Source: a virus. Taken from it: a DNA stretch of 64,000 nucleotides. Positions 1 to 64,000 of the stretch are shown here, one piece after another; the first letter of the stretch is position 1, and every line of letters starts with the position of its first letter. Location of the stretch: positions 1 through 64,000 of the IMG/VR virus record IMGVR_UViG_3300023179_000026; one strand, given 5' to 3'. The notes beneath the pieces are model-generated. The model saw only the letters and a program-made list of their open reading frames with translations. It did not search any database and had not been told where the DNA came from. The position numbers were made by a program, and so were the translations under genes.

Positions 1-421
1 TTAGTAGTGTGTGCTCAGTGTAACAGGCAATGCTAATACAGGTAACTTGGGTACTTCTACATTAATAGCAACAACAGGTAACGTTACTACGATAAACGCA
101 TCTAATGTGGTGGTATCAACCTTGGCTAATGTTACTTCAACCAATCCTGCTACTAGTACGACAACAGGTGCTTTACGTGTAAATGGTGGTATAAGCACTC
201 AAGGTAATGTTTACGCAGGTGGTAGTTTCTATGGAACAGTTGATGCGATAATGACAGGTAATGTGTCAGGTAATTATGTAACAGGTAATTTAGTTACTAA
301 TAATCTTACACCATTAAGCACCGACCCAGGCATCCCAGGACAAATCGTCTTCGACACAAGCTATATTTACGTGTGTATAGCAAACGGTTCATGGAAACGA
401 GCTAACTTAAATACATACTAA
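1..421 (+). CDS. Tail fibre-like virion protein, C-terminal part (5' truncated by window)
   Basis: N/T/G/V-rich low-complexity beta-repeat sequence ending PGQIVFDTSYIYVCIANGSWKRANL, a common fibre C-terminal module; composition resembles 36468..39293. Confidence 0.6.
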
Positions 422-447
422 AAAAAAGCCACTGTAAAAGTGGCTTT
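421..447. terminator. Bidirectional intrinsic terminator
   Basis: AAAGCCACT-gtaaa-AGTGGCTTT hairpin with A/T tracts between convergent genes. Confidence 0.75.
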
Positions 448-450
448 AAT

Positions 451-699
451 TTATTGCATAGTTTGTAAATAATATCTAGATAGTCGATCATCAATCATAC
501 GAGGAATATCGTTCCAAGGCCATTCATTTTCAAATGGACAAACTGTTTTCCATTTTGAATTTTGCTTAAAATAAATTACTTCGTTGATATGATCTTTATT
601 TGAAGGATCAAATTTAACACGTTCTCTTACTTGCGAGCGTGTTTTACTATTACTATCCCACGTTGACATGGTTTTCCTCAGTAGTATCAGTTGAATCAA
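451..699 (-). CDS. Hypothetical protein
   Basis: 82-aa ORF in the dominant minus-strand gene run. Confidence 0.55.
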   Translation of the reverse strand: MIQLILLRKTMSTWDSNSKTRSQVRERVKFDPSNKDHINEVIYFKQNSKWKTVCPFENEWPWNDIPRMIDDRLSRYYLQTMQ

Positions 700-1093
700 T
701 TTGCAACATAGCTAGTAGTTCTTCAGCACTGTTTACTTTAATTTTACGAGGTTTACGATGTGCTTCATGGTATAGCCTAGATTCAATGCTTTCAATCTTT
801 TCCTCAAAAGCATCTACCCATACATGATTGTTTATAAAATTGGATTGTGGATCACGAGCTGCAAATTTAAATGCTTCAATTTTGGTCATTGGAAAGGGCA
901 ATTGCTGCCATTCTGAAGCTTGCTCTTTAACACTTCTACCCTTACGTAAGACATAACCGTTTTGTCTTGATGACTTGATACGTTTAACTAAATCTTCTCC
1001 AACACGTACTGATGTATAAATTTCACCAAGTTCTTCGTCAATATGTGTGGTAATGCCTACAACTTTTTTCAAACGTTCACTTCGCTTTTCCAT
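653..1093 (-). CDS. Hypothetical protein
   Basis: 146-aa ORF, GAGG-like RBS upstream. Confidence 0.65.
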   Translation of the reverse strand: MEKRSERLKKVVGITTHIDEELGEIYTSVRVGEDLVKRIKSSRQNGYVLRKGRSVKEQASEWQQLPFPMTKIEAFKFAARDPQSNFINNHVWVDAFEEKIESIESRLYHEAHRKPRKIKVNSAEELLAMLQIDSTDTTEENHVNVG

Positions 1094-1137
1094 AAGATAA
1101 TCCTATTTGAGGTTAATGTAAGTATGCATATTATACT

Positions 1138-1389
1138 TTAAAAAATGGTTTTACCAAAAATTTTAGATAAGTCATTCTGCGCATCACGTACGTGTTGTAC
1201 ATCATCTGTTCTATCAAGTTCAGCAAGAGTAAGACTATTTTCTATGGCAAGCAATAAGTTGGCGTAACTATTTAATTCATCTTGACTAATTGAATTAGGG
1301 TCTGCTTTAGATAGTTCATCCTGTAAAAAATTAAGATATTCACGTAATTCAAGAAAATCACTTGCTGATTTTGGAAAATTGTCACTCAT
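1138..1389 (-). CDS. Hypothetical protein
   Basis: 83-aa ORF with AAGGA RBS. Confidence 0.6.
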   Translation of the reverse strand: MSDNFPKSASDFLELREYLNFLQDELSKADPNSISQDELNSYANLLLAIENSLTLAELDRTDDVQHVRDAQNDLSKIFGKTIF

Positions 1390-1427
1390 TTACATTCCTT
1401 AAAGTATTGTTAGCATGACTAATCTTA

Positions 1428-1871
1428 TCATGTAACTGTAGCTAAGTCAAGGATTTTTTTAAGTGTTGTATGCAAACGACATTGTACATCAACTTCCCAT
1501 GGTAAATTTAAATATTGTTCATAGGTAAGTTCTTGTGGATTAGACTTGAGAAAGAATTTTTTCTGCCATATATACCAACCATCTTTTGTAATTTCTAACG
1601 CACCTGTATAACGTTGATTGATATGTATAAGTTCGTGTACTAAAATTTGTGGTAGTTGTTTTAAATTTAAATGGTAATCAATGACTAAACGATTTGCTTT
1701 TTTCTTGTCAATACCACCATAAACAGAATGTTGTAACTGATAAAAACATATGTCAATCTGTGATGGCATTTGCATAACATGGCTAGCATGAATACAAAGT
1801 GATTTAGAAATTATTTCGTGTTGAGGTAGTGAATCTGTTTTGTTATAATAGAAATTAATGCAAGGTATCAT
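1428..1871 (-). CDS. Putative zincin-type metallopeptidase
   Basis: HELIH (HExxH) motif followed by a distal PWE motif. Confidence 0.55.
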   Translation of the reverse strand: MIPCINFYYNKTDSLPQHEIISKSLCIHASHVMQMPSQIDICFYQLQHSVYGGIDKKKANRLVIDYHLNLKQLPQILVHELIHINQRYTGALEITKDGWYIWQKKFFLKSNPQELTYEQYLNLPWEVDVQCRLHTTLKKILDLATVT

Positions 1872-2133
1872 TATAATTCATATCATAATATTGTTCAGTT
1901 AATTGTTTTAACTCATCAACATCATAACCAATCTCTTTCATTTTACCGATTAGCCTAGTGAATAATACAAAGGTTGCACAACCTGTTATATATTCATCTT
2001 CATCACTTTCGTATTCAAAATATTCTAATTGTGGTATTAATTCTTCTTCGACAAACTCATATGCTACTTCGGTGGAGTTGTCAAGTAATTGTTGTGTAAC
2101 TTCAGTTAAATCTTCCTTATCTACTTTATTCAT
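1855..2133 (-). CDS. Hypothetical acidic protein
   Basis: 92-aa ORF, GGAG RBS. Confidence 0.6.
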   Translation of the reverse strand: MNKVDKEDLTEVTQQLLDNSTEVAYEFVEEELIPQLEYFEYESDEDEYITGCATFVLFTRLIGKMKEIGYDVDELKQLTEQYYDMNYNDTLH

Positions 2134-2189
2134 GACAATCTCCTCTATTGGTATTTATTCTATAGAAAAGTGTCAACAATAGCAATTAA

Positions 2190-2624
2190 TTACGTAGTGT
2201 ATTCGTAATTAATGGTTTCAGTATTTTCTCTCAATACAATAGCACCATTTTTTAAATGAAACCTACGTGCCATTTCTGTTTTTGGACTAAGGGTAACAAA
2301 TCGATTTACTGTGGGAAATTGTTCTTTTATTTGTGGTACAGCTTTACGCAATAAATTTGCCCCACTACCTGCTTTATAACTCCATATTGTATAAAAAACT
2401 GCTGTTGTTGGGTTTGAACTTGTCACATCTAAATCTTTTACATCAGCAGGTACAAAATCATGGAATGATATACAAACAATGGCAGATGGTGTTTCATAAT
2501 CCATAGTAGCAGCAATTATTCTATTTTGTGCCACTCTATACTCAATAGGTATCTCAGGACGTACAGGGTCATCCTTTATAAAATTAAGCAAGTTATCTGT
2601 CAAGTCTGTTATAAAACGCATCAT
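2190..2624 (-). CDS. GNAT-fold protein resembling the malonyl-CoA decarboxylase catalytic domain
   Basis: AVFYTIW...FPTVNRFVTLSP resembles MCD AIFYSI...FxTLSP; TATAAATA late promoter at 2633-2640 supports a start at 2624. Confidence 0.5.
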   Translation of the reverse strand: MMRFITDLTDNLLNFIKDDPVRPEIPIEYRVAQNRIIAATMDYETPSAIVCISFHDFVPADVKDLDVTSSNPTTAVFYTIWSYKAGSGANLLRKAVPQIKEQFPTVNRFVTLSPKTEMARRFHLKNGAIVLRENTETINYEYTT

Positions 2625-2669
2625 AATATCCGTATTTATAGCTGTGTGTAAAAAGTATACTTTTAGACG

Positions 2670-2701
2670 AAAAAAAAGCAAGTACTATTGCTAGTACTTG
2701 C
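2670..2701 (-). terminator. Intrinsic terminator after the Ro60-like gene
   Basis: GCAAGTACT/AGTACTTGC 9-bp stem followed by a U tract on minus. Confidence 0.75.
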
Positions 2702-2724
2702 AAAAATTAAAAGATTTGTAATAG

Positions 2725-4107
2725 TTAGAGCACGTTGTATCGGTCAACGTTCACAGTATCAAGCATAATGCTTAATGGTGTGAAATCTTTTGCTCCTAAG
2801 ATAGACTTCATGATAGCAGGTGAAAAACCACTTACCAATGCTGCACCACGTGTATCAAACTGCACAGGCACATTGTCATGTGAGTTTAAGTTCCAAAATA
2901 CGATCTTAGGTACATCATATCCTGCATCAGCATACTTCTTACCAATTGCTTTGTATGCGGTATCATCAGCACGTACTGCTTGATTAAACTGCATATCAGA
3001 TAGAATCAATAAAAACTTAGGCATATCTGCTTCAGGTACTTTATTGGTAACTGCTACATTTAGAATAGCATCAAATGCAGCCATGAGATTAGTTGACATT
3101 GACCAATCAGCACGATTCATTTGATTCATTTTGTCAATGATATTACCTTTAAGTATTTCAATCCTAGTGTTGGTAGAAAATGTTAAAAACATATCTTTAA
3201 AAGCACCACGATTTTTATCAGCACAATATAAACCTAATGCTAGTGCAACATTCAAGCAAGTTAAGTTTTTAGCTCCACCTACAGGACAGCCCATTGATCC
3301 ACTTACATCAACCATGGGCAACACATTAGCATCACTCATGTAGTTAGGTAATGCTTCCCACTGTGCAACACTTACATCAGTAATACCACTTAACATTGAT
3401 TTAATAACGTCATGTGGATAAATTGCTGATGCGTTAATTTTAGTGGTTCCGTTAACTAACCCATCACGATACTCTTGGTAACGATCATGGTCATTACGGT
3501 CAAATGCTTTCTTATAGATAGATGCAGCTATTGATGGTACATGCGAATAGTTAATCTTATCCCATTCTTTAGCGCACATATTAGTTTCAACAACCTTAGT
3601 TGCATTGACTAATAGCTTACGATATGTCTTAGGAGATAGACCCATGAAATTACGCAATTCTGCTGCAATTTTTCCTTTACGTGGCATCCATTTAGCACAC
3701 AGCCCATCATTGTTTAATAATGCTTCACGAATTGATGTATAAGCAAAATTTTTCATAGTGCGTGATGCAAAAATAAGCATATCATCCCATCGTCCAAAAG
3801 TAGGAATATGTGGAATGACACGTATTAGCATACTAGGATGATTAATTTCCATGTATAAAAGTAAGTCACGTATTAATTGACGTTCACCTGCGCCACCACG
3901 CACATCACGTGCCCATAGCAAAATTTTAGTTGCGATTTCAGGACTTTCTTGAAATGCTTTTTCAAACAATGCGGTAATATCTTTACCACGTGATGCTCCA
4001 ATTTTAAAGAACAAGTCTACAAGAGCATCACCTGTTCCGTTAAATGCAGCCATGCCATTAGTGGTAGTTGTTACTTCGGCTTGTTCTATTGCGGTTTTTA
4101 ATTCCAT
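2725..4107 (-). CDS. Ro60-like TROVE/vWA RNA-binding protein (DUF2828 type)
   Basis: N-terminal TxNG...DLFF...RDVRGGAGER, GRWDD, AKWMPR motifs; C-terminal vWA MIDAS (VDVSGSM, ILSDMQF, IVFWNL, LVSGFSP). Confidence 0.8.
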   Translation of the reverse strand: MELKTAIEQAEVTTTTNGMAAFNGTGDALVDLFFKIGASRGKDITALFEKAFQESPEIATKILLWARDVRGGAGERQLIRDLLLYMEINHPSMLIRVIPHIPTFGRWDDMLIFASRTMKNFAYTSIREALLNNDGLCAKWMPRKGKIAAELRNFMGLSPKTYRKLLVNATKVVETNMCAKEWDKINYSHVPSIAASIYKKAFDRNDHDRYQEYRDGLVNGTTKINASAIYPHDVIKSMLSGITDVSVAQWEALPNYMSDANVLPMVDVSGSMGCPVGGAKNLTCLNVALALGLYCADKNRGAFKDMFLTFSTNTRIEILKGNIIDKMNQMNRADWSMSTNLMAAFDAILNVAVTNKVPEADMPKFLLILSDMQFNQAVRADDTAYKAIGKKYADAGYDVPKIVFWNLNSHDNVPVQFDTRGAALVSGFSPAIMKSILGAKDFTPLSIMLDTVNVDRYNVL

Positions 4108-4120
4108 TTTAATTTTCCTT

Positions 4121-4180
4121 TACAGAATGCATTTTTTTTCAATTTTCAAGTTTGATTTTTTAAGTTGCTGTTAGCATTCT
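4121..4180 (-). ncRNA. Y-RNA-like element 1 (ACAGCAA family) in the leader of the Ro60-like gene
   Basis: AGAATGC-taACAGCAA...GCATTCT-GT terminal stem; internal loop CTTGAAA resembling a Ser(UGA) anticodon loop; abuts the RBS. Confidence 0.7.
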
Positions 4181-4186
4181 TAAACT

Positions 4187-4353
4187 AACAGGATGGTCGA
4201 TACGGTAATTTATTTTCTGCTTGCCCACTACCACAAGGGACTTTGTATCACAAGCCTATCATAGATCTTGGCTATGCCCAAAGTTGGCTAACCCCAACAG
4301 GCTGATCGATTACTCAATCTCTAGTCATGTAAAAAAGTTGCTGTATCCATCCT
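4187..4353 (-). ncRNA. Y-RNA-like element 2 (ACAGCAA family), multi-hairpin
   Basis: AGGATGG-atACAGCAA...CCATCCT-GT stem with compensatory changes relative to the other copies; internal hairpins GTTGG/CCAAC, TTGG/CCAA, AGCCT/AGGCT. Confidence 0.7.
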
Positions 4354-4363
4354 TAATGTGTGT

Positions 4364-4392
4364 ATAGTATATAATTCTTTATTTACTGTCAA
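4364..4392 (-). promoter_or_regulatory. Sigma70-type promoter for the Y-like RNAs and Ro60-like gene
   Basis: TTGACA-17 bp-TACTAT. Confidence 0.75.
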
Positions 4393-4567
4393 CACGTTTC
4401 TTATCTAAATTTGTTACGTTCATCCATACTTTACGACCGTTTTCAGGTTTATACACTTCTACAAACATAGTACCATCAATATTTTTTTGATTGGTAAAAT
4501 TTTCGCAAAACCATTCTTCTTTAGTTCTACGATTAATTAGCTTTACTGCTTTAGATTTAATGCTCAT
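4379..4567 (-). CDS. Hypothetical protein
   Basis: 62-aa ORF with GAGGAG RBS. Confidence 0.55.
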   Translation of the reverse strand: MSIKSKAVKLINRRTKEEWFCENFTNQKNIDGTMFVEVYKPENGRKVWMNVTNLDKKRVDSK

Positions 4568-4605
4568 ATTTCTCTCCTCATAAAAATAGGAGAGAACTAA
4601 CCCTC

Positions 4606-5091
4606 CTACGCTACTCGACGATGACCCACAATTTCTTTGTAACGATCTGCAGCATACGATGCGGCAAACGCACGTGGTTTAACGAGTGGAATAACATTAC
4701 AAGTACCACGAATATAACCTACAGCTTCTTGTATTGCAATACTGCTGTTATGCTTTTCATCAGGATTTATATCCAAATGTACTTCAATATCAAATTCAAC
4801 ATAAGGTGCAAGTTTTAAATATAAGTCTGCAACTTTATATGCTTCATTGACTAAACGCATACGTGGCTTATTTGCTTTTTGATCAAAGTCACGTTCACGC
4901 TGTACTGCTCCAAAAATTTTGCATCCATGTTTACCATCAATATGGACAACTACTGCAAGAATATAATCAGCATACCATATTTCATTGATACGCATACGCT
5001 CACTATCGCAACCGATGTATAGTTTAGTGTTAGGACCGCATTTTTCAAGAAATTCTAATAATTCTAAAACATCGATTTCTTTTTTGATCAT
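4606..5091 (-). CDS. RNase H-like YkuK family protein
   Basis: LYIGCDS...RMRLVNE...EVHLDIN acidic catalytic pattern. Confidence 0.7.
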   Translation of the reverse strand: MIKKEIDVLELLEFLEKCGPNTKLYIGCDSERMRINEIWYADYILAVVVHIDGKHGCKIFGAVQRERDFDQKANKPRMRLVNEAYKVADLYLKLAPYVEFDIEVHLDINPDEKHNSSIAIQEAVGYIRGTCNVIPLVKPRAFAASYAADRYKEIVGHRRVA

Positions 5092-5094
5092 GAT

Positions 5095-5364
5095 TTACCT
5101 CATTTTCTTTTTTACTCTAGATTTAACTTTAAGCAAATAGCGGTGATCGATTTCACCTGTTTCAATTTCACGTAATGCTTGAGACATTTTAGTTTCAGCT
5201 TTACGATTAAATACCGCACGATTTGCCTTAACAGCATCACGTGCTGCAATTTCTTCTGATGCTTTACGTTCTGCACTAAGTTCACGAACACGCTGTGCAG
5301 CTATTAAAGTGGCTTCAAATAGATTACCTGTTTTACTATAAAGCTTTTGAATATCTGTATTCAT
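5095..5364 (-). CDS. rpoZ: RNA polymerase omega subunit-like protein
   Basis: NLFEATLIAAQRVREL...ALREIETGEI matches omega NRFELVLVAARRARQL...ALREIAEG; start at 5364 with AAGGA RBS. Confidence 0.65.
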   Translation of the reverse strand: MNTDIQKLYSKTGNLFEATLIAAQRVRELSAERKASEEIAARDAVKANRAVFNRKAETKMSQALREIETGEIDHRYLLKVKSRVKKKMR

Positions 5365-5384
5365 ATTATTTTCCTTTTTAAAAT

Positions 5385-5460
5385 TGGAGCGGATGGTGGG
5401 AGTTGAACCCATCTATTGAGGTTTGGAAGACCGCCGTGTAACCACAAACACTTCACCCGC
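5385..5460 (-). tRNA. tRNA-Gly(TCC)
   Basis: Cloverleaf, loop CTTCCAA, U73, CCA encoded. Confidence 0.9.
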
Positions 5461-5465
5461 ATATT

Positions 5466-5540
5466 TGGTAGCGGGAGATGGAATTGCACCACCGATCTTC
5501 AGCTTATGAGACTGACGAGTTTCTACTTCTCTACCCCGCA
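5466..5540 (-). tRNA. tRNA-Met(CAT), initiator-like, atypical
   Basis: Loop CTCATAA, U1:U72 mismatch, fMet-like acceptor; T-loop TGCAATT; lacks 3 G-C anticodon-stem pairs. Confidence 0.75.
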
Positions 5541-5558
5541 ATTGTACTTTTATTTAGT

Positions 5559-5648
5559 TGGTGCGAATGGTCGGAGTCGAACCGACATGCCCCTTTCGGA
5601 AGCGAGGGATTTTAAGTCCCTTGTGTCTACCTATTTCACCACACTCGC
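5559..5648 (-). tRNA. tRNA-Leu(TAA)
   Basis: Loop CTTAAAA, long variable arm, CCA. Confidence 0.92.
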
Positions 5649-5674
5649 ATTACTTTACTACTTATAATTTAAAT

Positions 5675-6124
5675 TTAACCTACTTCAATTTCTGTGTTTA
5701 CCATAGCATTTTTAGCTTGTCTAAGAACATCAATCAAAGCTTCTACATCACCGTCAATAAACGCAATATCTGCATCTTCAGTCAACAACTTAATAGCTAC
5801 ATACTGATTGGTGCAGTAATTTTGTAAGACAAAAATTGCACGTTTAATATCTTTTTGTGCATCAAACATATCATCAGGATCATTTCCTACCATGTGCATC
5901 ACGTTAACAATCATCGTTCTTACGATTTGTTCAGGATTGCACCCTTCATAAATCATTGAAGTTTCAACTGCGTCACAAAGTGCTTTAATAGTCATTCCAT
6001 AGTTTTTAATCTCAGCTTTTTCCGTAACAGTCAAAGTTGTATACATTTCAGAAGTTGGCTTCATTAATTTCTCCTTTTTGACAACAAAATAATCATAACA
6101 AAAACTTAATATCTTGTCAAACAT
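5675..6124 (-). CDS. Hypothetical protein
   Basis: 149-aa ORF; start may be the internal MKPT with GGAG RBS. Confidence 0.6.
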   Translation of the reverse strand: MFDKILSFCYDYFVVKKEKLMKPTSEMYTTLTVTEKAEIKNYGMTIKALCDAVETSMIYEGCNPEQIVRTMIVNVMHMVGNDPDDMFDAQKDIKRAIFVLQNYCTNQYVAIKLLTEDADIAFIDGDVEALIDVLRQAKNAMVNTEIEVG

Positions 6125-6134
6125 GATTTCTCTT

Positions 6135-6581
6135 TTACAACATTTCTTTCTTTAGTGTATTCCACTCAGTAAATTGTAAGTACTCATTCTGCAAGTTTTC
6201 AATTTGTTGAAGAATTTGTTTACCTTTAAACTCTCTCCATTCAGATACAATATTTTGAGTCTTTTCAGTGTTACTTACATCAGCTACAAAGCCATCTATG
6301 CTTTCATACTTTACAGCCTTAGTTATCCATTGACGGTTGACAACCATAGATTTACTTAAATCAAAAGTCCAATGTCCACTATCTACTTCAATTTTAGCAT
6401 TGAGTTCATCCTTACGGGTAAAACTGTTAGGACCACCTAAACAACTCAATACCGTGTACTTGTCATCATTGATATCAACGATAATGAAGTATGGACAAAA
6501 GTGTTCACTCCAATAATCCCCTATTCGGGGATTAGCAAATGCTTTTTGATTTGCTTCTAAATATCTATCTACAATTTTCAT
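6135..6581 (-). CDS. Hypothetical protein
   Basis: 148-aa ORF. Confidence 0.65.
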   Translation of the reverse strand: MKIVDRYLEANQKAFANPRIGDYWSEHFCPYFIIVDINDDKYTVLSCLGGPNSFTRKDELNAKIEVDSGHWTFDLSKSMVVNRQWITKAVKYESIDGFVADVSNTEKTQNIVSEWREFKGKQILQQIENLQNEYLQFTEWNTLKKEML

Positions 6582-6584
6582 TAA

Positions 6585-6962
6585 TTAGTACTCACTTGGA
6601 ACCATAATAACATAACGCTTGCGACCTTGAACTTCAGTTAATACTGCATACAGTTTGCAAGTATCGTAGGGGAAATCTGTGTACTCAATACGCTTGGTAA
6701 AGCTAAGGTCATTACCATCACTAAAGGTAATCGTAGCACTACCCGTTCTTGTTTTCTTTAGGGTAACTACAACAAACGTGCTGAAGTTAATTTTTTTGGC
6801 ATTACGTGTATTGCGTAGCGCAAAAGTAATTTCATCCATCAACCAAAATGCACCGCAAGTTTCTGCAACGTGCATAGCACCATCAGTAAGCAAGTCACCA
6901 AGAAACAATTTGTGATAAGAAGTGGTTCCGATGAATTCGCTAGTATCAAGAGCAGTAGTCAT
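6585..6962 (-). CDS. Hypothetical protein (DUF6876-like)
   Basis: LLTDG...AETCGAFWLMD...IEYTDFP...VIMVPSEY pattern. Confidence 0.55.
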   Translation of the reverse strand: MTTALDTSEFIGTTSYHKLFLGDLLTDGAMHVAETCGAFWLMDEITFALRNTRNAKKINFSTFVVVTLKKTRTGSATITFSDGNDLSFTKRIEYTDFPYDTCKLYAVLTEVQGRKRYVIMVPSEY

Positions 6963-6966
6963 TTCA

Positions 6967-7021
6967 GTTCCTTATTAATCAGTACAGAAACAATTATATA
7001 TAAATTAGGATAGCTTGTCAA
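6967..7021 (-). promoter_or_regulatory. Early promoter-RBS cassette, copy 1
   Basis: TTGACA..TATCCTAATT..TATAAT..TAATAAGGA; near-identical to 7405-7457 and 8791-8844. Confidence 0.7.
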
Positions 7022-7025
7022 TAGG

Positions 7026-7220
7026 TTATTGAAACTCTAGCAAATTAGCAACATCGTCACCGTAAAGGTAACTTAGTGTTTTCCAAACTGAATCAGTAAC
7101 TGAGTTATACTCACGATAATTGACATAGAAGTTCTTGAAAAAATTCTCATCACCACGAGCTTCAGCATACCGTTCTGCTCGCTTTAGAAAATCAAAGGCT
7201 GATACTGAGCGTGAGTCCAT
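7026..7220 (-). CDS. Hypothetical protein
   Basis: 64-aa ORF, AGGAG RBS. Confidence 0.6.
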   Translation of the reverse strand: MDSRSVSAFDFLKRAERYAEARGDENFFKNFYVNYREYNSVTDSVWKTLSYLYGDDVANLLEFQ

Positions 7221-7229
7221 CTTATACTC

Positions 7230-7397
7230 CTAATATGGCTTAACATTGCACAAATGCAACGGATCTTTATTTGGTTCGTTTACCCATATTGCACACTCAA
7301 ACCCTATTGCTTTAGCTTGGGCAATCGCTTCTTCAGCAGTAGGAAACGTACCCTTGTTAAGACCGAAATTAATCATGTGAACAGTATAAGTTGTCAT
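7230..7397 (-). CDS. Hypothetical protein (55 aa, not in ORF track)
   Basis: MTTYTVHMINFGLNKG...KPY, directly behind promoter cassette with AAGGAG RBS. Confidence 0.6.
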   Translation of the reverse strand: MTTYTVHMINFGLNKGTFPTAEEAIAQAKAIGFECAIWVNEPNKDPLHLCNVKPY

Positions 7398-7404
7398 TTC
7401 TTCG

Positions 7405-7457
7405 CTCCTTATTAACTCAACAGAATATATTGTAAATCAATTAGGATAAATTGTCAA
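7405..7457 (-). promoter_or_regulatory. Early promoter-RBS cassette, copy 2
   Basis: TTGACA-17-TACAAT plus CTGTTGAGTTAATAAGGAG. Confidence 0.7.
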
Positions 7458-7462
7458 CTACT

Positions 7463-7663
7463 TTATTCGTACCTACACTCAGCTTGTCTTTCATTTATAA
7501 ACTTCCAATATTTTTTCAGTTCTTTTTTAGCTTTAGCTACTGTTTTTGCTTTTGTAAGTACTTCAATATAATCTTCCTGACTATAAGTTTCTACTACCCA
7601 ATGACCACCTGCTTCGTAATGATCTAGCGCAAACTGCTTAATTTCTGCAATCATTTCTTCCAT
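7463..7663 (-). CDS. Hypothetical protein
   Basis: MEEMIAEIK... with GAGG RBS; start revised to 7663. Confidence 0.6.
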   Translation of the reverse strand: MEEMIAEIKQFALDHYEAGGHWVVETYSQEDYIEVLTKAKTVAKAKKELKKYWKFINERQAECRYE

Positions 7664-7864
7664 ATTAACCTCGCTTAAACAGTAAAAGTAACTTTGCGGC
7701 GTGATGCAACATAAACATTGCAAGCAACCACCACCTGATTAGAATATACTGCATGACCGTGTTTTTGTATATCATCAATAACGTCTAGCATACCTTTACC
7801 TAAAAAGTCACATTCATTATGTAGGATTTTAATTGCAGTAGAGATTTCCATCTATTACTCCTTA

Positions 7865-8062
7865 TTAATCAAAGTAAAAGGTAAAACCGTAAGAACCTTC
7901 TTTTCCAAGCTTAGGTTTTACATTTAATTCAGTGGTCAACTTTTTAAGAATTTTTTTGGCTTGATATGGAGTACAAATTACAGACAAAATCCCACTTGAG
8001 TAAAAAAAGCAATCATCCGTTATTTCAGAAACCTTTTTTAACACGGTTGTTTCAAAGTCCAT
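7865..8062 (-). CDS. Hypothetical protein
   Basis: Own TTGACA/TATAAT promoter and AAGGAG RBS. Confidence 0.6.
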   Translation of the reverse strand: MDFETTVLKKVSEITDDCFFYSSGILSVICTPYQAKKILKKLTTELNVKPKLGKEGSYGFTFYFD

Positions 8063-8121
8063 TTAAAACTCCTTGTTGTTTACTATAGAAGAATTATATA
8101 TCTAAATAAATTTCTTGTCAA

Positions 8122-8367
8122 TTAAACAGGAACACAAAACCAACCTTCACGCTCAATCTTGCGTTTAGCGTTGAGCATGGTTTGGCGAAGTTTCGTAACT
8201 TCTTTAGTATGTGGAGCATGGATACCACCAAGATCTTTCAAGGCAAGTAATGCGGCATCACGCTTTTTATAAGTTTTTACAGCATCAGTTGGGATCAAGA
8301 ATACTTTGTTAAACATTGGGCTAGTGTAAAGAACTTTTTCCATCATTTGCTCCGTTTTGTTTACCAT
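8122..8367 (-). CDS. Hypothetical protein
   Basis: Own TTGACA/TACAAT promoter. Confidence 0.55.
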   Translation of the reverse strand: MVNKTEQMMEKVLYTSPMFNKVFLIPTDAVKTYKKRDAALLALKDLGGIHAPHTKEVTKLRQTMLNAKRKIEREGWFCVPV

Positions 8368-8398
8368 TTAAGTATTGTATATCTAAATTAATTTCTTG

Positions 8399-8785
8399 TC
8401 AAGCAATATTTACTGCTTCATCAATCCAATGTAGTCGTTTTTGAATTTCTTCTTGTTGTTTAAAATCATCAGAATTAGTCTCATCAAGACTATCGTACAT
8501 CTCTGCAAGAACCATACGCTCTTCCATCATGTTACCGATATCAGCACCGATGTATGGGTTTGTTGTTTTTTTGACAAAAGTGGTAGGTTCTTTCCAAGAA
8601 ATTTTGTTGAAGAACCAATCGGGCACAGTGACTTTTACAGCGTAGTCAGGTCCGATAAACTTGACTGAAGCAATAGAGGTAGGAATCCATGCTTCCTTGT
8701 TGGTACGGGTATCAAGGAACAAGATTGCTTTGGCAGTCTTAGCTTTGGAAGTACCAACTAAAGAGTAAAGAGCTACGGTTTTCAT
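8399..8785 (-). CDS. Hypothetical protein
   Basis: 128-aa ORF behind promoter cassette copy 3. Confidence 0.65.
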   Translation of the reverse strand: MKTVALYSLVGTSKAKTAKAILFLDTRTNKEAWIPTSIASVKFIGPDYAVKVTVPDWFFNKISWKEPTTFVKKTTNPYIGADIGNMMEERMVLAEMYDSLDETNSDDFKQQEEIQKRLHWIDEAVNIA

Positions 8786-8790
8786 GATTA

Positions 8791-8844
8791 GTTCCTTATT
8801 AACTCAACAGAATCAATTGTATATTAATTAGGATATGTTGTCAA
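8791..8844 (-). promoter_or_regulatory. Early promoter-RBS cassette, copy 3
   Basis: TTGACA-17-TACAAT plus CTGTTGAGTTAATAAGGA. Confidence 0.7.
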
Positions 8845-8845
8845 G

Positions 8846-9049
8846 CTATTCTTCATCAAATAATTCACTTAGTTCTGCGGGTGTTGCACCTGTCAACAAA
8901 AACTCACGTTCATCAGCATTAAGAGTAGGAAAAGCATGTTGTATTAATGTATCACTGTTTACCCAATCACTGATCATATCTTCCGTAATTGGCAAATCCA
9001 TCGTGTTAACACACCCTGTAATCAAACTAGTACGAGAAATCAACGTCAT
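8846..9049 (-). CDS. Hypothetical protein
   Basis: 67-aa ORF with AFPTLNADEREFLLTG, a motif seen in small phage proteins; AGGAG RBS. Confidence 0.6.
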   Translation of the reverse strand: MTLISRTSLITGCVNTMDLPITEDMISDWVNSDTLIQHAFPTLNADEREFLLTGATPAELSELFDEE

Positions 9050-9149
9050 ATCAAATCTCCTAAATCAATTACCACCATCCAATTATACGACAAGTACAAA
9101 TTATAGTCAAGTGCGTTGTCATGATGACAATGTAGGTTGGCAACAACCC

Positions 9150-9731
9150 CTACATAATAGGGGCGTTGCCATTGCGAAAACCAACAGTACCCCCTTCATT
9201 GTTGATGCGTTTAATCACATCCTCAAATAAGATAGGGGCAAAGTCAGTTTGTTCTACGCAAACACAATGATATCTAACATCTACGATAGGGTTTGCTTTA
9301 TTATGTGTTGTAATCATGACACGGTTAGCATGCAAATGTCCATGTATGTTACAACCAAACCTAGCAATGCTATCTGCATGAATAGGCACGTGACTTAGAA
9401 TCATGCCATTCATCACATGGTATCCACGAATATCTCTAAAATGCTCTAAGTAATCTTGTAATTTAAAAATATCATGGTTACCACGTATAAGCACCTTATC
9501 GCCATTTAGTCTGCGTAGGGTATTTAAGCCTTTTCTGTTGATTGCAACATCGCCTAAAAAATAACACTTATCGTTTGGACGAACACGTTCGTTATGGCGT
9601 TTAACCATTTCTTCGTCCATTTCTTCCGCATTTTTGAATGGACGAAGGGGTGTACCGTCTGCTTTTTTAAAGACAGTACAAGTTTTTTCATGACCGAAAT
9701 GATGGTCAGAACAAAGAAAAACTGCTGGCAT
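9150..9731 (-). CDS. Calcineurin-like metallophosphoesterase
   Basis: SDHHFGH, LGD, RGNHD, LSH, HGHLH motifs. Confidence 0.85.
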   Translation of the reverse strand: MPAVFLCSDHHFGHEKTCTVFKKADGTPLRPFKNAEEMDEEMVKRHNERVRPNDKCYFLGDVAINRKGLNTLRRLNGDKVLIRGNHDIFKLQDYLEHFRDIRGYHVMNGMILSHVPIHADSIARFGCNIHGHLHANRVMITTHNKANPIVDVRYHCVCVEQTDFAPILFEDVIKRINNEGGTVGFRNGNAPIM

Positions 9732-9749
9732 TTTTTACTCCTTATGATT

Positions 9750-9823
9750 TGGTACCTCCGACAAGAATTGAACTTGTAATGGTCGATTATCAATCGACTG
9801 TTATACCATTTAACTACAGAGGT
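9750..9823 (-). tRNA. tRNA-Ile(GAT)
   Basis: Loop TTGATAA, full cloverleaf, CCA. Confidence 0.9.
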
Positions 9824-9844
9824 TTTAAATATATTCACCATTTA

Positions 9845-9886
9845 ATTGTTCATGAGAGATTTGAACTCACGACCTACACTTTAAAT
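9845..9886 (-). pseudogene. tRNA 3'-half remnant
   Basis: ...TTTAA-AGTGT-AGGTC-GTGAG-TTCAAAT-CTCTC T-arm with no D arm or matching acceptor. Confidence 0.5.
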
Positions 9887-9887
9887 T

Positions 9888-9963
9888 TGGTGCTTGGGGA
9901 CAGACTCGAACTGTCATCGTCCTCCGTGTAAAGGAGACGTATTACCTCTCTACGCACCCAAGC
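9888..9963 (-). tRNA. tRNA-Val(TAC)
   Basis: Loop TTTACAC, cloverleaf, CCA; 5' end overlaps the HNH ORF stop. Confidence 0.88.
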
Positions 9964-10396
9964 CTTTATAGTCTCTCAAATAACTGTTTCTTTTAGCTAC
10001 TTTTTTATACCTGCTACCTTTACCTTTACTACCAAAATTCTCAGTTTGAGTATGGCAGTTAGGGCATAGTAATCTTAAATTACTTGGATAGTTATTATCA
10101 CTATCACCATCCATATGATCTACTTGTAATACAAGAGGCTTGTTATTCCAAATACCTCCTTGCTTACATTCTTCACAATTTTCGCCTCTTGTTTCTAAAA
10201 GATATTTTTTTAAAGCATTAGAACCATCTGGAACCAGTCCTGCTTCAATTCTACCTATAGTTTCATTTATCCACTTATATTTCCCTTGACACACATTATT
10301 ACAAAATTTATTAATTTTGCTATGCCCCCATAAATTTTCTTTGTTACAATTTAGGCAATTATATTTTCTGTTGCTTCCTTTTATACCACTTGGCAT
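9950..10396 (-). mobile_element. Free-standing HNH homing endonuclease
   Basis: CxxC...LQVDHMDGD..NN..SNLRLLCPNCH; start revised to 10396. Confidence 0.85.
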
Positions 10397-10398
10397 AG

Positions 10399-10433
10399 TA
10401 TAGACCTCCACGTATATTTAGCATAGGTCTATA
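10399..10433 (-). promoter_or_regulatory. RBS-sequestering hairpin with internal late promoter
   Basis: TATAGACCT/AGGTCTATA 9-bp stem covering part of GGAGG; CTAAATA in the loop. Confidence 0.65.
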
Positions 10434-10439
10434 TTTTTT

Positions 10440-10459
10440 GCCAACTGAGCTAACCACCC
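10440..10459 (-). pseudogene. tRNA 5'-end remnant
   Basis: GGGTGGTTAGCTCAGTTGG (acceptor strand plus D arm start) cut off by the HNH leader. Confidence 0.55.
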
Positions 10460-10503
10460 TATAAACATTATATATCAACAATTGTATTACACTAAATATT
10501 TTG

Positions 10504-11127
10504 ATGAATCCCTATGAAATTTTAGGATTATCACCTAATGCCACGCTAGACGAAATTAGAACACGTTATAAACAACTTGCTAATTTACATCATCCTGATA
10601 AGGGTGGAGATGAAAATACCTTTAAAAATATTAGCTTAGCTTATAATATACTTTCTGACCCAATCAAAAAACAAAGTTATGACACACAGGGAATATTTTT
10701 TACTGATTCACTTATGTATGGTGAAGCAAAGGATGTACTATTAAGATTATTTAATGAAAAAATTAATACACATGATCCTGATAGTAATGATTTAATTTTA
10801 TCCATGAAAAATGAAGCAGTAAACAAAAAGTCACAATTAGCCAACCAACTAGAAAGTTGTCATCAAACAATTAAAAAATTGAACAAAGTAAAAAATAAAA
10901 TCAAACAAAAAAAGAAAACTGAAAATCTAATTGAAGACTTTGTAGAAAATGGTTTAAAAAATTGCAAACACGACTTAAAAGTGTTTGCACGAGGTATACA
11001 AATATATGATTTTGTATTACTTATTTTAAACAATTATCATTACAGTGATTTTGATTGGATGGAGATGTTAAGTAACCATGTAGATATGGTAGGGGCAAAG
11101 GGGATCGAACCACGACCTAATGGTTAA
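10504..11127 (+). CDS. DnaJ J-domain protein
   Basis: NPYEILGL...YKQLANLHHPDKGG..F (HPD motif). Confidence 0.85.
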   Translation: MNPYEILGLSPNATLDEIRTRYKQLANLHHPDKGGDENTFKNISLAYNILSDPIKKQSYDTQGIFFTDSLMYGEAKDVLLRLFNEKINTHDPDSNDLILSMKNEAVNKKSQLANQLESCHQTIKKLNKVKNKIKQKKKTENLIEDFVENGLKNCKHDLKVFARGIQIYDFVLLILNNYHYSDFDWMEMLSNHVDMVGAKGIEPRPNG

Positions 11128-11161
11128 AAGCCATTTGCTCTACCTACTGAGCTATACCCCC
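11087..11161 (-). tRNA. tRNA-Lys(TTT) copy A (weak T stem)
   Basis: Loop CTTTTAA, canonical D and T loops, T stem CGTGG/CCCTT mismatched. Confidence 0.75.
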
Positions 11162-11266
11162 ATTATCTTAGGTACCTTGTCACTGTCCATTTGGACTCTC
11201 CTTTAAAAAATCTGTATCAAACGTATCGGGATCATCAACTAACTCATAGTTTATACTTATATGTTA

Positions 11267-11341
11267 TGGCGGTCCCAATGGGAATTGAACCCATCTCTGA
11301 GCAGTGACAGTGCTCTATCCTAACCAATAGACGATGGAACC
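11267..11341 (-). tRNA. tRNA-Asp(GTC)
   Basis: Loop CTGTCAC, G73, CCA. Confidence 0.9.
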
Positions 11342-11347
11342 GAAATA

Positions 11348-11423
11348 TGGGGTGACTGATGAGAGTCGAACTCACACTGTACAGAATCACAATCTGCGGC
11401 ACTACCATTATGCTACAGTCACC
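11348..11423 (-). tRNA. tRNA-His(GTG)
   Basis: Loop TTGTGAT, G-1:C73. Confidence 0.9.
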
Positions 11424-11429
11424 ATTGTG

Positions 11430-11506
11430 TGGCCTGACCGAGAGGATTTGAACCTCCGACCCACAGCTTAGAAGGCTGTTGTTCTATCCAACTGAACTAC
11501 GGTCAG
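11430..11506 (-). tRNA. tRNA-Arg(TCT)
   Basis: Loop CTTCTAA, cloverleaf, CCA. Confidence 0.92.
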
Positions 11507-11511
11507 AATGT

Positions 11512-11586
11512 TGGGCAGAGGCACTAGGAGTCGAACCTAGAATAGCGGAATCAAAATCCGATGTGATACCATTTCACCATGCCCCA
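11512..11586 (-). tRNA. tRNA-Gln(TTG)
   Basis: Loop TTTTGAT, U1 mismatch; 3' end reads G-CCCA rather than G-CCA. Confidence 0.85.
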
Positions 11587-11591
11587 ACATA

Positions 11592-11653
11592 AACAGGATG
11601 CATTATACGGTTTAGATTAGCAGTCTAATGTAATAATTTGCTGTTAGCATCCT
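11592..11653 (-). ncRNA. Y-RNA-like element 3 (ACAGCAA family) with a Ser(GCU) anticodon-arm mimic
   Basis: AGGATGC-taACAGCAA...TTAGA-CTGCTAA-TCTAA...GCATCCT-GT. Confidence 0.75.
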
Positions 11654-11659
11654 TAAACT

Positions 11660-11735
11660 TGGTGGTCAGAGCAGTACTCGAAACTGCATTTTCTTTCTTA
11701 TGAAAAAAGCTCTCTTCCTCTTAAGATATCTGACC
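11660..11735 (-). tRNA. Atypical tRNA with CAT anticodon (Met or Ile2)
   Basis: All four stems pair, loop TTCATAA, CCA; non-canonical U53-A61 and U10. Confidence 0.7.
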
Positions 11736-11759
11736 TTTAGCTGTATTTTTTTAATGTAC

Positions 11760-12380
11760 TTAATGATGTTTAATTAATACAAAATTTGTAATACAAAATC
11801 TGCCATTTCCTTGATTTTTTAAATGTGTTGGTATTGATACTTTTGTTACTTCATGAGTTATTATAGAAGGGAAAATCACTAATCTATTGCTTAAACACTT
11901 AATTTTTTTGTTATGATTTAAAATTAAGTCTCCACCTTTGAAGGATTTAGGACTTTTAAATAACCAAAAAAGTGTTGTTATTACTGAGCTATCAGTATGG
12001 GGTTTATAAAATTCATTGTCTTCGTAATAGTTTAACATTGTACAATCAGTATTTGAATAAAGAAAGTAGTGGTAAAAATAATCAATTTTCAAAAGCTCTT
12101 CACATACTTCAGGGGAAAATAATTGTCTAGTTAATGTTAAAATTTTTGACTGTGATCTATTTTCATTATAATATAGATCTAAAAACAGACCTGTATTATT
12201 TCTCAACAAGTTTTCATTTTTATCTTTTGCAGAAAATGTAGGATTAGGCGGTTCTAGTAAATCATTGTTCAATAGAAACAATGATTCTTCTAATAATTCA
12301 TTATATTCAGCATTGTTAAAAAAGTTGTCTATAATTATTGCTTTTAAACTGTGAACTTTAAAATGTTTTATTTTTCTCAT
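11760..12380 (-). CDS. 2OG-Fe(II) oxygenase (prolyl-hydroxylase-like)
   Basis: YKPHTD...GGDL...FPS..THEV..GRF. Confidence 0.85.
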   Translation of the reverse strand: MRKIKHFKVHSLKAIIIDNFFNNAEYNELLEESLFLLNNDLLEPPNPTFSAKDKNENLLRNNTGLFLDLYYNENRSQSKILTLTRQLFSPEVCEELLKIDYFYHYFLYSNTDCTMLNYYEDNEFYKPHTDSSVITTLFWLFKSPKSFKGGDLILNHNKKIKCLSNRLVIFPSIITHEVTKVSIPTHLKNQGNGRFCITNFVLIKHH

Positions 12381-12395
12381 GGTAAACCTTTATTT

Positions 12396-12469
12396 TGGAG
12401 CGGGTAGCGAGAATCGAACTCGCAAATTTTCCTTGGCAAGGAAACAGGTTACCTTTACATCATACCCGC
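12396..12469 (-). tRNA. tRNA-Gly(GCC)
   Basis: Loop TTGCCAA, U73, CCA. Confidence 0.9.
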
Positions 12470-12470
12470 A

Positions 12471-13043
12471 TTAAAATGCCCAACTTACAAAAACAAACCT
12501 ATTACCCTTTGTAATTTTATTTACATTATGGGGATATAAAAAAACACTTGGAAATATTATAATGCTTCCTGCAGATAATTTGAGAACTTTATCTCTAATT
12601 ACTAGTTCTCCACCTTCATAATTATCATTTAACACACCAATTAAACTAAGTACAGGAATTCCTTTAATTTGTCCATCAAAAATTGAATGTATGTGATCAA
12701 CGTGTGGTTCCATTTTGGAATTAGTTGTATATTTAGTAAATCTTGGCGAATAAAATCCCTGAAACCTACTATAATATAGTTTTAAACCGTAAGTATCTTC
12801 ATTTAAATACCTAGTAAAACACTCATCAATTATTTGTTCTAATTCTTGTGACTCATTTATTTTATTGAAATATACTAATGGTTCAAACTCATGTTGAAAC
12901 GTACTATGATTATATAAATCATGAACCTTATTAAATTGGTGTCGTTCCCAAGTGCAATTTTTAAGAGATGATAAAATTTTTTTACAAAAAGGTTTTTCTA
13001 ATTTTTTTTCGTAAACCTTAATATAGTCATTTAAATTGTTCAT
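12471..13043 (-). CDS. 2OG-Fe(II) oxygenase
   Basis: EPHVD...YEGGEL...FPS.FLYPHNV..GNR. Confidence 0.85.
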   Translation of the reverse strand: MNNLNDYIKVYEKKLEKPFCKKILSSLKNCTWERHQFNKVHDLYNHSTFQHEFEPLVYFNKINESQELEQIIDECFTRYLNEDTYGLKLYYSRFQGFYSPRFTKYTTNSKMEPHVDHIHSIFDGQIKGIPVLSLIGVLNDNYEGGELVIRDKVLKLSAGSIIIFPSVFLYPHNVNKITKGNRFVFVSWAF

Positions 13044-13044
13044 G

Positions 13045-13359
13045 TTAGTATCTCTTACGTCTTCTGTGGTGATCTTCCATTATTTCACACAATGTTCTAT
13101 TTTCATATTTTACCCTATCCATACGATTTTCACTAGGTGTACCCCAATACAAATGCTTAGGGTTGCTACATTTACCATTATTGCATGCATGACATACTAA
13201 AATGCCATAACCATTTGGTATGGTAGTTTCAAGCAAATGTGCTAGCAAACCTTTACATAAAGTAGAACCACCACCACGTTCAATACAATAATCATCCAAG
13301 TCTAAATGTTCTTGACGGTCTTTTTTAGGTAAAGTTATATACTCATAGATGTTTTTCAC
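13045..13359 (-). mobile_element. HNH (His-Me finger) endonuclease
   Basis: VCHACNNGKCSNPKHLYWGTPSEN; TATAAATA late promoter at 13365-13372. Confidence 0.75.
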
Positions 13360-13398
13360 TATGATATTTATAATAGTGAATTTAGGATAAATAAAATT

Positions 13399-13956
13399 AT
13401 GAAATGTTATGAAATTATAAAAGAAGCACGTTTAAGTGACTTTCCATATACCGATGAACCTGATAAAACTACGGTTCAATTAAGAAGTCATCAAAGTCAA
13501 ATTTATACAAATCTTGCAAAAAAAGTTCAACGTATCAATGAACTAAAAACAGAATTAAAAGCACTTGAAGATGAAGTAAAACAATCAACACGTGAAAATG
13601 TTGCAGATTTATTTGATGTTGAAGATGCAGTAAAAACACGTGTTATTGACACAGTGTCATTTATTGTAACGTTATCAAAAGATCCCAAAGTCACTACTTC
13701 ACCAAAATATAAAGATATTTTAGAAGTATTAGAAAAACAGCTCACCCCCGAATTAATTACTGTGCTTGAAAATTTAAAAAAGACTATGGTAACAATTACT
13801 CAGAAAGCACCATCATTAAGAATTGACCCTAAAGACAAACAAAAGTTAGATGAAGGCGTACTATCTAGCTATATAAATAAGCTAAAAAGTTGGGTTATGA
13901 ATTGGAGTAAAAAATATGATGCCAAACTTAATCAACTTAAAAGTTTGGCATATTAA
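13399..13956 (+). CDS. Hypothetical late (probably virion) protein
   Basis: 185-aa coiled-coil ORF with ATAAATA 5 nt upstream. Confidence 0.65.
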   Translation: MKCYEIIKEARLSDFPYTDEPDKTTVQLRSHQSQIYTNLAKKVQRINELKTELKALEDEVKQSTRENVADLFDVEDAVKTRVIDTVSFIVTLSKDPKVTTSPKYKDILEVLEKQLTPELITVLENLKKTMVTITQKAPSLRIDPKDKQKLDEGVLSSYINKLKSWVMNWSKKYDAKLNQLKSLAY

Positions 13957-13961
13957 ATTAA

Positions 13962-14153
13962 TTATTCAAAAACGACTATATCCCATTTATTAATTGGACA
14001 TTTTTCATTATGATGTGTGTATAATGTTTTAGCGTATTCATTTCGCTTTTTACATAATGTTGCACTATAAAATTCACAATTTCTGCAAATTCTTGCACGT
14101 TCCTGTGCCCATGCAGGTTCATACCCTAAGAAAGCCTCATTAACAGTTGACAT
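13962..14153 (-). CDS. Small Cys-rich hypothetical protein
   Basis: CRNC...C...CPINKW. Confidence 0.5.
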   Translation of the reverse strand: MSTVNEAFLGYEPAWAQERARICRNCEFYSATLCKKRNEYAKTLYTHHNEKCPINKWDIVVFE

Positions 14154-14212
14154 AATTAATCCTGTAAAATAAATAATATTTATCCTTATAACTAGTATAA
14201 GTTAAGATTTTG

Positions 14213-14294
14213 TGGTGCCCATGGAGGGATTCGAACCCCCACGCTAGGCACTTGCTCCTAAGGCAAGCGTGTCTACCAATTTCACCACATGGGC
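14213..14294 (-). tRNA. tRNA-Leu(TAG)
   Basis: Loop CTTAGGA, variable arm, CCA. Confidence 0.92.
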
Positions 14295-14301
14295 ATTTTA
14301 A

Positions 14302-14377
14302 TTGTCTCTCTGCTTGGATTTGAACCAAGACCGCTGCGCCCCAAACGCAGTACGCTGCCAGATTACGCCACAGAGAG
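14302..14377 (-). tRNA. tRNA-Pro(TGG), CCA not encoded
   Basis: Loop TTTGGGG; ends A-CAA. Confidence 0.85.
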
Positions 14378-14431
14378 TATTCTTTAAATTATTATAATTA
14401 AGAACACTATGTTCAATATGCTTAATTATAA

Positions 14432-14505
14432 TGGTAGGGGCACAGAGAATCAAACTCTGATTTATTGGTTAAAAGCCAATTACTTTATCATTAAGTTATA
14501 CCCCC
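14432..14505 (-). tRNA. tRNA-Lys(TTT) copy B (degenerate D and T loops)
   Basis: All stems pair, loop CTTTTAA; D loop lacks GG, T loop TTTGATT. Confidence 0.7.
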
Positions 14506-14523
14506 ATTATCTTTCGTACCTTG

Positions 14524-14952
14524 TCACTGTCCATTTGGACTCTCCTTTAAAAAACTTGTATCAAATGTATCAGGATCATCAACCAACTGATTTTCACTGA
14601 CTTCAACCCATTTACCATCAATCTTTACTTCTACTTTAACTTTTTTCAATTCACGTTCCAACGCACGTTCAGCTTCTACTAATTCACCTGTGCGTTTCAT
14701 ATATTCTAATTTAATCCACTTTTTAAATTTATCACTATTAGCCATTTTTTCAAATGCATCTTTACGATTGTCTAGTTGGCTACGACTAGATTCGCTATAA
14801 CCATGTGCACCACTTGCACGATGTGTACAATGCACTGCTGAACTTGTTTTATTACGTTTTTGTCCACCTGCTCCTGTACCTTTAGTATATGACCATTCAC
14901 AATCTTTAGCAGTAATACTAAAGAACGGTTCTTCTTTTTTGTTAACTTTCAT
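14524..14952 (-). CDS. RF-1 domain peptidyl-tRNA hydrolase (ArfB/PrfH-like)
   Basis: GTGAGGQKRNKTSSAV...RSQLDNR (GGQ motif). Confidence 0.85.
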   Translation of the reverse strand: MKVNKKEEPFFSITAKDCEWSYTKGTGAGGQKRNKTSSAVHCTHRASGAHGYSESSRSQLDNRKDAFEKMANSDKFKKWIKLEYMKRTGELVEAERALERELKKVKVEVKIDGKWVEVSENQLVDDPDTFDTSFLKESPNGQ

Positions 14953-15157
14953 TATATTTCCTATACTAAATACGGTTATGAACGATGTTTACGAAACTTT
15001 AACACCAAATGGTTTACATATTTACTTATGTAGAAACCATAATGGTGTATGCATTGTCATATTACGTGATGTATATGATCAAAAATTTATGATGAAGTAT
15101 TTTAATGATTATAAACTAGCTTTTCAATTTATTCTTGATTTTGAACATCCAATTTAA
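14939..15157 (+). CDS. Hypothetical protein
   Basis: Short ORF, probable start MNDVYE after a TAAATA motif. Confidence 0.45.
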   Translation: MLTFIIFPILNTVMNDVYETLTPNGLHIYLCRNHNGVCIVILRDVYDQKFMMKYFNDYKLAFQFILDFEHPI

Positions 15158-15199
15158 AATATATTTCATGTGTTCTATGTTAATTAATAATTTTTTGCT

Positions 15200-15832
15200 T
15201 TACTTAAACATTGGACCTTCTACCCAAGCAACAATGCTTTTTCTTGAACCTGCCGTAATTGGTGTAACTTGATGTATCATCCAACTAGGAAAGCATATTA
15301 AAGTTCCACGTTTTTGTTCTACTGTAATTTTATCCCTTGAAACGGATGAAAAAATATTAAATTCACCACCTTCATACTCGCTTTTATCTTGTAAAAATAA
15401 TACTGTACTTAATTTTCTTATAAGGTGTGAGTTATGAATAGGACCCATAATTAAATCCATATGATCATCATATTTTGCGCCTATAGTATCATACAAAGTG
15501 TATTGAAATAAACTGAAACCGAAGAGATCAAAACGATAAAAATCGTTATTAAGTCTTGTTACTCTAGCAAAATATTCATCAAAAAACCAATTGATAGCAG
15601 GGTCGATGTTAATCCACGCTACTTTTGAATCACGGACTTCTTTACTAAAACTTTTTATTTTTTTTTTATTTTTTTGATTGGTGTCTCTTTGATTTATAAC
15701 AGAGGCATCTTCTGCAATTAATTTATCGCCGTATGATTCAATTGTTTTTAACTGCTCTTCGCTAAACGCATTATGCAAATATACATAAGGATATATAATT
15801 TTTCCAACAGTTTCTACATTTGTAGTTAACAT
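15200..15832 (-). CDS. PKHD-type 2OG-Fe(II) hydroxylase
   Basis: YDDHMD...RKLS...YEGGEF...FPSWMIHQVTP..GSRKS. Confidence 0.88.
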   Translation of the reverse strand: MLTTNVETVGKIIYPYVYLHNAFSEEQLKTIESYGDKLIAEDASVINQRDTNQKNKKKIKSFSKEVRDSKVAWINIDPAINWFFDEYFARVTRLNNDFYRFDLFGFSLFQYTLYDTIGAKYDDHMDLIMGPIHNSHLIRKLSTVLFLQDKSEYEGGEFNIFSSVSRDKITVEQKRGTLICFPSWMIHQVTPITAGSRKSIVAWVEGPMFK

Positions 15833-15849
15833 TGTTTCCCTTTTTTATA

Positions 15850-15925
15850 TGGTGGAGGTAAACGGGTTCGAACCGATGACCTTTAACTTGCAAAGCTACT
15901 GCTCTCCCAACTGAGCTATACCCCC
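15850..15925 (-). tRNA. tRNA-Ala(TGC)
   Basis: Loop TTTGCAA, G3:U70, CCA; TATAAATA at 15937-15944 upstream. Confidence 0.9.
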
Positions 15926-15968
15926 AAAAGTACTTTTATTTATAAACGTAAAATGCACTTTAATAATT

Positions 15969-16063
15969 TATGGTGACAGGCTCCCGAACCTGTGCTGACA
16001 AGAGTACGACCACCGTTTTCACGTATCCTCTCTTACTGCTCTTCAACGTTAAGCTACACCATA
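15969..16063 (-). ncRNA. tRNA-like RNA with an expanded, non-decoding anticodon domain
   Basis: 7-bp acceptor TATGGTG/CACCATA, U8A9, D arm, 7-bp stem closing a 25-nt insert, T arm ACAGG-TTCGGGAG-CCTGT. Confidence 0.6.
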
Positions 16064-16126
16064 TTGAAACACACTTACGGCTTTAAACCGCTGAACAATA
16101 CTGCCCTGATAAAATGTGCTTCAATA
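16062..16126 (-). ncRNA. Putative small structured RNA
   Basis: 12-bp closing stem TATTGAAGCACA/TGTGTTTCAATA enclosing two small hairpins. Confidence 0.45.
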
Positions 16127-16213
16127 TGGTGGGTGCTCTCCGATTCGAACAGAGAAGGCCAAAGACAAGAGATTTACAGTCTCCCCCCGATACCGTTACG
16201 GGACTAAACACCC
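16127..16213 (-). tRNA. tRNA-Tyr(GTA)
   Basis: Loop CTGTAAA, variable arm, CCA. Confidence 0.9.
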
Positions 16214-16315
16214 AAAATTTACATCTTTTTTAAAGATCTTTTAAACTGACTAACTTGCGTACAAATCAATCAGTATATATATTACATCAAACTAAAATTA
16301 TTTTCAAGCATTTTT

Positions 16316-16391
16316 TGGTGCCGCCTCGTGGAATTGAACCACGTTCCTAGATTCTTCAGACCCATGCTATGACCACATCAGCTAAAGCGGC
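16316..16391 (-). tRNA. tRNA-Phe(GAA)
   Basis: Loop CTGAAGA, CCA. Confidence 0.9.
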
Positions 16392-16395
16392 GTTA

Positions 16396-16469
16396 TGGCG
16401 TTCCATAGCGGATTTGAACCGCTGTTCACGGATAGAAAGTCCGTTTTCGTAACCCCTAGAAGAATGAAC
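16396..16469 (-). tRNA. tRNA-Glu(TTC), irregular acceptor and D arm
   Basis: Loop CTTTCTA, perfect anticodon and T arms; apparent 1-nt deletion in the acceptor 5' strand. Confidence 0.75.
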
Positions 16470-16473
16470 TTGA

Positions 16474-16944
16474 TTATGCTACAACAACATATCCCCACAA
16501 TTTACGTGGCTTGTTCGCTTTGTATCTGCTATCAAAAGCATCATGCACAACATGATTAATACACGCAGACAAGTGTCCCCTAGTATGCAGAATTACTTTA
16601 CCTGTAGGAATATCTTTTTTCGTTACATACTTACGTGACTTTTTTACTGATACATACTTGTAACCACGTTCTTCCAAATATTGTTTCCATACCGAGGTAA
16701 TAACACCTTTGTCAGGATTAAAATCATATCCCGCTGCATATTGCATTTCATTCAACTCCCACCACACTTGATGGTAGGGCAAACCTAATATAATTGAAAT
16801 TGAACGTGTTACACAATCACGTTTTTTTGTACCTTTAAATCCATCTGAAGCACGTCCACCATCTGTTTGAACATATGAACATGCTTCTTTTTCTAGACTG
16901 ATTACTGTTACTGAACCATTGTAATAATTAACATTCAATATCAT
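16474..16944 (-). CDS. Hypothetical protein, possible papain-like Cys hydrolase
   Basis: DCVTRSI...GHLSAC...D pattern. Confidence 0.5.
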   Translation of the reverse strand: MILNVNYYNGSVTVISLEKEACSYVQTDGGRASDGFKGTKKRDCVTRSISIILGLPYHQVWWELNEMQYAAGYDFNPDKGVITSVWKQYLEERGYKYVSVKKSRKYVTKKDIPTGKVILHTRGHLSACINHVVHDAFDSRYKANKPRKLWGYVVVA

Positions 16945-16997
16945 ATCAATCTCCTAATCAACAATTTAATTATATGTTAATTTGGACAAAGAGTCAA

Positions 16998-17243
16998 CTA
17001 TGCGGTTTTTTTAAATGTTTGTTGTGCGTAATCTACAACAGTTGCAGTGCTACCCCAAGCATTAGCAGGTATTTCGTTGTAAACATACAACATAATATCT
17101 TTTAATGCGGCTAAATTTTTAGAATCAGCTTTAAATACAGCACCCGCTAAATCATTAGTAAGTACTGCTCGGAGAAAACTACCTGGCATAATGCCTTCGT
17201 TAACATATCTGTCAAGTGAATCTTTAGTAGCTTGCGGTATCAT
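16998..17243 (-). CDS. Hypothetical protein
   Basis: MIPQATKDSLDRYV..PGSFLRAVL.NDL; AAGGAG RBS, start revised. Confidence 0.65.
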   Translation of the reverse strand: MIPQATKDSLDRYVNEGIMPGSFLRAVLTNDLAGAVFKADSKNLAALKDIMLYVYNEIPANAWGSTATVVDYAQQTFKKTA

Positions 17244-17253
17244 TTTTAACTCC

Positions 17254-17565
17254 TTACAGTTTAATCCAACCAAAACTATCACATAAAAACTCGGTGGTCT
17301 CACCATTGGTACACACTTCAACAATATCACCTATACTAAGCGAACGTCCTCTACCGTAAAGTTCTACACGTTCACTTTGACGATAAGGATTGTTAGTAAG
17401 GTCAAAAGCTTCTTCAGCAGCTTTTGTACCTTCAAGATCAGTGAAAAATGGTGCTGCAGCTTTATATAAATCAAGCACTGAACGAACTAACCCAATACGA
17501 TTTTTTGAGAAATAAAACTCGGTTGAAACTTCTTCGGGGGCTAACTTGATAGTCACTAAACTCAT
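17254..17565 (-). CDS. Hypothetical protein (YodL-like C-terminus)
   Basis: RSLSIGDIVEV...CDSFGW; own promoter. Confidence 0.55.
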   Translation of the reverse strand: MSLVTIKLAPEEVSTEFYFSKNRIGLVRSVLDLYKAAAPFFTDLEGTKAAEEAFDLTNNPYRQSERVELYGRGRSLSIGDIVEVCTNGETTEFLCDSFGWIKL

Positions 17566-17620
17566 TTCAATCTCCGTTTCGTTGTCAATAGAGATATATT
17601 ATCTAAATTTAGATATATTG

Positions 17621-18142
17621 TCAAGCAATTTTTATTTGTATGGTTTTTGCAACAGGTACTTGTCTTACATATTCGCCATCACCTTTACGGTTAGCCCAAG
17701 GTTTTAATGGATAGGACAAGATTAATTCACTGTCAATTAATACTGCTCTTGTGCATAACGCATTTAATTGAACATAACATACTTTGTGATCTTCAGCTAC
17801 AGTAAGTGGAATCTTTTTAAGATATTCTGCACTTTTACGCCACTGATGGTCTTTACGTTCAATACAATTAATTTCACTGAATGGAAATGGTGTATCATCC
17901 CGCCAATTACCATGTCTAACTTCTATTTCCCAAGTTTGGATAACTTTATCTGTATCTTTATCTAGGGTAAGTAAATCAATACCGTAATCATTTGGGTTTT
18001 CTATAGTTGTTAAAGTTGTAGGTAAAAAACCATTCAAATACTTAATAAATGCTTTCTTACCTTTACTATCATATTGAGAGTGATCGTTACGGTCAAATGG
18101 TTTGAGGTTACCACTCATACCACGTTTTTGTTCAATTTTCAT
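17621..18142 (-). CDS. Putative PD-(D/E)XK nuclease-like protein
   Basis: YGIDL...EIEVR pattern. Confidence 0.45.
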   Translation of the reverse strand: MKIEQKRGMSGNLKPFDRNDHSQYDSKGKKAFIKYLNGFLPTTLTTIENPNDYGIDLLTLDKDTDKVIQTWEIEVRHGNWRDDTPFPFSEINCIERKDHQWRKSAEYLKKIPLTVAEDHKVCYVQLNALCTRAVLIDSELILSYPLKPWANRKGDGEYVRQVPVAKTIQIKIA

Positions 18143-18158
18143 AAGTTATAAGTTAAGT

Positions 18159-18232
18159 TGGTGCCCCTTGACAGAATCGAACTGCCAATTGATGATTACA
18201 AATCAACCGTTATACCATTTAACTAAAAGGGC
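18159..18232 (-). tRNA. tRNA-Thr(TGT)
   Basis: Loop TTTGTAA, CCA. Confidence 0.9.
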
Positions 18233-18241
18233 AATAATAAT

Positions 18242-18598
18242 TTACCTAGCATCTCGTGTAAGATAATTTACACGAATTTTCTTTGGATTGAAATAAGTTT
18301 GGACAATATACTGTGCCAAATTTATATCAAATGGTTTACAGCTAAAAATATCGATATATGCAGAACCATCTAATTCCATGAAATGCGCTGTAATACTACT
18401 TGTTGTAATCGCTTGCATTAATGTATAACCTTGTTTGGGATCATCTTCAAGTAAATATTCAATCCATGGTTCACCTGCAGCAATCATATCAATAGTTGGC
18501 ACAAGGTACTTGATCCAATTGTATATGTTTTCACGACTATCGATTTTCTCGCAACCACTACAATCTAACAAAAGATGATAACCAAAATATTCTGACAT
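18242..18598 (-). CDS. speD: S-adenosylmethionine decarboxylase-like proenzyme
   Basis: GYHLLLD...ITTSSITAH...AYIDIFSCK.F. Confidence 0.75.
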   Translation of the reverse strand: MSEYFGYHLLLDCSGCEKIDSRENIYNWIKYLVPTIDMIAAGEPWIEYLLEDDPKQGYTLMQAITTSSITAHFMELDGSAYIDIFSCKPFDINLAQYIVQTYFNPKKIRVNYLTRDAR

Positions 18599-18618
18599 TC
18601 GTTTTCCTTTTTAATAAT

Positions 18619-19134
18619 TTATCCTAGTTCACGTTTTGTAATAATTTCTTTAAATGTTTCATCGTTAGAAAACACAGTGAACATGCCATTTTTATAACCT
18701 ATAAGATGTTTACCTAATGTTGCAGTATGTTCTGCCCATTCGTAAACATAATCTTTTATTGTAATTGATGTTGGAACCATTCTGTAGTAAAAATAATTTT
18801 CAATCCATTTAGGTAGTAGGATAATATCTGATTCACTTGGTTTCATATTGTCAGGTATGGTTGAATTTTCTCGCCAACCACATAAAAATACTTTACATAA
18901 TTGTGGACGCACAGGGTATATGCCACATCTTTTTTTAACAAGAAATCTACATTTACCACCACGTAAACTCATATCAAAACCATAAATGTCAGCAGAAAGA
19001 AACCCTTCGCAACATCTAGAACACCCATCACATGTTCTATCGTTTTTTTCTTGGTTTATTGGGTAAACGACCACTAGCTTTTTGTCTTTCGTAAAAATGA
19101 ACTTTAACGTGACAATTTGGGCATAGTACATCAC
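18619..19134 (-). CDS. YkgJ-type Cys-cluster (Zn/Fe-S) protein
   Basis: CDGCSRCC...CRFL...CGIYPVRPQLCK.F; true start uncertain because of HNH overlap. Confidence 0.7.
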   Translation of the reverse strand: MMYYAQIVTLKFIFTKDKKLVVVYPINQEKNDRTCDGCSRCCEGFLSADIYGFDMSLRGGKCRFLVKKRCGIYPVRPQLCKVFLCGWRENSTIPDNMKPSESDIILLPKWIENYFYYRMVPTSITIKDYVYEWAEHTATLGKHLIGYKNGMFTVFSNDETFKEIITKRELG

Positions 19135-19489
19135 ATTTGTCTAGTTCAGGTTTGATTTCTTCCAATGTTTTATTTCGCATTTGTGCCCATGTAAATTCTT
19201 TTTCAGACGGATCACGATGATGTAACGTGTATAACCCAAGAATAGGTTCGTCAATACCACATGCCATACAACGCATACCACCTTTATAATTTAAAGCTTC
19301 TATTTTACGTTGTTCAACACGATTCTTTTTGTAAAAATTTTTATTATCAATACACTTATGTTGAATGTTTTTCTTTTGAATTGCTATCCTTAAAAACTTT
19401 ATATCAACGTAAAGGGCTTTTGCTAAATCAGTAAGTGGCTTATTTTCAAAGTTGCTTACTTGTCTTTTTAAATTTTCAATAAATGTCAT
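19037..19489 (-). mobile_element. HNH endonuclease
   Basis: CMACG...LHHRDP.EK...ELDKCDVLCPNCH; directly behind tRNA-Asn. Confidence 0.8.
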
Positions 19490-19508
19490 ACAAACTCAAT
19501 AATATGTT

Positions 19509-19583
19509 TGGCTCCAATGCGTGGGATCGAACCACGGACCAATTGATTAACAGTCAACTGCTCTACCTCTGAGCTACATTGGA
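19509..19583 (-). tRNA. tRNA-Asn(GTT)
   Basis: Loop CTGTTAA, G73, CCA; TATAAATA at 19593-19600. Confidence 0.93.
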
Positions 19584-19624
19584 ATATGATTTTATTTATA
19601 AGCCACTACAACGGCTAAAATTTT

Positions 19625-19718
19625 TGGTGGAAAGTGTGGGATTCGAACCCACGAAGCAGCTTTTTGACCACTTGCCTTCTTAGCAGGAAGGTACCTTCAG
19701 CCTCTCGGTCAACTTTCC
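19625..19718 (-). tRNA. tRNA-Ser(GCT)
   Basis: Loop CTGCTAA, long variable arm, CCA. Confidence 0.9.
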
Positions 19719-19720
19719 GA

Positions 19721-19855
19721 TTATGCAAAAATAAATGCGTATACAAATATTGCTATAAACATTAATAATGATACCCACCAATAAGTAAGCATGCCTACTG
19801 TTATAAGTAATGCTAACCAAGCACCATGATACAAATGTAATTGCCACGTTGTCAT
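19721..19855 (-). CDS. Small membrane protein (44 aa, not in ORF track)
   Basis: MTTWQLHLYHGAWLALLITVGMLTYWWVSLLMFIAIFVYAFIFA, strongly hydrophobic. Confidence 0.5.
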   Translation of the reverse strand: MTTWQLHLYHGAWLALLITVGMLTYWWVSLLMFIAIFVYAFIFA

Positions 19856-19896
19856 AACAGTATTTATATGGTAGATACCACCGCACTGTAATTATA

Positions 19897-20514
19897 CTAT
19901 TTCGTAATAAAATTATCAACGATTGCAGTATTAAAACTTATACTAATACGATCTTTATTTGTATTATTAGTTAGTACATAATGGTCTAAATAGCCGGGAA
20001 AAATAACTAATTTGCCAGTCTTTGGAGGTATTTTCCATTCAATAGAATTAAATTCATTGTATTCGCTGATAATTTCCCCATTGCTATATAAATTGGCATA
20101 ACAATAGGTTTGTTCAATCTTAGAATTAGGATTGTTAAACACAATATCACCTGTATCAAAATCAGCTTCTACGTAGTACACTCCCGACAAATAAGATAAA
20201 CCATGATTATGGCGAAGATTATAATGATGTTTTTGATTTATATTTACCCAAACTGCAGTTATTTCTTGCGAAATATTTTGGCGCAGTTTTAAAATAAGAT
20301 TAGTGTTATTAACTCTAGCCATAATATGACTTAATAGGTCATCAAGCATTGGATGGTTACTTGGCACTAAGTTGCTCTGCCAACCACCACAATTAGTCAA
20401 TACTCTACCTGAGTCTGCTTTTTTTAATTCATAACAAAAATTTTTTAATTTTTGATTGTCAATTTCAAGATTATCAACTAATATAAAATTAGAAAAAATT
20501 GGGAAGGTATACAT
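19897..20514 (-). CDS. Putative 2OG-Fe(II) oxygenase (TIGR02466-like)
   Basis: WVNIN...HNH..SYLSGVYY..GDIVF...FPGYLDHYV...RISISFN. Confidence 0.85.
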   Translation of the reverse strand: MYTFPIFSNFILVDNLEIDNQKLKNFCYELKKADSGRVLTNCGGWQSNLVPSNHPMLDDLLSHIMARVNNTNLILKLRQNISQEITAVWVNINQKHHYNLRHNHGLSYLSGVYYVEADFDTGDIVFNNPNSKIEQTYCYANLYSNGEIISEYNEFNSIEWKIPPKTGKLVIFPGYLDHYVLTNNTNKDRISISFNTAIVDNFITK

Positions 20515-20528
20515 ATTTATTTCCTATA

Positions 20529-20623
20529 TGGTGGAGAGCGGAGGAGTCGAACCCCATCCCCTTCTTCAGCGGAACCCAGTTTTCAAGGCTGGTCGGCGCA
20601 CCAACGCACCTGCATCACTCTCC
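20529..20623 (-). tRNA. tRNA-Ser(TGA), unusual D arm
   Basis: Loop CTTGAAA, long variable arm, CCA. Confidence 0.82.
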
Positions 20624-20630
20624 GTAAACT

Positions 20631-21125
20631 TTATTTTATTTTAGGTACGATTTCACGATCCCAATAGCTTTTCTTACCTATTCTAGAAGAAACAGCTTTG
20701 TCTACACCTACAATGGATTTCCATTTTTCGGATCGTGCTTTACTTTGTTCAACATCAAACCCACTATAATCATCACCAACCCATTCCCACTTATGATGCC
20801 ATATCCAAGGATCAGCTAATGGTTTAGTAATTTTAACGTTACCATCTCTAGTAACTTTAATAGATGTGCCTACTGTAGGTTCATCTGCTGTGTCAAAGTC
20901 AGGTGATGAAATAAATGCGATTGAACCATCTTTTAAATCATAACGTACCACAGTGTAATCAAAATCAGGTGGTAACTTAGAAACAGCTAACTTATACCAT
21001 GACAAAGGTATTTCACGTTTGAGTAATGGTGAATTAACATAGTCTTTGTGAACATAAATTTGTCCACCTATGACTTTACCAATTTTACGATTGGTTGATT
21101 CTGTAAGTATTTCTTTAATTAGCAT
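20631..21125 (-). CDS. Hypothetical protein resembling a domain of DNA phosphorothioation-associated methyltransferases
   Basis: IGKVIGGQIYVH...SPDFDT..EP...WHHKW; start revised to 21125 because the longer ORF runs through tRNAs. Confidence 0.5.
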   Translation of the reverse strand: MLIKEILTESTNRKIGKVIGGQIYVHKDYVNSPLLKREIPLSWYKLAVSKLPPDFDYTVVRYDLKDGSIAFISSPDFDTADEPTVGTSIKVTRDGNVKITKPLADPWIWHHKWEWVGDDYSGFDVEQSKARSEKWKSIVGVDKAVSSRIGKKSYWDREIVPKIK

Positions 21126-21147
21126 GTTGTATTTATTCAAACAAAAA

Positions 21148-21224
21148 TGGCGTCCCCAGACCGAATCGAACGGCCAACCTTTGATTTTGGAGATCACTGC
21201 TCTGCCTAATTGAGCTATGGAGAC
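21148..21224 (-). tRNA. tRNA-Trp(CCA)
   Basis: Loop CTCCAAA, G73, CCA. Confidence 0.9.
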
Positions 21225-21233
21225 ATTTTCATA

Positions 21234-21309
21234 TGGAGTAAGCGACAGGAGTTGAACCTGCATAAAACGGGGTTGCAATCCGTTCCCTAGCCATTCGGGT
21301 CACGCTTAC
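21234..21309 (-). tRNA. tRNA-Cys(GCA)
   Basis: Loop TTGCAAC, U73, CCA. Confidence 0.9.
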
Positions 21310-21314
21310 ATATA

Positions 21315-21431
21315 AAACAGGATGCGTTATCGTTGCTCTACCATTAAGCTACATACCTTTTACAAGATATGGTAGTATTCGAACCTACAACCAACGGCTC
21401 CCGAAGCATCATAATTTGCTGTTAGCATCCT
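21315..21431 (-). ncRNA. Y-RNA-like element 4 (ACAGCAA family): YrlA-type circularly permuted tRNA mimic
   Basis: AGGATGC..ACAGCAA stem, then T arm (GTAGG-TTCGAAT-ACTAC), closed 7-bp acceptor (CATATCT-tgtaa-AGGTATG), then D arm (TA-GCTT-AATGGTA-GAGC). Confidence 0.85.
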
Positions 21432-21436
21432 AAACT

Positions 21437-21514
21437 TGGCACCCCCTGTAGGATTCAAACCCACGACCTTACCGTTCGTAGCGGTATGCTCTAAGTTCAC
21501 TGAGCTAAGGGGAT
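21437..21514 (-). tRNA. tRNA-Arg(ACG)
   Basis: Loop CTACGAA, CCA; T loop TTTGAAT. Confidence 0.88.
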
Positions 21515-21520
21515 ATATTT

Positions 21521-21685
21521 TTACATTCTTAAAACAACTGTACTCAATTATCTTAAGAATGTAGTGGGGCCATCCCCCACTTGCTCATCTTACTCCTGTG
21601 TTATCGCCACAGTTTCATACCGAGACTCCGACCGTTCGTGGCATGTTTATCGTGCACCACTGAGACCTCGTTTCTCACACACGTA
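21521..21685 (-). ncRNA. Putative structured RNA of unknown class heading the tRNA operon
   Basis: GC-richer ORF-free segment with hairpins TGAGA/TCTCA, CTGTG/CACAG, GTGGGG/CCCCAC and a 13-bp stem at 21522-21563. Confidence 0.5.
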
Positions 21686-21719
21686 AAACAAAAAACCCTA
21701 GGGGTTTATTCCTAGGGTT
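21686..21719 (-). terminator. Attenuator terminator
   Basis: AACCCTAGG-aataaacc-CCTAGGGTT followed by TTTTGTTTT. Confidence 0.85.
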
Positions 21720-21746
21720 CAGTGTAATCTAATGTACTATCTATGA

Positions 21747-21863
21747 TTAGCCTGAACCCCTGCCCCCAATATCCTCAAAATTATATGAGCGAGCATGGGG
21801 GATCGCACACCAACTTGGTTGTGTACCCTTCGCTAAACTCATTGTATTTCTGAGACTTTTCAT
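21747..21863 (-). CDS. 38-aa attenuator leader peptide (not in ORF track)
   Basis: MKSLRNTMSLAKGTQPSWCAIPHARSYNFEDIGGRGSG; last codons overlap the antiterminator strand. Confidence 0.7.
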   Translation of the reverse strand: MKSLRNTMSLAKGTQPSWCAIPHARSYNFEDIGGRGSG

Positions 21864-21870
21864 GTTTGTA

Positions 21871-21899
21871 ACTTTACCTTATAAAATTTGTTTTGTCAA
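21871..21899 (-). promoter_or_regulatory. Sigma70-type promoter for the leader/tRNA operon
   Basis: TTGACA-17 bp-TAAAGT; ATG 7 nt after the -10 (leaderless-like). Confidence 0.7.
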
Positions 21900-21978
21900 C
21901 TACTTTTGTATCTTAATGTAAGGTTATTTATACATTGTTGCAAAAACCCTACAAAAAAGCCATATTTTTTGCATATTT

Positions 21979-22057
<79 letters not shown>

Positions 22058-22098
22058 AACATGTTTCGTAATATAGCAGACAATTATTTAGGTGTCAA

Positions 22099-22953
22099 CT
22101 ACTTTAAACCCATTTCTTTCCTAATTTGGGTTGCACTGATACTAGTGATTGTTTCATCAAATGTTTCTTCACCACTTGTATAGCCTACACCACGACCCCA
22201 ACCAATATGTACAATGTTTGGTACTAACATAATTTCATATTGCCCTTGATACAATGGATCCAAATCACGCTTAATATAACCTTTAACTTGTTCTACATTG
22301 AAAGGATTACTTCCTTGCCATCCTTGCACATCACGTATTTGTATAATGACTTGTCCTGTGCGTTTAAGTAATCGTTCAAAAAGAGCACGATGACCTGCAT
22401 GCCACGGTTGCCAACGTCCTAGCATCTGCACCGTTTCTTTACGCCAATCGAAAGTTGGTCTACGTTGTTCTCTAATAATTCGTTCACCAACATATGCTAC
22501 CCAAAATTCAGCATTTTTTTCTGTAATACGAAAATCATATATTTCAGGTGGGACAAATGCTTTGTTAGTATCTTCATAACGACTATTGTCAATAGTATCC
22601 ATCCATATTGTCCAATCTGCTTTAAAATTATTGCGCATTTCAACTAGAGGAGCGACAAAATCACATATGACATAATCACTACCACTGTTTATAGCAAAAT
22701 CTGCCATACGTATAGATTGGCGTATACGACCTTCTGTGCTAAAGTCCCAATCATTGTATCGTTTTCTAACATCATCAGCATTAAACCATTTAACGGATGG
22801 TTTCCATTCTTTAGGAACAATTTCGTATCTGCTTAAAATGCTAATTGGCATTTCAGTTATTGAACGTGGCTGTTGTAGATAGTTTTTTAATCGTTCTGCA
22901 AAATATGTTTTACCTGCTCCTGGCAAGCCCATGATAAGAATTTTAGTAGTCAT
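22099..22953 (-). CDS. Adenylylsulfate kinase-like / cytidylyltransferase-like fusion
   Basis: GLPGAGKT P-loop, NADDVR..DFS.EGR; C-terminal GRWQPWHAGH (HxGH). Confidence 0.8.
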   Translation of the reverse strand: MTTKILIMGLPGAGKTYFAERLKNYLQQPRSITEMPISILSRYEIVPKEWKPSVKWFNADDVRKRYNDWDFSTEGRIRQSIRMADFAINSGSDYVICDFVAPLVEMRNNFKADWTIWMDTIDNSRYEDTNKAFVPPEIYDFRITEKNAEFWVAYVGERIIREQRRPTFDWRKETVQMLGRWQPWHAGHRALFERLLKRTGQVIIQIRDVQGWQGSNPFNVEQVKGYIKRDLDPLYQGQYEIMLVPNIVHIGWGRGVGYTSGEETFDETITSISATQIRKEMGLK

Positions 22954-22991
22954 AAAATTATTTAACTCGATTACATACTGTAAATATTTTT

Positions 22992-23555
22992 ATGAATTAT
23001 GATGCCTTTAGCCACGGACAAATAGAAAGTAAAATATGGTTGTGTGAAAAGTTAGAACCATATATTAAATTTAATTCAACAGTATGGGTATTAGGTAGTT
23101 GGTATAATACCGTAGCTTTGTTAATGCATACTAGAAAACCCTTTTACTATGAAATGATCATAGGGTATGACAATGACCCAAACTGCCAACCCATAGCTGA
23201 CAAAATTTGTGCAGCATGGACTATTCATGCTCCTATTAAAGTAAAAAATTTTGTTGCTGACGTAAACAATTTATCATGGGAAAACCCACCTGATGTTGTT
23301 ATTAATTGCAGTTTTGAGCATTTTGATGATCAAAAATGGTTTGATGATATTCCACAAGGTGTTTTAGTTTGTTTACAAAGTACGAATATAACTGATGTTA
23401 ATTATCCATGGCTAGTAAAATACCCTAGCAATTCATTAACAGATTTTAACTCTAAATTTAAACTACAAGAAAAATTATTTTTAGGGGTTCATCACATCAA
23501 GATGGGATTTAGTTCTAGCGGGTATGATAGATTTATGATGATTGGTTATAAGTAA
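22992..23555 (+). CDS. Class I SAM-dependent methyltransferase-like protein
   Basis: VWVLGSWY..YDND..VVINCSFEH pattern. Confidence 0.65.
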   Translation: MNYDAFSHGQIESKIWLCEKLEPYIKFNSTVWVLGSWYNTVALLMHTRKPFYYEMIIGYDNDPNCQPIADKICAAWTIHAPIKVKNFVADVNNLSWENPPDVVINCSFEHFDDQKWFDDIPQGVLVCLQSTNITDVNYPWLVKYPSNSLTDFNSKFKLQEKLFLGVHHIKMGFSSSGYDRFMMIGYK

Positions 23556-23987
23556 AGAACAATACGCATTATGGTCACTTGTTTCGCTTTTCTCCCAAGG
23601 TGAAGTAATTATAAAACCAACTGCTTCATAAGTTTTGACACTTGTTTTGCGTGGGTAGCTCCATACCATAGTGGCATTTTCTATAATAGCTTGATTTATT
23701 GTTGCAGTAAGTAAAATTTGCCCAAAGGATTGATTACGGTAATTTGGATGCACCCACAAACCACGTGAACGATACATATTTTCTGCACACATATGCCCAC
23801 TATTAACAGCTATAATATTTTTGTTAATCTTATAGCCAAAAAATGTTGGAGTAGTTTGTTTATTATCGTCAATATAACCACCTAAGTAAACCATAGCACT
23901 ATTAGGTTCAATTGGTGATTGTCTTGTAGGCCATAATTCAGTAGACCAAATTTGACAAATTTCTTCCCATGAAATTTTAGTTATCAT
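23481..23987 (-). CDS. GNAT acetyltransferase
   Basis: RGLWVHPNYRNQSFGQILL...YEAVGF. Confidence 0.75.
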   Translation of the reverse strand: MITKISWEEICQIWSTELWPTRQSPIEPNSAMVYLGGYIDDNKQTTPTFFGYKINKNIIAVNSGHMCAENMYRSRGLWVHPNYRNQSFGQILLTATINQAIIENATMVWSYPRKTSVKTYEAVGFIITSPWEKSETSDHNAYCSLLITNHHKSIIPARTKSHLDVMNP

Positions 23988-24064
23988 GATACATTATTTA
24001 TAAGCTGTATTCGAATAAATACTATTATTAACTAAAATGCTATAGGCACAACAAGGAATACAGT

Positions 24065-25309
24065 ATGAACTTTAATCAAGATACAAACTATTATCTTAGA
24101 ACGGACATTGATCGTTATTTTGAATCAAAAGGTATTCATGTTGTTTACAATTCATTGGGTGCAAATGAATATTTAATGCGTTCTTTTATCAAAGATTATA
24201 GACCAATCGTAAATAGAGCAAAAGACACAATGTCTAATCATGTAAAGTATGATATTTACCAAACTATGTATCCTGTAGAAAAAAGGAAAAAACTTACAGG
24301 ATTTGAAAAAGTTAAACAATTAGATGCTGAAAAAAGGTTTAATTTAACTCAACTTATCAAAACAAACATGTTCTCTCCAAGTAAAATACAAAATTTCCGT
24401 GAAGATAAAGAAGTAAAAAACCTAAGTTACAAACAAAACTTATATAATACCGTTAAAAAATATGATGCACCATTTGTATACTTAAGTGGTGGCGCAGATA
24501 GCGAAATGCTTGCTTATTCATTATTGGATGCAGGTGTCAAGTTCAAACCTGTCATTTTTCAATTAATCTATAATAACGAGTGTATTAACTTTGAAGAAAT
24601 CAAATATGCTTTTAAGTTTTGTCATAAAGAAAAACTTATACCTATTGTTAAAGATTTAAACATAAATGAATATTGGAACTCAGTGGGTTTTGTCGAATTA
24701 GCAATGAATATACAACGCACAAGCCCACAAATTGTAACACATGCGCACATGGTCGAACTAATGGATTATGAATATCCAAATCGTACTCATTTATTTGGTG
24801 GAGAAGTAAGGTATCAAACCAACCATATTTTACCGAATGATGATGAAAAACACTATTTGATTTATTTGGATAAAATGCCTTGGTTACAAAGTGGAGCCAC
24901 ATTATCATTGTTATGGGAATCAGTAAATCCCGCACCTGCAGGTACAGTAGTTTGTCAAATATTATGGAATAAGTATTCAACCTATGCACAAGCAAATAAA
25001 CCTGACCCAGGCAACACATCAGGAACCTTTCCATGGGCGGTTGCTCCAATAAGTAGTCCTGATTGGTATTACCAATTTGCTGCTGCTAATCCTATAGATG
25101 TACAAGGAGCGGGTAGTGGAACCTTCCCAGGCACCACAGGATACATTACGGTAAGTAGTAGTTTTGATGTAATCCAAACAGTATATTGTCAAGGTGGTAT
25201 TTCAGGTGCAATTTCACAATATGAATATACTATGAATGTTTTTGGTAATCTTAGTTCATTTACTATTGGTTCAGTAACCTTTCAATTACGTGCTAGAAAT
25301 ACTTTTTAA
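24065..25309 (+). CDS. PP-loop ATP-dependent ligase (asparagine synthase-like) with variable C-terminal domain, paralog 1
   Basis: LSGGADSE, FGGE motifs; Gly/Ser/Thr-rich tail after YLDK. Confidence 0.65.
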   Translation: MNFNQDTNYYLRTDIDRYFESKGIHVVYNSLGANEYLMRSFIKDYRPIVNRAKDTMSNHVKYDIYQTMYPVEKRKKLTGFEKVKQLDAEKRFNLTQLIKTNMFSPSKIQNFREDKEVKNLSYKQNLYNTVKKYDAPFVYLSGGADSEMLAYSLLDAGVKFKPVIFQLIYNNECINFEEIKYAFKFCHKEKLIPIVKDLNINEYWNSVGFVELAMNIQRTSPQIVTHAHMVELMDYEYPNRTHLFGGEVRYQTNHILPNDDEKHYLIYLDKMPWLQSGATLSLLWESVNPAPAGTVVCQILWNKYSTYAQANKPDPGNTSGTFPWAVAPISSPDWYYQFAAANPIDVQGAGSGTFPGTTGYITVSSSFDVIQTVYCQGGISGAISQYEYTMNVFGNLSSFTIGSVTFQLRARNTF

Positions 25310-25310
25310 T

Positions 25311-26543
25311 ATGCTTTTTAAACACGAACCCAATTATTACCTTAAGACTGATATAGATCGTTACTTTGAAAGTAAGGGTGTACATGTTATATATAATGGT
25401 TTAATGGCTAATGAATTATTGATGAGAGTTTATGTAAATGATTTTCATCATATGGTTGAACGTGCAGACCAATATTGGTCACACTTTGACAAAAACACTA
25501 TATATCAAACAATGTATTCTGTTAAAAATAGAAAAAAATTAACAGGTTTTGAAAAAGTATCAAAGCTAGATGCCGCAAAAAGGTTTGAGTTAAGACAAAT
25601 TGTAAAAAGAGGAATATTTACGCCTTGTAAAATACAAAATCATAAAGAAAATGTTTGGGTAAAAAACTGCAGCTATAAAGACACACTTAAAAATTCAGTA
25701 AAATCATTAGACAATCCATTCTTGTATTTGAGCGGTGGTTCAGATAGTGAACTTTTAGCCTATGCATTTCTTGATGCAGGAGTAAAATTTACACCTGTTA
25801 TCTTTAAATTAATTTATAACAACGAATGTATCAACCATGATGAAATAAAATATGCTTTTGATTTTTGTTCACAACAAAAACTTATACCTGTTACAAGAAT
25901 AATTAACATCAATGAATTATGGAACTCAAATCATTTTACTCAATTAGCCGTTGATTGTAATTTGTTTAGTCCGCAATTATTAACTCATGCTCATATGGTT
26001 GAGATAATAAACTATGAATTTCCATACCGTTCTCACATATTTGGTGGTGAAGTGAAATATTCAACAAGACATGTTTACTATGATGACGATGAATATCAAA
26101 ATATCATACATTTAGATAAAGCAGGATTTTTATTAGCTAATCAAGATTTTGGATTGTTGTGGGCATCCTATGGTGGTCCAGGCGGTGGCTCTAATTTTTG
26201 TGTTAACTATTGGAACACATATACAACTTATGCAAACTCAAGATATCAAGGAGCATCAGGTGCTTTTTCTTGGACAGATGGCGGTCCAATGTCAGGAACA
26301 TGGTTTGTTGGGGTAAGCAGTGTATCAGCAGTTATTCAAACTAATTCACTATGTATATATGGGGCATCGGGTTATACAGCAGTGGGTGGTGGTTATTCTT
26401 TTATATGCAGTGCAGTGATTATTGACGGGAACGCCCCAGGCCTTACCTCCCAATGGAATTTTGGCATAAACGTTTATGGCAGTAACAGTCCAGGCATCGT
26501 TGGTGGACTTTCTGCACAATTTGCAGCAGGAAATACTTTTTAA
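25311..26543 (+). CDS. PP-loop ATP-dependent ligase, paralog 2
   Basis: LSGGSDSE, FGGE; colinear with paralog 1 up to HLDK, then divergent; start revised. Confidence 0.65.
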   Translation: MLFKHEPNYYLKTDIDRYFESKGVHVIYNGLMANELLMRVYVNDFHHMVERADQYWSHFDKNTIYQTMYSVKNRKKLTGFEKVSKLDAAKRFELRQIVKRGIFTPCKIQNHKENVWVKNCSYKDTLKNSVKSLDNPFLYLSGGSDSELLAYAFLDAGVKFTPVIFKLIYNNECINHDEIKYAFDFCSQQKLIPVTRIININELWNSNHFTQLAVDCNLFSPQLLTHAHMVEIINYEFPYRSHIFGGEVKYSTRHVYYDDDEYQNIIHLDKAGFLLANQDFGLLWASYGGPGGGSNFCVNYWNTYTTYANSRYQGASGAFSWTDGGPMSGTWFVGVSSVSAVIQTNSLCIYGASGYTAVGGGYSFICSAVIIDGNAPGLTSQWNFGINVYGSNSPGIVGGLSAQFAAGNTF

Positions 26544-26546
26544 AAT

Positions 26547-27014
26547 ATGGAAACAAGTAACTTTTCACATCAATTTATTACAGGTTTTGAAGAAACCGAT
26601 CTTTTACTTTCAACAAAAGAGCTTGAGTTGTATCTAAAACTTTTAAATGATGTAAAAACTAGAGCAGAAAATACTTTTAATAACAGAACTAACCATCAAT
26701 ATACTACCCCACCTTTACCTACATTAGAAGCTTTGCAAACACTAGCAGCTACTACCGTTAAAGAGTATTACAAAAAAGGTAACCTTTTAAATTATAATAA
26801 ACTTGTTGATGATATTGTTGCTGAAGCTAACAGAAAAATAGATAACCAAGAATATTGCATGGTAGGCACAGAAGAATGGACATATAGAGAAAATTATTTT
26901 AAAGCATGGGAAGATTTTAATAATTCGTGGCCTGATGCAACAGAAATTGAAATTAGAGAACAAGAAAAATCACTTTACCAACACTTACTTGACAACGATG
27001 ATTTATCTAATTGA
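26547..27014 (+). CDS. Hypothetical protein
   Basis: 155-aa ORF in the same operon. Confidence 0.6.
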   Translation: METSNFSHQFITGFEETDLLLSTKELELYLKLLNDVKTRAENTFNNRTNHQYTTPPLPTLEALQTLAATTVKEYYKKGNLLNYNKLVDDIVAEANRKIDNQEYCMVGTEEWTYRENYFKAWEDFNNSWPDATEIEIREQEKSLYQHLLDNDDLSN

Positions 27015-27576
27015 TACTAATAACATATTCAATACGCATAGTAGTACGCTAGCTAAAATCATAAAACATCATACTGCTGAAAACATTGAAAATATAAGCA
27101 TTCCTGACGCAGCAAGCATTAATGAACTAATAAATATCATAGAACCATTATTAAGCAAAGTCACACCAAGTGATGTTGTATTAGCAGCATGGGCAGTTCC
27201 TGCTCATCCTAAATTAGATGAATTGTTTTCTACTCTAGGGCAATTATGTTATGTTGTTGTAGCAGCAGGTAATACAGGTGAACCTGTGGAAAAATATTCT
27301 CCATCTAGGGCAGATAATGTAACTTGTATTGGCTGTTTGAATAAGCTTGGGGTAAAAGCAAGCTTAAGTAATTTTAGTGAAATGCTTGAGCTAACATGGG
27401 TTTGTGGTACTAACTACTATGTTGATGGTGCACCACATAATGGCACTAGTGTAAGCGCAGCAATTTATACAGGCATGTTAGCTGAAGCAATTAGAAAAAA
27501 TGATATATCGCATCTATTTAATAGTATAGCAAAATACCATACTAAAGTATATAATGAAATTAATCATAAGGTTTAA
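26998..27576 (+). CDS. Minimal subtilisin-like (S8) serine peptidase
   Basis: YLIDT (Asp), NTHSS (His), VVAAGN (oxyanion Asn), NGTSVSA (Ser). Confidence 0.7.
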   Translation: MIYLIDTNNIFNTHSSTLAKIIKHHTAENIENISIPDAASINELINIIEPLLSKVTPSDVVLAAWAVPAHPKLDELFSTLGQLCYVVVAAGNTGEPVEKYSPSRADNVTCIGCLNKLGVKASLSNFSEMLELTWVCGTNYYVDGAPHNGTSVSAAIYTGMLAEAIRKNDISHLFNSIAKYHTKVYNEINHKV

Positions 27577-27934
27577 TTATCCAACCTAATTTAATAAAAT
27601 CTTCACGTACTTCTTCGGTAACTAAACCTTCTTCAACATAATTACGTAGTGGCAAGTCTTCTTCTAAATCATAGCTTAAGCCACTACAATAATAATCAAT
27701 ATAATCTTCGTTTCGATTGCGTAGTTTTGCGATAATTTCTCCTGATACTCTCCAACTTGCTGTCCAACAATCTTCAGTAAGGATTGCCAAACTATCATCT
27801 GACTTAAAAAAACGATTATTACAAATAGCTGCATAAACATTTTGCGCATATGCTTTATCTTGTAGTTTTTCTAAAAACCACGCAGCATTGGCTATATCTT
27901 TAGGCACACTGTAATTATCAGGATCAATTTTCAT
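27560..27934 (-). CDS. Hypothetical protein
   Basis: 124-aa ORF. Confidence 0.65.
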   Translation of the reverse strand: MKIDPDNYSVPKDIANAAWFLEKLQDKAYAQNVYAAICNNRFFKSDDSLAILTEDCWTASWRVSGEIIAKLRNRNEDYIDYYCSGLSYDLEEDLPLRNYVEEGLVTEEVREDFIKLGWIIKPYD

Positions 27935-28143
27935 TTTTTAGACATGTCTAGTTTTAACAATCCTAAAGCCCACATAAAAATAGATACTGCCACCCAATTT
28001 TCAAAAGTGTATTCTATAAAATGCAATTTAGAAAAAAGTACGTTCCATGCCCATACTAAAGCAAAGGGTGAGCCAATAATAATAAAAGCAATGAATAGCA
28101 ACCCTAGTATACCTATAATTACGTCCAAATTAAATTTTTTCAT
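27931..28143 (-). CDS. Small membrane protein
   Basis: Two hydrophobic segments; next to the cell-wall hydrolase. Confidence 0.55.
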   Translation of the reverse strand: MKKFNLDVIIGILGLLFIAFIIIGSPFALVWAWNVLFSKLHFIEYTFENWVAVSIFMWALGLLKLDMSKK

Positions 28144-28144
28144 G

Positions 28145-28777
28145 TTATGTCTCCTTAGCGGTGCTATTCTCAACTTCTTTCTCCTTACCTTTCATGTAGA
28201 AGATATGATTGCCTATACGCTTAAGTTTTTTGTAAGTCCATTGTGGATTGACATAAACTGCATGAAAATACAACACATTATTGGGTATCATATCATGACC
28301 ATAATTTTCTAGCAATACTTTACGAGCGATTTCCTCTGCGTTTTTGTATTGAGAATTATTAGTATTTGGCGTAGGTTTATTTTCACATACCCAACTAAAC
28401 TGACATAACTTTTTAAATATGTTAGGTTCATTAGGATCAGGCACTTGATGTTGTGCATAAACAACTTTACATGGAGTATTACCAAACCCATGTAACATAC
28501 GATTAACTACTACTCTTGCCACTGCAACTTGACCCATGTATGGTTCATTAGCAGCTTCATAGTAAATATTAGTGGCTAAACATTTAATTTGATCTGCACT
28601 AAATTGTTTTACTACAGGTGTTTCTTTAACTACTTCCGTTACTTCTTTAATTGTTTCCACGACAGAAACAACAGACTCATCAACGATTGCTACGTTGAAT
28701 TTAGGTTGATACATATGAAGCATAATTGCTAAAGGTATCAATAAGGAAATTAGTCTTATATTGCTTAACTTAAGCAT
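28145..28777 (-). CDS. SleB-like cell wall hydrolase (Hydrolase_2)
   Basis: CLATNIYYEA..EP..GQVAVA.VV.NR...CQFSW...YFHA...IGNHIFY. Confidence 0.9.
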   Translation of the reverse strand: MLKLSNIRLISLLIPLAIMLHMYQPKFNVAIVDESVVSVVETIKEVTEVVKETPVVKQFSADQIKCLATNIYYEAANEPYMGQVAVARVVVNRMLHGFGNTPCKVVYAQHQVPDPNEPNIFKKLCQFSWVCENKPTPNTNNSQYKNAEEIARKVLLENYGHDMIPNNVLYFHAVYVNPQWTYKKLKRIGNHIFYMKGKEKEVENSTAKET

Positions 28778-28832
28778 TTATATACTCCTTTCTTATAGAA
28801 CCTAGATAAACTAGGATTATACTACTTGTGGA

Positions 28833-31229
28833 TTAAAATATCCAACACTCACAATTACAAATTGTGACATCATCAATAGCTTCTTGTGGTGTAAAGCTTG
28901 ATGATGGTGAACTAACCAACGGTTGTGGAACCGTATTGATATTATCCAAGTTCGGTAATACACCTGCTACTTGTGGGTAACCATTACGGTCAGGTGTAGG
29001 TGGATCCTGTACAACTAAGTCTACAGGGTCGCTGAGGTTGGAGCCTGGGTTATCAATGTTCAAGTTGGTGACTGCGGCACCTGGGTTTTGTAGTCCTCCT
29101 GTTTCGTTGTTAATTGGGTCTCCAACTTGTATCATGGTGGGATTTAGTACAGGTGCAATACCATTAGGAGGTAATACACCATTGACATATACTTTAGGTG
29201 GGTTTGCAGCATCATACCCACTTCCAATATTAGTCATATTAACACTTGTAATTTTACCATTAGTAACAATCGCAGTAGCACTAGCTGTTGGAGTAGCTAA
29301 TGTGTTACTAACGTCATTATCAAGTGTACCACCAATCAACGCAAGTCTATTGGCATTACGTGCTTCACGCATTAAACCAATAATACTTTGTCCTGTTAAA
29401 TTGTCTGTATCTGCAATTAATTCAATCGATCTAGAAATTTCTTTATAATCTGTCTCTACTGCCCATGTCTCTAGCTTACGCACAAAATCATAAATTTCAG
29501 TACGATTTGTATCTTCCGTAATTTGTGTTGGTGATGTTGCACTAAACACAATAGCACGTTGTTCAACTGATAACTGTGCTCCTAAAGTATTCCACCAAAA
29601 ATTTAATTGATTAGCATCTACTGCATTAGCTGAAACAATGGCTGCAATCTCAGCGTTAGCAGCATCAATATAACCTTGTAAAACAGAATTGTCAAGGTAG
29701 CCTGGGTCGCCTGGGCTGAGTTGTGTCCAATTCCACATGTTTAAATAAGCTGTTGCTAAGGTTGGTGTAGCTAATTTTTCTAATAATGGAGCAATATTTG
29801 CCCATAGTGCATTATATTGATCACCACTCATTGCCCCAACAAAATCTACGTAACAATAGGTATTACTATTACCACTGCCTAAAGCAATTAATGCTAAGGC
29901 ATCGTTTGCTGCCTCCCTCGACCCAGGCACCCCCTCATCATTATTAATAAGTGGTAAATCCTTGTTGGTAACTTCAAGCTGTAGAACAACTTGCGCAAAT
30001 TTTTGAAAAGGCATTTGGCGAATGTTTTTAATTTGTTGCATAGTAAAAGCAAAAGCACCCGCAGGTATTGCAATATCAGATGGTATAGAATTACCAAGAT
30101 ATGCACTGTGATTAGCTATACGATTGTTTACACCACCATTAACATAGATAAAATCATAAATTTTTACTGAAATAGTATCAGTGCTCCAACGTGGCACAGT
30201 TATCGTATTATAAGAATTTGGAAACATTTTTCTAACATTTATTAAATCAGCCAATGTTTCTAACTCTTTTGTTTGACAATTTGTAATAGTTTTAATTTCT
30301 TCTAAATCAACACCTTTGATTAATAATAAAGCATCATATATTTTTCTACGTTGTTCGTCAGTCGCAGGAGTTTTACTAATTAAGATATTGTTCATTTCTT
30401 CAGTAGTTAAACCTTGCGCTAATAAAGCCAATTTCAAAGCATCTGTTAATGCGTTAGCAGTTTGTAACTGTAATAAAAACTTGTCTGTTTGACCAAAAAA
30501 TTCTATATCTGCTAAGTTTACTGTATTACCTAAAGCAATTAAATCATTACCAAAATACTTAAATGCTAAGCTTAATCCTGCAATATCTGCTGAAGTTAAA
30601 TCATTGATATTACTATACGCATTATCAAGAAATCCTTTAGTGTTTTTAAAACTAGCAATAATTTCGTTAGTTTGGTCACGCCAACTTTTATGTTGATTTA
30701 AGCTACGAATCAAGCGTAGGTAGTGATTACCACTTGGCAAGTTCCAATATTCATAATATGCTTGTCTAGCAAATAATGCGGTAAATCCTTGACTAAAGTA
30801 TGTATCACCATCTACTGTATTACGTTGTGCTGTGCTGTAAGTAGTAGCATTCCAACCTGAAATGTAATACCATGTTGGTTCACCTGAATAATTGCCTGGG
30901 TACCCTGCGGGTGGGTACGGATCACTTGCTCCTGCATAAGTTTGTACAAAGGTTGCAGGTCTACTATTACCTAATGGTGGGCATACACCATTTCCAATAG
31001 CAATTGCATTACGATAGGTTGCGGTATTAGCTATTGTAAAAATTAAAGGTAAAGCACGTGTTAAATTATATAATACTGAATTATTTGTAATAGAACCTGC
31101 GGTATACCCTGAAGGTGTCCATGTTCCCTGAAATGCTGAAACTGTAGGGTTAATACGTAAACCTTCATTACGCATCAACCCACTCAGAGCATTTAGCTGT
31201 AGCGGAGTAAATTTACCTGATAAACTCAT
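28833..31229 (-). CDS. Large virion/baseplate-associated protein (putative)
   Basis: 798 aa next to PAAR; contains an ATAIVTNGKITSVNMTNIGSGY structural-protein motif. Confidence 0.5.
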   Translation of the reverse strand: MSLSGKFTPLQLNALSGLMRNEGLRINPTVSAFQGTWTPSGYTAGSITNNSVLYNLTRALPLIFTIANTATYRNAIAIGNGVCPPLGNSRPATFVQTYAGASDPYPPAGYPGNYSGEPTWYYISGWNATTYSTAQRNTVDGDTYFSQGFTALFARQAYYEYWNLPSGNHYLRLIRSLNQHKSWRDQTNEIIASFKNTKGFLDNAYSNINDLTSADIAGLSLAFKYFGNDLIALGNTVNLADIEFFGQTDKFLLQLQTANALTDALKLALLAQGLTTEEMNNILISKTPATDEQRRKIYDALLLIKGVDLEEIKTITNCQTKELETLADLINVRKMFPNSYNTITVPRWSTDTISVKIYDFIYVNGGVNNRIANHSAYLGNSIPSDIAIPAGAFAFTMQQIKNIRQMPFQKFAQVVLQLEVTNKDLPLINNDEGVPGSREAANDALALIALGSGNSNTYCYVDFVGAMSGDQYNALWANIAPLLEKLATPTLATAYLNMWNWTQLSPGDPGYLDNSVLQGYIDAANAEIAAIVSANAVDANQLNFWWNTLGAQLSVEQRAIVFSATSPTQITEDTNRTEIYDFVRKLETWAVETDYKEISRSIELIADTDNLTGQSIIGLMREARNANRLALIGGTLDNDVSNTLATPTASATAIVTNGKITSVNMTNIGSGYDAANPPKVYVNGVLPPNGIAPVLNPTMIQVGDPINNETGGLQNPGAAVTNLNIDNPGSNLSDPVDLVVQDPPTPDRNGYPQVAGVLPNLDNINTVPQPLVSSPSSSFTPQEAIDDVTICNCECWIF

Positions 31230-31495
31230 GGCACAAATACATTATCGCTACCTTGTACAATGCTATGACCACAACTGTTTCCACTACCTTCTTTTAAAAC
31301 AGGTGAACCTTCACAAATTACAGTTTCACTAGCAGAGGTGGTGACTGCATTTTTATGCTTATTACCTTTTGGGTGTGGAGAAATTTGGCTAACGTGCAAT
31401 CCTACAGGTTTTCCATTGCAGGAAACATTTTGTGCACCACGCAAAATACTACCACCCATTTGGTTTTGATCACCTTTTCTACTAAGTTTTGGCAT
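31226..31495 (-). CDS. PAAR-type spike tip protein
   Basis: LSRKGD..G...V..NGKPV...H...H...CGH...GSDNV. Confidence 0.85.
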   Translation of the reverse strand: MPKLSRKGDQNQMGGSILRGAQNVSCNGKPVGLHVSQISPHPKGNKHKNAVTTSASETVICEGSPVLKEGSGNSCGHSIVQGSDNVFVP

Positions 31496-31501
31496 GCAAT
31501 A

Positions 31502-31807
31502 CTATCCTAAAATTACCTTTTTTTGTGTTGGGGTAGCAATACCTGTTGTTGCCTCAATATATTTTACCCTAATATTATCATCCGTAACACCATAAACTGC
31601 TACATTATCTATATTTATGACCAAATTTTTGCCATGATCTGCGGTGAATAAGCTTGGGACTAGTCCCATGCCTTGCGGCCCAGGTGCCACGCTCACAGGC
31701 TGTGTAACACTTACTTTACCATTCACTACTTCAACAACTTTGGCAACCATTTCTTCACCACTATTCATTTTAAAACTATAAACTTCATTGATTTCTAAAT
31801 TATTCAC
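31502..31807 (-). CDS. Hypothetical Sm-like protein
   Basis: FKMNSGEEMVAKV N-terminus. Confidence 0.55.
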   Translation of the reverse strand: MNNLEINEVYSFKMNSGEEMVAKVVEVVNGKVSVTQPVSVAPGPQGMGLVPSLFTADHGKNLVINIDNVAVYGVTDDNIRVKYIEATTGIATPTQKKVILG

Positions 31808-32025
31808 ATTAACCTCTTTTTAAGTTCTTCGAAACCACCAACATATTCCTCACCTATAAATATTTGAGGAACAGTACGAGCATTAGGTACTACTTCTAAT
31901 AACTCTTCTTTTGTCCAACCATCACCAATTTTACGTTCTTCAAATTCATATCCTTTTTGTCTTAACAAATTTTTTGCTTGGTCGCAAAAAGGACAATGAT
32001 ACTTACTCCATACAATTGCTTTCAT
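31804..32025 (-). CDS. grx: Glutaredoxin
   Basis: CPFC, TVPQIFI, VGGFE. Confidence 0.92.
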   Translation of the reverse strand: MKAIVWSKYHCPFCDQAKNLLRQKGYEFEERKIGDGWTKEELLEVVPNARTVPQIFIGEEYVGGFEELKKRLM

Positions 32026-32048
32026 TTATTTTCCTTTGTTATATAGTA

Positions 32049-33155
32049 TTAAAGCTGTGGTAGTAATTCTTTTTCCACTGTGTCACTCATCACACCAATA
32101 ACGTAACTTGTACTTTCTGTTTCTTGTAATGCAGCTTGTTTCTTGTTTACGTTAAGATGTTTGTTAAACCATGGTATGGGATTACTCTTAGGATGACTAC
32201 CATGATATTTAATACCAATATCACGTAGTTTACTATATGCAGTGTAATCAACAAATTCTTTTAGAATTTCTGCATTCAACCCAATGACAGGACCTTTCTT
32301 AAACAAGTAATCTGCCCATGCTTTTTCTTCACGTATAACATCTTCATACAATGCATATACTTCTTGTTCACATTCAACTTTAGCTTGTGCAAAACGTGCA
32401 TCTTCTTTAACAACTTGATTAATCATCCATGCTGTCCATTCAGTATGTAATAATTCATCTTGCAATATTAAACTAATAATATTACCATTACCAATAAAGA
32501 TTTTGTTTTCTACCATTGCTAAACTAGTTGCAAATGACACCATAAAACGAAATGCTTCTAATGCATAACTTGCATTAAGTGCTAACCAAATTGCTTTGAT
32601 ATGTGTTGATTCAAGGAAAGGAATAAAAGGAGCTTCGGAAGTTTCTTTCAAACAATTTAATCTGTGTAGCTCATCGTAATATTTCCCAACACTACTTGCC
32701 ATGTCAATAATTTCTTGTGTATCGTGAATGGTATTAAACACATCTTTTGGCACACCGTAAATGTTACGTATAATATGACTATAGCTTTTACTATGAATGT
32801 TGGTTTCAAAGAATGACCAATTATTTACCAATGCTTCTAACTCAGGTAAGCTTACCACAGGAGTAAACACTTGTGATGGAGCACGACCTTGTATACTATC
32901 TAGTGCAGTTTGACGCAACAGATTACTAGTAAAGATGTGTTTAATTGCTTCGCTAGCATCTTTCATATCCATTTTGTCTTTGGTTAGTGTAACTTCTTCG
33001 GGTACCCAAAAAAAACCACGTGCGGTTTCTTCAAACTTGGCAATTTTTGGGTATTTTACTTCTTCAAATCGTTGCACCGTAATTGCACCATCTAAAAACA
33101 TGTGACGGTTTAAATAATCAACTTTAGTTGCTAAATTATATTGTTCTTTGCTCAT
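32049..33155 (-). CDS. nrdB: Ribonucleotide reductase class Ia beta subunit
   Basis: FWVPEEV, LDSIQ, ETNIHSKSY, LEAFRF, DELLH. Confidence 0.95.
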   Translation of the reverse strand: MSKEQYNLATKVDYLNRHMFLDGAITVQRFEEVKYPKIAKFEETARGFFWVPEEVTLTKDKMDMKDASEAIKHIFTSNLLRQTALDSIQGRAPSQVFTPVVSLPELEALVNNWSFFETNIHSKSYSHIIRNIYGVPKDVFNTIHDTQEIIDMASSVGKYYDELHRLNCLKETSEAPFIPFLESTHIKAIWLALNASYALEAFRFMVSFATSLAMVENKIFIGNGNIISLILQDELLHTEWTAWMINQVVKEDARFAQAKVECEQEVYALYEDVIREEKAWADYLFKKGPVIGLNAEILKEFVDYTAYSKLRDIGIKYHGSHPKSNPIPWFNKHLNVNKKQAALQETESTSYVIGVMSDTVEKELLPQL

Positions 33156-33811
33156 CTTTCAATCCATTGTTTTGCTTTATTATGTACACCACTTGCTAAC
33201 ACTATTTTACATATGTGTTCTAATCGCTCAATATGCTCAAATGCTCTCCATGGTGTAGAATCTACTGCAACTACACCATGTCCCTTAATACCTACAATAT
33301 CATACTTTATAAAACCACCATCAGTTAAACCAAAAGCAGCATGACATGCATCACCTAATTCTTGTGAAATAGGAGCTACATCACCAACATTAGGAGCAAC
33401 TTTAGTGTAACGACTTAATTCAGGAAAATCCTTGACTAAATTTTGTAACACAATACCTGCATGCATGGCTGCAATGGTATAAGTTGGATGTACATGCACT
33501 ACAACACGAATATCATCTGCATGTTGCCCTAATTCTTTCTGTAAACCAAAATGTAAAGGTAATTCCCCACTTGGTTTAAGATTACCACTTATGTCATCTT
33601 GGTTAATAACTTCAGGGTATAATTTGGTACCATCACGAACAATACGTATTTTTTTAAACATATCGTACTGCATTTTTTGTTTACGTACCCCACTAGGCGT
33701 TATATAAAAATGATTACGATCATGATAACGAATGCTAATGTTACCATCTCTACTTGTAATCCAATTTCTATGATAAGCTTCTACTAATATATCACAACAC
33801 GTTTCTAACAT
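33152..33811 (-). CDS. Class II aldolase/adducin family protein
   Basis: DGNISIR..ITPSG...PSGE.PLH..VVHVHP...GHG. Confidence 0.88.
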   Translation of the reverse strand: MLETCCDILVEAYHRNWITSRDGNISIRYHDRNHFYITPSGVRKQKMQYDMFKKIRIVRDGTKLYPEVINQDDISGNLKPSGELPLHFGLQKELGQHADDIRVVVHVHPTYTIAAMHAGIVLQNLVKDFPELSRYTKVAPNVGDVAPISQELGDACHAAFGLTDGGFIKYDIVGIKGHGVVAVDSTPWRAFEHIERLEHICKIVLASGVHNKAKQWIER

Positions 33812-34014
33812 TATTTTGTATAATCCACTGTCTGTGTAATTCTTATAACATTTAATTTTGGGGCACTGCTCAAACCATTATTATGATCATAATGTAATAT
33901 AACATCTACCCCATATGTATTGTGCAATTTAGCAATCAAACTGTTTATATCATCAATTTCGCTCTTTAATTGCACAACCAATCCCTCTACTGCTGCTTCT
34001 TTCATAATACGCAA
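33811..34014 (-). CDS. Hypothetical protein
   Basis: 67-aa ORF coupled to nrdA. Confidence 0.55.
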   Translation of the reverse strand: MRIMKEAAVEGLVVQLKSEIDDINSLIAKLHNTYGVDVILHYDHNNGLSSAPKLNVIRITQTVDYTK

Positions 34015-36326
34015 CCTTCACATTCTTCCTCTAACATTTCCTGTTCTACATTAGCAACAAATGGTATAACATTATCATCTTTCAATGCAGCTTTTGCACC
34101 CATCTTGTTAATCAATGAGTAATAATAAGTTTTCAATCCCCAATGTATACCTAACATCAAGTTTTTAGCAATAGTAGTTGCAGGAACTTTGCCACCACTA
34201 TAGTGAGCAGGATTATAAAAAGTATTGGTACTTATGCTTTGGTCAATATATGCTGCTAATACTGCTGCGGTTTTAAGATAGTCAACACAATCCGTTTGTT
34301 CCCACATGAGTTGATAACGACTTTTTAATCGTTTGTACTCAGGAACAACTTGCACGAATGATCCTGCTTTACTTTCTTTTACGCTGATAAGTTCCATAGG
34401 CATTTCTATGCCATTGGTACTATTCAATACAACTGAACTGCTTTCAACAGGTGCAATTGCCATAAGTGTGGCATTGCGTATACCGTATTGTTTCATTCGT
34501 TGACGCAATGGTTCCCAATCTATGCTTGGTGTAAAATCAGCTAAATCATTCACACCTTGTGCTCTACGTTCCCAAGGGAATATACCACGACCGTAGTATG
34601 TATACTGACTACGTTTACATGCGCCACGTTCTTGTGCTAGTTCTACGCTAGCCTCAGTAAGGTAATAGGCTTGATGTTCCATCCAACGCTTTACTTCAGA
34701 AAGTGCTTCAGATGTACCATAACGATAATTTCTACGTGTATGCCAATAGGCTAAATTAGTTACACCAACCCCTAATGGTTCAAAATCATCATTGGCTAAT
34801 TTGCTCTGTACTGATAAGAAATCTTGATAATTAAGTAAATTACTTAAGCTACGAACAAGAACACGACACGCTTTACGCATTTCTTGTGGGCTACGGAACA
34901 CGCCCCAATTAATACTACCTAGTGTGCATAAGGCAATCCTGCCATTAGGGTCATCAATTCTTTGGAATGGGCGAGTTGGTAACAATATTTCTTGACACAA
35001 GTTACTTTGGTAGATAGGGTCTGTTTTAGTGTCAAATGATGATTGGTTGATGACGTTATCGATGTTGACAAGATATATTCTCCCCGTATCTGTTCTTTCT
35101 TTTAATATACCATTCTTAAATATTTCTTCTTCTGATATAACTTTTTTCTTGATATTTTTTGCATGTTCATATTTGACATATAGTTTTTCAAATTCAGCAG
35201 TATCTCTATAATAAGCTTCGTACAAGTCAGGAACTTCATGTGGGTCAAATAGTGTAATATTTTCATTGTTTTTATATCTGCGCCAAAATAGTTTACTAAT
35301 TACTACGCTATAATCCATCTGACGAACACGTGTTTCTTCTGTGCCTTGATTGTTTTTTAGCACAATAAAATCTTCGAATTGTGCATGCCATATAGGAAGT
35401 GTAACAGTACAACTAGCATTACGAATACCACCTTGTGAGCATGAACGTAAATCAGAAAACCATTTCTTTAAAAATGGTATCAATCCTGTATGCTTAATTT
35501 CTCCATTGCGAATAGGTGCTCCAAGTGGGCGTACACGACCAATTTCTAGCCCAATACCTGCACGTTTACTCGCATATTTTGCCATCATTTCTCCTGCAGC
35601 AAATATGCTATCAAGGGTATCATCACTACTGATAAGAACGCAAGAACTGAACTGTTTAGTAGTAGTCCCAAGCCCAGCAAGCACAGGGGTGGCAAGAGTG
35701 AAATGACCATCTGAAGCGCACTCATAATATTCCTTTACTAACTTTAACCTAGTATCTTTAGGTTCATTGTGAAATGCTGTAGCTGCTGCAATTGCATATC
35801 TTATTTGCGGTGTTTCATATAGTTTGCCCGTTGCACGATTTTGTACAAGATACTTTTCGCATAATTGTTCAATGGCACTATAGGTGTATTTTTGATCCTT
35901 ATCATGATCCATGAATAATTCAATAGTATCCCATTCTTGTTCACTATACCACGTTAATAAGTCAGGGGTATACATGTTCAATTCTATATTGCGTTTAATT
36001 ATATCGTACAAACGTGGTGGTTCATATGTTCCATAGACTTCTTTGCGCAACATACTGACACGTTGGCGACCTGCTACATATTGATAATTTACATGATTAA
36101 TCTCAGGATTTTCAGTTTCATCAATCAAGTCTACCATAGCTTTGAGTAATAACTCATCGATTGTTTGCGTGGTCATACCATCGGTAAATTGTATTTGCGC
36201 ACGTATTTCAATCATGCTTGGGCTGACGTTATCTATGCCTCTGCATCCGTTTTGTACTTGTCTTTGTATTTTAGAAATGTCTAAAGGAACACGTGTCCCA
36301 TCTCGTTTTATAACGTTTATTGTCAT
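34002..36326 (-). CDS. nrdA: Ribonucleotide reductase class Ia alpha subunit
   Basis: ATP cone (VIKRDG), SSC, QSNLCQEI, IAPVESSS, C-terminal CEGC. Confidence 0.96.
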   Translation of the reverse strand: MTINVIKRDGTRVPLDISKIQRQVQNGCRGIDNVSPSMIEIRAQIQFTDGMTTQTIDELLLKAMVDLIDETENPEINHVNYQYVAGRQRVSMLRKEVYGTYEPPRLYDIIKRNIELNMYTPDLLTWYSEQEWDTIELFMDHDKDQKYTYSAIEQLCEKYLVQNRATGKLYETPQIRYAIAAATAFHNEPKDTRLKLVKEYYECASDGHFTLATPVLAGLGTTTKQFSSCVLISSDDTLDSIFAAGEMMAKYASKRAGIGLEIGRVRPLGAPIRNGEIKHTGLIPFLKKWFSDLRSCSQGGIRNASCTVTLPIWHAQFEDFIVLKNNQGTEETRVRQMDYSVVISKLFWRRYKNNENITLFDPHEVPDLYEAYYRDTAEFEKLYVKYEHAKNIKKKVISEEEIFKNGILKERTDTGRIYLVNIDNVINQSSFDTKTDPIYQSNLCQEILLPTRPFQRIDDPNGRIALCTLGSINWGVFRSPQEMRKACRVLVRSLSNLLNYQDFLSVQSKLANDDFEPLGVGVTNLAYWHTRRNYRYGTSEALSEVKRWMEHQAYYLTEASVELAQERGACKRSQYTYYGRGIFPWERRAQGVNDLADFTPSIDWEPLRQRMKQYGIRNATLMAIAPVESSSVVLNSTNGIEMPMELISVKESKAGSFVQVVPEYKRLKSRYQLMWEQTDCVDYLKTAAVLAAYIDQSISTNTFYNPAHYSGGKVPATTIAKNLMLGIHWGLKTYYYSLINKMGAKAALKDDNVIPFVANVEQEMLEEECEGCVL

Positions 36327-36467
36327 TGTTTGAAACCTTATTATTTTGTGTGCTGTTAAGTGATTTTTTATTTAGAATATACGCTTGCTAGTAATTAAGC
36401 TTATATTTTACACTTTGAGTAGCACTAAGGACTAATAGTACAAAAATATATTAGTCCTGTCAATAAA

Positions 36468-39293
36468 TTAGGAGGTAGATTCTCGTTTACCAATGACAAA
36501 ATACGTGTCAGACAATGATCTAAAGATATCAAATGTATAAACGTCATATCCACCTGTAACAGGAGTTGGTGCGCCGTTTATCCATGAAATATTTGCAGCA
36601 GACCCATCAATACGTATAGAATTAGCCACATATCCTATTGTATTTGCATTTTTAAATACTGCTGATACCGTAACATTACGTTGAATAAAAGTGGTATTAG
36701 ACAGATTTACAATGTCTAATATGAAATTACCTGAACTTGGTGATGTATACAAGTAACTAACTGCTACCTGTGTATCCAAAGTAACTAAAGGATTTGGTGC
36801 AACAGAGGTTTCATAAAAATAAACTGATGGAACTATTGATGTAGTATTTCTAAAACTTACAGTGTTTGCTGCTAAAATATTAGCTTGTATGTTTCCAATA
36901 GTTGTGTTGGCTGCGGTAATACGTGTTACGGTAAGTAATGCATTTGAACTATCGTAGGTTAAATTACTATTAGGTGAAGTAATATTACCTGTTATTTCTA
37001 TATTGCTTACTGAAGTATTTCCGACTACAGTAAGGTTAACTAGGTTTCCTACACTTGTAATATTTGGCTGTGCATTACTATTACTACCAAATGTAGCGGT
37101 TAAATAACTACCTACACCGAAATTACTACTTACATAACCATTTCCTGTACTTAAAAAGCTACCATTAGCATAAAATGTAGCTGTTCCTGTGCTACCAATA
37201 ACTAAATTAGATAATTGACCAATTTGTGTAATATTTGGTTGTGCATTGGTTGTAAGTTGTCCTGTTATACCATTACCTGCTATGACTATATTTGCTGTAA
37301 CGTTACCTACTACATTGGCTGAACCTGTTACTGTTAGACTACTTAAATTTCCAATAGAAGTAATATTTGGTTGAGCTGCTGTTGCTAATGAACCATTCAA
37401 TACGTTTGCTGTAACTAAGTTAGCGTTTAAGTTACCACCTAAAACCGCATTACCACTTATAATAGCCTCTCCTGTAACAGCTATACCTGAGTTAGCTATG
37501 ACTACAACATTTGCTACTCCTGAAGGATTAAAAAGTATATTTCCGTTAACAGAGGGAATGGCTATATTACTACTGCCGTTTGCCAAATTACCAACAAAAT
37601 TTAATCCTGTTACATTTCCTGTAGCACTAATATTACCATTTATGTTTACGCCTGTTGCAGTGAAATTAGCAATTGAGTTACCCACTGCGGTAATTTGTAC
37701 ATTACTATTACTTGCAATGCTAATATTACTGTTACCATTTACTAAATTACCAATAAGAGTAACTGCTGTTAAAACATTGCCAACAGTTACAGAATTAGCT
37801 ATGGTTGTATTAGCGGTAGACCCGTTAGAAGTTACAACAATTATATCAGGTTGACCATTTACCGCAAAGCTAATATTTGCGTTAGGTGCAACATAAATGT
37901 TGCTATTTCCATTGACAACAGTTGAGGTGTTAACATTGCCTGTTATGGTAAGTGCTGTAATGTTACCTGAAAAATTAGCATTATTAGCAGTAAGGTTACC
38001 TGTTATTGCTACGTTTGCAGCAAAATTACCTGTATTTGCTGTAATAGTATTACTTACAATGTTACTAATATTTGCATTGGCAGATACAATATTTCTTGTC
38101 GCTGTGATATTACCCGCACTAATCGCAACATTGACGGTACCATTACCAATTAATACATTACCTGTTGTTTCTATATTTCCACTTAAAGTTAAAGAATTAC
38201 CTGTTACTGCACCATTAACAATTAAATTAGCATTGCCTATAGTGACATTACCTGCATTAGCAGATAATGTTGAGTCACCTAAGTATATGGTAGAATTACT
38301 TAAATATATATCATTCCAACGACTTGTAGCATTGCCTAAATTATAAGTAACATTTGCGTTGGGTATAAGATTAGATACAATATTGGTAACAGCTAAGGTA
38401 TTAACAGTGGTAGCATTAGCTATGGATAAATTACTAGCTGTAATATTGTTTGTAGCAGTTACGTTACCATTGCTAATGAATACATTAACTGTAGCATTAC
38501 CTATGTTAGCATTAGCTGAGAAAGAAGCATTTGCACCACTTACAAAACCTTGTGCATTGACATTACCTGTTAAGCTAATACCTGCTGCATTAGCCCATAC
38601 ATTACTATTACCTACGATTAAATTACCTGCTGTATTTGACCCTGAACCATCATTTACTTCAAGAGTGGTTGCAGCACGTAATAATTGATTAGCGACAATT
38701 GTATTAGATACTATATTGGCATTAACGTTGGCTTGATCAACTGTAATTCTTGTAGCAAAAATCAAACCGTTTGAAATATTTGCATTACCTGAGAAGTAAG
38801 CAGTAGTGATATTTGCAATATTAATAGTAGCAGTATTTGATACGCTTAGGTTGGTAGTATTAGTATTTCCTGTAACAACGAGTGTAGTATTTGCATCAAA
38901 ATAAGTTAAATTAGCACTAGCATTAAGTGAACCTGCGTTGTTATATTGAATTTGATTAGTTGAACCTGCTACTGTACCTGCTACTGCGTTAGGTACTGCG
39001 CTCCATGTTAAAATACCATTTCCATTGGTTTGTAAAAAATAACCATTATTACCACCACCTAAAGAAAAATTGGCAACATTAGCAATCGTAACGTTACCAT
39101 TAAGTTCTATAGGACTGTATTTCGTAAGAATTTCAGTGTTATTTGGGTCAGGATCACCCACACGATTAGCGTCATTACCAATGAATAACCTACGTTCATC
39201 GTCTGCCCAACCAAATTCACCTGCGCTAAGTTGAGGTAAATCTGCAACATTACCTGTTCTTACCTGAATTTTGCTAATTTGAATGATTGCCAT
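36468..39293 (-). CDS. Long tail fibre-like virion protein
   Basis: N-terminal IQVRTG..LPQL..GEFGW..D..RLFIG attachment motif; N/A/T/G-rich repeats; CTAAATA late promoter upstream. Confidence 0.75.
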   Translation of the reverse strand: MAIIQISKIQVRTGNVADLPQLSAGEFGWADDERRLFIGNDANRVGDPDPNNTEILTKYSPIELNGNVTIANVANFSLGGGNNGYFLQTNGNGILTWSAVPNAVAGTVAGSTNQIQYNNAGSLNASANLTYFDANTTLVVTGNTNTTNLSVSNTATINIANITTAYFSGNANISNGLIFATRITVDQANVNANIVSNTIVANQLLRAATTLEVNDGSGSNTAGNLIVGNSNVWANAAGISLTGNVNAQGFVSGANASFSANANIGNATVNVFISNGNVTATNNITASNLSIANATTVNTLAVTNIVSNLIPNANVTYNLGNATSRWNDIYLSNSTIYLGDSTLSANAGNVTIGNANLIVNGAVTGNSLTLSGNIETTGNVLIGNGTVNVAISAGNITATRNIVSANANISNIVSNTITANTGNFAANVAITGNLTANNANFSGNITALTITGNVNTSTVVNGNSNIYVAPNANISFAVNGQPDIIVVTSNGSTANTTIANSVTVGNVLTAVTLIGNLVNGNSNISIASNSNVQITAVGNSIANFTATGVNINGNISATGNVTGLNFVGNLANGSSNIAIPSVNGNILFNPSGVANVVVIANSGIAVTGEAIISGNAVLGGNLNANLVTANVLNGSLATAAQPNITSIGNLSSLTVTGSANVVGNVTANIVIAGNGITGQLTTNAQPNITQIGQLSNLVIGSTGTATFYANGSFLSTGNGYVSSNFGVGSYLTATFGSNSNAQPNITSVGNLVNLTVVGNTSVSNIEITGNITSPNSNLTYDSSNALLTVTRITAANTTIGNIQANILAANTVSFRNTTSIVPSVYFYETSVAPNPLVTLDTQVAVSYLYTSPSSGNFILDIVNLSNTTFIQRNVTVSAVFKNANTIGYVANSIRIDGSAANISWINGAPTPVTGGYDVYTFDIFRSLSDTYFVIGKRESTS

Positions 39294-39324
39294 AATATAT
39301 CTTTTAAGTGATATATTTATTTAG

Positions 39325-40035
39325 TCAAACTGCTAGTCTAGCCTCAACTATAGCAAAATATTCTTCTAACCTACCCCACATTAAATCCATATAATTTGAC
39401 CAATCACTACCATTTAATATAAATTCTTGATACATGGGTTTAGTTTTTTCATCAGGTTTAACACACATCATGATTACACCTTGATTGATATTGGTGCCAT
39501 GTACTTCATTATGTGCAGCAGCATAAAATACAAGTTGTAGGAAATATCCACTTATCCAATCACGTTTTTTTGGTTTATTGGATTGTTTAAAATCAATGAT
39601 ACTTGGAATACCGTTATGTACACCTACACAATCTGTTGTACCTGCGTATAATTTTGGATAGTATAGAGGTACTTCTACTCCCCAAAATTCTTGACAATTA
39701 ACTAAGCCATTTTGGATAATTTGTTCAGCCATATCCCAACTATCATGGTGCATAAAATTAGTTGATTTAGCGGGTTGAACACCATCCTTTACATAATGTT
39801 CAAGGTAAGTATGCATTTTAGTACCACGGTTAGCTGCTTCAGTAGTGATTTGTTGCGCTTTATTTTCACCTACCCGTTGTTTCCATTCAAACAACTTTTT
39901 CTTTTCTTCTTCGGGTTTGGTAGCATCAAGAATAGTAGTTACAGAGGGTAATTTACCGCTAGGAGTGTTATAATGTCTTTTGCCATCAATGTTGACACGA
40001 TTGAATGGAATATATTTAAATTTATGATTGTACAT
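39325..40035 (-). CDS. PD-(D/E)XK exonuclease
   Basis: LPSVTTIL..RGT.MH...E..L...AGT.D..IIDFKQS..QL.FY. Confidence 0.85.
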   Translation of the reverse strand: MYNHKFKYIPFNRVNIDGKRHYNTPSGKLPSVTTILDATKPEEEKKKLFEWKQRVGENKAQQITTEAANRGTKMHTYLEHYVKDGVQPAKSTNFMHHDSWDMAEQIIQNGLVNCQEFWGVEVPLYYPKLYAGTTDCVGVHNGIPSIIDFKQSNKPKKRDWISGYFLQLVFYAAAHNEVHGTNINQGVIMMCVKPDEKTKPMYQEFILNGSDWSNYMDLMWGRLEEYFAIVEARLAV

Positions 40036-40087
40036 TTGTTATTAGTTATAGATTAAATGAAATTAAATTGCAAGCAATTTAGATAGC

Positions 40088-40408
40088 TTATACTGTAAAG
40101 CTTTCGCCACAACCGCAACGACTCTTTTCAAGTGGATTAACAAATTCAAATCCTTCATTTAACCCTTTTTTCTGATAATCAACTATTAAATCATTCAAAT
40201 ATACGTGATGTTCAGGTTTAATATATACATGTACACCATGTGATTCATGTATAGTCATACCAACTTGTAGATTATCTATATATTCTAACGTGTATGCCAA
40301 ACCACTACAGCCTGTGGTTTTTACACCAATTTGTATTCCAATACCACGACCACGTTTGTTTAATAAATTTTTGATTTTTTCTGCTGCTACATCAGTTAAT
40401 GATATCAT
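40088..40408 (-). CDS. iscA: A-type Fe-S cluster carrier
   Basis: GCSGLAY...CGCGESF. Confidence 0.92.
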   Translation of the reverse strand: MISLTDVAAEKIKNLLNKRGRGIGIQIGVKTTGCSGLAYTLEYIDNLQVGMTIHESHGVHVYIKPEHHVYLNDLIVDYQKKGLNEGFEFVNPLEKSRCGCGESFTV

Positions 40409-40410
40409 TT

Positions 40411-40758
40411 TTACATTGATTTTGTTGCTTTTATAGCCATGTCTTTTACAGCTTTTTCACTATTATCGGTAGCTGATTTTGTTTTATCAGTACCTACGCC
40501 CTTGAAATATACATTTTTATCAAAGTCTGATATAATATTTTTGATTGGATCATCTTTTATAATATTGTACAAATCATCTTTACTTAGGCTTACTCCGTCC
40601 TTACGTAAAATTTCTAGAACAGATTTGGTTGTGTATGGATTTTTTGCACCGCTATCTTCATAGCGAGCACGAAGTTGACTTAACAAAGACGTAATCTTTA
40701 CACGAATTGGATTATCGTCTTTGTCATCATCCTCAATAATAAATTCACGAAATCGCAC
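40411..40758 (-). CDS. Hypothetical protein
   Basis: 115-aa ORF in the late gene run. Confidence 0.65.
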   Translation of the reverse strand: MRFREFIIEDDDKDDNPIRVKITSLLSQLRARYEDSGAKNPYTTKSVLEILRKDGVSLSKDDLYNIIKDDPIKNIISDFDKNVYFKGVGTDKTKSATDNSEKAVKDMAIKATKSM

Positions 40759-40760
40759 GA

Positions 40761-41462
40761 TTAGCGTAACTCTCTACCTGCTGCGCCAACTTCTTCTTCA
40801 TCCTCATCAGGCATAGGTAATGATGGCATTTCATCTGCGTCCATATCTGCTTCAGGTGCTGCTAATTCAGGTTCATCACTCACAGGTGCTGCTGCTCCTG
40901 CTGCGTCAAATCCTGATGCTGCGGGGCGACCTAACAACACATCTTGTGCGCTTACGATAGAAGACTTTGCTTGTGCGATAGCATCTTGTAATTGGCTTAA
41001 TGCATCACTAGCACTTTGACTAAATTGATCTGCACCAACTGCACTTTGTTCAGTTTGGCGCATTTGTTCTTCAATGGCTGCAAGATCTTTAACACGCATG
41101 TCACTAACACGCTCAACCATCTTTTGTAACTCTTGAATCATGTTTTCTGCTGCCATAACATTAGCTGCAGAAGTAACTGTTTCATCTTCTACAACAATTG
41201 TTGGTTTTACATTTAAGTCAGCAAAATGATTAGAAAGCATTTGCTCCATCATTACAAGCTTTAAATATGAATTATTTTTATGACTTTCATGTATTCTACT
41301 TGTAGTACGAGCATCTTTTAAAAGTGTACGTACCTTTTCAAGCATACTTTTAGTAGTACGGAAATCAAGCTTATTTAAATCATAGCTAATACCATAATGT
41401 TCTTTAAGAGCACGACTAGCGATTTTACTTGCTTTACTTTCGTTTAGTTCTGTTAATTTCAT
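40761..41462 (-). CDS. Hypothetical (probably virion) protein
   Basis: MKLTELNES..., acidic C-terminal tail; start revised. Confidence 0.65.
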   Translation of the reverse strand: MKLTELNESKASKIASRALKEHYGISYDLNKLDFRTTKSMLEKVRTLLKDARTTSRIHESHKNNSYLKLVMMEQMLSNHFADLNVKPTIVVEDETVTSAANVMAAENMIQELQKMVERVSDMRVKDLAAIEEQMRQTEQSAVGADQFSQSASDALSQLQDAIAQAKSSIVSAQDVLLGRPAASGFDAAGAAAPVSDEPELAAPEADMDADEMPSLPMPDEDEEEVGAAGRELR

Positions 41463-41913
41463 TTTCAAATCCTTTTTGTTGGCATAGTTTAGCAACTTTA
41501 ATGTATTTATCTATTTCATGCTGTAAACTAGTTTGTTTATACAAAATACTTTGTAGCTTGGCGTTTTGTATAAGATAAGTTTCCAAATTGGCTTTTTTCT
41601 GTAGCTTTTTATGTATCTTCTTTTCAAACTCTAGCCCAACTATAAGACTATCAATTTCATGTAATTTAGTTGCTTCATGCATCTTATATTTACTATCTAA
41701 AATAGACCAAGCTATGGCATTTTTTACGGTAAAAAAGTGAAAAACTTTATCATCACCACGCCTTAACACAGTAAACATATTATCTTTTTTAGTTATGAAA
41801 TACTTATTGTATATCACATATCCATTGTCTGTATCAAAAATTATCTTATTGACTACTTTTGGAATTACTATTTCTGCAATCGCTTGCAATTTATCATAGG
41901 GTATTTTTCTCAT
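41434..41913 (-). CDS. Hypothetical protein
   Basis: 159-aa ORF. Confidence 0.6.
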   Translation of the reverse strand: MRKIPYDKLQAIAEIVIPKVVNKIIFDTDNGYVIYNKYFITKKDNMFTVLRRGDDKVFHFFTVKNAIAWSILDSKYKMHEATKLHEIDSLIVGLEFEKKIHKKLQKKANLETYLIQNAKLQSILYKQTSLQHEIDKYIKVAKLCQQKGFENEINRTKRK

Positions 41914-42337
41914 CGATTATTTCAAAATGTATATTTTTATATTCAGCACTGACATTTAATAAACCTGACAACTTGTTCCATTCCTCTAAACCAATAACCA
42001 TAGGAACATTGTTACAATCTTCATATAGTCCACCTAAATTATCGCCATTTAGTAGAAAAACACCACTTTGTGGTATGGAAAAGTAAAATGTCCAAGATGG
42101 AATAGTATCATTTGTTTTATATTGATTACCAAAACATTTATAAATTTTAGATTGTTTTTTAATTGGAATGGAAATGTCTTCAGGTTGTGCCCTAATTCCT
42201 ATACATTGTAAAATGGTTTCGTAATTGGACTGTTGACTACCTTTGATATCTTCTTCTGCTTTACGATCCAATTTATTACGTCTATAATTTACGTCTGTTT
42301 TTGTAATGTCGTATAATGTTGTACACCGAATCTTCAT
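41894..42337 (-). CDS. Hypothetical protein
   Basis: MKIRCTTLYDIT..., start revised. Confidence 0.6.
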   Translation of the reverse strand: MKIRCTTLYDITKTDVNYRRNKLDRKAEEDIKGSQQSNYETILQCIGIRAQPEDISIPIKKQSKIYKCFGNQYKTNDTIPSWTFYFSIPQSGVFLLNGDNLGGLYEDCNNVPMVIGLEEWNKLSGLLNVSAEYKNIHFEIIDEKNTL

Positions 42338-42356
42338 TGCTTTATTTACTAGCAAT

Positions 42357-42383
42357 AAAAAAGCCCCGAAAAAATCGGGGCTT
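42357..42383 (-). terminator. Intrinsic terminator
   Basis: AAGCCCCGA/TCGGGGCTT stem plus U tract. Confidence 0.8.
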
Positions 42384-42415
42384 AGTGTGCACAATATATT
42401 GTTATATATTATTTA

Positions 42416-42814
42416 TTAGCTAAATGTAGCACCATTTGCAACAGCAATATTAGCTGTAAAGCTGCTGTTAGCTGCTTGAATACCATTGGTGATAGCTGTG
42501 TCTAATGTAGCTGTTGTCCATGCACGTACAGGATAGACACCAATTGCCAATGTATCATCTGTAGCATTTGTGTACTGATACAAATGAATCGTAGCTAACT
42601 GCTCGATTGACTGAAATACTGCTGTAGCATAGTCAGCAATCTGTGAACCATTACCTGTAATTGTAAAAAACTCAAGAGCAGGACCTTGTGGCTGTACGGG
42701 TACACCACTTGTCATTGCATTGACGTTACCACTATTAGTATACGCATTACCCGTATCGTCATCATATACTGCTACGGGTAGAAAATCACCATTAACTCTT
42801 GTAAAACCTGCCAT
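42416..42814 (-). CDS. Putative structural protein
   Basis: AAGGAG RBS, ATAAATA late promoter and own terminator suggest high late expression. Confidence 0.6.
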   Translation of the reverse strand: MAGFTRVNGDFLPVAVYDDDTGNAYTNSGNVNAMTSGVPVQPQGPALEFFTITGNGSQIADYATAVFQSIEQLATIHLYQYTNATDDTLAIGVYPVRAWTTATLDTAITNGIQAANSSFTANIAVANGATFS

Positions 42815-42895
42815 TTTTATTCTCCTTAATGTTTTGAACCAAAGGTTCTAATTTTATTTATCAAAGTTATAAAAAAATAGGGTTTTAGTGCAAAA

Positions 42896-43888
42896 CTATG
42901 GTTGTTGTTTCTGTGGGGCAGCAGTTTGACGTTGAAAATCAGCCAAAGATGTTCTAATATCTCTTACTAACACATTGTAGTCAGCAGGGTATTTACGCTT
43001 CATATATATTAACATATTCATTACTGTACTTGTAATTTCTTCTTGTGTATAATAGTTATTACGCATTGCAGTTAATACTCTATCTAACTGAGTTGATCCT
43101 GTGGATGCACCTGCTGAACTTGATGATGGTATACCTTGTGCTATGCCACTTCTTGATCTAGAACCTATCATTTGTGTTCTATAAACATAATCTAACAATT
43201 TTCTTGCTGTTTGGTCAGCTTGAATTGAATTATTTGCTGCATAATTTTGATCAATAGATGCTGCTAGTTGTTTTAGTTCATCATTGTCTAATTTAAAATC
43301 AAGGACTGTTTCAATATATTTGGAAAAAGTGCCTGGATCTGATACTTCTTGTTCATATAAAGCTGATTCTAATAATGCATATAAGTCATCAAACCTGCTT
43401 TCTGTCATACCACGTGCTTGTCTTTGACGTAATAAAGAACTCATGGGCGAGGTGTAGTCGCCTGTGGGAAGTTTACCACGTACCATATCAGCTTGTGCTC
43501 TTTTTGCAGCAGCATCACGTTTTGCATCATATCCTGCTATGGATGTAGGCGCAGCTCTTAAATTAGGGGTTGGTAAAGTATTTTGTGCGGAACGTTGTTG
43601 TGCTTGTCTTTGCTGTGCTGTACGTTGTGGCACTGTTTGTTGCGTTGTAGCTGTACCTTGTGTAGCAGTTGGTGTGGTTTGTTGAGGTTGCTGCTTTAAA
43701 GATGCCATGTATGTTGGGTCAGAAGCACGTTGTTGTTTTGCCCATTCAGGATATGCATTTAAAGCAGCATCAATTTTTGCTTTTATGGAAGCTTCTGCCC
43801 TTTTTGTAGGATCAGTATTACGATAATCCATTGCTCTACGTAATGGATTAAATACTGCCCCTAAATCTGCTTCATTAACTTTGCTCAT
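42896..43888 (-). CDS. Hypothetical (probably virion) protein
   Basis: 330 aa, Q/T-rich linker. Confidence 0.65.
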   Translation of the reverse strand: MSKVNEADLGAVFNPLRRAMDYRNTDPTKRAEASIKAKIDAALNAYPEWAKQQRASDPTYMASLKQQPQQTTPTATQGTATTQQTVPQRTAQQRQAQQRSAQNTLPTPNLRAAPTSIAGYDAKRDAAAKRAQADMVRGKLPTGDYTSPMSSLLRQRQARGMTESRFDDLYALLESALYEQEVSDPGTFSKYIETVLDFKLDNDELKQLAASIDQNYAANNSIQADQTARKLLDYVYRTQMIGSRSRSGIAQGIPSSSSAGASTGSTQLDRVLTAMRNNYYTQEEITSTVMNMLIYMKRKYPADYNVLVRDIRTSLADFQRQTAAPQKQQP

Positions 43889-44126
43889 TAGTATTCTTTC
43901 TTAAACTACGTGCAAACTTTTTACTGTCTCTATTCTTTATAGCAAATAATAGTTTACGTTCTAAAATTTCAGCTTGTTCAGGTGTAAAATTACGTTGTAT
44001 TACTTCTAACAAATGTATTGCGCTAGTAATAATACTATTGGCACGACTTTCAATGATGTATTTTGTATCACGATTTTGCGCCAACGTTTCTAATTCTTCT
44101 AATAAACTGCGAGTCTTTTTTTCCAT
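43875..44126 (-). CDS. Hypothetical protein
   Basis: 83 aa, ATAAATA upstream. Confidence 0.65.
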   Translation of the reverse strand: MEKKTRSLLEELETLAQNRDTKYIIESRANSIITSAIHLLEVIQRNFTPEQAEILERKLLFAIKNRDSKKFARSLRKNTNEQS

Positions 44127-44160
44127 GATATGTATATTTATCAGGATTGTTACAGTATTG

Positions 44161-45552
44161 TTAACTTCCGTTTCTTATTTGAGCTAACATCTGCTTTACT
44201 TTATTACTTTGTACGTCAGCTACCACTTTGGGTTCATTATCTTCGTTATTATTGATTACTTGACTATTTGATTTAATCTTACTCAATATAGACGAACCCG
44301 TCATTACTTCAGGTGTATTATCGTCGCTGCTATCGTCGAATATCTTTAGTGTTTCTTTGTTAAACGATAAGTCTACTTTAGTGCCTACACCTGAACTACT
44401 ACGTGTTTTCATCAACTGTAACTGATACTTACCTTTATCACGCATATTTCTACTTGTGAAAATACCAAACACATTGTCAGCCGTATTAATTTTACTAATG
44501 CCACCACTGATGTGACTATGGTCAAATTCACTTTCTTCTACTGCACTACGATTTAATTGTGAAGCAGTAACAAACAATGCGTTTAATTCTTTTGCTAAAT
44601 TGCGTAATTCTTCACTTACATATTTGTCCTTGACAAACAAATCACTTGGACTGACTTTAGCTGAAACAGGCATCATTAAATCAAGATAGTCAACACATAT
44701 AAAATCTAGTTTTGTATCAGTCTGTATTTGTAATTCTTTGCAGTAGGCACGTAAATCGTTTACGGTGCTTTGGGCTGGCATGTATTTGACACGTAGCTTA
44801 CCTGCTTTTTTCTGCACTATTTTTACTTTTAGTTCAACATCGTCCAAATGTTTCCATACATCGTTAGTTGGTATATCAGTTACCATGCCATCCATGCGCC
44901 AAGAACATAGTTCTTCACTTAATTCTAGCGTAACATATACACCATTTAAACCCATTGTAGACCATGTTACAGCTAAGTTTTGCATGAATAATGATTTACC
45001 TGAACCACTTCCACCCAAGAATAATTGTAATTCACCACGGTTGAATCCACCATACAAGCGTTTATCAAGTATAGGCCAACCTGTAGTGATTTGACCATTC
45101 TTAGCCTTAATAGCTAATAAGCGACCACGTGGATCATCAAAATAATCAATACCCATATCCTTAGTTAAACTAATTTGTACTGCATCTTTGATTAGTTTTT
45201 CTACAGGATCGTAGTTACCTTTTTCAAGCAAGTCTGCGCTTTTTAAAATAGCACGTTCTAATTCTTGTTTACGAGTGAATTTTTCAAACTCATCTAAAAA
45301 CCATTCTACGTCCTGATCACGTAAATCATTAATCACATTAAGCTGCATGTTAGTAACAACACGAATTTGCTCAACATCAGGTACACCATTATACTTTTGT
45401 GCAAACTCCAACATAAATTGGACAACAGGACGCAACTTTTTACTAAAATTGTCTGCATTCAAAATGTTTTGCACCCTGATAAACAAATGATGTTCAGTTA
45501 GCATCATGTTGATAAACAAGGTTTGTACATCTTCGGTATATTCTATTTTCAC
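44161..45552 (-). CDS. Replicative DnaB-like helicase (T4 gp41-like)
   Basis: GGSGSGKS Walker A, TLELS, CVDYLDLM, VTASQLNR. Confidence 0.92.
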   Translation of the reverse strand: MKIEYTEDVQTLFINMMLTEHHLFIRVQNILNADNFSKKLRPVVQFMLEFAQKYNGVPDVEQIRVVTNMQLNVINDLRDQDVEWFLDEFEKFTRKQELERAILKSADLLEKGNYDPVEKLIKDAVQISLTKDMGIDYFDDPRGRLLAIKAKNGQITTGWPILDKRLYGGFNRGELQLFLGGSGSGKSLFMQNLAVTWSTMGLNGVYVTLELSEELCSWRMDGMVTDIPTNDVWKHLDDVELKVKIVQKKAGKLRVKYMPAQSTVNDLRAYCKELQIQTDTKLDFICVDYLDLMMPVSAKVSPSDLFVKDKYVSEELRNLAKELNALFVTASQLNRSAVEESEFDHSHISGGISKINTADNVFGIFTSRNMRDKGKYQLQLMKTRSSSGVGTKVDLSFNKETLKIFDDSSDDNTPEVMTGSSILSKIKSNSQVINNNEDNEPKVVADVQSNKVKQMLAQIRNGS

Positions 45553-46532
45553 AATATTTTATCTTTATAAATTTTTAACTTTGCTTTGCTTATAGTGGCA
45601 TGCTGTATAATACTTAATAACGTGGGTAATCTTCCATATTTTATCACTGCATCATTAACATCTTTAATGTGACTATCCCAAGTTGGTGGTATGCTTACAC
45701 TATAACCATAATCCAATGCTGCGTTGATACCTTTTAAACCTGCTGCATCACGATCAGGAACATAAATTACTCTACGTTTTAATTTGTCAATTAGCCAAGT
45801 TTGTTTCTCGCTTACTTCGTTTGACATAATAGCACATCCACCTATAGCTAATGCATCAAATTGCCCCTCCACTAAAATACAAATTTCCCAATTGGGTTGT
45901 TGTGCATCTAAATTAAATACATAACCTGATTGCTGTGTGGATACGTACTTAGGTTTTTTATCATCGTAAAATCTACTTGTATATCCCACAATCCTACCAT
46001 TTAGATAGTAGGGCAAAATAATACGATCTGCATCACGCCCCTCATCATGTGGCGTTACCATGAAATCATAATCATCATAATTAAAACCACGTTGTTTTAG
46101 TATATCAATAAACCTAGTATGCTCTGTATTAGTAGGATCAAGTAACTTAGCACCTTTAGGCAATGCCATATCTTTAAAGATAAGTTCTTTTTCTACTTTT
46201 GGAGCAATAAGTGATGCTGTATCACGTAACTTTAATGCTTCTAGCGATAATTCCTTGATTTCATCATCAGTCATACCCATCCAAGATAAAAATTTCTTGA
46301 AATGTTCAGTAAGCACTTTGCCAACAGAATAACCACACTTAAAGTTACAATTAAAGCAAGAGTAATTTAATTTATCATCGCCTGATACAATTAATCCACC
46401 ACGCATCCTAGTATCAGTACGATGCCCACGATGATGACAACATACAGCATTGGCAGAAATCCATCCACCACCTGTACGTTTGTGCTTTCTATTGCACCAA
46501 TAACTTAGTGTTTTATCAATAATTGTATTCAT
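45549..46532 (-). CDS. DNA primase (T4 gp61-like)
   Basis: N-terminal Zn finger (C..C..H, CFNC); TOPRIM VEGQFDA, PDRD..G, KDVND. Confidence 0.9.
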   Translation of the reverse strand: MNTIIDKTLSYWCNRKHKRTGGGWISANAVCCHHRGHRTDTRMRGGLIVSGDDKLNYSCFNCNFKCGYSVGKVLTEHFKKFLSWMGMTDDEIKELSLEALKLRDTASLIAPKVEKELIFKDMALPKGAKLLDPTNTEHTRFIDILKQRGFNYDDYDFMVTPHDEGRDADRIILPYYLNGRIVGYTSRFYDDKKPKYVSTQQSGYVFNLDAQQPNWEICILVEGQFDALAIGGCAIMSNEVSEKQTWLIDKLKRRVIYVPDRDAAGLKGINAALDYGYSVSIPPTWDSHIKDVNDAVIKYGRLPTLLSIIQHATISKAKLKIYKDKIL

Positions 46533-46584
46533 GTGCCAATCAATTATAGCACAAATTAATAACTACTCTATCGTATTGGATAAC

Positions 46585-47466
46585 TTATCTTGCAAGAATC
46601 GAAACTACATCACCCTTTAAATATTGCTGATTAGTCTCAGGAGGTCCGCTGCCATAATTTTGTATAGCCAAACGTACATAAGGATGATAACCTGTAATCG
46701 TTGTTCCCACCGTTAAAGTTTCACCTGTTGGGTACGGTAGCGCATTAGCGTTGCCATAAACCACTACATTGCCTATATTATACGGACGAGTAAAGTCAGC
46801 AATGTTACTACCTTCGATAGTGATATTACCACAGAATTCTTCAATACGATATTGGATGGTCAAGTATTGTGCATCTTCATTTTTTATTTCGCTACTATAA
46901 TAAGTTTTTATTTGAGGTTGCGTACTATTACCACCTTGCATAGCATTGCCTTGTGTGGGTCTAGGATGCGTAGGAATGGTTACATCAAGTGCAGGGATTA
47001 CTCTAGGAAATATACTATCAACTACTATTAAATTACCACGTGCTGAACCACTAGCATTAACATACACCGCCGCCCCAGGTGTCTGCGGATTAACCTCAGG
47101 TACATCGCTTATTTCAACAGAATAAAAGCAATATTGAGGTTGAATAATGTCTACCTCATCAGCAGTCATTTCTAAATTAAAAATACCTGTTATAGGTAAA
47201 TTTGGAGTGAGTTGTTTAGTTAGTATTAATTCTGTACCATTATTATTGATTACACGGAAATACAAATACTTTCCTACTAAATTTACAGGTTTTTGATCTT
47301 GGTTAATAAACGCAAATTCAAGTAAATTATCTACACCACGATTTAACATTAAGTCTTTAGCGTACACGATACTATATCTCCTTGTAGCAATATTTCCTGC
47401 GGCACTTAATAAAACCACATATTGTCTTTGATTATATAAATACATTTGCGTTTGGTATGCAGCCAC
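46585..47466 (-). CDS. Hypothetical protein, possibly structural
   Basis: 293-aa beta-rich ORF. Confidence 0.6.
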   Translation of the reverse strand: MAAYQTQMYLYNQRQYVVLLSAAGNIATRRYSIVYAKDLMLNRGVDNLLEFAFINQDQKPVNLVGKYLYFRVINNNGTELILTKQLTPNLPITGIFNLEMTADEVDIIQPQYCFYSVEISDVPEVNPQTPGAAVYVNASGSARGNLIVVDSIFPRVIPALDVTIPTHPRPTQGNAMQGGNSTQPQIKTYYSSEIKNEDAQYLTIQYRIEEFCGNITIEGSNIADFTRPYNIGNVVVYGNANALPYPTGETLTVGTTITGYHPYVRLAIQNYGSGPPETNQQYLKGDVVSILAR

Positions 47467-47490
47467 GTGAATATCCTTTATTTTGTATTT

Positions 47491-47865
47491 ATGTCATCAG
47501 ATTTTTTAACTAAATTGAGTTCTAATCATCCATTCATAACCGTGTGTTCTTATGCAGGGCAAGAATACATCGGTGTTATACAAAATCGTGATGATGATGT
47601 AACTACCTTTTACGATTATGGGGCAATCATTCATCAAGAACTTAAACAATTATTCTTAGAACTTGGTGATGTATGGTGGTGGGAAAGTAATCGACTTATA
47701 CCTATTAATATCTTTCTTAAAGATGAATGGCACCCATTTAAGCCATATCTGCGAACTTTTAACAATAAATCATTAACAATAATTCACGGTCCTACCACAA
47801 GCATTAGCGAACTAAGCAAACGTCGAGTAAAGCGTAGAAGTATTACTTTGGTCAAACGCATGTAA
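47491..47865 (+). CDS. Hypothetical protein
   Basis: MSSDFLTKL...WWWESNR.IPINIFL; start revised. Confidence 0.65.
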   Translation: MSSDFLTKLSSNHPFITVCSYAGQEYIGVIQNRDDDVTTFYDYGAIIHQELKQLFLELGDVWWWESNRLIPINIFLKDEWHPFKPYLRTFNNKSLTIIHGPTTSISELSKRRVKRRSITLVKRM

Positions 47866-48438
47866 ACCTAATTCTGAAATTAAGTTCATGTGCACCACTA
47901 CCAAGTGCGCATAGCTTATCGAATGACTTTTCTTAAATGAATAACCATCTTGTACGCTACGATCCCACACGGTTAAACTAACATCTTTCCAAGTTTTACC
48001 AATCAAGTGTCTTTTGGCAGGTCTGATAACAGCAAGAAACATAGCCATACGTGCCACACTATTAATAGGTTCAGTCATTTTCTTCATCGTATCATAATGT
48101 TCACCAATATGAATTAACGCTTGGAAAAATTCTTTGTCATGCAATTTAGCCCAATCAGGCTCACGCATTAATTCAAGTAAATGCTGCTCATTACGTACAT
48201 GTTTGTATACCCATACATTTAATAAATCAAGCTTCATATAATTTCTATCTTCAGCCGTTTTATATTCTAGTGCTGCCCAATCATTGATAGGATCATACGG
48301 AATATCCGTTACATAAATACCTGTAGGATGTTTCTTAACACCATCCATTGTTTTCATATGTGCTGAAACAAATTTAATATGCTGTAAAATTTCACTACGA
48401 TCAGCAAAATCTATATCAATATCACTATCAAATTTCAT
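47812..48438 (-). CDS. dnaE: DNA polymerase III alpha (DnaE) catalytic-core fragment
   Basis: DIDIDF, KHPTGIYV, KLDLL, A.IRP, FKKSHSISY motifs in only 208 aa. Confidence 0.8.
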   Translation of the reverse strand: MKFDSDIDIDFADRSEILQHIKFVSAHMKTMDGVKKHPTGIYVTDIPYDPINDWAALEYKTAEDRNYMKLDLLNVWVYKHVRNEQHLLELMREPDWAKLHDKEFFQALIHIGEHYDTMKKMTEPINSVARMAMFLAVIRPAKRHLIGKTWKDVSLTVWDRSVQDGYSFKKSHSISYAHLVVVHMNLISELGLHAFDQSNTSTLYSTFA

Positions 48439-49133
48439 AGACTAATAGACTCCAACATACTTTTAATATCTTCTGCTATGTTTTTTTGTCTTGCAATTTT
48501 AACACTCCATATATCAGGATTGATATAATCAAAAATTAACTTAATTTGATCTTGGTTAAGTTTTGCTATAAAGTTAGTGCCTTCTTTTGATTGATATAAA
48601 AACCATGGGCTTAAATTACCGTTTACAATATAGTGACACAATTTATTATGATTTAAAAACTTAAACGAATCACGTATTTGTAGATTTTGTTCATTACATA
48701 ATTCTGATAAACACTCAATGCTACGTTTTACTGCGTCATATGGGTCTTCTAACTTAAGATATTCAATTAAAAATTTTGTGTAATGTACGTCACTATTCCA
48801 ATGATCCACAACAACTTTATGTGATACTAGAAAATCAATATACCGTGGAATGTTAATAACTTTATTGCTTAAACAATAGTTGGCAAATTTAACAAATGCT
48901 GTATAAAAAGGGCTATGAATGAAATCAATATATTCGATATTCTTTTTATTAGGATGATTTTTTTGGTGATATGTTTTAAAAGCATTATGTGCAAATCGAT
49001 TAGTTTGCGTTTCACGATCATTCCATCGACGTTTAGGTTCGCACAAGTGAGTAAGCATAGTGCTTTCACGAATAAACTTTCTTTTGCAAAATTCACATTG
49101 ATTACTAGTTTCCATATTGCTTTTCGTATTCAT
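48435..49133 (-). CDS. Hypothetical protein with N-terminal zinc finger
   Basis: CEFC...THLC; inside the replication cluster. Confidence 0.65.
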   Translation of the reverse strand: MNTKSNMETSNQCEFCKRKFIRESTMLTHLCEPKRRWNDRETQTNRFAHNAFKTYHQKNHPNKKNIEYIDFIHSPFYTAFVKFANYCLSNKVINIPRYIDFLVSHKVVVDHWNSDVHYTKFLIEYLKLEDPYDAVKRSIECLSELCNEQNLQIRDSFKFLNHNKLCHYIVNGNLSPWFLYQSKEGTNFIAKLNQDQIKLIFDYINPDIWSVKIARQKNIAEDIKSMLESISL

Positions 49134-49683
49134 CTAATTCCTGATCAGTGACCATAGAACTTAAATATTCTATATCACGTATTTTCATAAGTGGGTATAA
49201 TTTAGCTAAACGATGCCGTTTATGTTGTATTTCAATAAACTCTTCGCTTGCTTCTTTAGCTACATCATCAGTGATATTATATATCTTCTTAAAATATTCT
49301 GCTACTTCTTTTTTATTAGCGGCAACTTTTAATTCACCAATACGTTGATTCAAATGTGGGATATATTGGTGAAATTGTTTACCTGTATTAGGGCTAACAG
49401 CACATAACATCAACCATTGTAATTTTGGATGCCGTTGAATATATTCATTAAACATGTGTTTATTGGCAAATTCTTCAGTAGCAAGCACATAATACTTACC
49501 TAGCTCACCTGTTTTTTTAATCGAACTTATCCAATGCAACATCATGTAAGGAACAAATTTCTTTTGTTGTTCCTCAGTTAGTCGATCATAATACCCATAA
49601 TCTTTTTTGTCTAACGCATCTAAAGCACCAAACAAATCAAAATCAACATGCTGTAATTTAAGATCAGAATCCTTCATTTGCAC
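49105..49683 (-). CDS. Clamp loader small subunit (T4 gp62-like)
   Basis: DLF..LDALD.K.Y..LTEEQ.K.F.PYMM..W.S N-terminus and context. Confidence 0.65.
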   Translation of the reverse strand: MQMKDSDLKLQHVDFDLFGALDALDKKDYGYYDRLTEEQQKKFVPYMMLHWISSIKKTGELGKYYVLATEEFANKHMFNEYIQRHPKLQWLMLCAVSPNTGKQFHQYIPHLNQRIGELKVAANKKEVAEYFKKIYNITDDVAKEASEEFIEIQHKRHRLAKLYPLMKIRDIEYLSSMVTDQELDEYEKQYGN

Positions 49684-49915
49684 CTAATGATAATGTAAGT
49701 AGTGTCATTTCTTCATCACTACTGACAACATAATAAAAAGTTTCTAAGTACATATCTTGAGTAACCCTAAAAGTAGTAACGATTGTTTTACCTGTTTTCA
49801 TTTTATACCAATCTTTGGTTGTTTTACAGGTTAAAATGAGGTCAGGGTCATCTATACATGCTATTTCAAAGTCTTTTTTGATCCTATGGTATTCATGCCT
49901 AGGTAATTCAAACAT
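49664..49915 (-). CDS. Hypothetical protein
   Basis: Coupled ORF. Confidence 0.5.
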   Translation of the reverse strand: MFELPRHEYHRIKKDFEIACIDDPDLILTCKTTKDWYKMKTGKTIVTTFRVTQDMYLETFYYVVSSDEEMTLLTLSLGANEGF

Positions 49916-50111
49916 CTTTACACAATTCTCTAAACATTTTTTTACGTCCTTCCACGCTTAAGGATTCATCAAATATTTCTGTAGTACGCTGCAACATAGC
50001 ACAAGCTAACATAAGTTTATCATTATTGTTTTCAGTCATGTTTATTGCTGTATCAATAATAACCATCAAGTTAGACATTTTCATTTCAATAGGGTCGATA
50101 TATTTGCTCAT
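49908..50111 (-). CDS. Hypothetical protein
   Basis: Coupled ORF. Confidence 0.55.
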   Translation of the reverse strand: MSKYIDPIEMKMSNLMVIIDTAINMTENNNDKLMLACAMLQRTTEIFDESLSVEGRKKMFRELCKDV

Positions 50112-50611
50112 TAAAACACCTGTTTATAATCTACGATTTCACAATTACGGCTAATTTCTTTAACAAAATAGATACAACGTGGTTTTTCACCATCATCTAT
50201 TGGCACACAAAGAAACTGTCCGTTTTTTAATCTTGGTGCATACCATGTAACATCATGGTATATATCTATAATTTCTATATCTAAAAATGTTGGTCTAAAG
50301 CCACTTAGTGGATTGAATTGGTATGCTTTAAAACCACGATCATTAATGCTTGTTAATGGCACTGTTTCAAGATCGCCAAACTCAGGTTCACCAATAAGTA
50401 TTTGCCAATCTAGTGGCATTTTGATGATTTGATCTGCTATACGTAAAACAAGAGCAGGACTATTAAATGATTCTAAAAAAATAAGTGGGATAAAGAAATA
50501 ATCAACTGCGCTAGGGTTGCTATTATCTAATATAGCAAACCTTAAGTCATCAATTTCTTCAGGTAAATTTTCTAGATTAAATTTTGTATCATCTAGTAAT
50601 AGTATATTCAT
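50111..50611 (-). CDS. Hypothetical protein
   Basis: 166-aa ORF coupled to the helicase. Confidence 0.7.
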   Translation of the reverse strand: MNILLLDDTKFNLENLPEEIDDLRFAILDNSNPSAVDYFFIPLIFLESFNSPALVLRIADQIIKMPLDWQILIGEPEFGDLETVPLTSINDRGFKAYQFNPLSGFRPTFLDIEIIDIYHDVTWYAPRLKNGQFLCVPIDDGEKPRCIYFVKEISRNCEIVDYKQVF

Positions 50612-52065
50612 TTATAATTCAACTTTTCCATTGTAAAAGGATAATTAGCTTCTTTGTAAAAAGTTTTTCGCTGTGTCAAATGACGTTTTGAAAATTTACA
50701 ACTTGAAGTAATATCATATATTTGCACAAAGTCTTTATCGTCTGCTTTACGTAATCCACGCCCTATACTTTGTATGACACGTACGAAACTCTTGCCTGGC
50801 TCGATAAAAACTAAGTTAAAAATTCTTGGGATATTAATACCTACTGCTGCTACACCATAAGTTGCCACAATAATTTTCTCATCCTGTATTGCAACATCTG
50901 CATATTCTTCTTTACGTTTTTTATTACTTGTTGTACCACTAACGAATACTGAGTTAGGTAAACGTTTTACTAACTCTTTCCCTGCAGTAATACGGTCTAC
51001 CAATACTAGAGTATTACCACTTTCTTTTACTTTGTCAATAATATTAGCTATTGTATCTAACCTATTTTCTTGTTCTAGTAAATATTTTAACTCACTTTGA
51101 TAATTATTAAACTCTGCATGGTCTTGCAATTGAACTACGTGCACATGACAATTTGCCAATACGCCACGATCCTGCAAATCAGTTGCAGCTAGTTTATTAA
51201 TAACAGGTCCAATACACGTTAACAATGCCTCTGACGCAAACTTTTCTTTTGGTACTGTACCTGTCAATCCCCATCTTATAGCTATTTTAGACATAGACCC
51301 GCTTAACATTGATTTAAGCACATCTGCTTTAGCCATGTGACATTCATCAATAACCAATGCCACAACATCTTGTATAAACTCTTCTATGGTAATGTCACCA
51401 ATACCATCTTGAGTATTTTTAATAATATTGTTTAAGCTTTGCCAAGTTACAATTGTATGAGTGTGACCAAGTTCTTTTCTGTCACCAAAATATACACCAA
51501 CATCTAAATTTAAGTTTTTATAATCTTCTTCAGTTTGCGTCACTAATGACTTGTTTGGGACAATAACCAACGTCCTCCCAAATGCCTCGCAGCTATGGCT
51601 TAATGCTGCTGTAATCAACGTTTTACCTGCTCCTGTGGCAATCTCTTGTACACATTGTTGATTAGCTAGAAACTGATTAATGATATCAATTTGGTAGTCA
51701 CGCAATACAACAGGCTCACCTGCTTTAGGATGACTTACAGGCCATGCATGATGTGAAAAGGTTTTTTCAGTGACACTGTTAAAAGTGTATGATTGATTGT
51801 AGTCACGTATATCATCAAGCTCAATATCATAACCACGTTGCTCAAGATAAGGAACAATTTGATCAAGTAGATTGATATATGTACCACCACCTAATTGAAA
51901 ATATGATACTTTACCGTTCCATCGACCAAGCTTAACCATAGGCATAAACCTAGCCCCAGGAATCTCATATTCAAACTGTTTAACTAATTTTTTTCTGTCA
52001 TCAAGGTGAAGTCCTTCTATTTTAACATTGACTTCATCTTTTACTATAATTTTGGCTATTGGCAT
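50608..52065 (-). CDS. uvsW: SF2 DNA helicase (UvsW-like)
   Basis: LRDYQ, ATGAGKT, DECH, GLTGT, QSIGRGLR. Confidence 0.9.
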   Translation of the reverse strand: MPIAKIIVKDEVNVKIEGLHLDDRKKLVKQFEYEIPGARFMPMVKLGRWNGKVSYFQLGGGTYINLLDQIVPYLEQRGYDIELDDIRDYNQSYTFNSVTEKTFSHHAWPVSHPKAGEPVVLRDYQIDIINQFLANQQCVQEIATGAGKTLITAALSHSCEAFGRTLVIVPNKSLVTQTEEDYKNLNLDVGVYFGDRKELGHTHTIVTWQSLNNIIKNTQDGIGDITIEEFIQDVVALVIDECHMAKADVLKSMLSGSMSKIAIRWGLTGTVPKEKFASEALLTCIGPVINKLAATDLQDRGVLANCHVHVVQLQDHAEFNNYQSELKYLLEQENRLDTIANIIDKVKESGNTLVLVDRITAGKELVKRLPNSVFVSGTTSNKKRKEEYADVAIQDEKIIVATYGVAAVGINIPRIFNLVFIEPGKSFVRVIQSIGRGLRKADDKDFVQIYDITSSCKFSKRHLTQRKTFYKEANYPFTMEKLNYK

Positions 52066-52166
52066 GGGTCTATATATTTATAATCAGTATAACTTAAATT
52101 TTGGTTATGTCAATAAAAAAGGAGCAATTGGTTACCCAATTACCCCAAGTTACTACAGGAGATATC

Positions 52167-53240
52167 TTAACGATCTTTATACATCAAAGTACGCTCAACA
52201 ACTTGTTTCCAACGGTCACCCTTACGCACCATATAATCAGCAACATATACAAAAGTGCGTAAGCTAAACGATTTAAATTTAGTTGCGTTGGTCTCCATGT
52301 ACGCAAACAATTCATCAACTTGTTCAGTGGTTAGGTTAAAGTTAGCAAAGAATCCACCATCATCTTGCAAATCCTCATGCAATTGTTTAGCACGTAGCAC
52401 AATGTGTCTAGCTGAGGAGCACTGTACTTCAATTGATTTCCAACGTGTTTCCATCGCTTGTAGGTGATTCTTTAAATTTGAATCACGCATTTTATTTAAA
52501 TCAAGGTTAGTGATAAAAATCAAGTTACCTTTGAATACAAAACTTTCAGGAATATCTTCCCTACGTAGTTGCGCACTGTTTGAGCGAATGTTAATTCGAC
52601 GTTCACCTGTGGTTGCTAGTGCTGCTTTAAGCAAGTTAAGCATTTCAGGGTTAAAGAAAATTGCATCACAGTCATCAAATACTGTAATATAATTTGCATC
52701 ACTACCTTCAAACAAGATTTTGTACAAGTGTACGGGTGAATCACCTAGTGAACCACGTATGATTTGAAACTTTTCACGTGTACCACCAACATTCGTAAAT
52801 GTTGCGTAACGGTCAAGCACTGATTCTACGATATGGGTTTTACCACTACCACCCCCACCGCAAATGAATAATCCACCTTTTTCTTCACCACGTAGCATAT
52901 CTTCAATATGCTCCTCAAGGTTTTCAAAATCTTCTCTAAACCATTGCTTGATTTGTTCATCAGTAGGTTCAGGTTTAGTTACAACAGGTTCATCTGCTGT
53001 AAATTTTACAGGTGCTTTTTTAGGCACTGTAACAGTATTATTATCAGTTATTTCACAATTAGTTACCACAATAGTAGGTTTCTCCGAAATTTTACCGCTT
53101 GGTTTCACCAACAAGCGATCTTTGTTTAGTACAACATATTCGTTGGGACGGGTACCTGGTTGGTGAATTTGAAACTTAGTACCGCTAGGAATAGGCTTAT
53201 CAAAATACTGACCTTCAAACACAGTAATAAACTTGGGCAT
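52167..53240 (-). CDS. P-loop (AAA-like) ATPase
   Basis: GGGGSGKT, VFDDCD, FITN; own TTGACA/TATACT promoter. Confidence 0.75.
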   Translation of the reverse strand: MPKFITVFEGQYFDKPIPSGTKFQIHQPGTRPNEYVVLNKDRLLVKPSGKISEKPTIVVTNCEITDNNTVTVPKKAPVKFTADEPVVTKPEPTDEQIKQWFREDFENLEEHIEDMLRGEEKGGLFICGGGGSGKTHIVESVLDRYATFTNVGGTREKFQIIRGSLGDSPVHLYKILFEGSDANYITVFDDCDAIFFNPEMLNLLKAALATTGERRINIRSNSAQLRREDIPESFVFKGNLIFITNLDLNKMRDSNLKNHLQAMETRWKSIEVQCSSARHIVLRAKQLHEDLQDDGGFFANFNLTTEQVDELFAYMETNATKFKSFSLRTFVYVADYMVRKGDRWKQVVERTLMYKDR

Positions 53241-53302
53241 CTTTAGCTCCGTTGTTTGTCAATCGATTTGAGTAGTATAGCAGGGTGTTGAAACTATGTC
53301 AA

Positions 53303-53635
53303 CTAACGAATACTGTATGGATCAAGAAACGCTCGTCCATCGTTAGTAATATACAAATACTCTACATTAGGAACATTACCCACAGGGCGATAATAAGCTA
53401 TTTCTCCATCATGTCCATCTTCATCATAAAGAACATCGTAGCAATCAACTTGCTTAAAACGTACTTCTTTACCTGTATGATGACTAGTTACAAAAAACTC
53501 TTGCGGAAATTTACTACCAAAATACGTATTAGATAAACCTAAAACTTTAGTGCTTTTATCAAAGTCACAATATTGAAGAGGTATACGTTGAAGTTCCATA
53601 CTTGCGTCCTTTGTTAAGATACAAGTATGATACAT
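53303..53635 (-). CDS. Hypothetical protein
   Basis: Probable start MELQRIP. Confidence 0.55.
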   Translation of the reverse strand: MYHTCILTKDASMELQRIPLQYCDFDKSTKVLGLSNTYFGSKFPQEFFVTSHHTGKEVRFKQVDCYDVLYDEDGHDGEIAYYRPVGNVPNVEYLYITNDGRAFLDPYSIR

Positions 53636-53917
53636 CTAAATTAATACTCTTGTCAACACTTTCTTTTTCTGTGGTTTTAATGACACACTAAAATGTGTAG
53701 CGTGTGGTTTTGTCACAACTTTGTCTGCAAGGTATTGATACTTAGCACTTACCTCAGCTTCTTTTAAAATTTGTTTAACTGTATTAAATTTGTCCATTGG
53801 AATACGATAAAACCCACGATCTAGTAAATGTTCTGCTAATTCTTGATCGCCTGACAAGCCAACTGCTTGCCATAACGTAAAATTGTTTTTAATAGTTGAT
53901 GCTTCAATATGTGACAT
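53636..53917 (-). CDS. Hypothetical protein
   Basis: 93-aa ORF, AGGAG RBS. Confidence 0.55.
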   Translation of the reverse strand: MSHIEASTIKNNFTLWQAVGLSGDQELAEHLLDRGFYRIPMDKFNTVKQILKEAEVSAKYQYLADKVVTKPHATHFSVSLKPQKKKVLTRVLI

Positions 53918-53918
53918 T

Positions 53919-54590
53919 TTATGCTCCTGTCTTAGGTTTTAATAGTGAAAGTTCTTGATCCATGCTGCGATTGTTTTCATTACGTGGTCCTGTCCACACA
54001 TTAGTCTTGGCTTCTCCTGTTACACGATTAGCCCATAGTTCACAAAATGCGCTATGTGGGCTAGTATCGTATGTTTTACCGTTTTCATGGCAGGTAAAAG
54101 TTCCATCTGCATTGACGGTAAAACTTACCTTAATAGGATTACCATTAGTGTCATTTTTAGATTGAGTAAAGGTTTGTCCTGCCAATTCTGCCACACGATC
54201 ACGTGACTTATTACTAGCGATAAATTTTACAGCAGCAGGTTCAAGTTCAGTTTGATTGACATTTTGTTCACTTGCACCGTAAATGTCCATAAATTTTGAT
54301 ACACGTTCAACTAACATACCATCAGTATCTTCAAACCATTCACCTTGCATACGTTCGGGCAATATAGCATGTAACAACTTTTCCACTCTGCTCATACTAT
54401 CAACTTGCCAATACTTAATCATTGTATAACCAATAGTAAACTTAGTACTGTTTAGTGCATTTTCTCTGCTTGGTACGTTGATACTTTTACCAACTTTTTT
54501 CTCAGTAAGTGAACTAATATCCTTACCACTATAGTGATAATAGCCACCAACGTAGATATAACCTGAATCTGTCATATGGGTAATCTCCAT
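53919..54590 (-). CDS. GIY-YIG superfamily (T5orf172/Mug113-like) protein
   Basis: GYIYV..KKVGKS...VEKLLH...GEWF. Confidence 0.75.
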   Translation of the reverse strand: MEITHMTDSGYIYVGGYYHYSGKDISSLTEKKVGKSINVPSRENALNSTKFTIGYTMIKYWQVDSMSRVEKLLHAILPERMQGEWFEDTDGMLVERVSKFMDIYGASEQNVNQTELEPAAVKFIASNKSRDRVAELAGQTFTQSKNDTNGNPIKVSFTVNADGTFTCHENGKTYDTSPHSAFCELWANRVTGEAKTNVWTGPRNENNRSMDQELSLLKPKTGA

Positions 54591-54622
54591 GTAAATTTAA
54601 GGTATTGTAGCAAAAAGATAAT

Positions 54623-54648
54623 AAAAAAGCACAGACTAGCTGTGCTTT
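54623..54648 (-). terminator. Intrinsic terminator
   Basis: AAAGCACAG/CTGTGCTTT stem plus U tract. Confidence 0.75.
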
Positions 54649-54670
54649 AATAAATTGAAATTATCCTAAA

Positions 54671-54949
54671 TTACTTTGTTTTGGTCATGCTTTGTGAAGC
54701 GTGGTTAACAAAGTTGTACATAGTTTCTGCAGTTTTGAGGACTTGTTCGATGCCTGGAAACTGTGGCATACCAAGGGTTGTTGTAACAACACCTTTGTCA
54801 TCACGTTGTACGCTCATTTCCCAACCGTGAAACTTACTATGGTATTCCTCGCTGATAAGATCTTTAGCCATTTTAAGGATTTCTGTACGGATTTCGTAAC
54901 CGTTTTTGTTAAATTTTACTTCAGTTTTTGGTAAATCAAAATTTGACAT
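54671..54949 (-). CDS. Hypothetical protein
   Basis: KNGYEIR.EILKMA...P...VL..AE.MYNFV; AAGGAG RBS. Confidence 0.7.
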   Translation of the reverse strand: MSNFDLPKTEVKFNKNGYEIRTEILKMAKDLISEEYHSKFHGWEMSVQRDDKGVVTTTLGMPQFPGIEQVLKTAETMYNFVNHASQSMTKTK

Positions 54950-54978
54950 AATTTTCTCCTTGTGTGTGTATGTCTATG

Positions 54979-55269
54979 TTAGGCTTTTTGTTCTGCACGA
55001 TTTTGCGCAGTCCAGGCATCCCAACCTGCCTTATACCAATCAATACTAAACGGATTCATTATTTTTTCAATTTTTGTATGTAGAAACTCTCTATTACAAG
55101 TAGTGATAATATTTGTAGTTGTTTCTAGCGCAGTATTTAAAAATTTACTTTGAGCCTCAATATAAATTAGCATATTATTTTTGAGGTCAGTGTGCTTGAC
55201 ATATTTTTCAACAAATTGCTTTTTAGCATTTTGTACACTGTCAATAAAAAGTGAGGGTTGATTAATCAT
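54979..55269 (-). CDS. Phasin-like helical protein (tentative)
   Basis: FIDSVQNAKKQFV...YIEAQSKF amphipathic pattern. Confidence 0.4.
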   Translation of the reverse strand: MINQPSLFIDSVQNAKKQFVEKYVKHTDLKNNMLIYIEAQSKFLNTALETTTNIITTCNREFLHTKIEKIMNPFSIDWYKAGWDAWTAQNRAEQKA

Positions 55270-55701
55270 ATTGCATTCCTTTCTGTGTATGTGTCTAATT
55301 TGAGTACATCCAATATGTGCCCAAATGTATTTATACGATAAAATTTATTGTATTACAATTTTTTAGGATAATGTGGGGTTAAGAAATCCCATTCTTCACC
55401 AAGTACATATTGATGATTCAACTTTTCATCAATATAAGCAATAATTGCTAATGAACCAAGTATAAAATAAGCTAACATCATATTACTTGCCCATCAACTT
55501 TACTGCACTTTGCCATTTACCCCTGCGTGTTAGATGACTAGCTAATAATCCTTCACACCAAACTTGGTACATTATTTTAAAAAAGGTCATTGCCATTCTC
55601 CACGATGTAAATGAAAGTATCTGCGAGCACGTGCTTTTCCACTTGCTTCTAATGCTTTAAATATTTTGTAACCTATACTTGCTAAAAAACTAAACATTTT
55701 G

Positions 55702-55872
55702 TTATTCCTTATGAGAACTATATTCAAACTCTTTGATGTAATTGTCAAGAGTAGCAGCATCTGTAATGCTTTTTGTGCTTAAGTAACGTTCCAAACGATT
55801 TTGGTAACCATCTTTTGGAAACATTTCTGCTAAACGCTCAAGGATATTGAGCATAAACTGTGTAATAAACAT
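55702..55872 (-). CDS. DUF3563-like small protein (56 aa, not in ORF track)
   Basis: YQNRLERYLSTKSITDAATLDNYIKEF; GGAG RBS. Confidence 0.5.
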   Translation of the reverse strand: MFITQFMLNILERLAEMFPKDGYQNRLERYLSTKSITDAATLDNYIKEFEYSSHKE

Positions 55873-55938
55873 TTTCAATCTCCATGTGTATGTGTATCAA
55901 TTTTATTTATATGCTGCAGTGCGTCAAAGACTAGGGAT

Positions 55939-55962
55939 AAAAAAGGCACCGAAGTGCCTTTT
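55939..55962. terminator. Intrinsic terminator
   Basis: AAAAGGCAC-cgaa-GTGCCTTTT. Confidence 0.75.
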
Positions 55963-56175
55963 ATACTGTTTGATGTAGTTCATCAAACTTATTCAACGCT
56001 AACTGTCTAGCTAACCATAGCCTAAATTTGATTCTTGGTGATAAGTCATCATTTTCTGTAACTATTTTAATTCTAGTAAGATTGCGCCCTATACTATCAT
56101 CAAATACAAAAATTTCATAATCTTCATCAAAATCACTTTTAGGCGTAAGCGGTACGTCTTTTCGACGTGCTAGAA

Positions 56176-56313
56176 TTATTTTTTTGCGTCTTTTTTATCG
56201 TCTTTCTTAGCTTCTGCTTTAGGAGCGTCTTTCTTTTCTTCTTTCTTTGCATCTGCTGCAAATGCGCTTACTGCAAAAAGTGCAGCAAATAGTGTTGCGA
56301 ATAATTGTTTCAT
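56176..56313 (-). CDS. Small secreted Lys/Asp/Glu-rich protein (45 aa, not in ORF track)
   Basis: Signal peptide MKQLFATLFAALFAVSAFA followed by ADAKKEEKKDAPKAEAKKDDKKDAKK. Confidence 0.7.
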   Translation of the reverse strand: MKQLFATLFAALFAVSAFAADAKKEEKKDAPKAEAKKDDKKDAKK

Positions 56314-56447
56314 GATATTTCTTTATAAAAAAATGCTCTCTAATCCTTACGGACTAAGTTAATATTTCGCAGAGCAACTTAATATTAACTATGCTATTAC
56401 TATTAACGCATGAGTAAACAAAAAGTTTACACAATAATTATTTATTT

Positions 56448-56612
56448 TTATCCACCACGCCCACTTCTACGTACTACAGTGGCATTTCCAAATCCTTTAC
56501 TAGGTTTAGGTGATGGTGGTTTAAACCCACCCTTTTGTGGAAATTGTTGTTTAGCCTTAGCTTCGTTAGCCATATTAATAAATGGATTTTTAGATTTTTT
56601 AGTTTCAGTCAT
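56448..56612 (-). CDS. Small basic hypothetical protein (54 aa, not in ORF track)
   Basis: MTETKKSKNPF...RRSGRGG; AAGGAG RBS, ATGA overlap. Confidence 0.55.
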   Translation of the reverse strand: MTETKKSKNPFINMANEAKAKQQFPQKGGFKPPSPKPSKGFGNATVVRRSGRGG

Positions 56613-57048
56613 TGTTTTCTCCTTTAACAGATTTTAAATAATCAGCAACATTGCCATACAATATCATCATCGTACCAAGACGTTCATCATATAATTTTAC
56701 TTGAATATTAATTTTTTTAAGTAAATTATTGCCACTTAAAAACTCTATGTAGTATGGACTTTTAATATACTTGTTTAAATCAAGTAATGTTTTTGCATCT
56801 ACAGCGGTGCGATAAGTTTTTACGTTATTATCTATATCCCACATTTTTACGGTTGTGCTAGTAATTTTCGCTTCTTTAAATCGTTTTTCACCGTATTCAG
56901 ATAGTCGCCACCCACCTTGAAGGTGTGTGCCACTTTGTGGACGCTGATCCATCCAAAACAAATCAGGTAAATGTGGTTTATAGTCGTTTATTTCAAGCAA
57001 CTGAAGAATTTTTTTTGCTACTACAATTCTGTCAGTAAACACGATCAT
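56605..57048 (-). CDS. Hypothetical protein
   Basis: 147-aa coupled ORF. Confidence 0.65.
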   Translation of the reverse strand: MIVFTDRIVVAKKILQLLEINDYKPHLPDLFWMDQRPQSGTHLQGGWRLSEYGEKRFKEAKITSTTVKMWDIDNNVKTYRTAVDAKTLLDLNKYIKSPYYIEFLSGNNLLKKINIQVKLYDERLGTMMILYGNVADYLKSVKGENND

Positions 57049-57338
57049 TCGTCGGGATAAACTGTAGTACCCTGATTCATAAAAACAACTGAAAATTTAC
57101 TAGTCATAAATTGTTTGTTTAATTTTCTGCATAGATTGCGAGCGTGGCCTGGGTTACTAAAGCTTGTTTTCTTGTATTTTGGTACAGTATTGCTATCATA
57201 ATGATGACTATTTTTTAAATTGATAGGTTGACCATCAAAGAAAATAGCCCATATTCCTGCTGCTTCAAGCACTTGGTCAACTTTGTAAGTTTTTTTGTCA
57301 ACCATTTCTACAAGCACTTTTGGTTGTGATCTAGACAT
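57045..57338 (-). CDS. Hypothetical protein
   Basis: 97-aa coupled ORF. Confidence 0.7.
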   Translation of the reverse strand: MSRSQPKVLVEMVDKKTYKVDQVLEAAGIWAIFFDGQPINLKNSHHYDSNTVPKYKKTSFSNPGHARNLCRKLNKQFMTSKFSVVFMNQGTTVYPDE

Positions 57339-57529
57339 TAAAATTTACCTCCTGAGACTTGAACTTCAATAATTTCAAGTGTATCTGTTTTGCGTTCAAG
57401 TTTATCTGCAAGGAGTTTTGCTATTTCATCCCGTAGCATTTTAGCTTCGCTTACAGGCATGATAAAATCTCTTTTGCTTGTAGAATCAATAGCACCTACC
57501 TTATCAATAAATCGTTTTATGTTAACCAT
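57338..57529 (-). CDS. Hypothetical protein
   Basis: 63 aa, ATAAATA upstream. Confidence 0.6.
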   Translation of the reverse strand: MVNIKRFIDKVGAIDSTSKRDFIMPVSEAKMLRDEIAKLLADKLERKTDTLEIIEVQVSGGKF

Positions 57530-57537
57530 GCTAGTAT

Positions 57538-57984
57538 TTATGCCTTTTTTGCCTCTTCTTCTGTGGCAAATGGTCCAACATAATCATATCGCTGTATAAA
57601 AATATACTTAGGGCAAAACATTGTTTGCCATACATCATTCATTTTTATTTTAAAATATCCTGCAGCATGGTAGCATTTACTTTTTTTACTTGTAGTATAA
57701 ACATGCAATTTACGTTTAACATCGTACATATCATTGTATGTTTTACTGTCAGTAGGCCATTTTGCAAAAGAAATGGTATTGTGTATGGGTTTACGCTGTG
57801 GTCTTTCAAACTCAATTAATTTAGACTTTTCAATGGATTTAACATCGTCATAATGAATAATCGTACCATCAACTTGTTTAAAGTCAAAACCTGTACCACT
57901 TGCTTCAACGTTACCAATTTTATTGGCACCATCAGTAACAACCCAAAATTGATTTTTTATAATTGGTTTAGCTTTTAGTATCAT
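57538..57984 (-). CDS. Hypothetical protein
   Basis: 148-aa ORF with own promoter. Confidence 0.65.
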   Translation of the reverse strand: MILKAKPIIKNQFWVVTDGANKIGNVEASGTGFDFKQVDGTIIHYDDVKSIEKSKLIEFERPQRKPIHNTISFAKWPTDSKTYNDMYDVKRKLHVYTTSKKSKCYHAAGYFKIKMNDVWQTMFCPKYIFIQRYDYVGPFATEEEAKKA

Positions 57985-58034
57985 GATTGCAATATAATAG
58001 AATATAAATTGTAGGTCAAGTTATTTAGATAAAT

Positions 58035-58637
58035 TTATTCAATATCTTTAATTGTTAAAGAAAATGTTCGTGCTCCAAATGATCCAACAGGATAACTATT
58101 AAATGAAATGCTTACTCTATGATCATGATTTACAGATTGTACGCTATGTACTAGACTAGATGGGAAAATATATAAAGTTCCAATTTGCGTTGGTAATTTC
58201 CAATTTAAACTATTAAATATATTATAATTCTCAGTTGGTATTAGTATGGGTTGATAATCAGACTTGTAAAATGTAATACTATCTTCTTTACAAGTGTGTA
58301 AGTAAAGCACCCCACTTAAAAAGGAATTTGAATGATAATGAATATGATGAGATTGACCTTTATTAGAAATATTCACCCATGACTCAGTAATTTTGAGTTT
58401 AATTTTTTTATTTGATGGAAATATGATATTACTAAGATATTCTTGTAGTGAGTTTTGACAAAAATCACGTAGTTTCTTTAACTCAGGTGCTTTTAAAATA
58501 TATGAGTCAACTGAACCAAAATTATACGTTTGTTCTTTATACGAAATAGTGTCTAAGTATTGTATTTCTTGTTTTGTAAAATCACGCCCTAAACTAAATT
58601 CCCCAACAGGAATTGGAAAAAGAGAAATTACATTCAA
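58035..58637 (-). CDS. Putative 2OG-Fe(II) oxygenase (TIGR02466-like)
   Basis: SWVN...HYHSNSFLSGVLY...FPSSLVHSV..RVSISFN. Confidence 0.85.
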   Translation of the reverse strand: MNVISLFPIPVGEFSLGRDFTKQEIQYLDTISYKEQTYNFGSVDSYILKAPELKKLRDFCQNSLQEYLSNIIFPSNKKIKLKITESWVNISNKGQSHHIHYHSNSFLSGVLYLHTCKEDSITFYKSDYQPILIPTENYNIFNSLNWKLPTQIGTLYIFPSSLVHSVQSVNHDHRVSISFNSYPVGSFGARTFSLTIKDIE

Positions 58638-58882
58638 GCTAACTCTCCAAAATTGTTTTCATACCTTTCACGTAAAGTTTTAGCAATATCAAAATAACCT
58701 GATTCTACTAGTGTTAAAAATACTTGATTGATAGGCATGCCAATAAAACTAGTATTGGCAATTACAGGTATTTGTTGCTCTGAATCAGCTAATTTCATGT
58801 TGCCAATAATATACGCCACACCATACGCTTCATCAACATCATATTTTACACAATCACCAAACTTAAACATTATTTTCCTCAT
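58634..58882 (-). CDS. Hypothetical protein
   Basis: Coupled ORF. Confidence 0.5.
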   Translation of the reverse strand: MRKIMFKFGDCVKYDVDEAYGVAYIIGNMKLADSEQQIPVIANTSFIGMPINQVFLTLVESGYFDIAKTLRERYENNFGELA

Positions 58883-59030
58883 CTAAATTAGACATTTTCA
58901 AAACCATATCGACCATTGATGAATAACACCATGGACAAAATGTAACAGGCATAACCCCAAAATAACCTGCTATACCACCTTCATCTTCTAAACTAAACTC
59001 ACTTTCACATATATTACACTTATTATTCAT
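58863..59030 (-). CDS. Small Zn-ribbon-like protein
   Basis: CNIC...FCPWC; start revised. Confidence 0.55.
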   Translation of the reverse strand: MNNKCNICESEFSLEDEGGIAGYFGVMPVTFCPWCYSSMVDMVLKMSNLDEENNV

Positions 59031-59151
59031 TGCTTTGCACCTCAATTTTAGTCTTTGGAACAATATAAGGTTGTACAACATAGGCATCTGCAACACCCCA
59101 ACCTATAGCAGTAAAAAAACCTACGGCAATAATTTTAATAACCCACATCAA

Positions 59152-59562
59152 TTATTCCTCATCATTAACAATACGTGCATTTTTATAATCAAACCATCCT
59201 AGTACTTCCTTTGATTTTAAATCAGCTACTAATTTTTTGATATGTAAAGTTAATTTATGCTTTTGATAATCATAAGCAGCTTGTTTAGTAATCGCTTCAT
59301 CCCACTTACGTGTAATCGCTTCATCCCACTTACGTGTATTGAATGCACCACAATAGTACAGTTTTTCAAAAGTTTGTTGTAAGCATGTTTTCATTTGTGG
59401 AGTGCAATATACACCTGACGATATTTCCATAGCTAAACACAAAGCTTGTGCATGTGTCATAACGATACCATTCCAATATACAATATATTCATCATGCTTA
59501 GTAAGATATACTAGAACAGGTTTAGGGTCTAAAATACTCCAACTATGTTCAGGTCTATTCAT
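59152..59562 (-). CDS. Hypothetical protein with an internal 8-aa duplication
   Basis: RKWDEAIT x2. Confidence 0.55.
   Translation of the reverse strand: MNRPEHSWSILDPKPVLVYLTKHDEYIVYWNGIVMTHAQALCLAMEISSGVYCTPQMKTCLQQTFEKLYYCGAFNTRKWDEAITRKWDEAITKQAAYDYQKHKLTLHIKKLVADLKSKEVLGWFDYKNARIVNDEE
59288..59335. repeat. Perfect 24-bp tandem duplication
   Basis: GTAATCGCTTCATCCCACTTACGT x2, in frame. Confidence 0.9.
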
Positions 59563-60181
59563 ATTCTTCCATTGATGTAAATTTCCATGTACTCATATCA
59601 TTGTGTACAATATCTTCAATCAACCCATCAACAGGTCGATACCCATAAGTACAATACTTTACTAAACGTTTTGCAGCTTGTGGTTGCAGTGGATAATTCA
59701 TACGCAAAATTTTATTACGAATATCACTTGCAGTATGTTTACCCATAGCCCAATTTGTACCATCTGTGCCAATTTGACATACACTAATATCAAAATTGTT
59801 AATTACATCATCTAACCTATCATAAAAACGTTTAGTTATAATTTGTACAGTCCAAAACCGTCTGATCTTTGATTTGGAAACATAAAGGTAAGTAAAAGCA
59901 TTTTCTGTGTGATATTTTTCTTGTAGATTGGATTGATCAAGTAATCTATTTCTTAATTCATTCACTTGATGTTTATCAACACAAAATATATCAATGTCAG
60001 CTTGCTCAACAGGTTTATGTTGATACCATTGTAAACATGCCCCACCCGCAATGAATGGACCTTGTTCCGTGGGGCATATTACTCTAACAGGTTCTTGATC
60101 ATCTGCATGAACTAAAGGATAGTCCTTTACTTTAGGTTTTTCCGAAGTATCAAATAAATCATCAAAAGAAAAGCGACTCAT
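59555..60181 (-). CDS. Nucleotidyltransferase (poly(A) polymerase/CCA-adding head-like)
   Basis: FIAGGA...DIDIF...FDISVCQ...R..KY..YGY. Confidence 0.7.
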   Translation of the reverse strand: MSRFSFDDLFDTSEKPKVKDYPLVHADDQEPVRVICPTEQGPFIAGGACLQWYQHKPVEQADIDIFCVDKHQVNELRNRLLDQSNLQEKYHTENAFTYLYVSKSKIRRFWTVQIITKRFYDRLDDVINNFDISVCQIGTDGTNWAMGKHTASDIRNKILRMNYPLQPQAAKRLVKYCTYGYRPVDGLIEDIVHNDMSTWKFTSMEEYE

Positions 60182-60396
60182 ACAATTTTTTTATCTTGAA
60201 GCAAAGTTTCAAAAGTGCCAAACAATTGTTCAAATTTTACAGCATAAATTGTTTCCAAACCTAGCAAATAGTTTGAAATTTGATCTTTAGTATAGTTATC
60301 ATTTTCAAGAACTTGCTCGTTTAACAATTTAATTTCATCCGTAATACCCCAACAACCTAAAATTTGTTGTTCTAAATCAAAACGATCTGCCATCAT
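60178..60396 (-). CDS. Hypothetical protein
   Basis: 72-aa coupled ORF. Confidence 0.6.
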   Translation of the reverse strand: MMADRFDLEQQILGCWGITDEIKLLNEQVLENDNYTKDQISNYLLGLETIYAVKFEQLFGTFETLLQDKKIV

Positions 60397-60667
60397 ATTC
60401 TCCTATACCAAAACGTTGTTGTATAACTTGTTTTACTGCAATAAGTGCTGCGTTCCAACTTGGTGTATCGTAGGGGTTGCCATCAATGCCAACTCCACTA
60501 TAACCACGTAAATCATCACATACATTGATACATTCTGCAAGTACTAATTCAGTTAAATTGATTAGATCTACTAACGCAGGTTCGCTATGTATGCCATATT
60601 TCGGGCTAGCATATTCTGTGCGTAAAACGTTAGCTTGTCTAGCGAGTTGGATAATTTTTTTGTTCAT
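60377..60667 (-). CDS. Small paralog family member (MN.RI..LA.QA...EC...HFG.E)
   Basis: MNKKIIQLARQA...LAEC...QQRFGIGE. Confidence 0.6.
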   Translation of the reverse strand: MNKKIIQLARQANVLRTEYASPKYGIHSEPALVDLINLTELVLAECINVCDDLRGYSGVGIDGNPYDTPSWNAALIAVKQVIQQRFGIGEYDGRSF

Positions 60668-60680
60668 TTTTATCTTAAAC

Positions 60681-60926
60681 CTAAGTCTTTACGTTACAAA
60701 CATTGTTTTTAAATTCTTTATAGTCTAATAAAATACGCCCACATCTTCCATCTATTTTTGAAAATGTTTTTTCTTTATTTGACCGTAGCTGATCTTCCAT
60801 ATCTACTAATACTTCTCTACATTCTTCTTCACTTCTAATAGGGTTGGATGTGGATATTAAACCACAATCTGTTCCGCTACAAAAATATATGATAGCAGTA
60901 TAAAAGGCTAGTTTTTCAATAATCAT
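60681..60926 (-). CDS. Hypothetical protein
   Basis: 81 aa, Cys pairs, possible signal peptide. Confidence 0.5.
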   Translation of the reverse strand: MIIEKLAFYTAIIYFCSGTDCGLISTSNPIRSEEECREVLVDMEDQLRSNKEKTFSKIDGRCGRILLDYKEFKNNVCNVKT

Positions 60927-61162
60927 CGTTCAATTCCAAAGTGTTTTAATACAATACGTTCACATCTTTTATATAATGCTTGATCCACTTTATATTCAAT
61001 ATCGCTTTCATAAAGGTTGGGCTCTAATGCCAGTAAGCATTCTTGTATGATGAGGTCAGCAAACTTTTCTATAGCCCGATGATCGTAGTCATCCATACTA
61101 TCCCAACAACCTTGAGCGGTCAGTCCTGCACGATACATTAGATCCTCAAGGCGACTATTCAT
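60923..61162 (-). CDS. Small paralog family member
   Basis: MNSRLEDL...KFADLIIQEC...KHFGIE. Confidence 0.65.
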   Translation of the reverse strand: MNSRLEDLMYRAGLTAQGCWDSMDDYDHRAIEKFADLIIQECLLALEPNLYESDIEYKVDQALYKRCERIVLKHFGIER

Positions 61163-61434
61163 TCTTCAACTCCGAAATCTTCCTTCAATTGCTCAACTGC
61201 ATCGCAGCCAAGGCCGTAATCCTCTGCCTTACTAATTACCGCAGCGGCAACCAACTCAGCGAACTTGTTCAGTCCCTGTTCAGATTGAATCATAGTAGAA
61301 ATAATTTCTGATGGTACAGCCGCTCGCCATTCATCATTATCTTTTACCAGCAGTGTTCGATCATTGTAATCCCATTCACCATCAATAGCAGGAATGCCAG
61401 CCTGTTCGGCAAGTTTTCGAATTCGTTCGTTCAT
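61159..61434 (-). CDS. Small paralog family member
   Basis: MNERIRKLAEQA...KFAELV...DFGVEE. Confidence 0.65.
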   Translation of the reverse strand: MNERIRKLAEQAGIPAIDGEWDYNDRTLLVKDNDEWRAAVPSEIISTMIQSEQGLNKFAELVAAAVISKAEDYGLGCDAVEQLKEDFGVEE

Positions 61435-61658
61435 TCTTCAACTCCGAAATTTTTTTTAATTTGTTTAGCAATAATAGCACCCATATCGTCATTTCGGTGA
61501 CTATTCTTTAGTGATACTTGCTCACATTCCCTAACGATCAACTCGGCGAACTTTTCTGTGTAATATCTTGGATACTGATCGTAATCAGCACCTTCATCTA
61601 TCAGTTCGCCAGCATAGATTTCAGCCTGTTCGGCAAGTTTTCGAATTCGTTCGTTCAT
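61431..61658 (-). CDS. Small paralog family member
   Basis: MNERIRKLAEQA...KFAELIVREC...NFGVEE; start revised. Confidence 0.65.
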   Translation of the reverse strand: MNERIRKLAEQAEIYAGELIDEGADYDQYPRYYTEKFAELIVRECEQVSLKNSHRNDDMGAIIAKQIKKNFGVEE

Positions 61659-61751
61659 TTTACATTCCTTGGGCACTGCGATTGGAACATGCCTCACATG
61701 GTTGCATTGGTTCTGTCATGGCACATTCCGCACAGGTCAACCAAAACACTT

Positions 61752-61946
61752 TCATTCTTCAACTCCGAAATGTTTTTTAAGTTTACTTTCTGTAATTGAA
61801 CCGACTTGACTAATTTCAATACATTCCTTAACAATCAACAGGGCGAACTTTTCAGTAAAGTATTCATGCTCCTCGCTAGCAAAAGGTGCATGAGCATCTG
61901 CCCAATCTTGAGCTTGTTCAGCAAGTTCTTTAATTCTCTTGTTCAT
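61752..61946 (-). CDS. Small paralog family member
   Basis: MNKRIKELAEQA...KFALLIVKEC...KHFGVEE. Confidence 0.65.
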   Translation of the reverse strand: MNKRIKELAEQAQDWADAHAPFASEEHEYFTEKFALLIVKECIEISQVGSITESKLKKHFGVEE

Positions 61947-62134
61947 TATACTTTCCTATCAAGGACAAACCCTTTAAAGTAAATAAAAAAAGCTTTAGCA
62001 ACATTCTTCATTTGACGTAAATAATATTGACGGTATGACATTATTGCATACCTTTCATTTACCCTACCGTTATCAAATAAAGTAGTAAGAAAAACAAGAA
62101 GAAAATTGCTAGATAAGTTCCAACTTTATCCATG

Positions 62135-62479
62135 CTACATGCTCCAATACAGTTCACTTGAAGGATCGCAACAACGTGGTGTATCTGCAGGAATCACGAC
62201 TTTTTCACCTGTTATATAATTCTTGACAGTCTTCATTTCTACAGGAGTTGTATCAACTTTTTCTACCTTCATCATCTTAAGGTAGGAATCGGAAGCACAC
62301 ATTCTGATGGTGTTGGACTTCCCCATAATTTCAATAATGATCCAAGGGGTCATTGTACCATTAGCTGCAGGGGCAAGAAAGATTTTTTTGATAGTACCGA
62401 GAAGGTTACCTGCTGCAGAAACCCAAGTAATTGTGTCAGCTACGTTCAAGTTCATTTCCATCTCCTTGTTAATCACCAT
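62135..62479 (-). CDS. Hypothetical protein
   Basis: Own promoter and AAGGAG RBS; probable start MEMNLN. Confidence 0.6.
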   Translation of the reverse strand: MVINKEMEMNLNVADTITWVSAAGNLLGTIKKIFLAPAANGTMTPWIIIEIMGKSNTIRMCASDSYLKMMKVEKVDTTPVEMKTVKNYITGEKVVIPADTPRCCDPSSELYWSM

Positions 62480-62532
62480 ACATGTAGTATATGAAAATAT
62501 AAGGTTGCTGTCAAGTGTTTTTTCTAATGTTG

Positions 62533-63483
62533 TTACTTCACTACAAAATAATCACTAAACTTGTCGATATGCTCGTAAAATTTAGCTATACCTAACTCTA
62601 ATTGTGGATGATATGGGTAATTATCATAGCTTAATTTTCTACCATGCTGTATTCGTTCCCCTATTTCAACATCTTCTAATGCTGTTGAATGATATGCTGC
62701 CAATTGAGTTTCAACAAAATCTTGGTCAAATGCTGATACACTGTCAATATGATGATACTCAATTAAATTAAAACATGTTTTATCGGTGTCAGGCCATACC
62801 GTACTCATAACAATCATGTTAGGATACCACTCTAATGTCATGTTAGGATAGATAGTAGCCCATAATGCACCGTACTCCACATGTGAATAATTACTACGTA
62901 TCATCTTTTGCAATTCATTAAAATGTGGATTAGGATTGTTACTGCTTTTATTATACTTAACCTCTTGAATTGACCAATTATCACCAAAGTGCAATTTGTA
63001 ATGGTTCATGTCAACAAAATTTCCTAAGCCTGGATGGAATGGTTTGACATGATACAAATCTAAATACACTTCAATAAAAACTTCCCAACTAAAATTTAAC
63101 TTCATAATTTCTGTTTTAGTATGGACATAATTACTTGTATCAAAATGTGACACCAAGTGTTTTGGAAAATTTATATCCATTGGTTTGGTAAACAAAAAGT
63201 TATTCCATTCATGTGTTGTTATAGTTGGTAAACATCCTTCAGTATCAAATGGTGATCCTAACAATACGCCATGTTGGTCATAAGTCCATCGATGAAGTGG
63301 GCATACAAGATTACCGTGAAATGGTTGTGGTTCATCAACGATAATAGCCCCACGATGCAAACATGAATTACTAACCACCTTAGTAATATTGTTGTATTTT
63401 TGTACTGCCCATAATTTATTAAATTGTTTTAGTGGTTGTACAGAATTGTTATTCAAGCTTAAATTTGATATTAAGTATGTCAC
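62533..63483 (-). CDS. Rieske non-heme iron oxygenase alpha subunit (choline monooxygenase/ring-hydroxylating type)
   Basis: CLHRG...CPLHRWTY Rieske ligands; DLYHVKPFH and ED mononuclear-iron motifs. Confidence 0.85.
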   Translation of the reverse strand: MTYLISNLSLNNNSVQPLKQFNKLWAVQKYNNITKVVSNSCLHRGAIIVDEPQPFHGNLVCPLHRWTYDQHGVLLGSPFDTEGCLPTITTHEWNNFLFTKPMDINFPKHLVSHFDTSNYVHTKTEIMKLNFSWEVFIEVYLDLYHVKPFHPGLGNFVDMNHYKLHFGDNWSIQEVKYNKSSNNPNPHFNELQKMIRSNYSHVEYGALWATIYPNMTLEWYPNMIVMSTVWPDTDKTCFNLIEYHHIDSVSAFDQDFVETQLAAYHSTALEDVEIGERIQHGRKLSYDNYPYHPQLELGIAKFYEHIDKFSDYFVVK

Positions 63484-63503
63484 AGTAGATCCTCAAACCG
63501 TAT

Positions 63504-64000
63504 TTAAGCAACCTTTAAGCTTGATTTAAGATTTCCTTGGTATGGTGAACGTAACCATTCTACATAAAAATTAGCTGATTCTGAAATTTTAATCAGTTGA
63601 TACTTACCGCAGAATCTCATAAATTCTGTACCAACTTGTCCTACAGGTTCTTTACTAACTGTATTATTAATCACTTCATCTAATACTTGTTTTACTTCTT
63701 CAGGCTGTAATGTCAAGTCTATTAGTACACGATTACGTTCGTAATCATCTTTTACTTTATGTTCAACCCCATTGTGATCGACCCAACGTTGTTGCATAAC
63801 ATTGTTCCAATTAAATCCTTTTTTATCACGATCTGCATATGCTTCAATCAGCCCAATTGTTTTTTTGGTGGATTTTTTTCGTACACCTGGGTATGCGCTG
63901 AAGATGTTATCAGTGCTATCACCACGCATACACTTTTCAAATAATATAAATTGTGGGTCACCTACTTGTTTGTGCTCTTTTGTTTTATTGTCAATAATAG
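63504..64000 (-). CDS. RNase H / 5'-3' exonuclease (T4 rnh-like), C-terminal part (5' truncated)
   Basis: RGDSTDNI..AYPGV H3TH motif; Y.RN..LIDL..QP. Confidence 0.8.
   Translation of the reverse strand, partial: IIDNKTKEHKQVGDPQFILFEKCMRGDSTDNIFSAYPGVRKKSTKKTIGLIEAYADRDKKGFNWNNVMQQRWVDHNGVEHKVKDDYERNRVLIDLTLQPEEVKQVLDEVINNTVSKEPVGQVGTEFMRFCGKYQLIKISESANFYVEWLRSPYQGNLKSSLKVA

What the first reader, a model, noticed from the sequence alone, without database searches (positions are those of the whole stretch)
11592..11653. Minimal RNA: ACAGCAA handle plus a perfect tRNA-Ser(GCU) anticodon arm
Inside the conserved stem is UUAGA-CUGCUAA-UCUAA: a 5-bp stem and a canonical 7-nt loop (C32 U33, GCU, A37 A38), identical to the loop of the phage tRNA-Ser(GCT) at 19625. 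With element 1 (Ser UGA loop), two of four family members present serine anticodons; a weak CUAGAGA in element 2 may be a third. Inference: decoys or sensors for a tRNA-Ser-specific anticodon nuclease or modification enzyme.
Basis: partly seen in the sequence, partly recalled or inferred. Interest (0 to 1): 0.75.

Follow-up and report, generated by a model that had tools for sequence, protein, structure and literature searches.

The report
Anticodon-arm mimic on phage Y-like RNA
This 61-base phage RNA gene joins a conserved "handle", probably the docking site of a Ro60-like ring protein encoded nearby, to a faithful copy of a tRNA anticodon arm; the serine anticodon it shows is only one of at least 14 that related phages display on the same scaffold.

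Summary
On the minus strand at 11653-11593, between tRNA-Met and tRNA-Gln, lies a 7-bp terminal stem, UAACAGCAA, a second stem, the hairpin UUAGA-CUGCUAA-UCUAA, and a GU tail. Its loop equals that of the phage's own tRNA-Ser(GCU).

It is one of four handle RNAs in this 137-kb uncultured phage contig. Two of them sit directly upstream of a DUF2828/DUF7788 gene whose predicted fold matches Ro60. The same RNA-gene pairing recurs in IMG/VR contigs and in very different cultured phages. No Rfam family reaches threshold.

Anticodon-loop mimicry is real and general. Of 107 distinct short members, 45 carry a 5-bp stem with a C-U-NNN-A-A loop, against 0.8 expected from shuffled interiors. Both stems covary.

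Serine specificity is not supported. Fourteen triplets occur (UUU, UGU and GCU are commonest). One and the same stem carries five of them, and positions 34-35 change far faster than the rest.

Most likely this is a Y-RNA-like partner of the Ro60-like protein that displays an anticodon arm to anticodon-directed enzymes. The decoy or bait role is untested.

This scan has found the family before on other DNA (at least 151 genomes). I reached the reading independently before looking those notes up.

The parts
11593..11653 (-). Handle RNA 'C' (the finding): 61 nt, lying between tRNA-Met and tRNA-Gln
   Evidence: Sequence read. Structural scan. Homologues.
11647..11653 (-). P1 5' strand, AGGAUGC. 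It pairs with 11595-11601 (GCAUCCU).
   Evidence: 100% paired in 20 homologues, and 4 of 7 pairs show compensatory changes. More than 10 different P1 sequences occur across phages.
11638..11646 (-). Handle motif UAACAGCAA, an unpaired 5' bulge between P1 and P2
   Evidence: CAGCAA is invariant in alignment A2 apart from one divergent copy. The per-site difference rate among close pairs is 0.006.
11630..11637 (-). P2 5' strand, AUUAUUAC. It pairs with 11602-11608 (GUAUAAU), with one bulged U.
   Evidence: MFE structure. The terminal AC/GU pairs are kept in 17-18 of 20 homologues.
11612..11628 (-). Anticodon-arm mimic UUAGA-CUGCUAA-UCUAA. The loop is 11617-11623 and the GCU triplet is 11619-11621.
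   Evidence: 4 of 5 stem pairs covary. The loop frame C32 U33 / U36 A37 A38 is conserved. The loop is identical to that of tRNA-Ser(GCU).
11593..11601 (-). P1 3' strand GCAUCCU plus the GU tail (together ...CUGU)
   Evidence: The last four bases read CUGU in 146 of 202 distinct elements. A G after P1 was a requirement of that scan, so its constancy is not an independent result.
4122..4180 (-). Handle RNA 'B': the copy in the 5' leader of the DUF2828 gene, with loop CUUGAAA. It ends 2-3 nt before the Shine-Dalgarno sequence AAGGA.
   Evidence: The same arrangement is seen upstream of 30 of 33 complete homologues. Rfam RF01414 scores 26.9 bits.
4188..4353 (-). Handle RNA 'A': 166 nt with a long structured interior
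   Evidence: Elements of 150-189 nt are found in 18 distinct sequences.
21317..21431 (-). Handle RNA 'D': the interior is a circularly permuted tRNA elbow (T arm, acceptor hairpin, D arm)
   Evidence: Rfam YrlA (RF02553) scores 32.2 bits, E = 1e-5, below its gathering score of 69.
2725..4107 (-). Gene for the Ro60-like protein (DUF2828 + DUF7788, 460 aa), the presumed partner of the handle
   Evidence: Pfam E = 5e-33 and 4e-51. phrog_850 'RNA-binding protein'. AF2 model with pLDDT 78. The top 13 Foldseek PDB hits are all Ro60/TROVE, E from 4e-8 to 1e-4.
11660..11735 (-). tRNA-Met(CAU), 6 nt upstream of the element
   Evidence: ARAGORN and Rfam.
11512..11587 (-). tRNA-Gln(UUG), 5 nt downstream of the element
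   Evidence: ARAGORN and Rfam.
19625..19718 (-). tRNA-Ser(GCU), with anticodon arm CCUUC-CUGCUAA-GAAGG
20527..20625 (-). Non-canonical tRNA-Ser/Sec-like gene with loop CUUGAAA (UGA triplet)
   Evidence: Sequence read. Best Rfam match is tRNA-Sec at 34.7 bits, below its threshold of 47. ARAGORN does not call it.

Best explanation
The element is a small RNA gene in the phage's tRNA operon. It is probably released by the tRNA-processing enzymes acting on the flanking tRNAs (inferred).

It belongs to a widespread family of phage RNAs with two modules:
1. A constant handle. This is a 7-bp helix joining the two ends, a 5' bulge N-N-N-CAGCAA, and a G after the helix. I infer that it is the binding site of the phage's Ro60-like ring protein (DUF2828/DUF7788), much as the Y-RNA stem binds Ro60.
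2. A variable cargo made of tRNA parts.

In this copy the cargo is an anticodon arm: a 5-bp stem and the loop C32-U33-G-C-U-A37-A38. The frame of that loop is fixed across the family, while positions 34-35 change quickly from phage to phage. The arm therefore presents a chosen 'anticodon' to something that reads anticodon loops.

I think the most likely readers are host anticodon nucleases or other anticodon-directed enzymes. The RNA-protein particle would then act as bait, decoy or tripwire in the phage-host conflict over tRNA.

The copy in the leader of the protein's own mRNA ends at the ribosome-binding site, which suggests autoregulation by the same binding event.

What is shown: the anatomy, the conservation, the covariation, the gene linkage and the predicted Ro60-like fold. 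What is inferred: binding, processing and the decoy role. The serine identity of this copy is incidental to the family.
For: Family and structure:
- The handle occurs 4 times in the window against 0.27 expected.
It gave 88 distinct elements with the matching closing strand 42-141 nt downstream.
- A relaxed structural scan gave 247 hits, against 16 in reversed-sequence controls.
- Covariation on 20 sequences: 96.8% of cells paired against 82.6% shuffled, 8 pairs with changes on both sides, and 0 of 500 shuffles as high on four of the five measures (57 of 500 for further pair types).

Anticodon mimicry:
- 45 of 107 distinct short members have a strict CU-NNN-AA loop on a 5-bp stem, against 0.77 in shuffles.
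- 14 triplets occur on 18 distinct stems.
- Among 18 close pairs the difference rate per site is 0.22 at position 34 and 0.50 at position 35. It is 0 at positions 32, 33, 36, 37 and 38, and 0.006 in the handle.
- The arm is not a recent copy of the phage's tRNA-Ser, because the stems differ.

Protein link:
- The DUF2828/DUF7788 gene lies directly downstream of copies A and B.
- All 13 best PDB fold matches are Ro60.
- 38 IMG/VR loci fetched through the RNA motif also hold a homologue.
- 30 of 33 complete homologues have a handle RNA in the 110 nt before the start codon, with many different P1 sequences.
- All 3 cultured phages found through the RNA encode the protein.
- 5 of 6 distant cultured phages chosen through the protein have 2-4 handle RNAs beside the gene: Felix O1-like, Campylobacter CP81, mycobacteriophage Rumpelstiltskin, Staphylococcus SEP9 and Listeria LP-Mix_6.2.

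Expression hint: in Listeria phage CKA15 the homologue matches Rsr by HHpred, and abundant unannotated RNAs map within 2 kb upstream of it (PMC12282133).
Against: - No binding, processing or expression data exist for this phage.
- Pfam TROVE itself is not matched. The fold match has a TM-score of only about 0.5, on a model with pLDDT 78.
- The Rsr-binding motif GNCGAAN0-1G of bacterial Y RNAs (PMC4201824) is absent.
- The thermodynamic signal of this single copy is weak (z = -1.1).
- No RtcB or Rnl2-type ligase is present in the held 137 kb, which is about 39% of the genome. A repair connection is therefore not visible here.
- About half of the short family members carry other hairpins, such as GG-containing loops, so anticodon display is one cargo type and not the purpose of the family.
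- The counts come from related phages and from a motif-biased sample.
- Aeromonas phiAS5 and Ralstonia RSP15 have no copy directly beside the gene. In RSP15 the copy lies 3.8 kb away.
Confidence: 0.6

Rival explanations
1. One reading: the RNAs are decoys or sensors specifically for a tRNA-Ser-directed anticodon nuclease or modification enzyme.
For: - Two of the four copies in this phage show Ser triplets, GCU and UGA. Their loops equal those of the phage's own tRNA-Ser(GCU) and of its Ser/Sec-like tRNA.
- The loop CUGCUAA recurs on three different stems and in very distant phages: this phage, Vibrio PhiImVa-1 and Campylobacter CP81.
- Ser triplets are the commonest amino-acid class, 15 of 52.
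Against: - 14 different triplets occur. UUU is the commonest single one.
- The same stem carries five triplets.
- A related contig has UCU on the identical hairpin, and the closest related contig has GAU at a comparable position.
- 15 of 52 is not clearly above the 6 of 32 expected for NN[U/A] triplets.
- The third alleged Ser loop (CUAGAGA) is not real.
- Copies in the leaders of other phages show UGU, GAA, GCA and GUA.
Confidence: 0.07
2. The arm is a substrate or sponge for tRNA A37-modifying enzymes (t6A37 for anticodons ending in U36, i6A37 for A36-A37-A38), not a target of nucleases.
For: - Position 36 is almost always U (38 of 52) or A (10 of 52), and A37-A38 are nearly invariant. G and C are tolerated at positions 34-35, in 35-37% of loops.
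- From established knowledge, U36-A37 and A36-A37-A38 are the determinants of t6A and i6A, and MiaA accepts isolated anticodon stem-loops.
- YrlA-type Y RNAs are substrates of tRNA-modifying enzymes (PMC4201824).
Against: - AU-rich composition may explain part of the U/A bias at position 36.
- No modification genes are seen to be linked to the family.
- Rapid change at positions 34-35 is not needed for this role.
Confidence: 0.12
3. The handle is bound by another factor, either a host protein or a different phage protein, as Dictyostelium Class I RNAs are bound by an RRM protein. On this reading the linkage to DUF2828 reflects co-regulation only.
For: - The handle has the same signature as dictyostelid Class I RNAs: a 5' G, a short end-to-end stem, the motif CCUUACAGCAA and a CUGU 3' end (PMC7919456).
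- The one protein shown to bind those RNAs directly is the RRM protein CIBP/Rnp1A.
- No binding data exist for DUF2828.
Against: - The copy in the leader abuts the Shine-Dalgarno sequence of the DUF2828 gene in 30 of 33 homologues. That is the classic pattern of an RNA-binding protein acting on its own mRNA.
- DUF2828 was the gene most often shared, in 44 loci, of which 38 are the IMG/VR loci fetched through the RNA motif. The next most frequent, a phosphoesterase, was in 22.
- The predicted fold is that of an RNA-binding ring.
Confidence: 0.1
4. The element is a cis-acting spacer or processing hairpin, or a decayed tRNA fragment, in the tRNA operon, with no function of its own in trans.
For: - It sits 5-6 nt from tRNAs on both sides.
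- It is made of tRNA-like parts.
- Its folding energy is not unusual.
Against: - The handle is conserved almost to the base across unrelated phage families, while both helices covary.
- Copies also occur outside tRNA arrays, directly before or after the DUF2828 gene.
- The arm's stem is not that of any tRNA in the window.
- The loop frame is under strong constraint.
Confidence: 0.06

Closest known systems
Ro60/Rsr with Y RNAs, especially bacterial and mycobacteriophage YrlA/YrlB (Rfam RF02553; Chen et al. 2014, PMC4201824)
   Same: - Small RNAs are encoded beside, and on the same strand as, a ring-shaped protein built from a HEAT-repeat domain plus a vWA domain.
- The design is modular: a terminal protein-binding helix plus an effector module that mimics tRNA.
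- Copy D has the YrlA topology (T arm, acceptor hairpin, D arm) and scores 32 bits on RF02553.
- There are several RNAs per protein.
   Different: - The protein is Pfam DUF2828/DUF7788, not TROVE. It has no sequence match to PDB Ro60 and is similar only in predicted fold.
- The handle is P1 plus NNNCAGCAA plus G. It lacks the GNCGAAN0-1G / GGUCCGA motif.
- The cargo here is an isolated anticodon arm, the one tRNA part that YrlA replaces with its Ro-binding stem.
- Many copies lie inside tRNA operons and in the leader of the protein's mRNA.
Class I RNAs of dictyostelid social amoebae (Rfam RF01414; Kjellin et al. 2021, PMC7919456)
   Same: - Length of about 60 nt, with a conserved 5' G in a short stem that joins the two ends.
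- The motif comes directly after the 5' strand: CCUUACAGCAA in Dictyostelium, GCUAACAGCAA here. That is 9 of 11 identical, including all five positions the paper calls near-invariant.
- The interior is variable.
- The 3' end is CUGU, whose C pairs with the 5' G.
- RF01414 is the best Rfam hit for copies B (26.9 bits) and C (16.9 bits).
   Different: - These RNAs are eukaryotic, transcribed from DUSE promoters, and reported as unique to Dictyostelia.
- The known direct binder is an RRM protein.
- No tRNA-like cargo has been described for them.
- The scores here are below the gathering threshold of 41.5.
- Whether the resemblance reflects common descent, transfer or convergence is unknown.
Listeria phage CKA15 (P100-like): putative Rsr-like CKA15_055 with abundant unannotated RNAs (PMC12282133)
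   Same: - This is the same protein family. The related Listeria phage LP-Mix_6.2 carries a DUF2828 homologue (32% identical to the window's protein) with three handle RNAs directly upstream of it.
- The paper's authors speculate that nearby abundant RNAs are Y RNAs.
   Different: - The paper defines no RNA family, handle or cargo.
- Its most abundant region (26,236-26,727) maps onto a ROOL-like RNA, not onto the handle RNAs.
Phage and host tRNA anticodon arms targeted by anticodon nucleases (PrrC, RloC, colicins D and E5, PARIS AriB; recalled from established knowledge, not tested here)
   Same: The element presents a canonical 5-bp stem and a 7-nt loop with U33 and A37. The commonest triplets in the family are UUU (Lys) and UCU (Arg), which are the targets of PrrC/AriB and of colicin D.
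   Different: It has no tRNA body, acceptor end or elbow, so it cannot be charged or used in decoding. No nuclease has been tested against it.

Membership tests
YrlA-type Y RNA (Rfam RF02553) | Reaches the Rfam gathering score (69 bits) | tested here: not met
   There is no hit on the finding's element. The sister copy D scores 32.2 bits.
YrlA-type Y RNA (Rfam RF02553) | Rsr-binding motif GNCGAAN0-1G near the 5' end (PMC4201824) | tested here: not met
   The 5' region reads AGGAUGCUAACAGCAA, which contains no such motif.
YrlA-type Y RNA (Rfam RF02553) | Encoded within a few kb of a Ro60 (TROVE) orthologue, on the same strand | tested here: inconclusive
   Pfam TROVE is absent from the record. 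However, a protein with a Ro60-like predicted fold (DUF2828) lies on the same strand, 7.5 kb from this copy and directly next to copies A and B.
YrlA-type Y RNA (Rfam RF02553) | tRNA-like domain with T arm, D arm and acceptor-like stem | tested here: not met
   This copy holds only an anticodon-arm mimic. Copy D does have the domain.
Dictyostelid Class I RNA (Rfam RF01414) | 5' G in a short stem that joins the 5' and 3' ends | tested here: met
   AGGAUGC pairs with GCAUCCU, and the helix covaries.
Dictyostelid Class I RNA (Rfam RF01414) | 11-nt motif CCUUACAGCAA next to the 5' strand, with near-invariant positions 3, 6, 9, 10 and 11 | tested here: met
   GCUAACAGCAA is identical at 9 of 11 positions, including all five near-invariant ones.
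Dictyostelid Class I RNA (Rfam RF01414) | CUGU at the 3' end, with its C paired to the 5' G | tested here: met
   The element ends ...GCAUCCUGU (the feature is described in PMC7919456).
Dictyostelid Class I RNA (Rfam RF01414) | Rfam gathering score (41.5 bits); DUSE promoter; dictyostelid genome | tested here: not met
   The score is 16.9 bits for this copy and 26.9 bits for copy B. The context is a phage tRNA operon, so I do not file the element as a member.
tRNA (Rfam RF00005) | Cloverleaf with acceptor, D, anticodon and T arms | tested here: not met
   ARAGORN and Rfam call no tRNA at 11588-11659. Only an anticodon arm is present.
Handle RNAs linked to DUF2828 (undescribed family; seen repeatedly in this scan) | 7-bp terminal helix, then N-N-N-CAGCAA on the 5' side and a G after the 3' strand | tested here: met
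Handle RNAs linked to DUF2828 (undescribed family; seen repeatedly in this scan) | The genome encodes a DUF2828/DUF7788 protein, with copies beside the gene | tested here: met
Handle RNAs linked to DUF2828 (undescribed family; seen repeatedly in this scan) | The RNA is expressed and bound by the protein | not testable with these tools
   The only lead is indirect: the published RNA-seq of Listeria phage CKA15 (PMC12282133).

The most novel reading that the evidence does not exclude
Phages from many families use a second, undescribed kind of Ro/Y-RNA particle: a DUF2828 ring plus handle RNAs. Its cargo is a programmable anticodon display, with a fixed loop frame and fast-changing positions 34-35, tuned in an arms race to the anticodon nucleases of each host.

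The same handle in Dictyostelium Class I RNAs would mean that those unexplained RNAs are the eukaryotic counterpart of this particle. The protein of unknown function that was pulled down with a Class I RNA (DDB_G0281243) would then be a candidate Ro-like partner.
Probability: 0.2. Interest if true: 0.9.

Novelty: new variant of a known kind. Interest (0 to 1): 0.7.

Why it matters
Ro60/Y-RNA particles are known from animals, some bacteria and a few phages, and their purpose is still debated. Here a different protein family with the same predicted ring fold travels with its own RNA handle. Homologues of the protein are present in at least 709 cultured phage records, including Felix O1-like, P100/A511-like, Campylobacter and mycobacterial phages that are used or studied as biocontrol agents.

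The RNAs carry separate tRNA parts. The anticodon-arm cargo points to the current phage-host conflict over tRNA cleavage. Its fixed frame and variable triplet give a concrete, testable hypothesis: swap the triplet and ask which host nuclease or enzyme is engaged.

The near-identity of the handle to Dictyostelium Class I RNAs could also make that 20-year-old unexplained RNA class experimentally approachable.

For annotation, these elements are currently missed, or are miscalled as pseudo-tRNAs or suppressor tRNAs.

Tried and rejected
- **Degenerate or armless tRNA.** Rejected: it has no T or D arm and neither ARAGORN nor Rfam calls it.
- **ACAG in the handle pairs with the CUGU tail (a pseudoknot).** Rejected: mycobacteriophage copies keep ACAGCAA but end ...CCAGU, and Felix O1-like copies end ...CUGG. 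The tail therefore does not stay complementary to ACAG.
- **Canonical Ro60 in the genome.** Pfam TROVE is not found. There is no PDB sequence match for the DUF2828 protein; only the predicted fold matches.
- **RNA-repair partners in this genome.** No RtcB or Rnl2-type ligase lies in the held 137 kb. The record is only about 39% complete, so this says little.
- **Close DNA relatives among cultured phages.** None for the region. Distant-mode hits were mostly tRNAs.
- **Literature.** The searches for the motif strings returned nothing on this RNA (none of the 20 listed hits). DUF2828 appears in 5 unrelated papers. I could not obtain Avesson et al. 2011.
- **Does Dictyostelium DDB_G0281243 belong to DUF2828?** No tool here gives eukaryotic protein identities, so this was left untested.
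- **Protein atlas.** It returned only viral DUF2828 clusters.
- **The positional relative in the closest contig.** It has a different neighbouring tRNA and the triplet GAU, so strict orthology could not be established.
- **A covariance model of the family.** I did not build one. The regex-based structural scans with reversed-sequence controls were sufficient for the questions asked.
Full report
**What is there**

The window is the first 64 kb of a 136,878-bp uncultured virus record, which CheckV estimates to be 39% complete. It carries at least 25 tRNA genes on the minus strand.

The finding lies in the 72-nt gap between tRNA-Met (11735-11660) and tRNA-Gln (11587-11512). Read on the minus strand it is: AGGAUGC - UAACAGCAA - AUUAUUAC - A - UUAGA CUGCUAA UCUAA - ACC - GUAUAAU - GCAUCCU - GU.

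- The two ends form a perfect 7-bp helix, P1.
- A second helix, P2, stacks on P1 through a continuous 3' strand. This leaves UAACAGCAA as a 9-nt 5' bulge.
- The tip is a 5-bp stem with a 7-nt loop.

The loop CUGCUAA is identical to the loop of the phage's tRNA-Ser(GCU), although the stems differ.

On its own the fold is not thermodynamically unusual, z = -1.1. The bare heptamer ACAGCAA is not enriched either. The 17-nt handle, however, occurs four times against 0.27 expected, and nowhere else in the 137-kb record.

**A family, not a one-off**

In 88 distinct elements the matching closing strand follows 42-141 nt downstream. About 26 hits lie in coding sequence without a closing strand and are chance matches.

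I then ran a looser structural scan: any 7-bp P1, then NNN-CAGCA[A/U], then the closing strand followed by G. It found 247 elements (202 distinct) in the fetched loci, against 16 in reversed-sequence controls. P1 sequences were of many kinds.

Sizes fall into three classes:
- 50-69 nt: 115 elements.
- 100-129 nt: 62 elements. The long elements I read, like copy D, hold a circularly permuted tRNA elbow inside.
- 150-189 nt: 18 elements.

The window has one element of the middle class, one of the long class and two short ones.

On an alignment of 20 diverse members with an anticodon arm, 96.8% of cells are paired, against 82.6% after shuffling. Four of 7 P1 pairs and 4 of 5 arm pairs show compensatory changes. 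Sliding the partners by one to three columns drops pairing to about 30%.

No Rfam family reaches threshold on any copy. The best sub-threshold hits are YrlA for copy D (32 bits) and Dictyostelium Class I RNA for copies B and C (27 and 17 bits).

**The partner gene**

Copies A and B lie immediately upstream of a 460-aa ORF (2725-4107, minus strand).
- It matches Pfam DUF2828 and DUF7788, and PHROG 850 'RNA-binding protein'.
- It has no sequence match in the PDB.
- An AlphaFold model built on 22 homologues (pLDDT 78, pTM 0.72) has Ro60 as all 13 of its best Foldseek matches, over its full length. These include Thermus phage phiLo Ro60, Xenopus and human Ro60, and Deinococcus Rsr, with E from 4e-8 to 1e-4 and TM-scores of about 0.5. 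After these come vWA domains.

The linkage holds from both directions:
- From the RNA side, 38 of the IMG/VR loci fetched through the RNA motif contain a homologue with 43-95% identity.
- In 30 of 33 complete homologues the 110 nt before the start codon hold a short handle RNA that ends CUG(U/A) just before the Shine-Dalgarno sequence. P1 is as different as GAAUGU/ACAUUC, GGUUAA/UUAACC, GUUUAG/CUAAAC and GUUAAC/GUUAAC.
- All three cultured phages found through the RNA encode the protein: Ralstonia RSP15, Vibrio PhiImVa-1 and Synechococcus B3.
- From the protein side, 709 cultured phage records have a homologue.
- I sampled six distant ones. Five have two to four handle RNAs within a few hundred bases of the gene, on the same strand: Felix O1-like AYO145A, Campylobacter CP81, mycobacteriophage Rumpelstiltskin, Staphylococcus SEP9 and Listeria LP-Mix_6.2. 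Aeromonas phiAS5 has none within 3 kb.
- Among the neighbouring genes of the window, DUF2828 is by far the one most often shared with the other loci: 44 loci, against 22 for a phosphoesterase.

**The question of the finding: is this an anticodon arm, and is it about serine?**

I tabulated the hairpins of all 107 distinct short members.
- 104 have a hairpin of at least 4 of 5 pairs with a 7-nt loop.
- 60 of these have U at loop position 2 and a purine at position 6.
- 45 have the strict frame C-U-N-N-N-A-A.
- After shuffling each interior 200 times, the means are 12.3 (maximum 21) and 0.77 (maximum 4).
- Among the 52 seven-nucleotide loops from constrained folds, the consensus is C32 (40), U33 (48), N34, N35, U36 (38; A in 10), A37 (46), A38 (43).

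That criterion is clearly not met, so the mimicry is real.

The displayed triplet, however, is not fixed.
- 52 strict elements show UUU 11, UGU 8, GCU 8, UCU 6, UGA 5, GCA 3, GAU 2, GGA 2, CAU 2, and UAU, GUA, AUU, UAA and UUC once each.
- The very stem of this element, UUAGA/UCUAA, carries GAU, GCU, UCU, UGU and UUU in different contigs.
- A related contig has the same hairpin with UCU. The closest related contig (DUF2828 protein 95% identical) has GAU in a comparable copy.
- I compared 18 pairs of closely related elements that differ at 1-6 positions. The per-site difference rate is 0.22 at position 34 and 0.50 at position 35. It is zero at positions 32, 33, 36, 37 and 38, 0.006 in the handle, and 0.056 in the helices.

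This sample is small and not independent. Still, the pattern of an invariant frame around two fast-changing bases is what one expects of a specificity-determining site.

Serine triplets are frequent (15 of 52). CUGCUAA recurs on three different stems, including in a Vibrio N4-like phage and in Campylobacter CP81. But this is not clearly more than the 6 of 32 expected for NN[U/A] triplets.

The arm is not a recent copy of the phage's tRNA-Ser. No tRNA in the window has its stem.

**How it most likely works**

Three things are shown:
- The architecture is modular: a constant handle and a variable tRNA-part cargo.
- There is tight linkage to a gene for a Ro60-like protein.
- A handle copy abuts that gene's ribosome-binding site.

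By analogy with Ro60 and Y RNAs, I infer that the handle is the protein's binding site. I infer that the leader copy gives feedback control of the protein's translation. I also infer that the copies in the tRNA operon are cut out by the tRNA-processing machinery to form small RNPs.

The cargo of this copy presents a canonical anticodon loop without any tRNA body. It cannot decode, but it can be recognised by enzymes that read anticodon loops. The fast turnover of positions 34-35 fits engagement of host factors that differ from host to host. Anticodon nucleases are the obvious candidates, and UUU and UCU, the targets of well-known ones, are among the commonest triplets. That step is inference only.

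An alternative that the data do not exclude concerns the U/A36-A37-A38 frame. This frame is the determinant of t6A and i6A modification, so the arm could be a substrate or sponge for those enzymes.

I found no RtcB or Rnl2-type ligase in the held part of this genome. The Listeria phage does have RtcB 1.3 kb downstream of its DUF2828 gene.

**Comparison with what is known**

The system works like a Ro60/Y-RNA particle, and copy D has the YrlA topology. Membership fails on the defining features, though:
- There is no TROVE match.
- There is no GNCGAAN0-1G motif.
- The Rfam scores are below threshold.

The handle matches the published definition of dictyostelid Class I RNAs point for point:
- a 5' G;
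- a short end-to-end stem;
- the motif CCUUACAGCAA, with its five near-invariant positions;
- a variable interior;
- a CUGU end whose C pairs with the 5' G;
- a length of about 60 nt (PMC7919456).

Those RNAs are reported as unique to Dictyostelia. A pull-down with one of them recovered an RRM protein, two metabolic enzymes and DDB_G0281243, a protein of unknown function (bioRxiv 10.1101/2020.04.05.026054). I could not test whether DDB_G0281243 is a DUF2828 protein.

The only published hint of the phage system that I found is in the multi-omics paper on Listeria phage CKA15. There CKA15_055 matches Rsr by HHpred and is detected in virions, and the authors suggest that abundant nearby RNAs might be Y RNAs. 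They do not define the RNAs (PMC12282133).

**Earlier notes of this scan**

After reaching this reading I consulted the scan's notebook. The family has been reported there many times, in at least 151 genomes. The reports include the link to the Ro60-like protein, the resemblance to Class I RNAs, and anticodon-arm cargo whose triplet changes from phage to phage. My results agree with those notes.

- a shuffle-controlled loop census;
- the per-site rate comparison that singles out positions 34-35;
- the constraint at position 36;
- the recurrence of CUGCUAA in CP81 and PhiImVa-1;
- the CKA15 paper;
- the DDB_G0281243 lead.

**Verdict**

- The anticodon-arm reading is supported.
- Serine specificity is not supported.
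- The decoy or sensor function is plausible but untested.

The element is a member of an apparently unpublished variant of the Ro/Y-RNA theme.

Noticed in passing
L140:1444-1995 (Listeria phage LP-Mix_6.2); the equivalent in Listeria phage CKA15 (OR088597.1) is about 26195-26746: A ROOL-like RNA lies about 1 kb upstream of the Listeria phage DUF2828 gene. It scores 87.4 bits on Rfam RF03087, below the gathering score of 99.1. By coordinate mapping it coincides with the most highly transcribed region of CKA15 (26,236-26,727), which the published paper first annotated as three small ORFs and then suspected to be non-coding.
   Followed up: partly
window 16127-16214 (-), 16399-16469 (-), 20527-20625 (-): ARAGORN misses three tRNA-like genes.
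- A Tyr(GUA)-like gene with a long variable arm. Rfam also misses it.
- A tRNA that scores 36 bits on Rfam, with loop CUUUCUA (UUC triplet, U at position 37).
- A Ser(UGA)-type gene with a 6-bp D stem and a 4-nt D loop. Its best Rfam match is tRNA-Sec (34.7 bits, below threshold).
   Followed up: partly
window 11760-12380, 12471-13043, 15200-15832, 19897-20514 (all -): Four 2OG-Fe(II) oxygenase genes are interspersed among the tRNA genes (three match Pfam PF13640, one PF13759). Their substrates are unknown. Their position inside the tRNA operon raises the question of RNA or tRNA modification.
   Followed up: no
window 9150-9731 (-) and 22099-22953 (-): A calcineurin-like phosphoesterase (phrog_547; weak match to Pfam Metallophos; PDB 1xm7 at E = 2e-5) has homologues in 22 of the 131 loci fetched around handle RNAs. 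That makes it the second most frequently shared neighbouring gene after DUF2828. A P-loop kinase (phrog_10255) heads the tRNA block. Together they could be RNA end-healing enzymes; this is untested.
   Followed up: partly
L136:4880-4935 (E. coli phage AYO145A), L138:4442-4493 (mycobacteriophage Rumpelstiltskin), and many IMG/VR copies such as L009:2503-2560: There is a second recurrent cargo type in short handle RNAs: a 4-5-bp hairpin with a GG-containing loop (UGCGGAU, UUUUGGU, UUGGUAU). The loop is the same in a coliphage and a mycobacteriophage. It may mimic a tRNA D loop.
   Followed up: no
L124:1735-1849 (Vibrio phage PhiImVa-1) and L125:1461-1570 (Synechococcus phage B3): Features annotated as 'tRNA-Sup-TTA' and 'tRNA-Pseudo-GCA' are tRNA bodies that carry a closed stem plus UAACAGCAA / UAACUGCAA at the position of the anticodon or variable arm. 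They are handle-tagged whole tRNA bodies, not suppressor tRNAs or pseudogenes.
   Followed up: partly
window 11150-11247 and 14494-14591: A 98-nt direct repeat (91% identical) covers the 5' part of each of the two tRNA-Lys(UUU) genes and about 85 nt of the sequence upstream of them. This indicates a segmental duplication within the tRNA block.
   Followed up: no
PMC12282133 (Listeria phage CKA15), Table 1: The DUF2828-type protein CKA15_055 was detected in purified virions with 57% sequence coverage, although its gene lies outside the structural module. This raises the possibility that the Ro60-like protein is packaged.
   Followed up: no

What the first reader, a model, noticed from the sequence alone, without database searches (positions are those of the whole stretch)
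21315..21431. Circularly permuted tRNA elbow (T arm before D arm) inside an ACAGCAA stem
Seen 5' to 3': handle, small hairpin, CGUU, T arm with UUCGAAU, a 7-bp acceptor closed by a UGUAA loop, U8A9-like linker, D arm with GG, AACG, handle. This is the established topology of YrlA RNAs, where the Ro-binding stem replaces the anticodon arm. It is the strongest evidence linking the four-member family to Y RNAs, though it lies 17 kb from the Ro-like gene and between tRNA-Arg and tRNA-Cys.
Basis: partly seen in the sequence, partly recalled or inferred. Interest (0 to 1): 0.82.

Follow-up and report, generated by a model that had tools for sequence, protein, structure and literature searches.

The report
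Handle-tagged permuted tRNA-Pro mimic RNA
A 116-base RNA gene inside this giant phage's tRNA cluster is a complete tRNA look-alike with its ends rearranged and closed by a conserved "handle", and it most likely partners a phage protein shaped like the RNA-binding autoantigen Ro60, in a widespread phage RNA family that I could not find in the literature or in Rfam.

Summary
On the minus strand at 21433-21316, between tRNA-Arg(ACG) and tRNA-Cys, lie a T arm, a closed 7-8 bp acceptor-like hairpin and a D arm, enclosed by the stem AGGAUGC/GCAUCCU plus UAACAGCAA.

Re-joined at nucleotides 29|30, the RNA is called tRNA-Pro(CGG) by ARAGORN.

It is not a YrlA by Rfam. It scores 32 bits against a cut-off of 69, and tandem tRNA junctions in the window score about 26.

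A covariance model built from 28 other phage sequences, without this copy, scores it at 95.7 bits. The best tandem-tRNA junction scores 47.

In a 30-sequence alignment the handle, T, acceptor and D helices are 95-100% paired, with compensatory changes.

The same handle tags many phage RNAs. They often end 16-32 nt before a DUF2828 gene, as two copies do here. The model of that protein matches only Ro60 structures over its full length.

Best reading: a Y-RNA-like partner of a Ro60-like protein that displays a tRNA mimic. Binding and function are inferred, not shown.

This scan has flagged the same system in more than 120 other genomes. I found no publication on it.

The parts
21316..21433 (-). 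Whole RNA: handle-closed, circularly permuted tRNA-Pro(CGG) mimic, about 116 nt
   Evidence: Model R1, built without this copy, matches 21433-21316 end to end at 95.7 bits. Rfam YrlA gives 32.2 bits at 21415-21302.
21425..21431 (-). 5' strand of the handle stem, AGGAUGC
   Evidence: It pairs with GCAUCCU at 21325-21319. In the family this helix is 96% paired and all 6 pairs show double changes.
21416..21424 (-). Conserved single-stranded motif UAACAGCAA
   Evidence: It is shared by all four family members of this genome and by the phage RNAs. It matches the Rfam Class I consensus CUUACAGCAA.
21397..21407 (-). Anticodon mini-hairpin GC-UUCGGGA-GC (tRNA nt 30-40, anticodon CGG)
   Evidence: After un-permutation ARAGORN calls tRNA-Pro(cgg). 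In 19 aligned members with this hairpin paired, the loop has U33 in 18/19, purine 37 in 19/19 and variable 34-36.
21372..21388 (-). T arm GUAGG-UUCGAAU-ACUAC, with G53.A61 unpaired in this copy
   Evidence: The family T stem is 98.7% paired. The near-identical copies L052 and L069 have C61.
21352..21371 (-). Closed acceptor-like hairpin CAUAUCU(U)-GUAA-(A)AGGUAUG
   Evidence: MFE fold. In the family it is 95% paired and 7 of 7 pairs show compensatory changes.
21335..21351 (-). U8 A9 linker and D arm GCUU-AAUGGUA-GAGC
   Evidence: The D stem is 100% paired in the family. U8, A14 and G18 are each 30/30 and A21 is 29/30.
21331..21333 (-). ACG (nt 27-29), pairing with CGU at 21396-21394 to form the proximal anticodon stem
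21319..21325 (-). 3' strand of the handle stem, GCAUCCU, followed by GUUUU
   Evidence: The family consensus ends ...CcuGuu.
21437..21514 (-). Upstream tRNA-Arg(ACG); its encoded CCA ends 5 nt before the handle stem
   Evidence: The order Met-Arg-[RNA]-Cys-Trp is the same in L052 and L069.
21234..21309 (-). Downstream tRNA-Cys; its 5' end lies 9 nt after the handle stem
2725..4107 (-). Ro60-like protein gene (Pfam DUF2828 + DUF7788, MIDAS DxSxS), the presumed partner
   Evidence: Pfam and PHROG hits. Model pLDDT 85; the top 13 PDB matches are all Ro60. D267, S269 and S271 are invariant.
4125..4179 (-). Sibling handle RNA 1, minimal form, ending 17 nt before the Ro-like gene
   Evidence: Rfam Dicty_Class_I_RNA 26.9 bits. 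R1 35.2 bits.
4191..4352 (-). Sibling handle RNA 2, with a long insert and the stem GGAUGG/CCAUCC
11596..11652 (-). Sibling handle RNA 3, between tRNA-Met and tRNA-Gln
   Evidence: R1 37.8 bits.

Best explanation
The element is a small non-coding RNA gene, co-transcribed with the phage tRNAs. Processing of the flanking tRNA-Arg and tRNA-Cys probably releases it. It has two modules. Module 1 is a 'handle': a 7-bp terminal stem, single-stranded UAACAGCAA, a short A-U helix and a 3' UG(U) tail. It is the shared tag of a large phage RNA family and most likely the docking site of the phage's Ro60-like ring protein (DUF2828, 2725-4107). Module 2 is a complete tRNA-Pro(CGG)-like body: elbow, core tertiary nucleotides and anticodon loop. 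Its acceptor end is closed by a loop, so it cannot be charged, and the chain enters and leaves through the 5' strand of the anticodon stem (nt 29|30). By analogy with Ro60-Y RNA particles (Rsr-YrlA), the RNA would tether or gate the ring protein and present a tRNA shape to tRNA-recognising factors. Those could be processing or repair enzymes, an exonuclease, or host tRNA-targeting nucleases for which it would be bait. Shown here: the structure, its conservation and covariation, the family, the gene-RNA linkage and the Ro60-like fold. Inferred: expression and processing, protein binding and the downstream function.
For: Structure: Rfam's YrlA model aligns T arm, acceptor stem and D arm. ARAGORN calls the un-permuted sequence tRNA-Pro(cgg), with an artificial ACCA tail added. 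Model R1, built from 28 other phage sequences, scores the element at 95.7 bits; the best tandem-tRNA junction scores 47.1 and the rest are at or below 23. Covariation: 87.3% of cells are paired against 61.6% in shuffles; the covariation score is 0.673 against 0.19 (0/500 shuffles reach it); slid controls give 35-45%; 7/7 acceptor pairs and 6/6 handle pairs show double changes. U8, A14 and G18 are 30/30. The anticodon-loop signature is U33 18/19 and R37 19/19, with variable 34-36. Close relatives L052 and L069 differ at three helix positions, and all three changes keep the pairing; they also keep the Met-Arg-[RNA]-Cys-Trp order. 64 of 231 loci hold a DUF2828 homolog. Of 92 RNAs in loci with the gene, 88 are on the gene's strand and about 20 end 16-32 nt before its start. 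All 3 complete contigs that carry a tRNA-like member encode the protein. Five cultured phages with the gene have 1-6 strict handles, mostly clustered at the gene. Five tRNA-rich phages without it have 0-2, which equals the shuffled background. Protein: the model has pLDDT 85.2 and its top 13 PDB hits are all Ro60 over the full length (E 3e-8 to 8e-5, best TM 0.61); the MIDAS motif is invariant.
Against: There is no direct evidence of transcription, RNA ends, protein binding or tRNA-type modification. This copy lies 17 kb from the Ro-like gene, not beside it. Its T stem has G53.A61 where nearly all tRNAs, and 29 of 30 aligned members, have G-C (that column is partly fixed by the search pattern). 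The fold is not more stable than shuffles (z -1.2). Part of the alignment statistics is built in by how the sequences were collected: handle pairing, UAACAGCAA and GGUUCRANUCC were search criteria. The acceptor, D and outer T-stem pairs were not. The handle does not look like the Ro60-binding helix of known Y RNAs, and the protein has no Pfam TROVE hit, so 'binds like Ro60' is an analogy. The presence/absence control covers only 10 phage genomes.
Confidence: 0.68

Rival explanations
1. A permuted or split tRNA gene that matures into a working tRNA-Pro(CGG). RNase P and 3' processing would open the acceptor loop, CCA would be added, and the handle would be excised and religated or simply hold two halves together.
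For: The un-permuted sequence is a full cloverleaf with a canonical core and anticodon loop. The 7-bp acceptor stem is the RNase P determinant; M. smegmatis YrlA, which has one, is cleaved by RNase P and gains CCA in vivo (Chen 2014). The phage has tRNA-Pro(UGG) but no CGG tRNA. RtcB sits near the DUF2828 gene in Listeria phage AG20.
Against: No bacterial pathway is known that excises an insert from the anticodon stem at 29|30. Most handle RNAs carry no tRNA body, or only T and D arms without an acceptor stem, so the shared handle is not a tRNA-maturation signal. This copy has G53.A61. No RtcB or RNA ligase was found in the held record, which is only 39% complete.
Confidence: 0.08
2. The handle RNA family is real, but the handle is recognised by something other than the DUF2828 protein, for example a host RNase or chaperone, or the neighbouring RNaseH-like DUF458 protein. 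Alternatively it acts mainly as a processing or stability element of the tRNA operon.
For: This copy and the one at 11596-11652 sit 5-10 nt from tRNAs and far from the DUF2828 gene. A PF04308/DUF458 gene neighbours the DUF2828 gene here and in Vibrio phage ValKK3. No binding data exist.
Against: The RNAs are tightly and directionally coupled to the DUF2828 gene in very different phages. Handles are at background level in the five phages without the gene. In ValKK3 a handle encloses the start codon of the gene itself, as expected for the protein's own binding site.
Confidence: 0.17
3. An artefact: two decayed neighbouring tRNA genes, or a tandem-tRNA junction, that merely resembles YrlA.
For: Rfam's YrlA model gives 25.8-25.9 bits to real tRNA-tRNA junctions in this window, against 32.2 for the element. 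Chen et al. warn of exactly this false positive.
Against: The acceptor strands are complementary and closed by a tetraloop. The whole architecture, with the handle, recurs with compensatory changes in dozens of unrelated contigs. R1 scores it 95.7 bits against 47 or less for junctions. It is no more than 69% identical to any of the phage's own tRNAs.
Confidence: 0.02

Closest known systems
YrlA Y RNAs of bacteria and phages (Rfam RF02553; Chen et al. 2014, PMC4201824), partners of Ro60/Rsr
   Same: Both have 5' and 3' ends paired into a closing stem. Both carry a tRNA-like domain in the order T arm, closed acceptor-like stem, D arm, with the tRNA tertiary nucleotides kept. Both are encoded in the same genome as a Ro60-fold HEAT-ring + vWA/MIDAS protein, often with several different RNAs per protein.
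   Different: This element scores 32 bits against a gathering score of 69. Its closing stem carries UAACAGCAA instead of the Y-RNA Ro-binding helix. The partner protein is DUF2828/DUF7788 with no Pfam TROVE match. A complete anticodon stem-loop is retained. This copy sits in a tRNA operon 17 kb from the gene. Rfam YrlA finds none of the handle RNAs in Breezona, Mushroom, RSP15 or AG20.
Dictyostelium Class I RNAs (Rfam RF01414; Kjellin et al. 2021, PMC7919456)
   Same: The handle design is the same: a 6-bp terminal stem that covaries, then an unpaired motif (Dictyostelium CCUUACAGCAA, phage GCUAACAGCAA). All five positions reported as near-invariant (U3, C6, C9, A10, A11) match. The 5' context is (A)AG and the 3' end is CUGU. 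The interior is variable.
   Different: Class I RNAs are 42-65 nt, eukaryotic, driven by the DUSE promoter, and reported as unique to Dictyostelia with the RRM protein Rnp1A as binder. This element is 116 nt and carries a tRNA body. Only the minimal sibling at 4123-4179 reaches even 26.9 bits (GA 41.5). Common descent or a common partner is untested.
Thermus phage phiLo Ro60 with Yrl1/Yrl2 (PMC12135203; PDB 9KOP, 9L5Y)
   Same: A phage-encoded Ro60-fold protein with phage-encoded small RNAs next to its gene. It is the best structural match of the window's protein (E 3e-8).
   Different: phiLo Ro60 is a recognised TROVE homolog. Its Yrl RNAs are described as stem-bulge-stem with a CGAA motif, not as ACAGCAA handles or tRNA mimics.
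Circularly permuted tRNA genes of red and green algae (Cyanidioschyzon merolae; from my own knowledge, not checked here)
   Same: The 3' half of a tRNA is encoded before the 5' half, and the acceptor ends are joined by a short linker.
   Different: Those mature into real tRNAs through a circular intermediate made by the eukaryotic/archaeal splicing endonuclease and ligase at a bulge-helix-bulge motif. Nothing like that is known in bacteria, and here the junction carries a conserved protein-type handle.

Membership tests
YrlA (Rfam RF02553) | Covariance-model score at or above Rfam's gathering score (69 bits) | tested here: not met
   32.2 bits at 21415-21302(-). Tandem tRNA junctions in the same window score 25.8-25.9 bits.
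YrlA (Rfam RF02553) | tRNA-like domain in the order T arm, closed acceptor-like stem, D arm | tested here: met
   Alignment to the model, covariation in all three helices, and R1 at 95.7 bits.
YrlA (Rfam RF02553) | Encoded within about 4 kb of a TROVE-domain Ro60/Rsr gene (reporting criterion of Chen et al. 2014) | tested here: not met
   It lies 17.2 kb from the only Ro-like gene. That gene has Pfam DUF2828 + DUF7788 and no TROVE hit, although its fold is Ro60-like.
YrlA (Rfam RF02553) | Closing stem that carries the Ro60-binding helix of Y RNAs | tested here: inconclusive
   A closing stem exists, but its conserved motif is UAACAGCAA. The Rfam alignment of the stem region is poor, with low posterior probabilities and mismatches.
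YrlA (Rfam RF02553) | Binds Ro60 and carries tRNA-type modifications | not testable with these tools
   This needs RIP or EMSA and modification mapping.
ACAGCAA-handle RNAs linked to DUF2828 (uncatalogued; defined here and in earlier notes of this scan) | 6-7 bp terminal stem that covaries, followed by NN-ACAGCAA, with the 3' strand followed by UG | tested here: met
   AGGAUGC-UA-ACAGCAA ... GCAUCCU-GU. The family stem is 96% paired with double changes at all 6 pairs, though pairing was a selection criterion.
ACAGCAA-handle RNAs linked to DUF2828 (uncatalogued; defined here and in earlier notes of this scan) | A DUF2828 Ro60-fold gene in the same genome | tested here: met
   Gene at 2725-4107. 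Two sibling RNAs lie directly upstream of it. Linkage elsewhere is shown.
ACAGCAA-handle RNAs linked to DUF2828 (uncatalogued; defined here and in earlier notes of this scan) | Full-length match to a model of the tRNA-like subclass built without this sequence | tested here: met
   R1: 95.7 bits, model positions 1-128. The same model finds Breezona at 74.1, Mushroom at 59.0 and RSP15 at 55.2 bits.
Dictyostelium Class I RNA (Rfam RF01414) | Short terminal stem + 11-nt motif with U3, C6, C9, A10, A11 + CUGU 3' end | tested here: met
   GC-UAACAGCAA matches all five positions and the 3' end is ...CCUGUU (features from PMC7919456).
Dictyostelium Class I RNA (Rfam RF01414) | Rfam gathering score 41.5 bits, length 42-65 nt, DUSE promoter, dictyostelid genome | tested here: not met
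   There is no RF01414 hit on this 116-nt element. The sibling at 4123-4179 scores 26.9 bits. The context is a phage.
tRNA (Rfam RF00005) / permuted tRNA gene | Cloverleaf with canonical core once the halves are put in tRNA order | tested here: met
   ARAGORN calls tRNA-Pro(cgg) on the rearranged sequence, to which I added an ACCA tail. U8, A14, G18, G19, U54, U55, C56 and A58 are present.
tRNA (Rfam RF00005) / permuted tRNA gene | Free acceptor end with discriminator and CCA; G53-C61 pair | tested here: not met
   The acceptor is closed by UGUAAA and position 61 is A. Neither ARAGORN nor RF00005 calls a tRNA in the native order.
tRNA (Rfam RF00005) / permuted tRNA gene | Maturation to an aminoacylatable tRNA | not testable with these tools
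   This needs tRNA-seq or acid-gel Northern blots in infected cells.

The most novel reading that the evidence does not exclude
The stem + ACAGCAA + UG handle is a universal docking module for DUF2828 Ro60-like ring proteins. The tRNA-shaped members, this tRNA-Pro(CGG) mimic included, are baits or adaptors that bring the ring to enzymes acting on tRNA anticodon loops and elbows, in the phage-host conflict over tRNA. The 'Class I' RNAs of Dictyostelium, reported as unique to social amoebae, would then be the eukaryotic branch of the same RNA-protein system.
Probability: 0.2. Interest if true: 0.85.

Novelty: new variant of a known kind. Interest (0 to 1): 0.62.

Why it matters
Ro60-Y RNA particles are a classic but still poorly understood RNA-surveillance system. 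Their known bacterial and phage forms rest on TROVE proteins and YrlA-type RNAs.

This element belongs to a parallel set with a different handle and a different Ro60-fold protein family. tblastn finds that protein in 711 of 50,697 phage records, including Felix O1-type phages, Listeria P100-type phages, cluster L mycobacteriophages and T4-like Vibrio and Aeromonas phages.

The specific point added here is that the cargo is not just a tRNA 'elbow'. It is a whole tRNA with an anticodon-type loop, tethered through its anticodon stem and blocked at its acceptor end. That shape suits presenting a tRNA to factors that read the anticodon loop or elbow without entering translation.

If binding is confirmed, a very common phage 'RNA-binding protein' of unknown role gets its RNA partners. 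The model phages named above give direct experimental entry points.

The handle's likeness to Dictyostelium Class I RNAs would, if it reflects homology, overturn the published view that those RNAs are confined to social amoebae.

Tried and rejected
1. Rfam at gathering thresholds gives nothing here except tRNAs. At permissive thresholds there is only the sub-threshold YrlA hit, which the tandem-tRNA control shows to be weak on its own.

2. Single-sequence folding: the MFE recovers the handle, acceptor and D helices, but z is only -1.2. The plus strand gives z -2.0 with no meaningful structure. Thermodynamics neither supports nor refutes the finding.

3. blastn of the region against cultured phages matches only tRNAs; there is no near relative.

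4. Literature: 'DUF2828' gives five irrelevant papers. 'ACAGCAA' + phage gives nothing relevant. The Ro60/Y RNA phage papers concern TROVE proteins. The supplementary phage table of Chen 2014, the Sim 2020 review and Avesson 2011 are not held. So I cannot say which 22 phages Chen et al. listed, or what the other three Class I-binding proteins are.

5. Sequence searches of the protein against PDB and NCBIfam give nothing. Only the fold search shows Ro60.

6. RtcB and RNA ligase families are not found in the held record, but it is only 39% complete, so this says nothing.

7. Brute-force un-permutation of 58 members with ARAGORN gave calls for 48. The test is noisy, because many artificial joints make A-rich pseudo-anticodons, so I use only the well-supported calls and the direct loop statistics.

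8. Origin from one of the phage's own tRNAs is rejected: the best identity is 69%.

9. The loose handle scanner, which allowed any gap and G-U pairs, gave many false hits in coding DNA. I replaced it with a strict version and checked it against shuffled genomes.

Full report
**1. What is there**

The window is part of an uncultured giant phage. The record is 136.9 kb and about 39% complete. It carries 24-25 tRNA genes, all on the minus strand.

The finding lies on that strand between tRNA-Arg(ACG) (21514-21437, encoded CCA) and tRNA-Cys (21309-21234).

Read 5' to 3' from 21433:
- UUU
- AGGAUGC (handle, 5' strand)
- UAACAGCAA
- A-UUAU-GAU
- GC-UUCGGGA-GC (the small hairpin)
- CGU
- UGGUU
- GUAGG-UUCGAAU-ACUAC (T arm)
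- CAUAUCU-UGUAAA-AGGUAUG (closed acceptor-like stem; 8 bp with a GUAA tetraloop if the U-A pair forms)
- UA
- GCUU-AAUGGUA-GAGC (D arm)
- A-ACG
- AUAA-C
- GCAUCCU (handle, 3' strand)
- GUUUU

The only slips are the loop length and an unnoticed G53.A61 mismatch in the T stem.

**2. Is it more than chance, and is it YrlA?**

Rfam's YrlA model matches 21415-21302 at 32.2 bits, against a gathering score of 69 (E 2e-5 locally, 0.004 over the whole window).

The same model gives 25.9 and 25.8 bits to two ordinary tRNA-tRNA junctions in the window (21286-21164 and 11465-11392). Chen et al. (2014, PMC4201824) describe exactly this false positive. So the Rfam hit is suggestive, not decisive.

Folding energy is not distinctive (z -1.2). 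The decisive evidence is comparative.

**3. Relatives**

Of 124 matches, 69 have GCATCC within 300 nt downstream, and nearly all of these end ...GCAUCCUGU.

The interiors differ:
- Most are 45-75 nt with a single hairpin, often of anticodon-arm type.
- About one in eight (14 of 113) carries a T arm and a D arm, with or without an acceptor hairpin between them.

A second scan that demanded UAACAGCAA followed by GGUUCRANUCC also hit the limit. It returned about a hundred distinct tRNA-like members with many different handle stems: GGAUAC/GUAUCC, AGACUC/GAGUCU, GAAGUC/GACUUC and others.

Two contigs (L052, L069) carry near-identical copies of this element. They sit in the same gene order, tRNA-Met, tRNA-Arg(ACG), RNA, tRNA-Cys, tRNA-Trp. 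L069's contig encodes a 92% identical Ro-like protein. Among these three copies, the three substitutions inside helices (3-70, 4-69, 13-22) all keep pairing. Only A61 of the window copy breaks a pair.

**4. Covariation**

I aligned 30 members, including the window copy (A2), and counted pairs for a structure derived from that copy.
- 87.3% of cells are paired, against 61.6% in shuffles.
- The covariation score is 0.673 against 0.19 (0 of 500 shuffles reach it).
- With partners slid by 1-3 columns, pairing falls to 35-45%.
- Per helix: handle 96%, T stem 98.7%, acceptor hairpin 95% (7 of 7 pairs with changes on both sides), D stem 100%.

Handle pairing, UAACAGCAA and part of the T arm were selection criteria. 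The acceptor hairpin, the D stem and the outer T-stem pairs were not, and they carry most of the signal.

A covariance model (R1) built from 28 members, without the window copy or its close relatives, scores the element at 95.7 bits over all 128 positions (E 5e-17). The best tandem-tRNA junction scores 47.1 and the others 23 or less.

In five tRNA-rich cultured phages without the Ro-like gene, R1 never exceeds 43.4 bits. The top hit there spans two annotated tRNAs.

**5. The small hairpin is an anticodon arm**

Joining ...GAGC-A-ACG (nt 22-29) to GC-UUCGGGA-GC-CGU (nt 30-43) gives a 5-bp anticodon stem with a 7-nt loop. ARAGORN then calls the rearranged sequence tRNA-Pro(CGG); I added an ACCA tail for that test.

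So the RNA is a whole tRNA. It is circularly permuted at 29|30, with the handle emerging from the 5' strand of the anticodon stem and the acceptor end closed.

The core is canonical:
- U8, A14, R15-Y48 (A-U), G18, G19, A21
- G10-C25 with G45
- U13.G22 with G46
- U54, U55, C56, A58

In the family, U8, A14 and G18 are each 30/30 and A21 is 29/30. In the 19 aligned members where the mini-hairpin pairs, the loop has a pyrimidine at 32 (17/19), U33 (18/19), a purine at 37 (19/19) and A38 (16/19), while 34-36 vary freely. That is the signature of real anticodon loops, with many different 'anticodons'. The well-supported calls include Arg UCU, Thr UGU, Tyr GUA, Asp GUC, Ile GAU, Lys UUU, Trp CCA and Pro.

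The body is not a recent copy of any tRNA of this phage; the best identity is 69%.

**6. The partner gene**

The 460-aa ORF at 2725-4107(-) has Pfam DUF2828 + DUF7788 and PHROG 850 'RNA-binding protein'. It has no TROVE, NCBIfam or PDB match by sequence.

An AlphaFold2 model from a 30-sequence alignment (pLDDT 85.2, pTM 0.82) has as its 13 best PDB matches only Ro60 structures: Thermus phage phiLo, Xenopus, human and Deinococcus Rsr. They align over the full length, with E from 3e-8 to 8e-5 and best TM 0.61. Isolated vWA domains follow far behind. A MIDAS DxSxS motif is invariant. So 'Ro-like' holds at the level of fold.

**7. Gene-RNA linkage**

In this genome there are exactly four handle RNAs. 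Two lie directly upstream of the Ro-like gene; the proximal one ends 17 nt before its start. Two lie in the tRNA array.

Elsewhere:
- 64 of 231 fetched loci (typically 5-14 kb) hold a DUF2828 homolog, although only 711 of 50,697 phage records have one at all.
- In loci with both, 88 of 92 RNAs are on the gene's strand and about 20 end 16-32 nt before its start.
- All three complete contigs that carry a tRNA-like member encode the protein.

Cultured phages show the same picture:
- Breezona has three RNAs just after its 'Ro-like RNA binding protein' gene, one of them tRNA-like (74 bits).
- Salmonella phage Mushroom (Felixounavirus) has four in the tRNA array next to the gene, one tRNA-like (59 bits).
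- Listeria phage AG20 has three just upstream of the gene.
- RSP15 has one tRNA-like RNA (55 bits) about 0.9 kb downstream.
- In Vibrio phage ValKK3 a handle encloses the start codon of the gene itself.

Whole-genome counts of strict handles are 1, 3, 3, 6 and 3 in these five phages, mostly clustered at the gene. In five phages without the gene they are 1, 0, 2, 0 and 0, which equals the shuffled background. The sample is small, but the direction is clear.

**8. How it probably works**

There is no promoter-like or terminator-like site between the RNA and its flanking tRNAs. The nearest signals are a terminator-like hairpin at 21720-21693 and promoter-like sites further upstream. I therefore infer co-transcription with the tRNAs, and release when RNase P and 3' processing cut out tRNA-Arg and tRNA-Cys.

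I infer that the handle then docks the Ro60-like ring. The tRNA body, uncharged and unchargeable, presents its elbow and anticodon loop to tRNA-recognising factors, as YrlA is thought to do for Rsr.

I cannot tell whether it acts as an adaptor (to an exonuclease or repair enzyme), a gate on the ring, or a bait for tRNA-targeting nucleases. The 7-bp acceptor stem predicts RNase P sensitivity, as shown for M. smegmatis YrlA.

**9. Comparison with what is known**

- It works like a YrlA but fails three of YrlA's defining tests (score, TROVE neighbour within 4 kb, stem motif). I do not file it there.
- Its handle matches the design of Dictyostelium Class I RNAs. The Rfam consensus is GaUcuC-CUUACAGCAA...GagAuC-UG, and the sibling at 4123-4179 scores 26.9 bits. 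The features described by Kjellin et al. are a 6-bp stem, five near-invariant motif positions and a CUGU end. That paper reports Class I RNAs as unique to Dictyostelia. Whether the likeness reflects homology is open.
- I found no paper or Rfam family that describes the phage family.
- Earlier notes of this scan describe the same system in more than 120 other genomes, including the Class I resemblance and a Felix O1-type case. My tests were run independently and agree with them.

**10. Verdict**

- That it is a real, conserved RNA gene of the handle family: about 0.9.
- That it partners the Ro60-like protein: about 0.7.
- Its downstream role is unknown.

It is a new variant of a known kind of system, the Ro60/Y RNA particle. 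What this report adds is that the cargo is a complete permuted tRNA with an anticodon-type loop.

Noticed in passing
window 11760-12380, 12471-13043, 15200-15832, 19897-20514 (all minus): Four paralogous 2OG-Fe(II) oxygenase genes are scattered among the tRNA genes (Pfam PF13759; PHROG 61 and 81). This is an unusual density for a tRNA array and may mean RNA or nucleotide modification or repair enzymes.
   Followed up: no
window 4606-5091 (-); L235 4463-4987: A PF04308 RNaseH-like (DUF458) gene sits directly upstream of the two handle RNAs and the Ro-like gene. A DUF458 gene also follows the DUF2828 gene in Vibrio phage ValKK3. It may be a conserved third component.
   Followed up: partly
L235 2941-2981 (Vibrio phage ValKK3, NC_028829.1 209664-209704): A handle-like element (GACAU-UU-UACAGCAA...AUGUC-AG) encloses the ribosome-binding region and AUG of the DUF2828 gene itself. 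This suggests the protein regulates its own translation through the same motif.
   Followed up: no
L236 1443-1994 and 5728-7035 (Listeria phage AG20): A ROOL RNA match (90.1 bits, just under the gathering score of 99.1) lies immediately upstream of the three handle RNAs. An RtcB 'tRNA splicing ligase' gene lies 1.2 kb downstream of the DUF2828 gene.
   Followed up: no
window 16399-16469 (-) and 20534-20622 (-): Rfam finds a tRNA at 16399-16469 (36.1 bits) that ARAGORN does not call. A long-arm tRNA-like sequence at 20534-20622 matches tRNA-Sec at 34.7 bits, below the gathering score of 47. These may be extra or degenerate tRNA genes.
   Followed up: no
window 21405-21409 (-) versus 21321-21325 (-): The 3' handle strand GCAUC can also pair with a second GAUGC just before the anticodon mini-hairpin, which would compete with that hairpin. 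The duplicate is kept in the close relatives L052 and L069 but not in other family members. It could be an alternative conformation or a coincidence.
   Followed up: no
window 22099-22953 (-): A 284-aa P-loop kinase-like gene (PHROG 10255 'kinase'; weak KTI12 and APS-kinase Pfam hits) lies just upstream of the tRNA block that contains the finding. It could be a polynucleotide or other kinase related to RNA metabolism.
   Followed up: no

Follow-up and report, generated by a model that had tools for sequence, protein, structure and literature searches.

Introduction

Known transcription attenuators rely on runs of regulatory codons for their sensitivity, and in attenuators of the trp type complete translation of the leader peptide leads to termination. 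The leaders of amino-acid operons (trpL, hisL, leuL, pheL, thrL and the ilv leaders) comprise a short open reading frame (ORF), a terminator and a mutually exclusive antiterminator, with the position of the ribosome deciding between the two structures, and about 60–70 nt separate the stop codon from the end of the U-run. In multivalent attenuators, i.e. the ilvGMEDA leader with its Leu, Val and Ile codons and the thr leader with its Thr and Ile codons, mixed codons sense more than one amino acid; these are two or three related amino acids, represented in runs. In pyrBI-type attenuation, the gap between the polymerase and the leading ribosome sets termination; the variable is the speed of the polymerase (UTP), and a closely following ribosome prevents formation of the terminator. 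Leaders of the erm and vmlR type are ribosome-stalling attenuators that answer to translation inhibitors; slowing of a ribosome on the leader ORF turns the terminator off, so that translation performance is the signal, and they act through arrest peptides or drug-bound ribosomes in the control of resistance proteins. The mef/mel leader is a ribosome-stalling attenuator that answers to translation inhibitors, too (PMC4335068).

The leader described here stands at the head of a block of RNA genes in a giant lake phage and is probably a ribosome-dependent transcription attenuator that gauges overall decoding. Its anatomy, its conservation, the covariation of its helices, the selection for completeness of its peptide and its synteny were observed directly. 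It shares with the amino-acid-operon leaders the short ORF, the terminator, the exclusive antiterminator and the spacing of about 60–70 nt between the stop codon and the U-run end, and as there the ribosome position would decide; however, it has no run of a single residue, each amino acid being represented once or a few times, its stop codon lies within the antiterminator arm, and the genes placed behind it are phage RNA genes (ncRNA and tRNAs) rather than genes for biosynthetic enzymes. Where the multivalent attenuators sample two or three amino acids, this leader samples all twenty in the family as a whole. In contrast to the stalling attenuators, the sequence of the peptide is free and its composition is constrained, and in contrast to pyrBI, with which it would share a kinetic race of transcription against leader translation, a timely ribosome is predicted to favour the terminator, with decoding speed as the variable. 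A full-text literature search returned no published account of such a leader switch, and composition-complete, rather than sequence-specific, sensing was not found described for leader peptides in the literature searched.

Organization of the leader locus

The DNA analyzed (the window) is a stretch of 64,000 nt of an IMG/VR record of 137 kb, which is estimated to be 39% complete; ribonucleotide reductase and helicase genes on the record identify its source as a large phage. All features of the leader module are on the minus strand of the window and are, from upstream to downstream:

22953–22099, minus strand: gene for a protein of 284 amino acids, upstream neighbour of the leader block
22098–22070, minus strand: strong promoter-like site of tRNA-Met
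22057–21979, minus strand: tRNA-Met, upstream of the leader and with its own promoter
21899–21871, minus strand: putative sigma-70-like promoter (TTGACA, 17 nt, TAAAGT; 10 of 12 matches)
21863–21750, with TAA at 21749–21747, minus strand: leader ORF of 38 codons (protein P0001), 19 of the 20 amino acids, without Val
21823–21806, minus strand: small predicted hairpin P-a within the leader ORF (RNA fold)
21801–21763, minus strand: predicted hairpin P-b within the leader ORF, a C-run pairing with the first G-run (RNA fold)
21760–21714, minus strand: candidate antiterminator hairpin P-c, 5' arm formed by codons 35–38 and the stop codon, 3' arm overlapping the 5' arm of the terminator
21720–21685 (stem-loop 21720–21693), minus strand: predicted intrinsic terminator with a 10-bp stem, an 8-nt loop and a U-run (−15.5 kcal/mol)
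21684–21520, minus strand: conserved structured ncRNA of about 165 nt without an ORF, the predicted first read-through product
21514–21437, minus strand: tRNA-Arg(ACG), the first tRNA behind the switch, followed by 22 more same-strand tRNAs (ARAGORN)
21431–21315, minus strand: small RNA following tRNA-Arg

The anatomy given in the original prediction was confirmed: a promoter TTGACA-17-TAAAGT followed 7 nt past its −10 hexamer by an ATG (21863–21861) with no Shine–Dalgarno sequence at a normal distance, a 38-codon ORF with every amino acid except Val, and a 9-bp hairpin formed by the last codons, GGGGUUCAG (21760–21752), with CUGAACCCU (21722–21714), overlapping the 5' arm of the terminator. 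The other early genes of the phage have AAGGAG-type sites 6–9 nt ahead of their ATG. The inner 5-bp helix of P-c takes in the stop codon. In six relatives both promoter hexamers are unchanged and the spacer is variable, with TAAGGT as the −10 hexamer of one contig, L005. The terminator stem-loop (21720–21693) is the strongest terminator-like site within positions 4500–23000. Seven of the ten bases of its 5' arm are also used in P-c, where they pair with 21760–21754; the two structures, which had been predicted to be mutually exclusive, thus compete for most of the arm, whereas a 6-bp mini-hairpin with the U-run could still form beside the antiterminator, and in these folds the exclusivity is strong, not absolute.

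Relatives of the leader

Five other contigs contain the same leader, four of them (L002, L003, L004, L086) about 96% identical to the window and one (L005) 77% identical. Exact-word scans with words of the leader and with words of the ncRNA returned the same four viral contigs, and a metagenome scan added the close relative L086; a scan with the back-translated leader peptide returned the same four contigs only. With a kinase gene as bait, 80 IMG/VR loci were obtained, of which only four contain the leader and the others are without nearby tRNAs; the kinase gene is therefore no guide to the element. No match to the leader region was obtained with blastn against GenBank phages, in which relatives of the neighbouring 284-aa gene are only about 35% identical. 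A search of 1.84 billion representative proteins with a leader-peptide HMM found no relatives (two spurious matches).

The 165-nt downstream ncRNA as bait led to two distant relatives, L098 and L122. Both have, upstream of the ncRNA, a perfect promoter, a 28-nt 5' UTR and an ORF, 41 or 42 codons long and encoding 19 or 20 different amino acids, followed by the same hairpin–terminator arrangement as in the window. A scan with the 5' UTR common to these two gave 26 loci, termed the main family; the window clade is a divergent clade without this UTR. Since the 26 loci were fetched by the UTR, its conservation is partly by construction, whereas completeness of the peptide was not used as bait. The relatives used for the comparisons of amino-acid diversity, stop position and hairpin covariation were found independently of the property tested in each case.

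The main-family 5' UTR (22 nt ending at the ATG, with an AGGA some 15 nt ahead of the start codon) shows no differences among 26 contigs (L123–L148; also L098:210–234 and L122:1772–1796) despite very different ORFs, and it pairs with the 5' arm of the terminator in several folds; it may serve a special type of initiation or act as an additional element of the switch.

Amino-acid content of the leader peptides

In the window leader, each amino acid present occurs one to five times, most of them once or twice, and there is no regulatory codon run. Taken alone, its count of 19 amino acids in 38 codons is unremarkable, being expected in about 5% of random ORFs of the same composition and reached also in seven of the 219 ORFs of at least 38 codons in the window; the weight of the observation comes from the relatives. 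The set of 20 distinct leader peptides (38–58 codons, 11 lineages) comprises 16 with all 20 amino acids and four with 19, and the complete main-family ORFs that begin at the shared ATG (40–58 codons) have all 20 amino acids, except for one with 19. Shuffling the columns of the alignment, which keeps positional conservation, gave a mean of 1.3 complete peptides out of 20 and a maximum of six in 20,000 shuffles. For the 11 lineage representatives and the composition of the family, the combined Fisher p is 5e-8; it is 1.6e-7 without the window, and 1.7e-3 under perfectly even use of amino acids.

The peptides themselves are poorly conserved. Between the window clade and the main family no similarity was detectable with hhalign, there is a weak positional consensus within the main family, and close main-family pairs show 8–10 residue differences with only 2–3 synonymous changes, both members being complete. 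The rare residues Trp, Cys and His shift position among lineages. In L005, 26 nucleotide changes have altered 16 residues, yet its peptide is complete (20 of 20): His, Tyr and both Ile have disappeared from their positions, each reappearing elsewhere, and Val was gained. Random introduction of 26 changes gave 20 of 20 in 1.1% of simulations. The completeness of the amino-acid inventory is, judged by these comparisons, under selection, and the diversity of the window leader, noted before any relative was known, was borne out in homologs whose peptides are beyond alignment.

The sampling extends to codon boxes. For the six-codon amino acids Ser, Arg and Leu, both boxes are used in 48 of 54 cases (36.2 expected), or in 28 of 33 cases when only lineage representatives are counted (22.1 expected, p = 0.005), an excess that points to sampling at the level of tRNA species and not to a demand made by the peptide.

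One member, L098, has four consecutive Ser codons (L098:313–324, codons 28–31) at a place at which stalling of the ribosome would free the antiterminator; no other family member seen has a classical-looking run of codons.

Reading frame and substitution pattern

The leader ORF is open at the same length in all six members of the window clade (the window, L002, L003, L004, L086 and L005), and the main-family ORFs of 40–58 codons are open in all complete loci, with UAA, UAG or UGA as stop codon. In the four close relatives, seven of eight substitutions are synonymous third-position changes; the dS values of the leader (0.19–0.30) are close to those of the neighbouring protein gene (0.17–0.27), and its dN is 0–0.011. 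The substitution pattern among close relatives is coding-like.

Between the window group and L005, the 26 substitutions are distributed 8/10/8 over the codon positions (dN/dS 0.58). In the predicted helices these changes are compensatory or wobble changes, except for one lost terminal G-U pair in P-c, and the loops vary freely: in P-a one stem pair is changed from A-U to G-U and two changes are in the loop, and P-b has one compensatory double change and two wobble changes with zero pairs broken. RNA structure is thus selected as well, and with helices inside the ORF under selection at the RNA level, part of the conservation of the leader is not coding.

The layout of promoter, ORF and terminator is that of a normal gene, and a small early phage protein acting in trans, with the terminator ending a monocistronic gene and the hairpin at the stop codon stabilizing or tuning the mRNA, would suit the synonymous bias among close relatives (dN/dS about 0.04 in the leader) and the weak positional consensus within the main family. 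We consider such a protein unlikely, since peptides of different clades cannot be aligned and close pairs have exchanged 8–10 residues against 2–3 synonymous changes with completeness kept, the rare residues move instead of staying in place, and the Ser, Arg and Leu codon boxes are over-sampled, which the function of a peptide does not need. A normal ribosome-binding site is lacking, all of the 18 sequences have their stop codon within a covarying hairpin some of whose bases belong to the terminator too, and the search of the 1.84 billion proteins, without relatives found, speaks against such a protein as well.

Antiterminator and terminator structures

Local nascent folds were computed for 18 sequences, starting 36 nt ahead of the stop codon and ending with the 5' arm of the terminator. 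All 18 folded into one long hairpin whose 3' arm is the terminator 5' arm. The 5' half of the hairpin contains the last codons and the stop codon; in L128 and L138 it contains the codons just before the stop. Two longer ORFs have their stop codon in the hairpin interior. The frame of L122 runs past an out-of-frame UAA and stops one codon later. With the stop codons differing (UAA, UAG, UGA) and with this shift in L122, the thing conserved is a stop at that place, not a sequence motif.

Covariation was found in both helices. P-c shows double changes in eight of 16 pairs (alignment A7, 18 sequences); its covariation score and its share of paired cells were reached by none of 500 shuffles, and 77% of its cells are paired, compared with 27–56% in slid controls. 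The terminator shows compensatory changes in five of ten pairs, with 96.7% of cells paired (18 sequences). Homologs thus keep the register of ORF and antiterminator and the covarying hairpins that the original prediction had named as its tests: all 18 sequences have the stop at the corresponding position, whichever of the three stop codons is used, and covariation extends to P-c as well as to the terminator. An RNAalifold consensus on a further alignment (A2) was dropped, as that alignment included the untranscribed promoter and gave long-range pairs with it.

For the whole leader of the window clade, the antiterminated form is the fold of minimum energy, and forcing the terminator costs 2–5 kcal/mol. 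When the bases from −15 to +14 around the stop codon were held single-stranded as a ribosome footprint, the complete terminator formed in the window clade, and over all sequences it was restored fully or minus one pair (9/10 to 13/13). Most main-family members have the terminator already in their equilibrium fold, with the 5' arm of P-c paired elsewhere; the switch there must hence be kinetic, and the attenuator model depends on folding kinetics. In eight of the 18 whole-leader nascent folds, the partner of the terminator 5' arm is not the end of the ORF but the 5' UTR or some other region far upstream, compared with the local folds, in which P-c is present in all 18. In L098, the 3' strand of the in-ORF helix P-b overlaps the antiterminator arm, which gives the full 1:2 / 2:3 / 3:4 layout of the amino-acid-operon leaders.

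The equilibrium folds of the main family, and the pairing of the 5' UTR with the terminator arm in the eight nascent folds, which makes more than two states possible, would also fit a translation-coupled switch with another signal or the opposite polarity, e.g. one in which translation protects from Rho or nucleases, or in which the ribosome opens upstream pairing, and read-through rises with translation. This arrangement seems improbable to us, given that the stop codon is in the 5' half of the antiterminator in 18 of 18, that all sequences regain the terminator under a footprint on the stop, and that the geometry is that of trp-type attenuators, where full translation terminates.

If the ORF were incidental, the element could be an RNA-only switch that binds a protein, a metabolite or a tRNA, or a stand-alone sRNA acting in trans. 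P-a, P-b, P-c and the terminator are kept with compensatory changes, also within the ORF, the L005 changes are even over codon positions, there is no Shine–Dalgarno sequence, and the region is covered by RNA-library contigs, all of which agree with a structured RNA; furthermore, attenuator RNAs freed by termination can be sRNAs, as is rnTrpL (PMC6614838). An incidental frame, however, would not stay open over 38–58 codons in 20 diverged variants, with three stop codons at one structural place, nor would it keep all 20 amino acids, and the synonymous bias in close relatives is not expected of it. As of a stand-alone sRNA, a promoter-like site and a terminator are present, but the frame is conserved and compositionally constrained. 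The Rfam search speaks against known RNA families: over the whole window at gathering thresholds, and over 21400–22100 at E <= 10, only tRNAs and chance matches were returned, the only leader-family match in 21400–22100 being His_leader with 15.2 bits against a gathering threshold of 49 (E = 8.2), with no T-box. We give little credence to an RNA-only element.

Proposed mechanism

The leader has the structural parts of an attenuator, i.e. a conserved short ORF, a terminator before the genes to be regulated, a hairpin sharing bases with it and an ORF position that selects the hairpin; it has no run of cognate regulatory codons, and completeness is constrained instead. We infer that the leader ORF is translated, and likewise the polarity of the switch and its physiological trigger. 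The 38-codon leader would be transcribed either from the promoter-like site at 21899 or from further upstream, the tRNA-Met promoter at 22098. In P-c, the predicted 5' arm is made up of the final codons with the stop codon, and the 3' arm would be the 5' arm of the strong terminator. P-c would be made before the 3' arm of the terminator is transcribed, blocking termination by default, and the default would be read-through into the ncRNA, tRNA-Arg, the further small RNA, tRNA-Cys and tRNA-Trp. A ribosome that is on the last codons in time would prevent P-c, the terminator would fold and transcription would end; slow decoding of any amino acid would delay the ribosome and result in more read-through. 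Selection preserves in the leader a sampling of essentially every amino acid, and of both boxes for Ser, Arg and Leu; the trigger may be a shortage of amino acids, cleavage of tRNAs or anything else that slows ribosomes. The logic of trp and his attenuators, which had been read into the single leader of the window, is supported by the amino-acid diversity, stop position and covariation in the relatives and by the synteny with tRNA arrays. Against the attenuator stand the missing Shine–Dalgarno sequence, the possibly promoter-linked ATG, the RNA-library contigs that begin upstream of the predicted start, the even 8/10/8 spread of changes to L005, the absence of codon runs, the mini-terminator, the equilibrium folds of most of the main family and the missing Val.

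Under this mechanism, the expression of phage tRNAs and of the ncRNA would follow, in real time, how well the cell can decode each kind of codon, which would bear on the question why phages carry tRNA arrays and how these arrays are controlled. Omission of a single amino acid would be predicted to raise read-through, except omission of Val for the Val-less leader of the window. The element represents a rare case of selection on the amino-acid inventory of a peptide instead of on its sequence, and it could be used as a small natural reporter for the overall translation capacity of a cell. More tentatively, and with the odds rather against it, the leader might act as a kinetic 'decoding speedometer' tuned to tRNA species, by which large phages detect depletion or cleavage of any host tRNA (e.g. 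by anticodon-nuclease defences or host shut-off) and answer with their own tRNA array and ncRNA; phage tRNAs that restore leader translation would then close a self-limiting supply loop.

RNA-library coverage and start of the transcript

Contigs of four metatranscriptome libraries (four studies) cover 21589–21944, 21631–21936, 21667–21889 and 21764–22010; such contigs carry no strand or end information, and carry-over of DNA is possible. Three libraries have a single contig across the terminator, and three have one across the predicted start; in library X18 the join of two contigs falls between the start and the terminator. The uncovered parts of 21300–22200, including tRNAs and the neighbouring gene, were not used as evidence.

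The contigs reach 25–146 nt upstream of the predicted start (DNA carry-over possible), and as they cross it, the RNA behind these contigs, if RNA, is not leaderless. The motif AAACATG (7 bases) occurs at equal distance from the −10 hexamer behind both the tRNA-Met promoter and the leader promoter (22060–22069 and 21861–21870, minus strand), which suggests a duplicated promoter or a common start-site motif. Its presence behind the tRNA-Met promoter weakens the argument for a leaderless transcript, and the leader ATG may be part of a promoter-linked motif.

Genes downstream of the leader

In every main-family locus with enough flanking sequence, a same-strand tRNA array begins 400–1200 nt past the leader ATG. 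No tRNA is located upstream of the leader in main-family loci; the window clade alone has one (tRNA-Met), with its own promoter. In most lineages, the conserved ncRNA lies between the leader and the first tRNA; it follows the terminator immediately or is separated from it by a small gene that has a normal ribosome-binding site. The ncRNA is about 99% identical between the window and L005, compared with 77% for the leader and about 80% for the flanks, and distant homologs are present in L098:596–770, L122:2150–2330, L123, L125, L130, L134, L139 and L143. Three hairpin stems of the ncRNA covary across lineages, and the loop and linker motifs AACGAGG, GAUAA and GAACGGNCGG are fixed; no Rfam match was obtained for the ncRNA. 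One of its loops resembles a Shine–Dalgarno sequence. Hammerhead-like motifs in the ncRNA were dropped for want of Rfam support; a tmRNA was dropped as well, ARAGORN having found none.

On the minus strand of the window, no promoter-like site with at least 10 of 12 matches lies between 21871 and 19919, and the next such site is at 19919. The switch can thus, as far as predicted promoters tell, control the ncRNA, tRNA-Arg, the small RNA at 21315–21431, tRNA-Cys, tRNA-Trp and one or two genes; the whole tRNA array of the window is not controllable by it. The proposal that the leader gates the tRNA array fits in that the leader heads a same-strand array in every main-family locus with enough flank, but not in its extent, with the reach in the window ending at 19919. 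By position, the element most consistently behind the putative switch is the ncRNA rather than a tRNA. L005 is without tRNA-Arg(ACG) and without the small RNA at 21315–21431 (window 21261–21520 compared with L005:8157–8223), so the content behind the switch varies among close phages.

In one branch (L098:437–583, L122:1983–2147, L126, L130, L144), an acidic ORF of 48–54 amino acids with a strong ribosome-binding site is located between the leader terminator and the ncRNA, and in L098 and L119 a gene for an HNH endonuclease is next, ahead of the first tRNA.

Two further sequences on the minus strand of the window resemble tRNAs. At 20530–20625, a tRNA-shaped sequence of 96 nt, which has a UGA (Ser) anticodon loop and an encoded CCA but an unusual D region, occupies the place of tRNA-Ser(UGA) of the relatives, and was called by neither ARAGORN nor Rfam; the sequence at 16399–16469 is a tRNA by Rfam (36 bits) and is absent from the ARAGORN list.

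Divergence from the close relatives jumps at the boundary between 22099–22953 and 20631–22098: the dS of the 284-aa gene is 0.8–1.0, whereas the dS of the leader, the tRNAs and the next gene is about 0.2 to the same relatives. From this difference, the RNA-gene block seems to have been exchanged recently between these phages.
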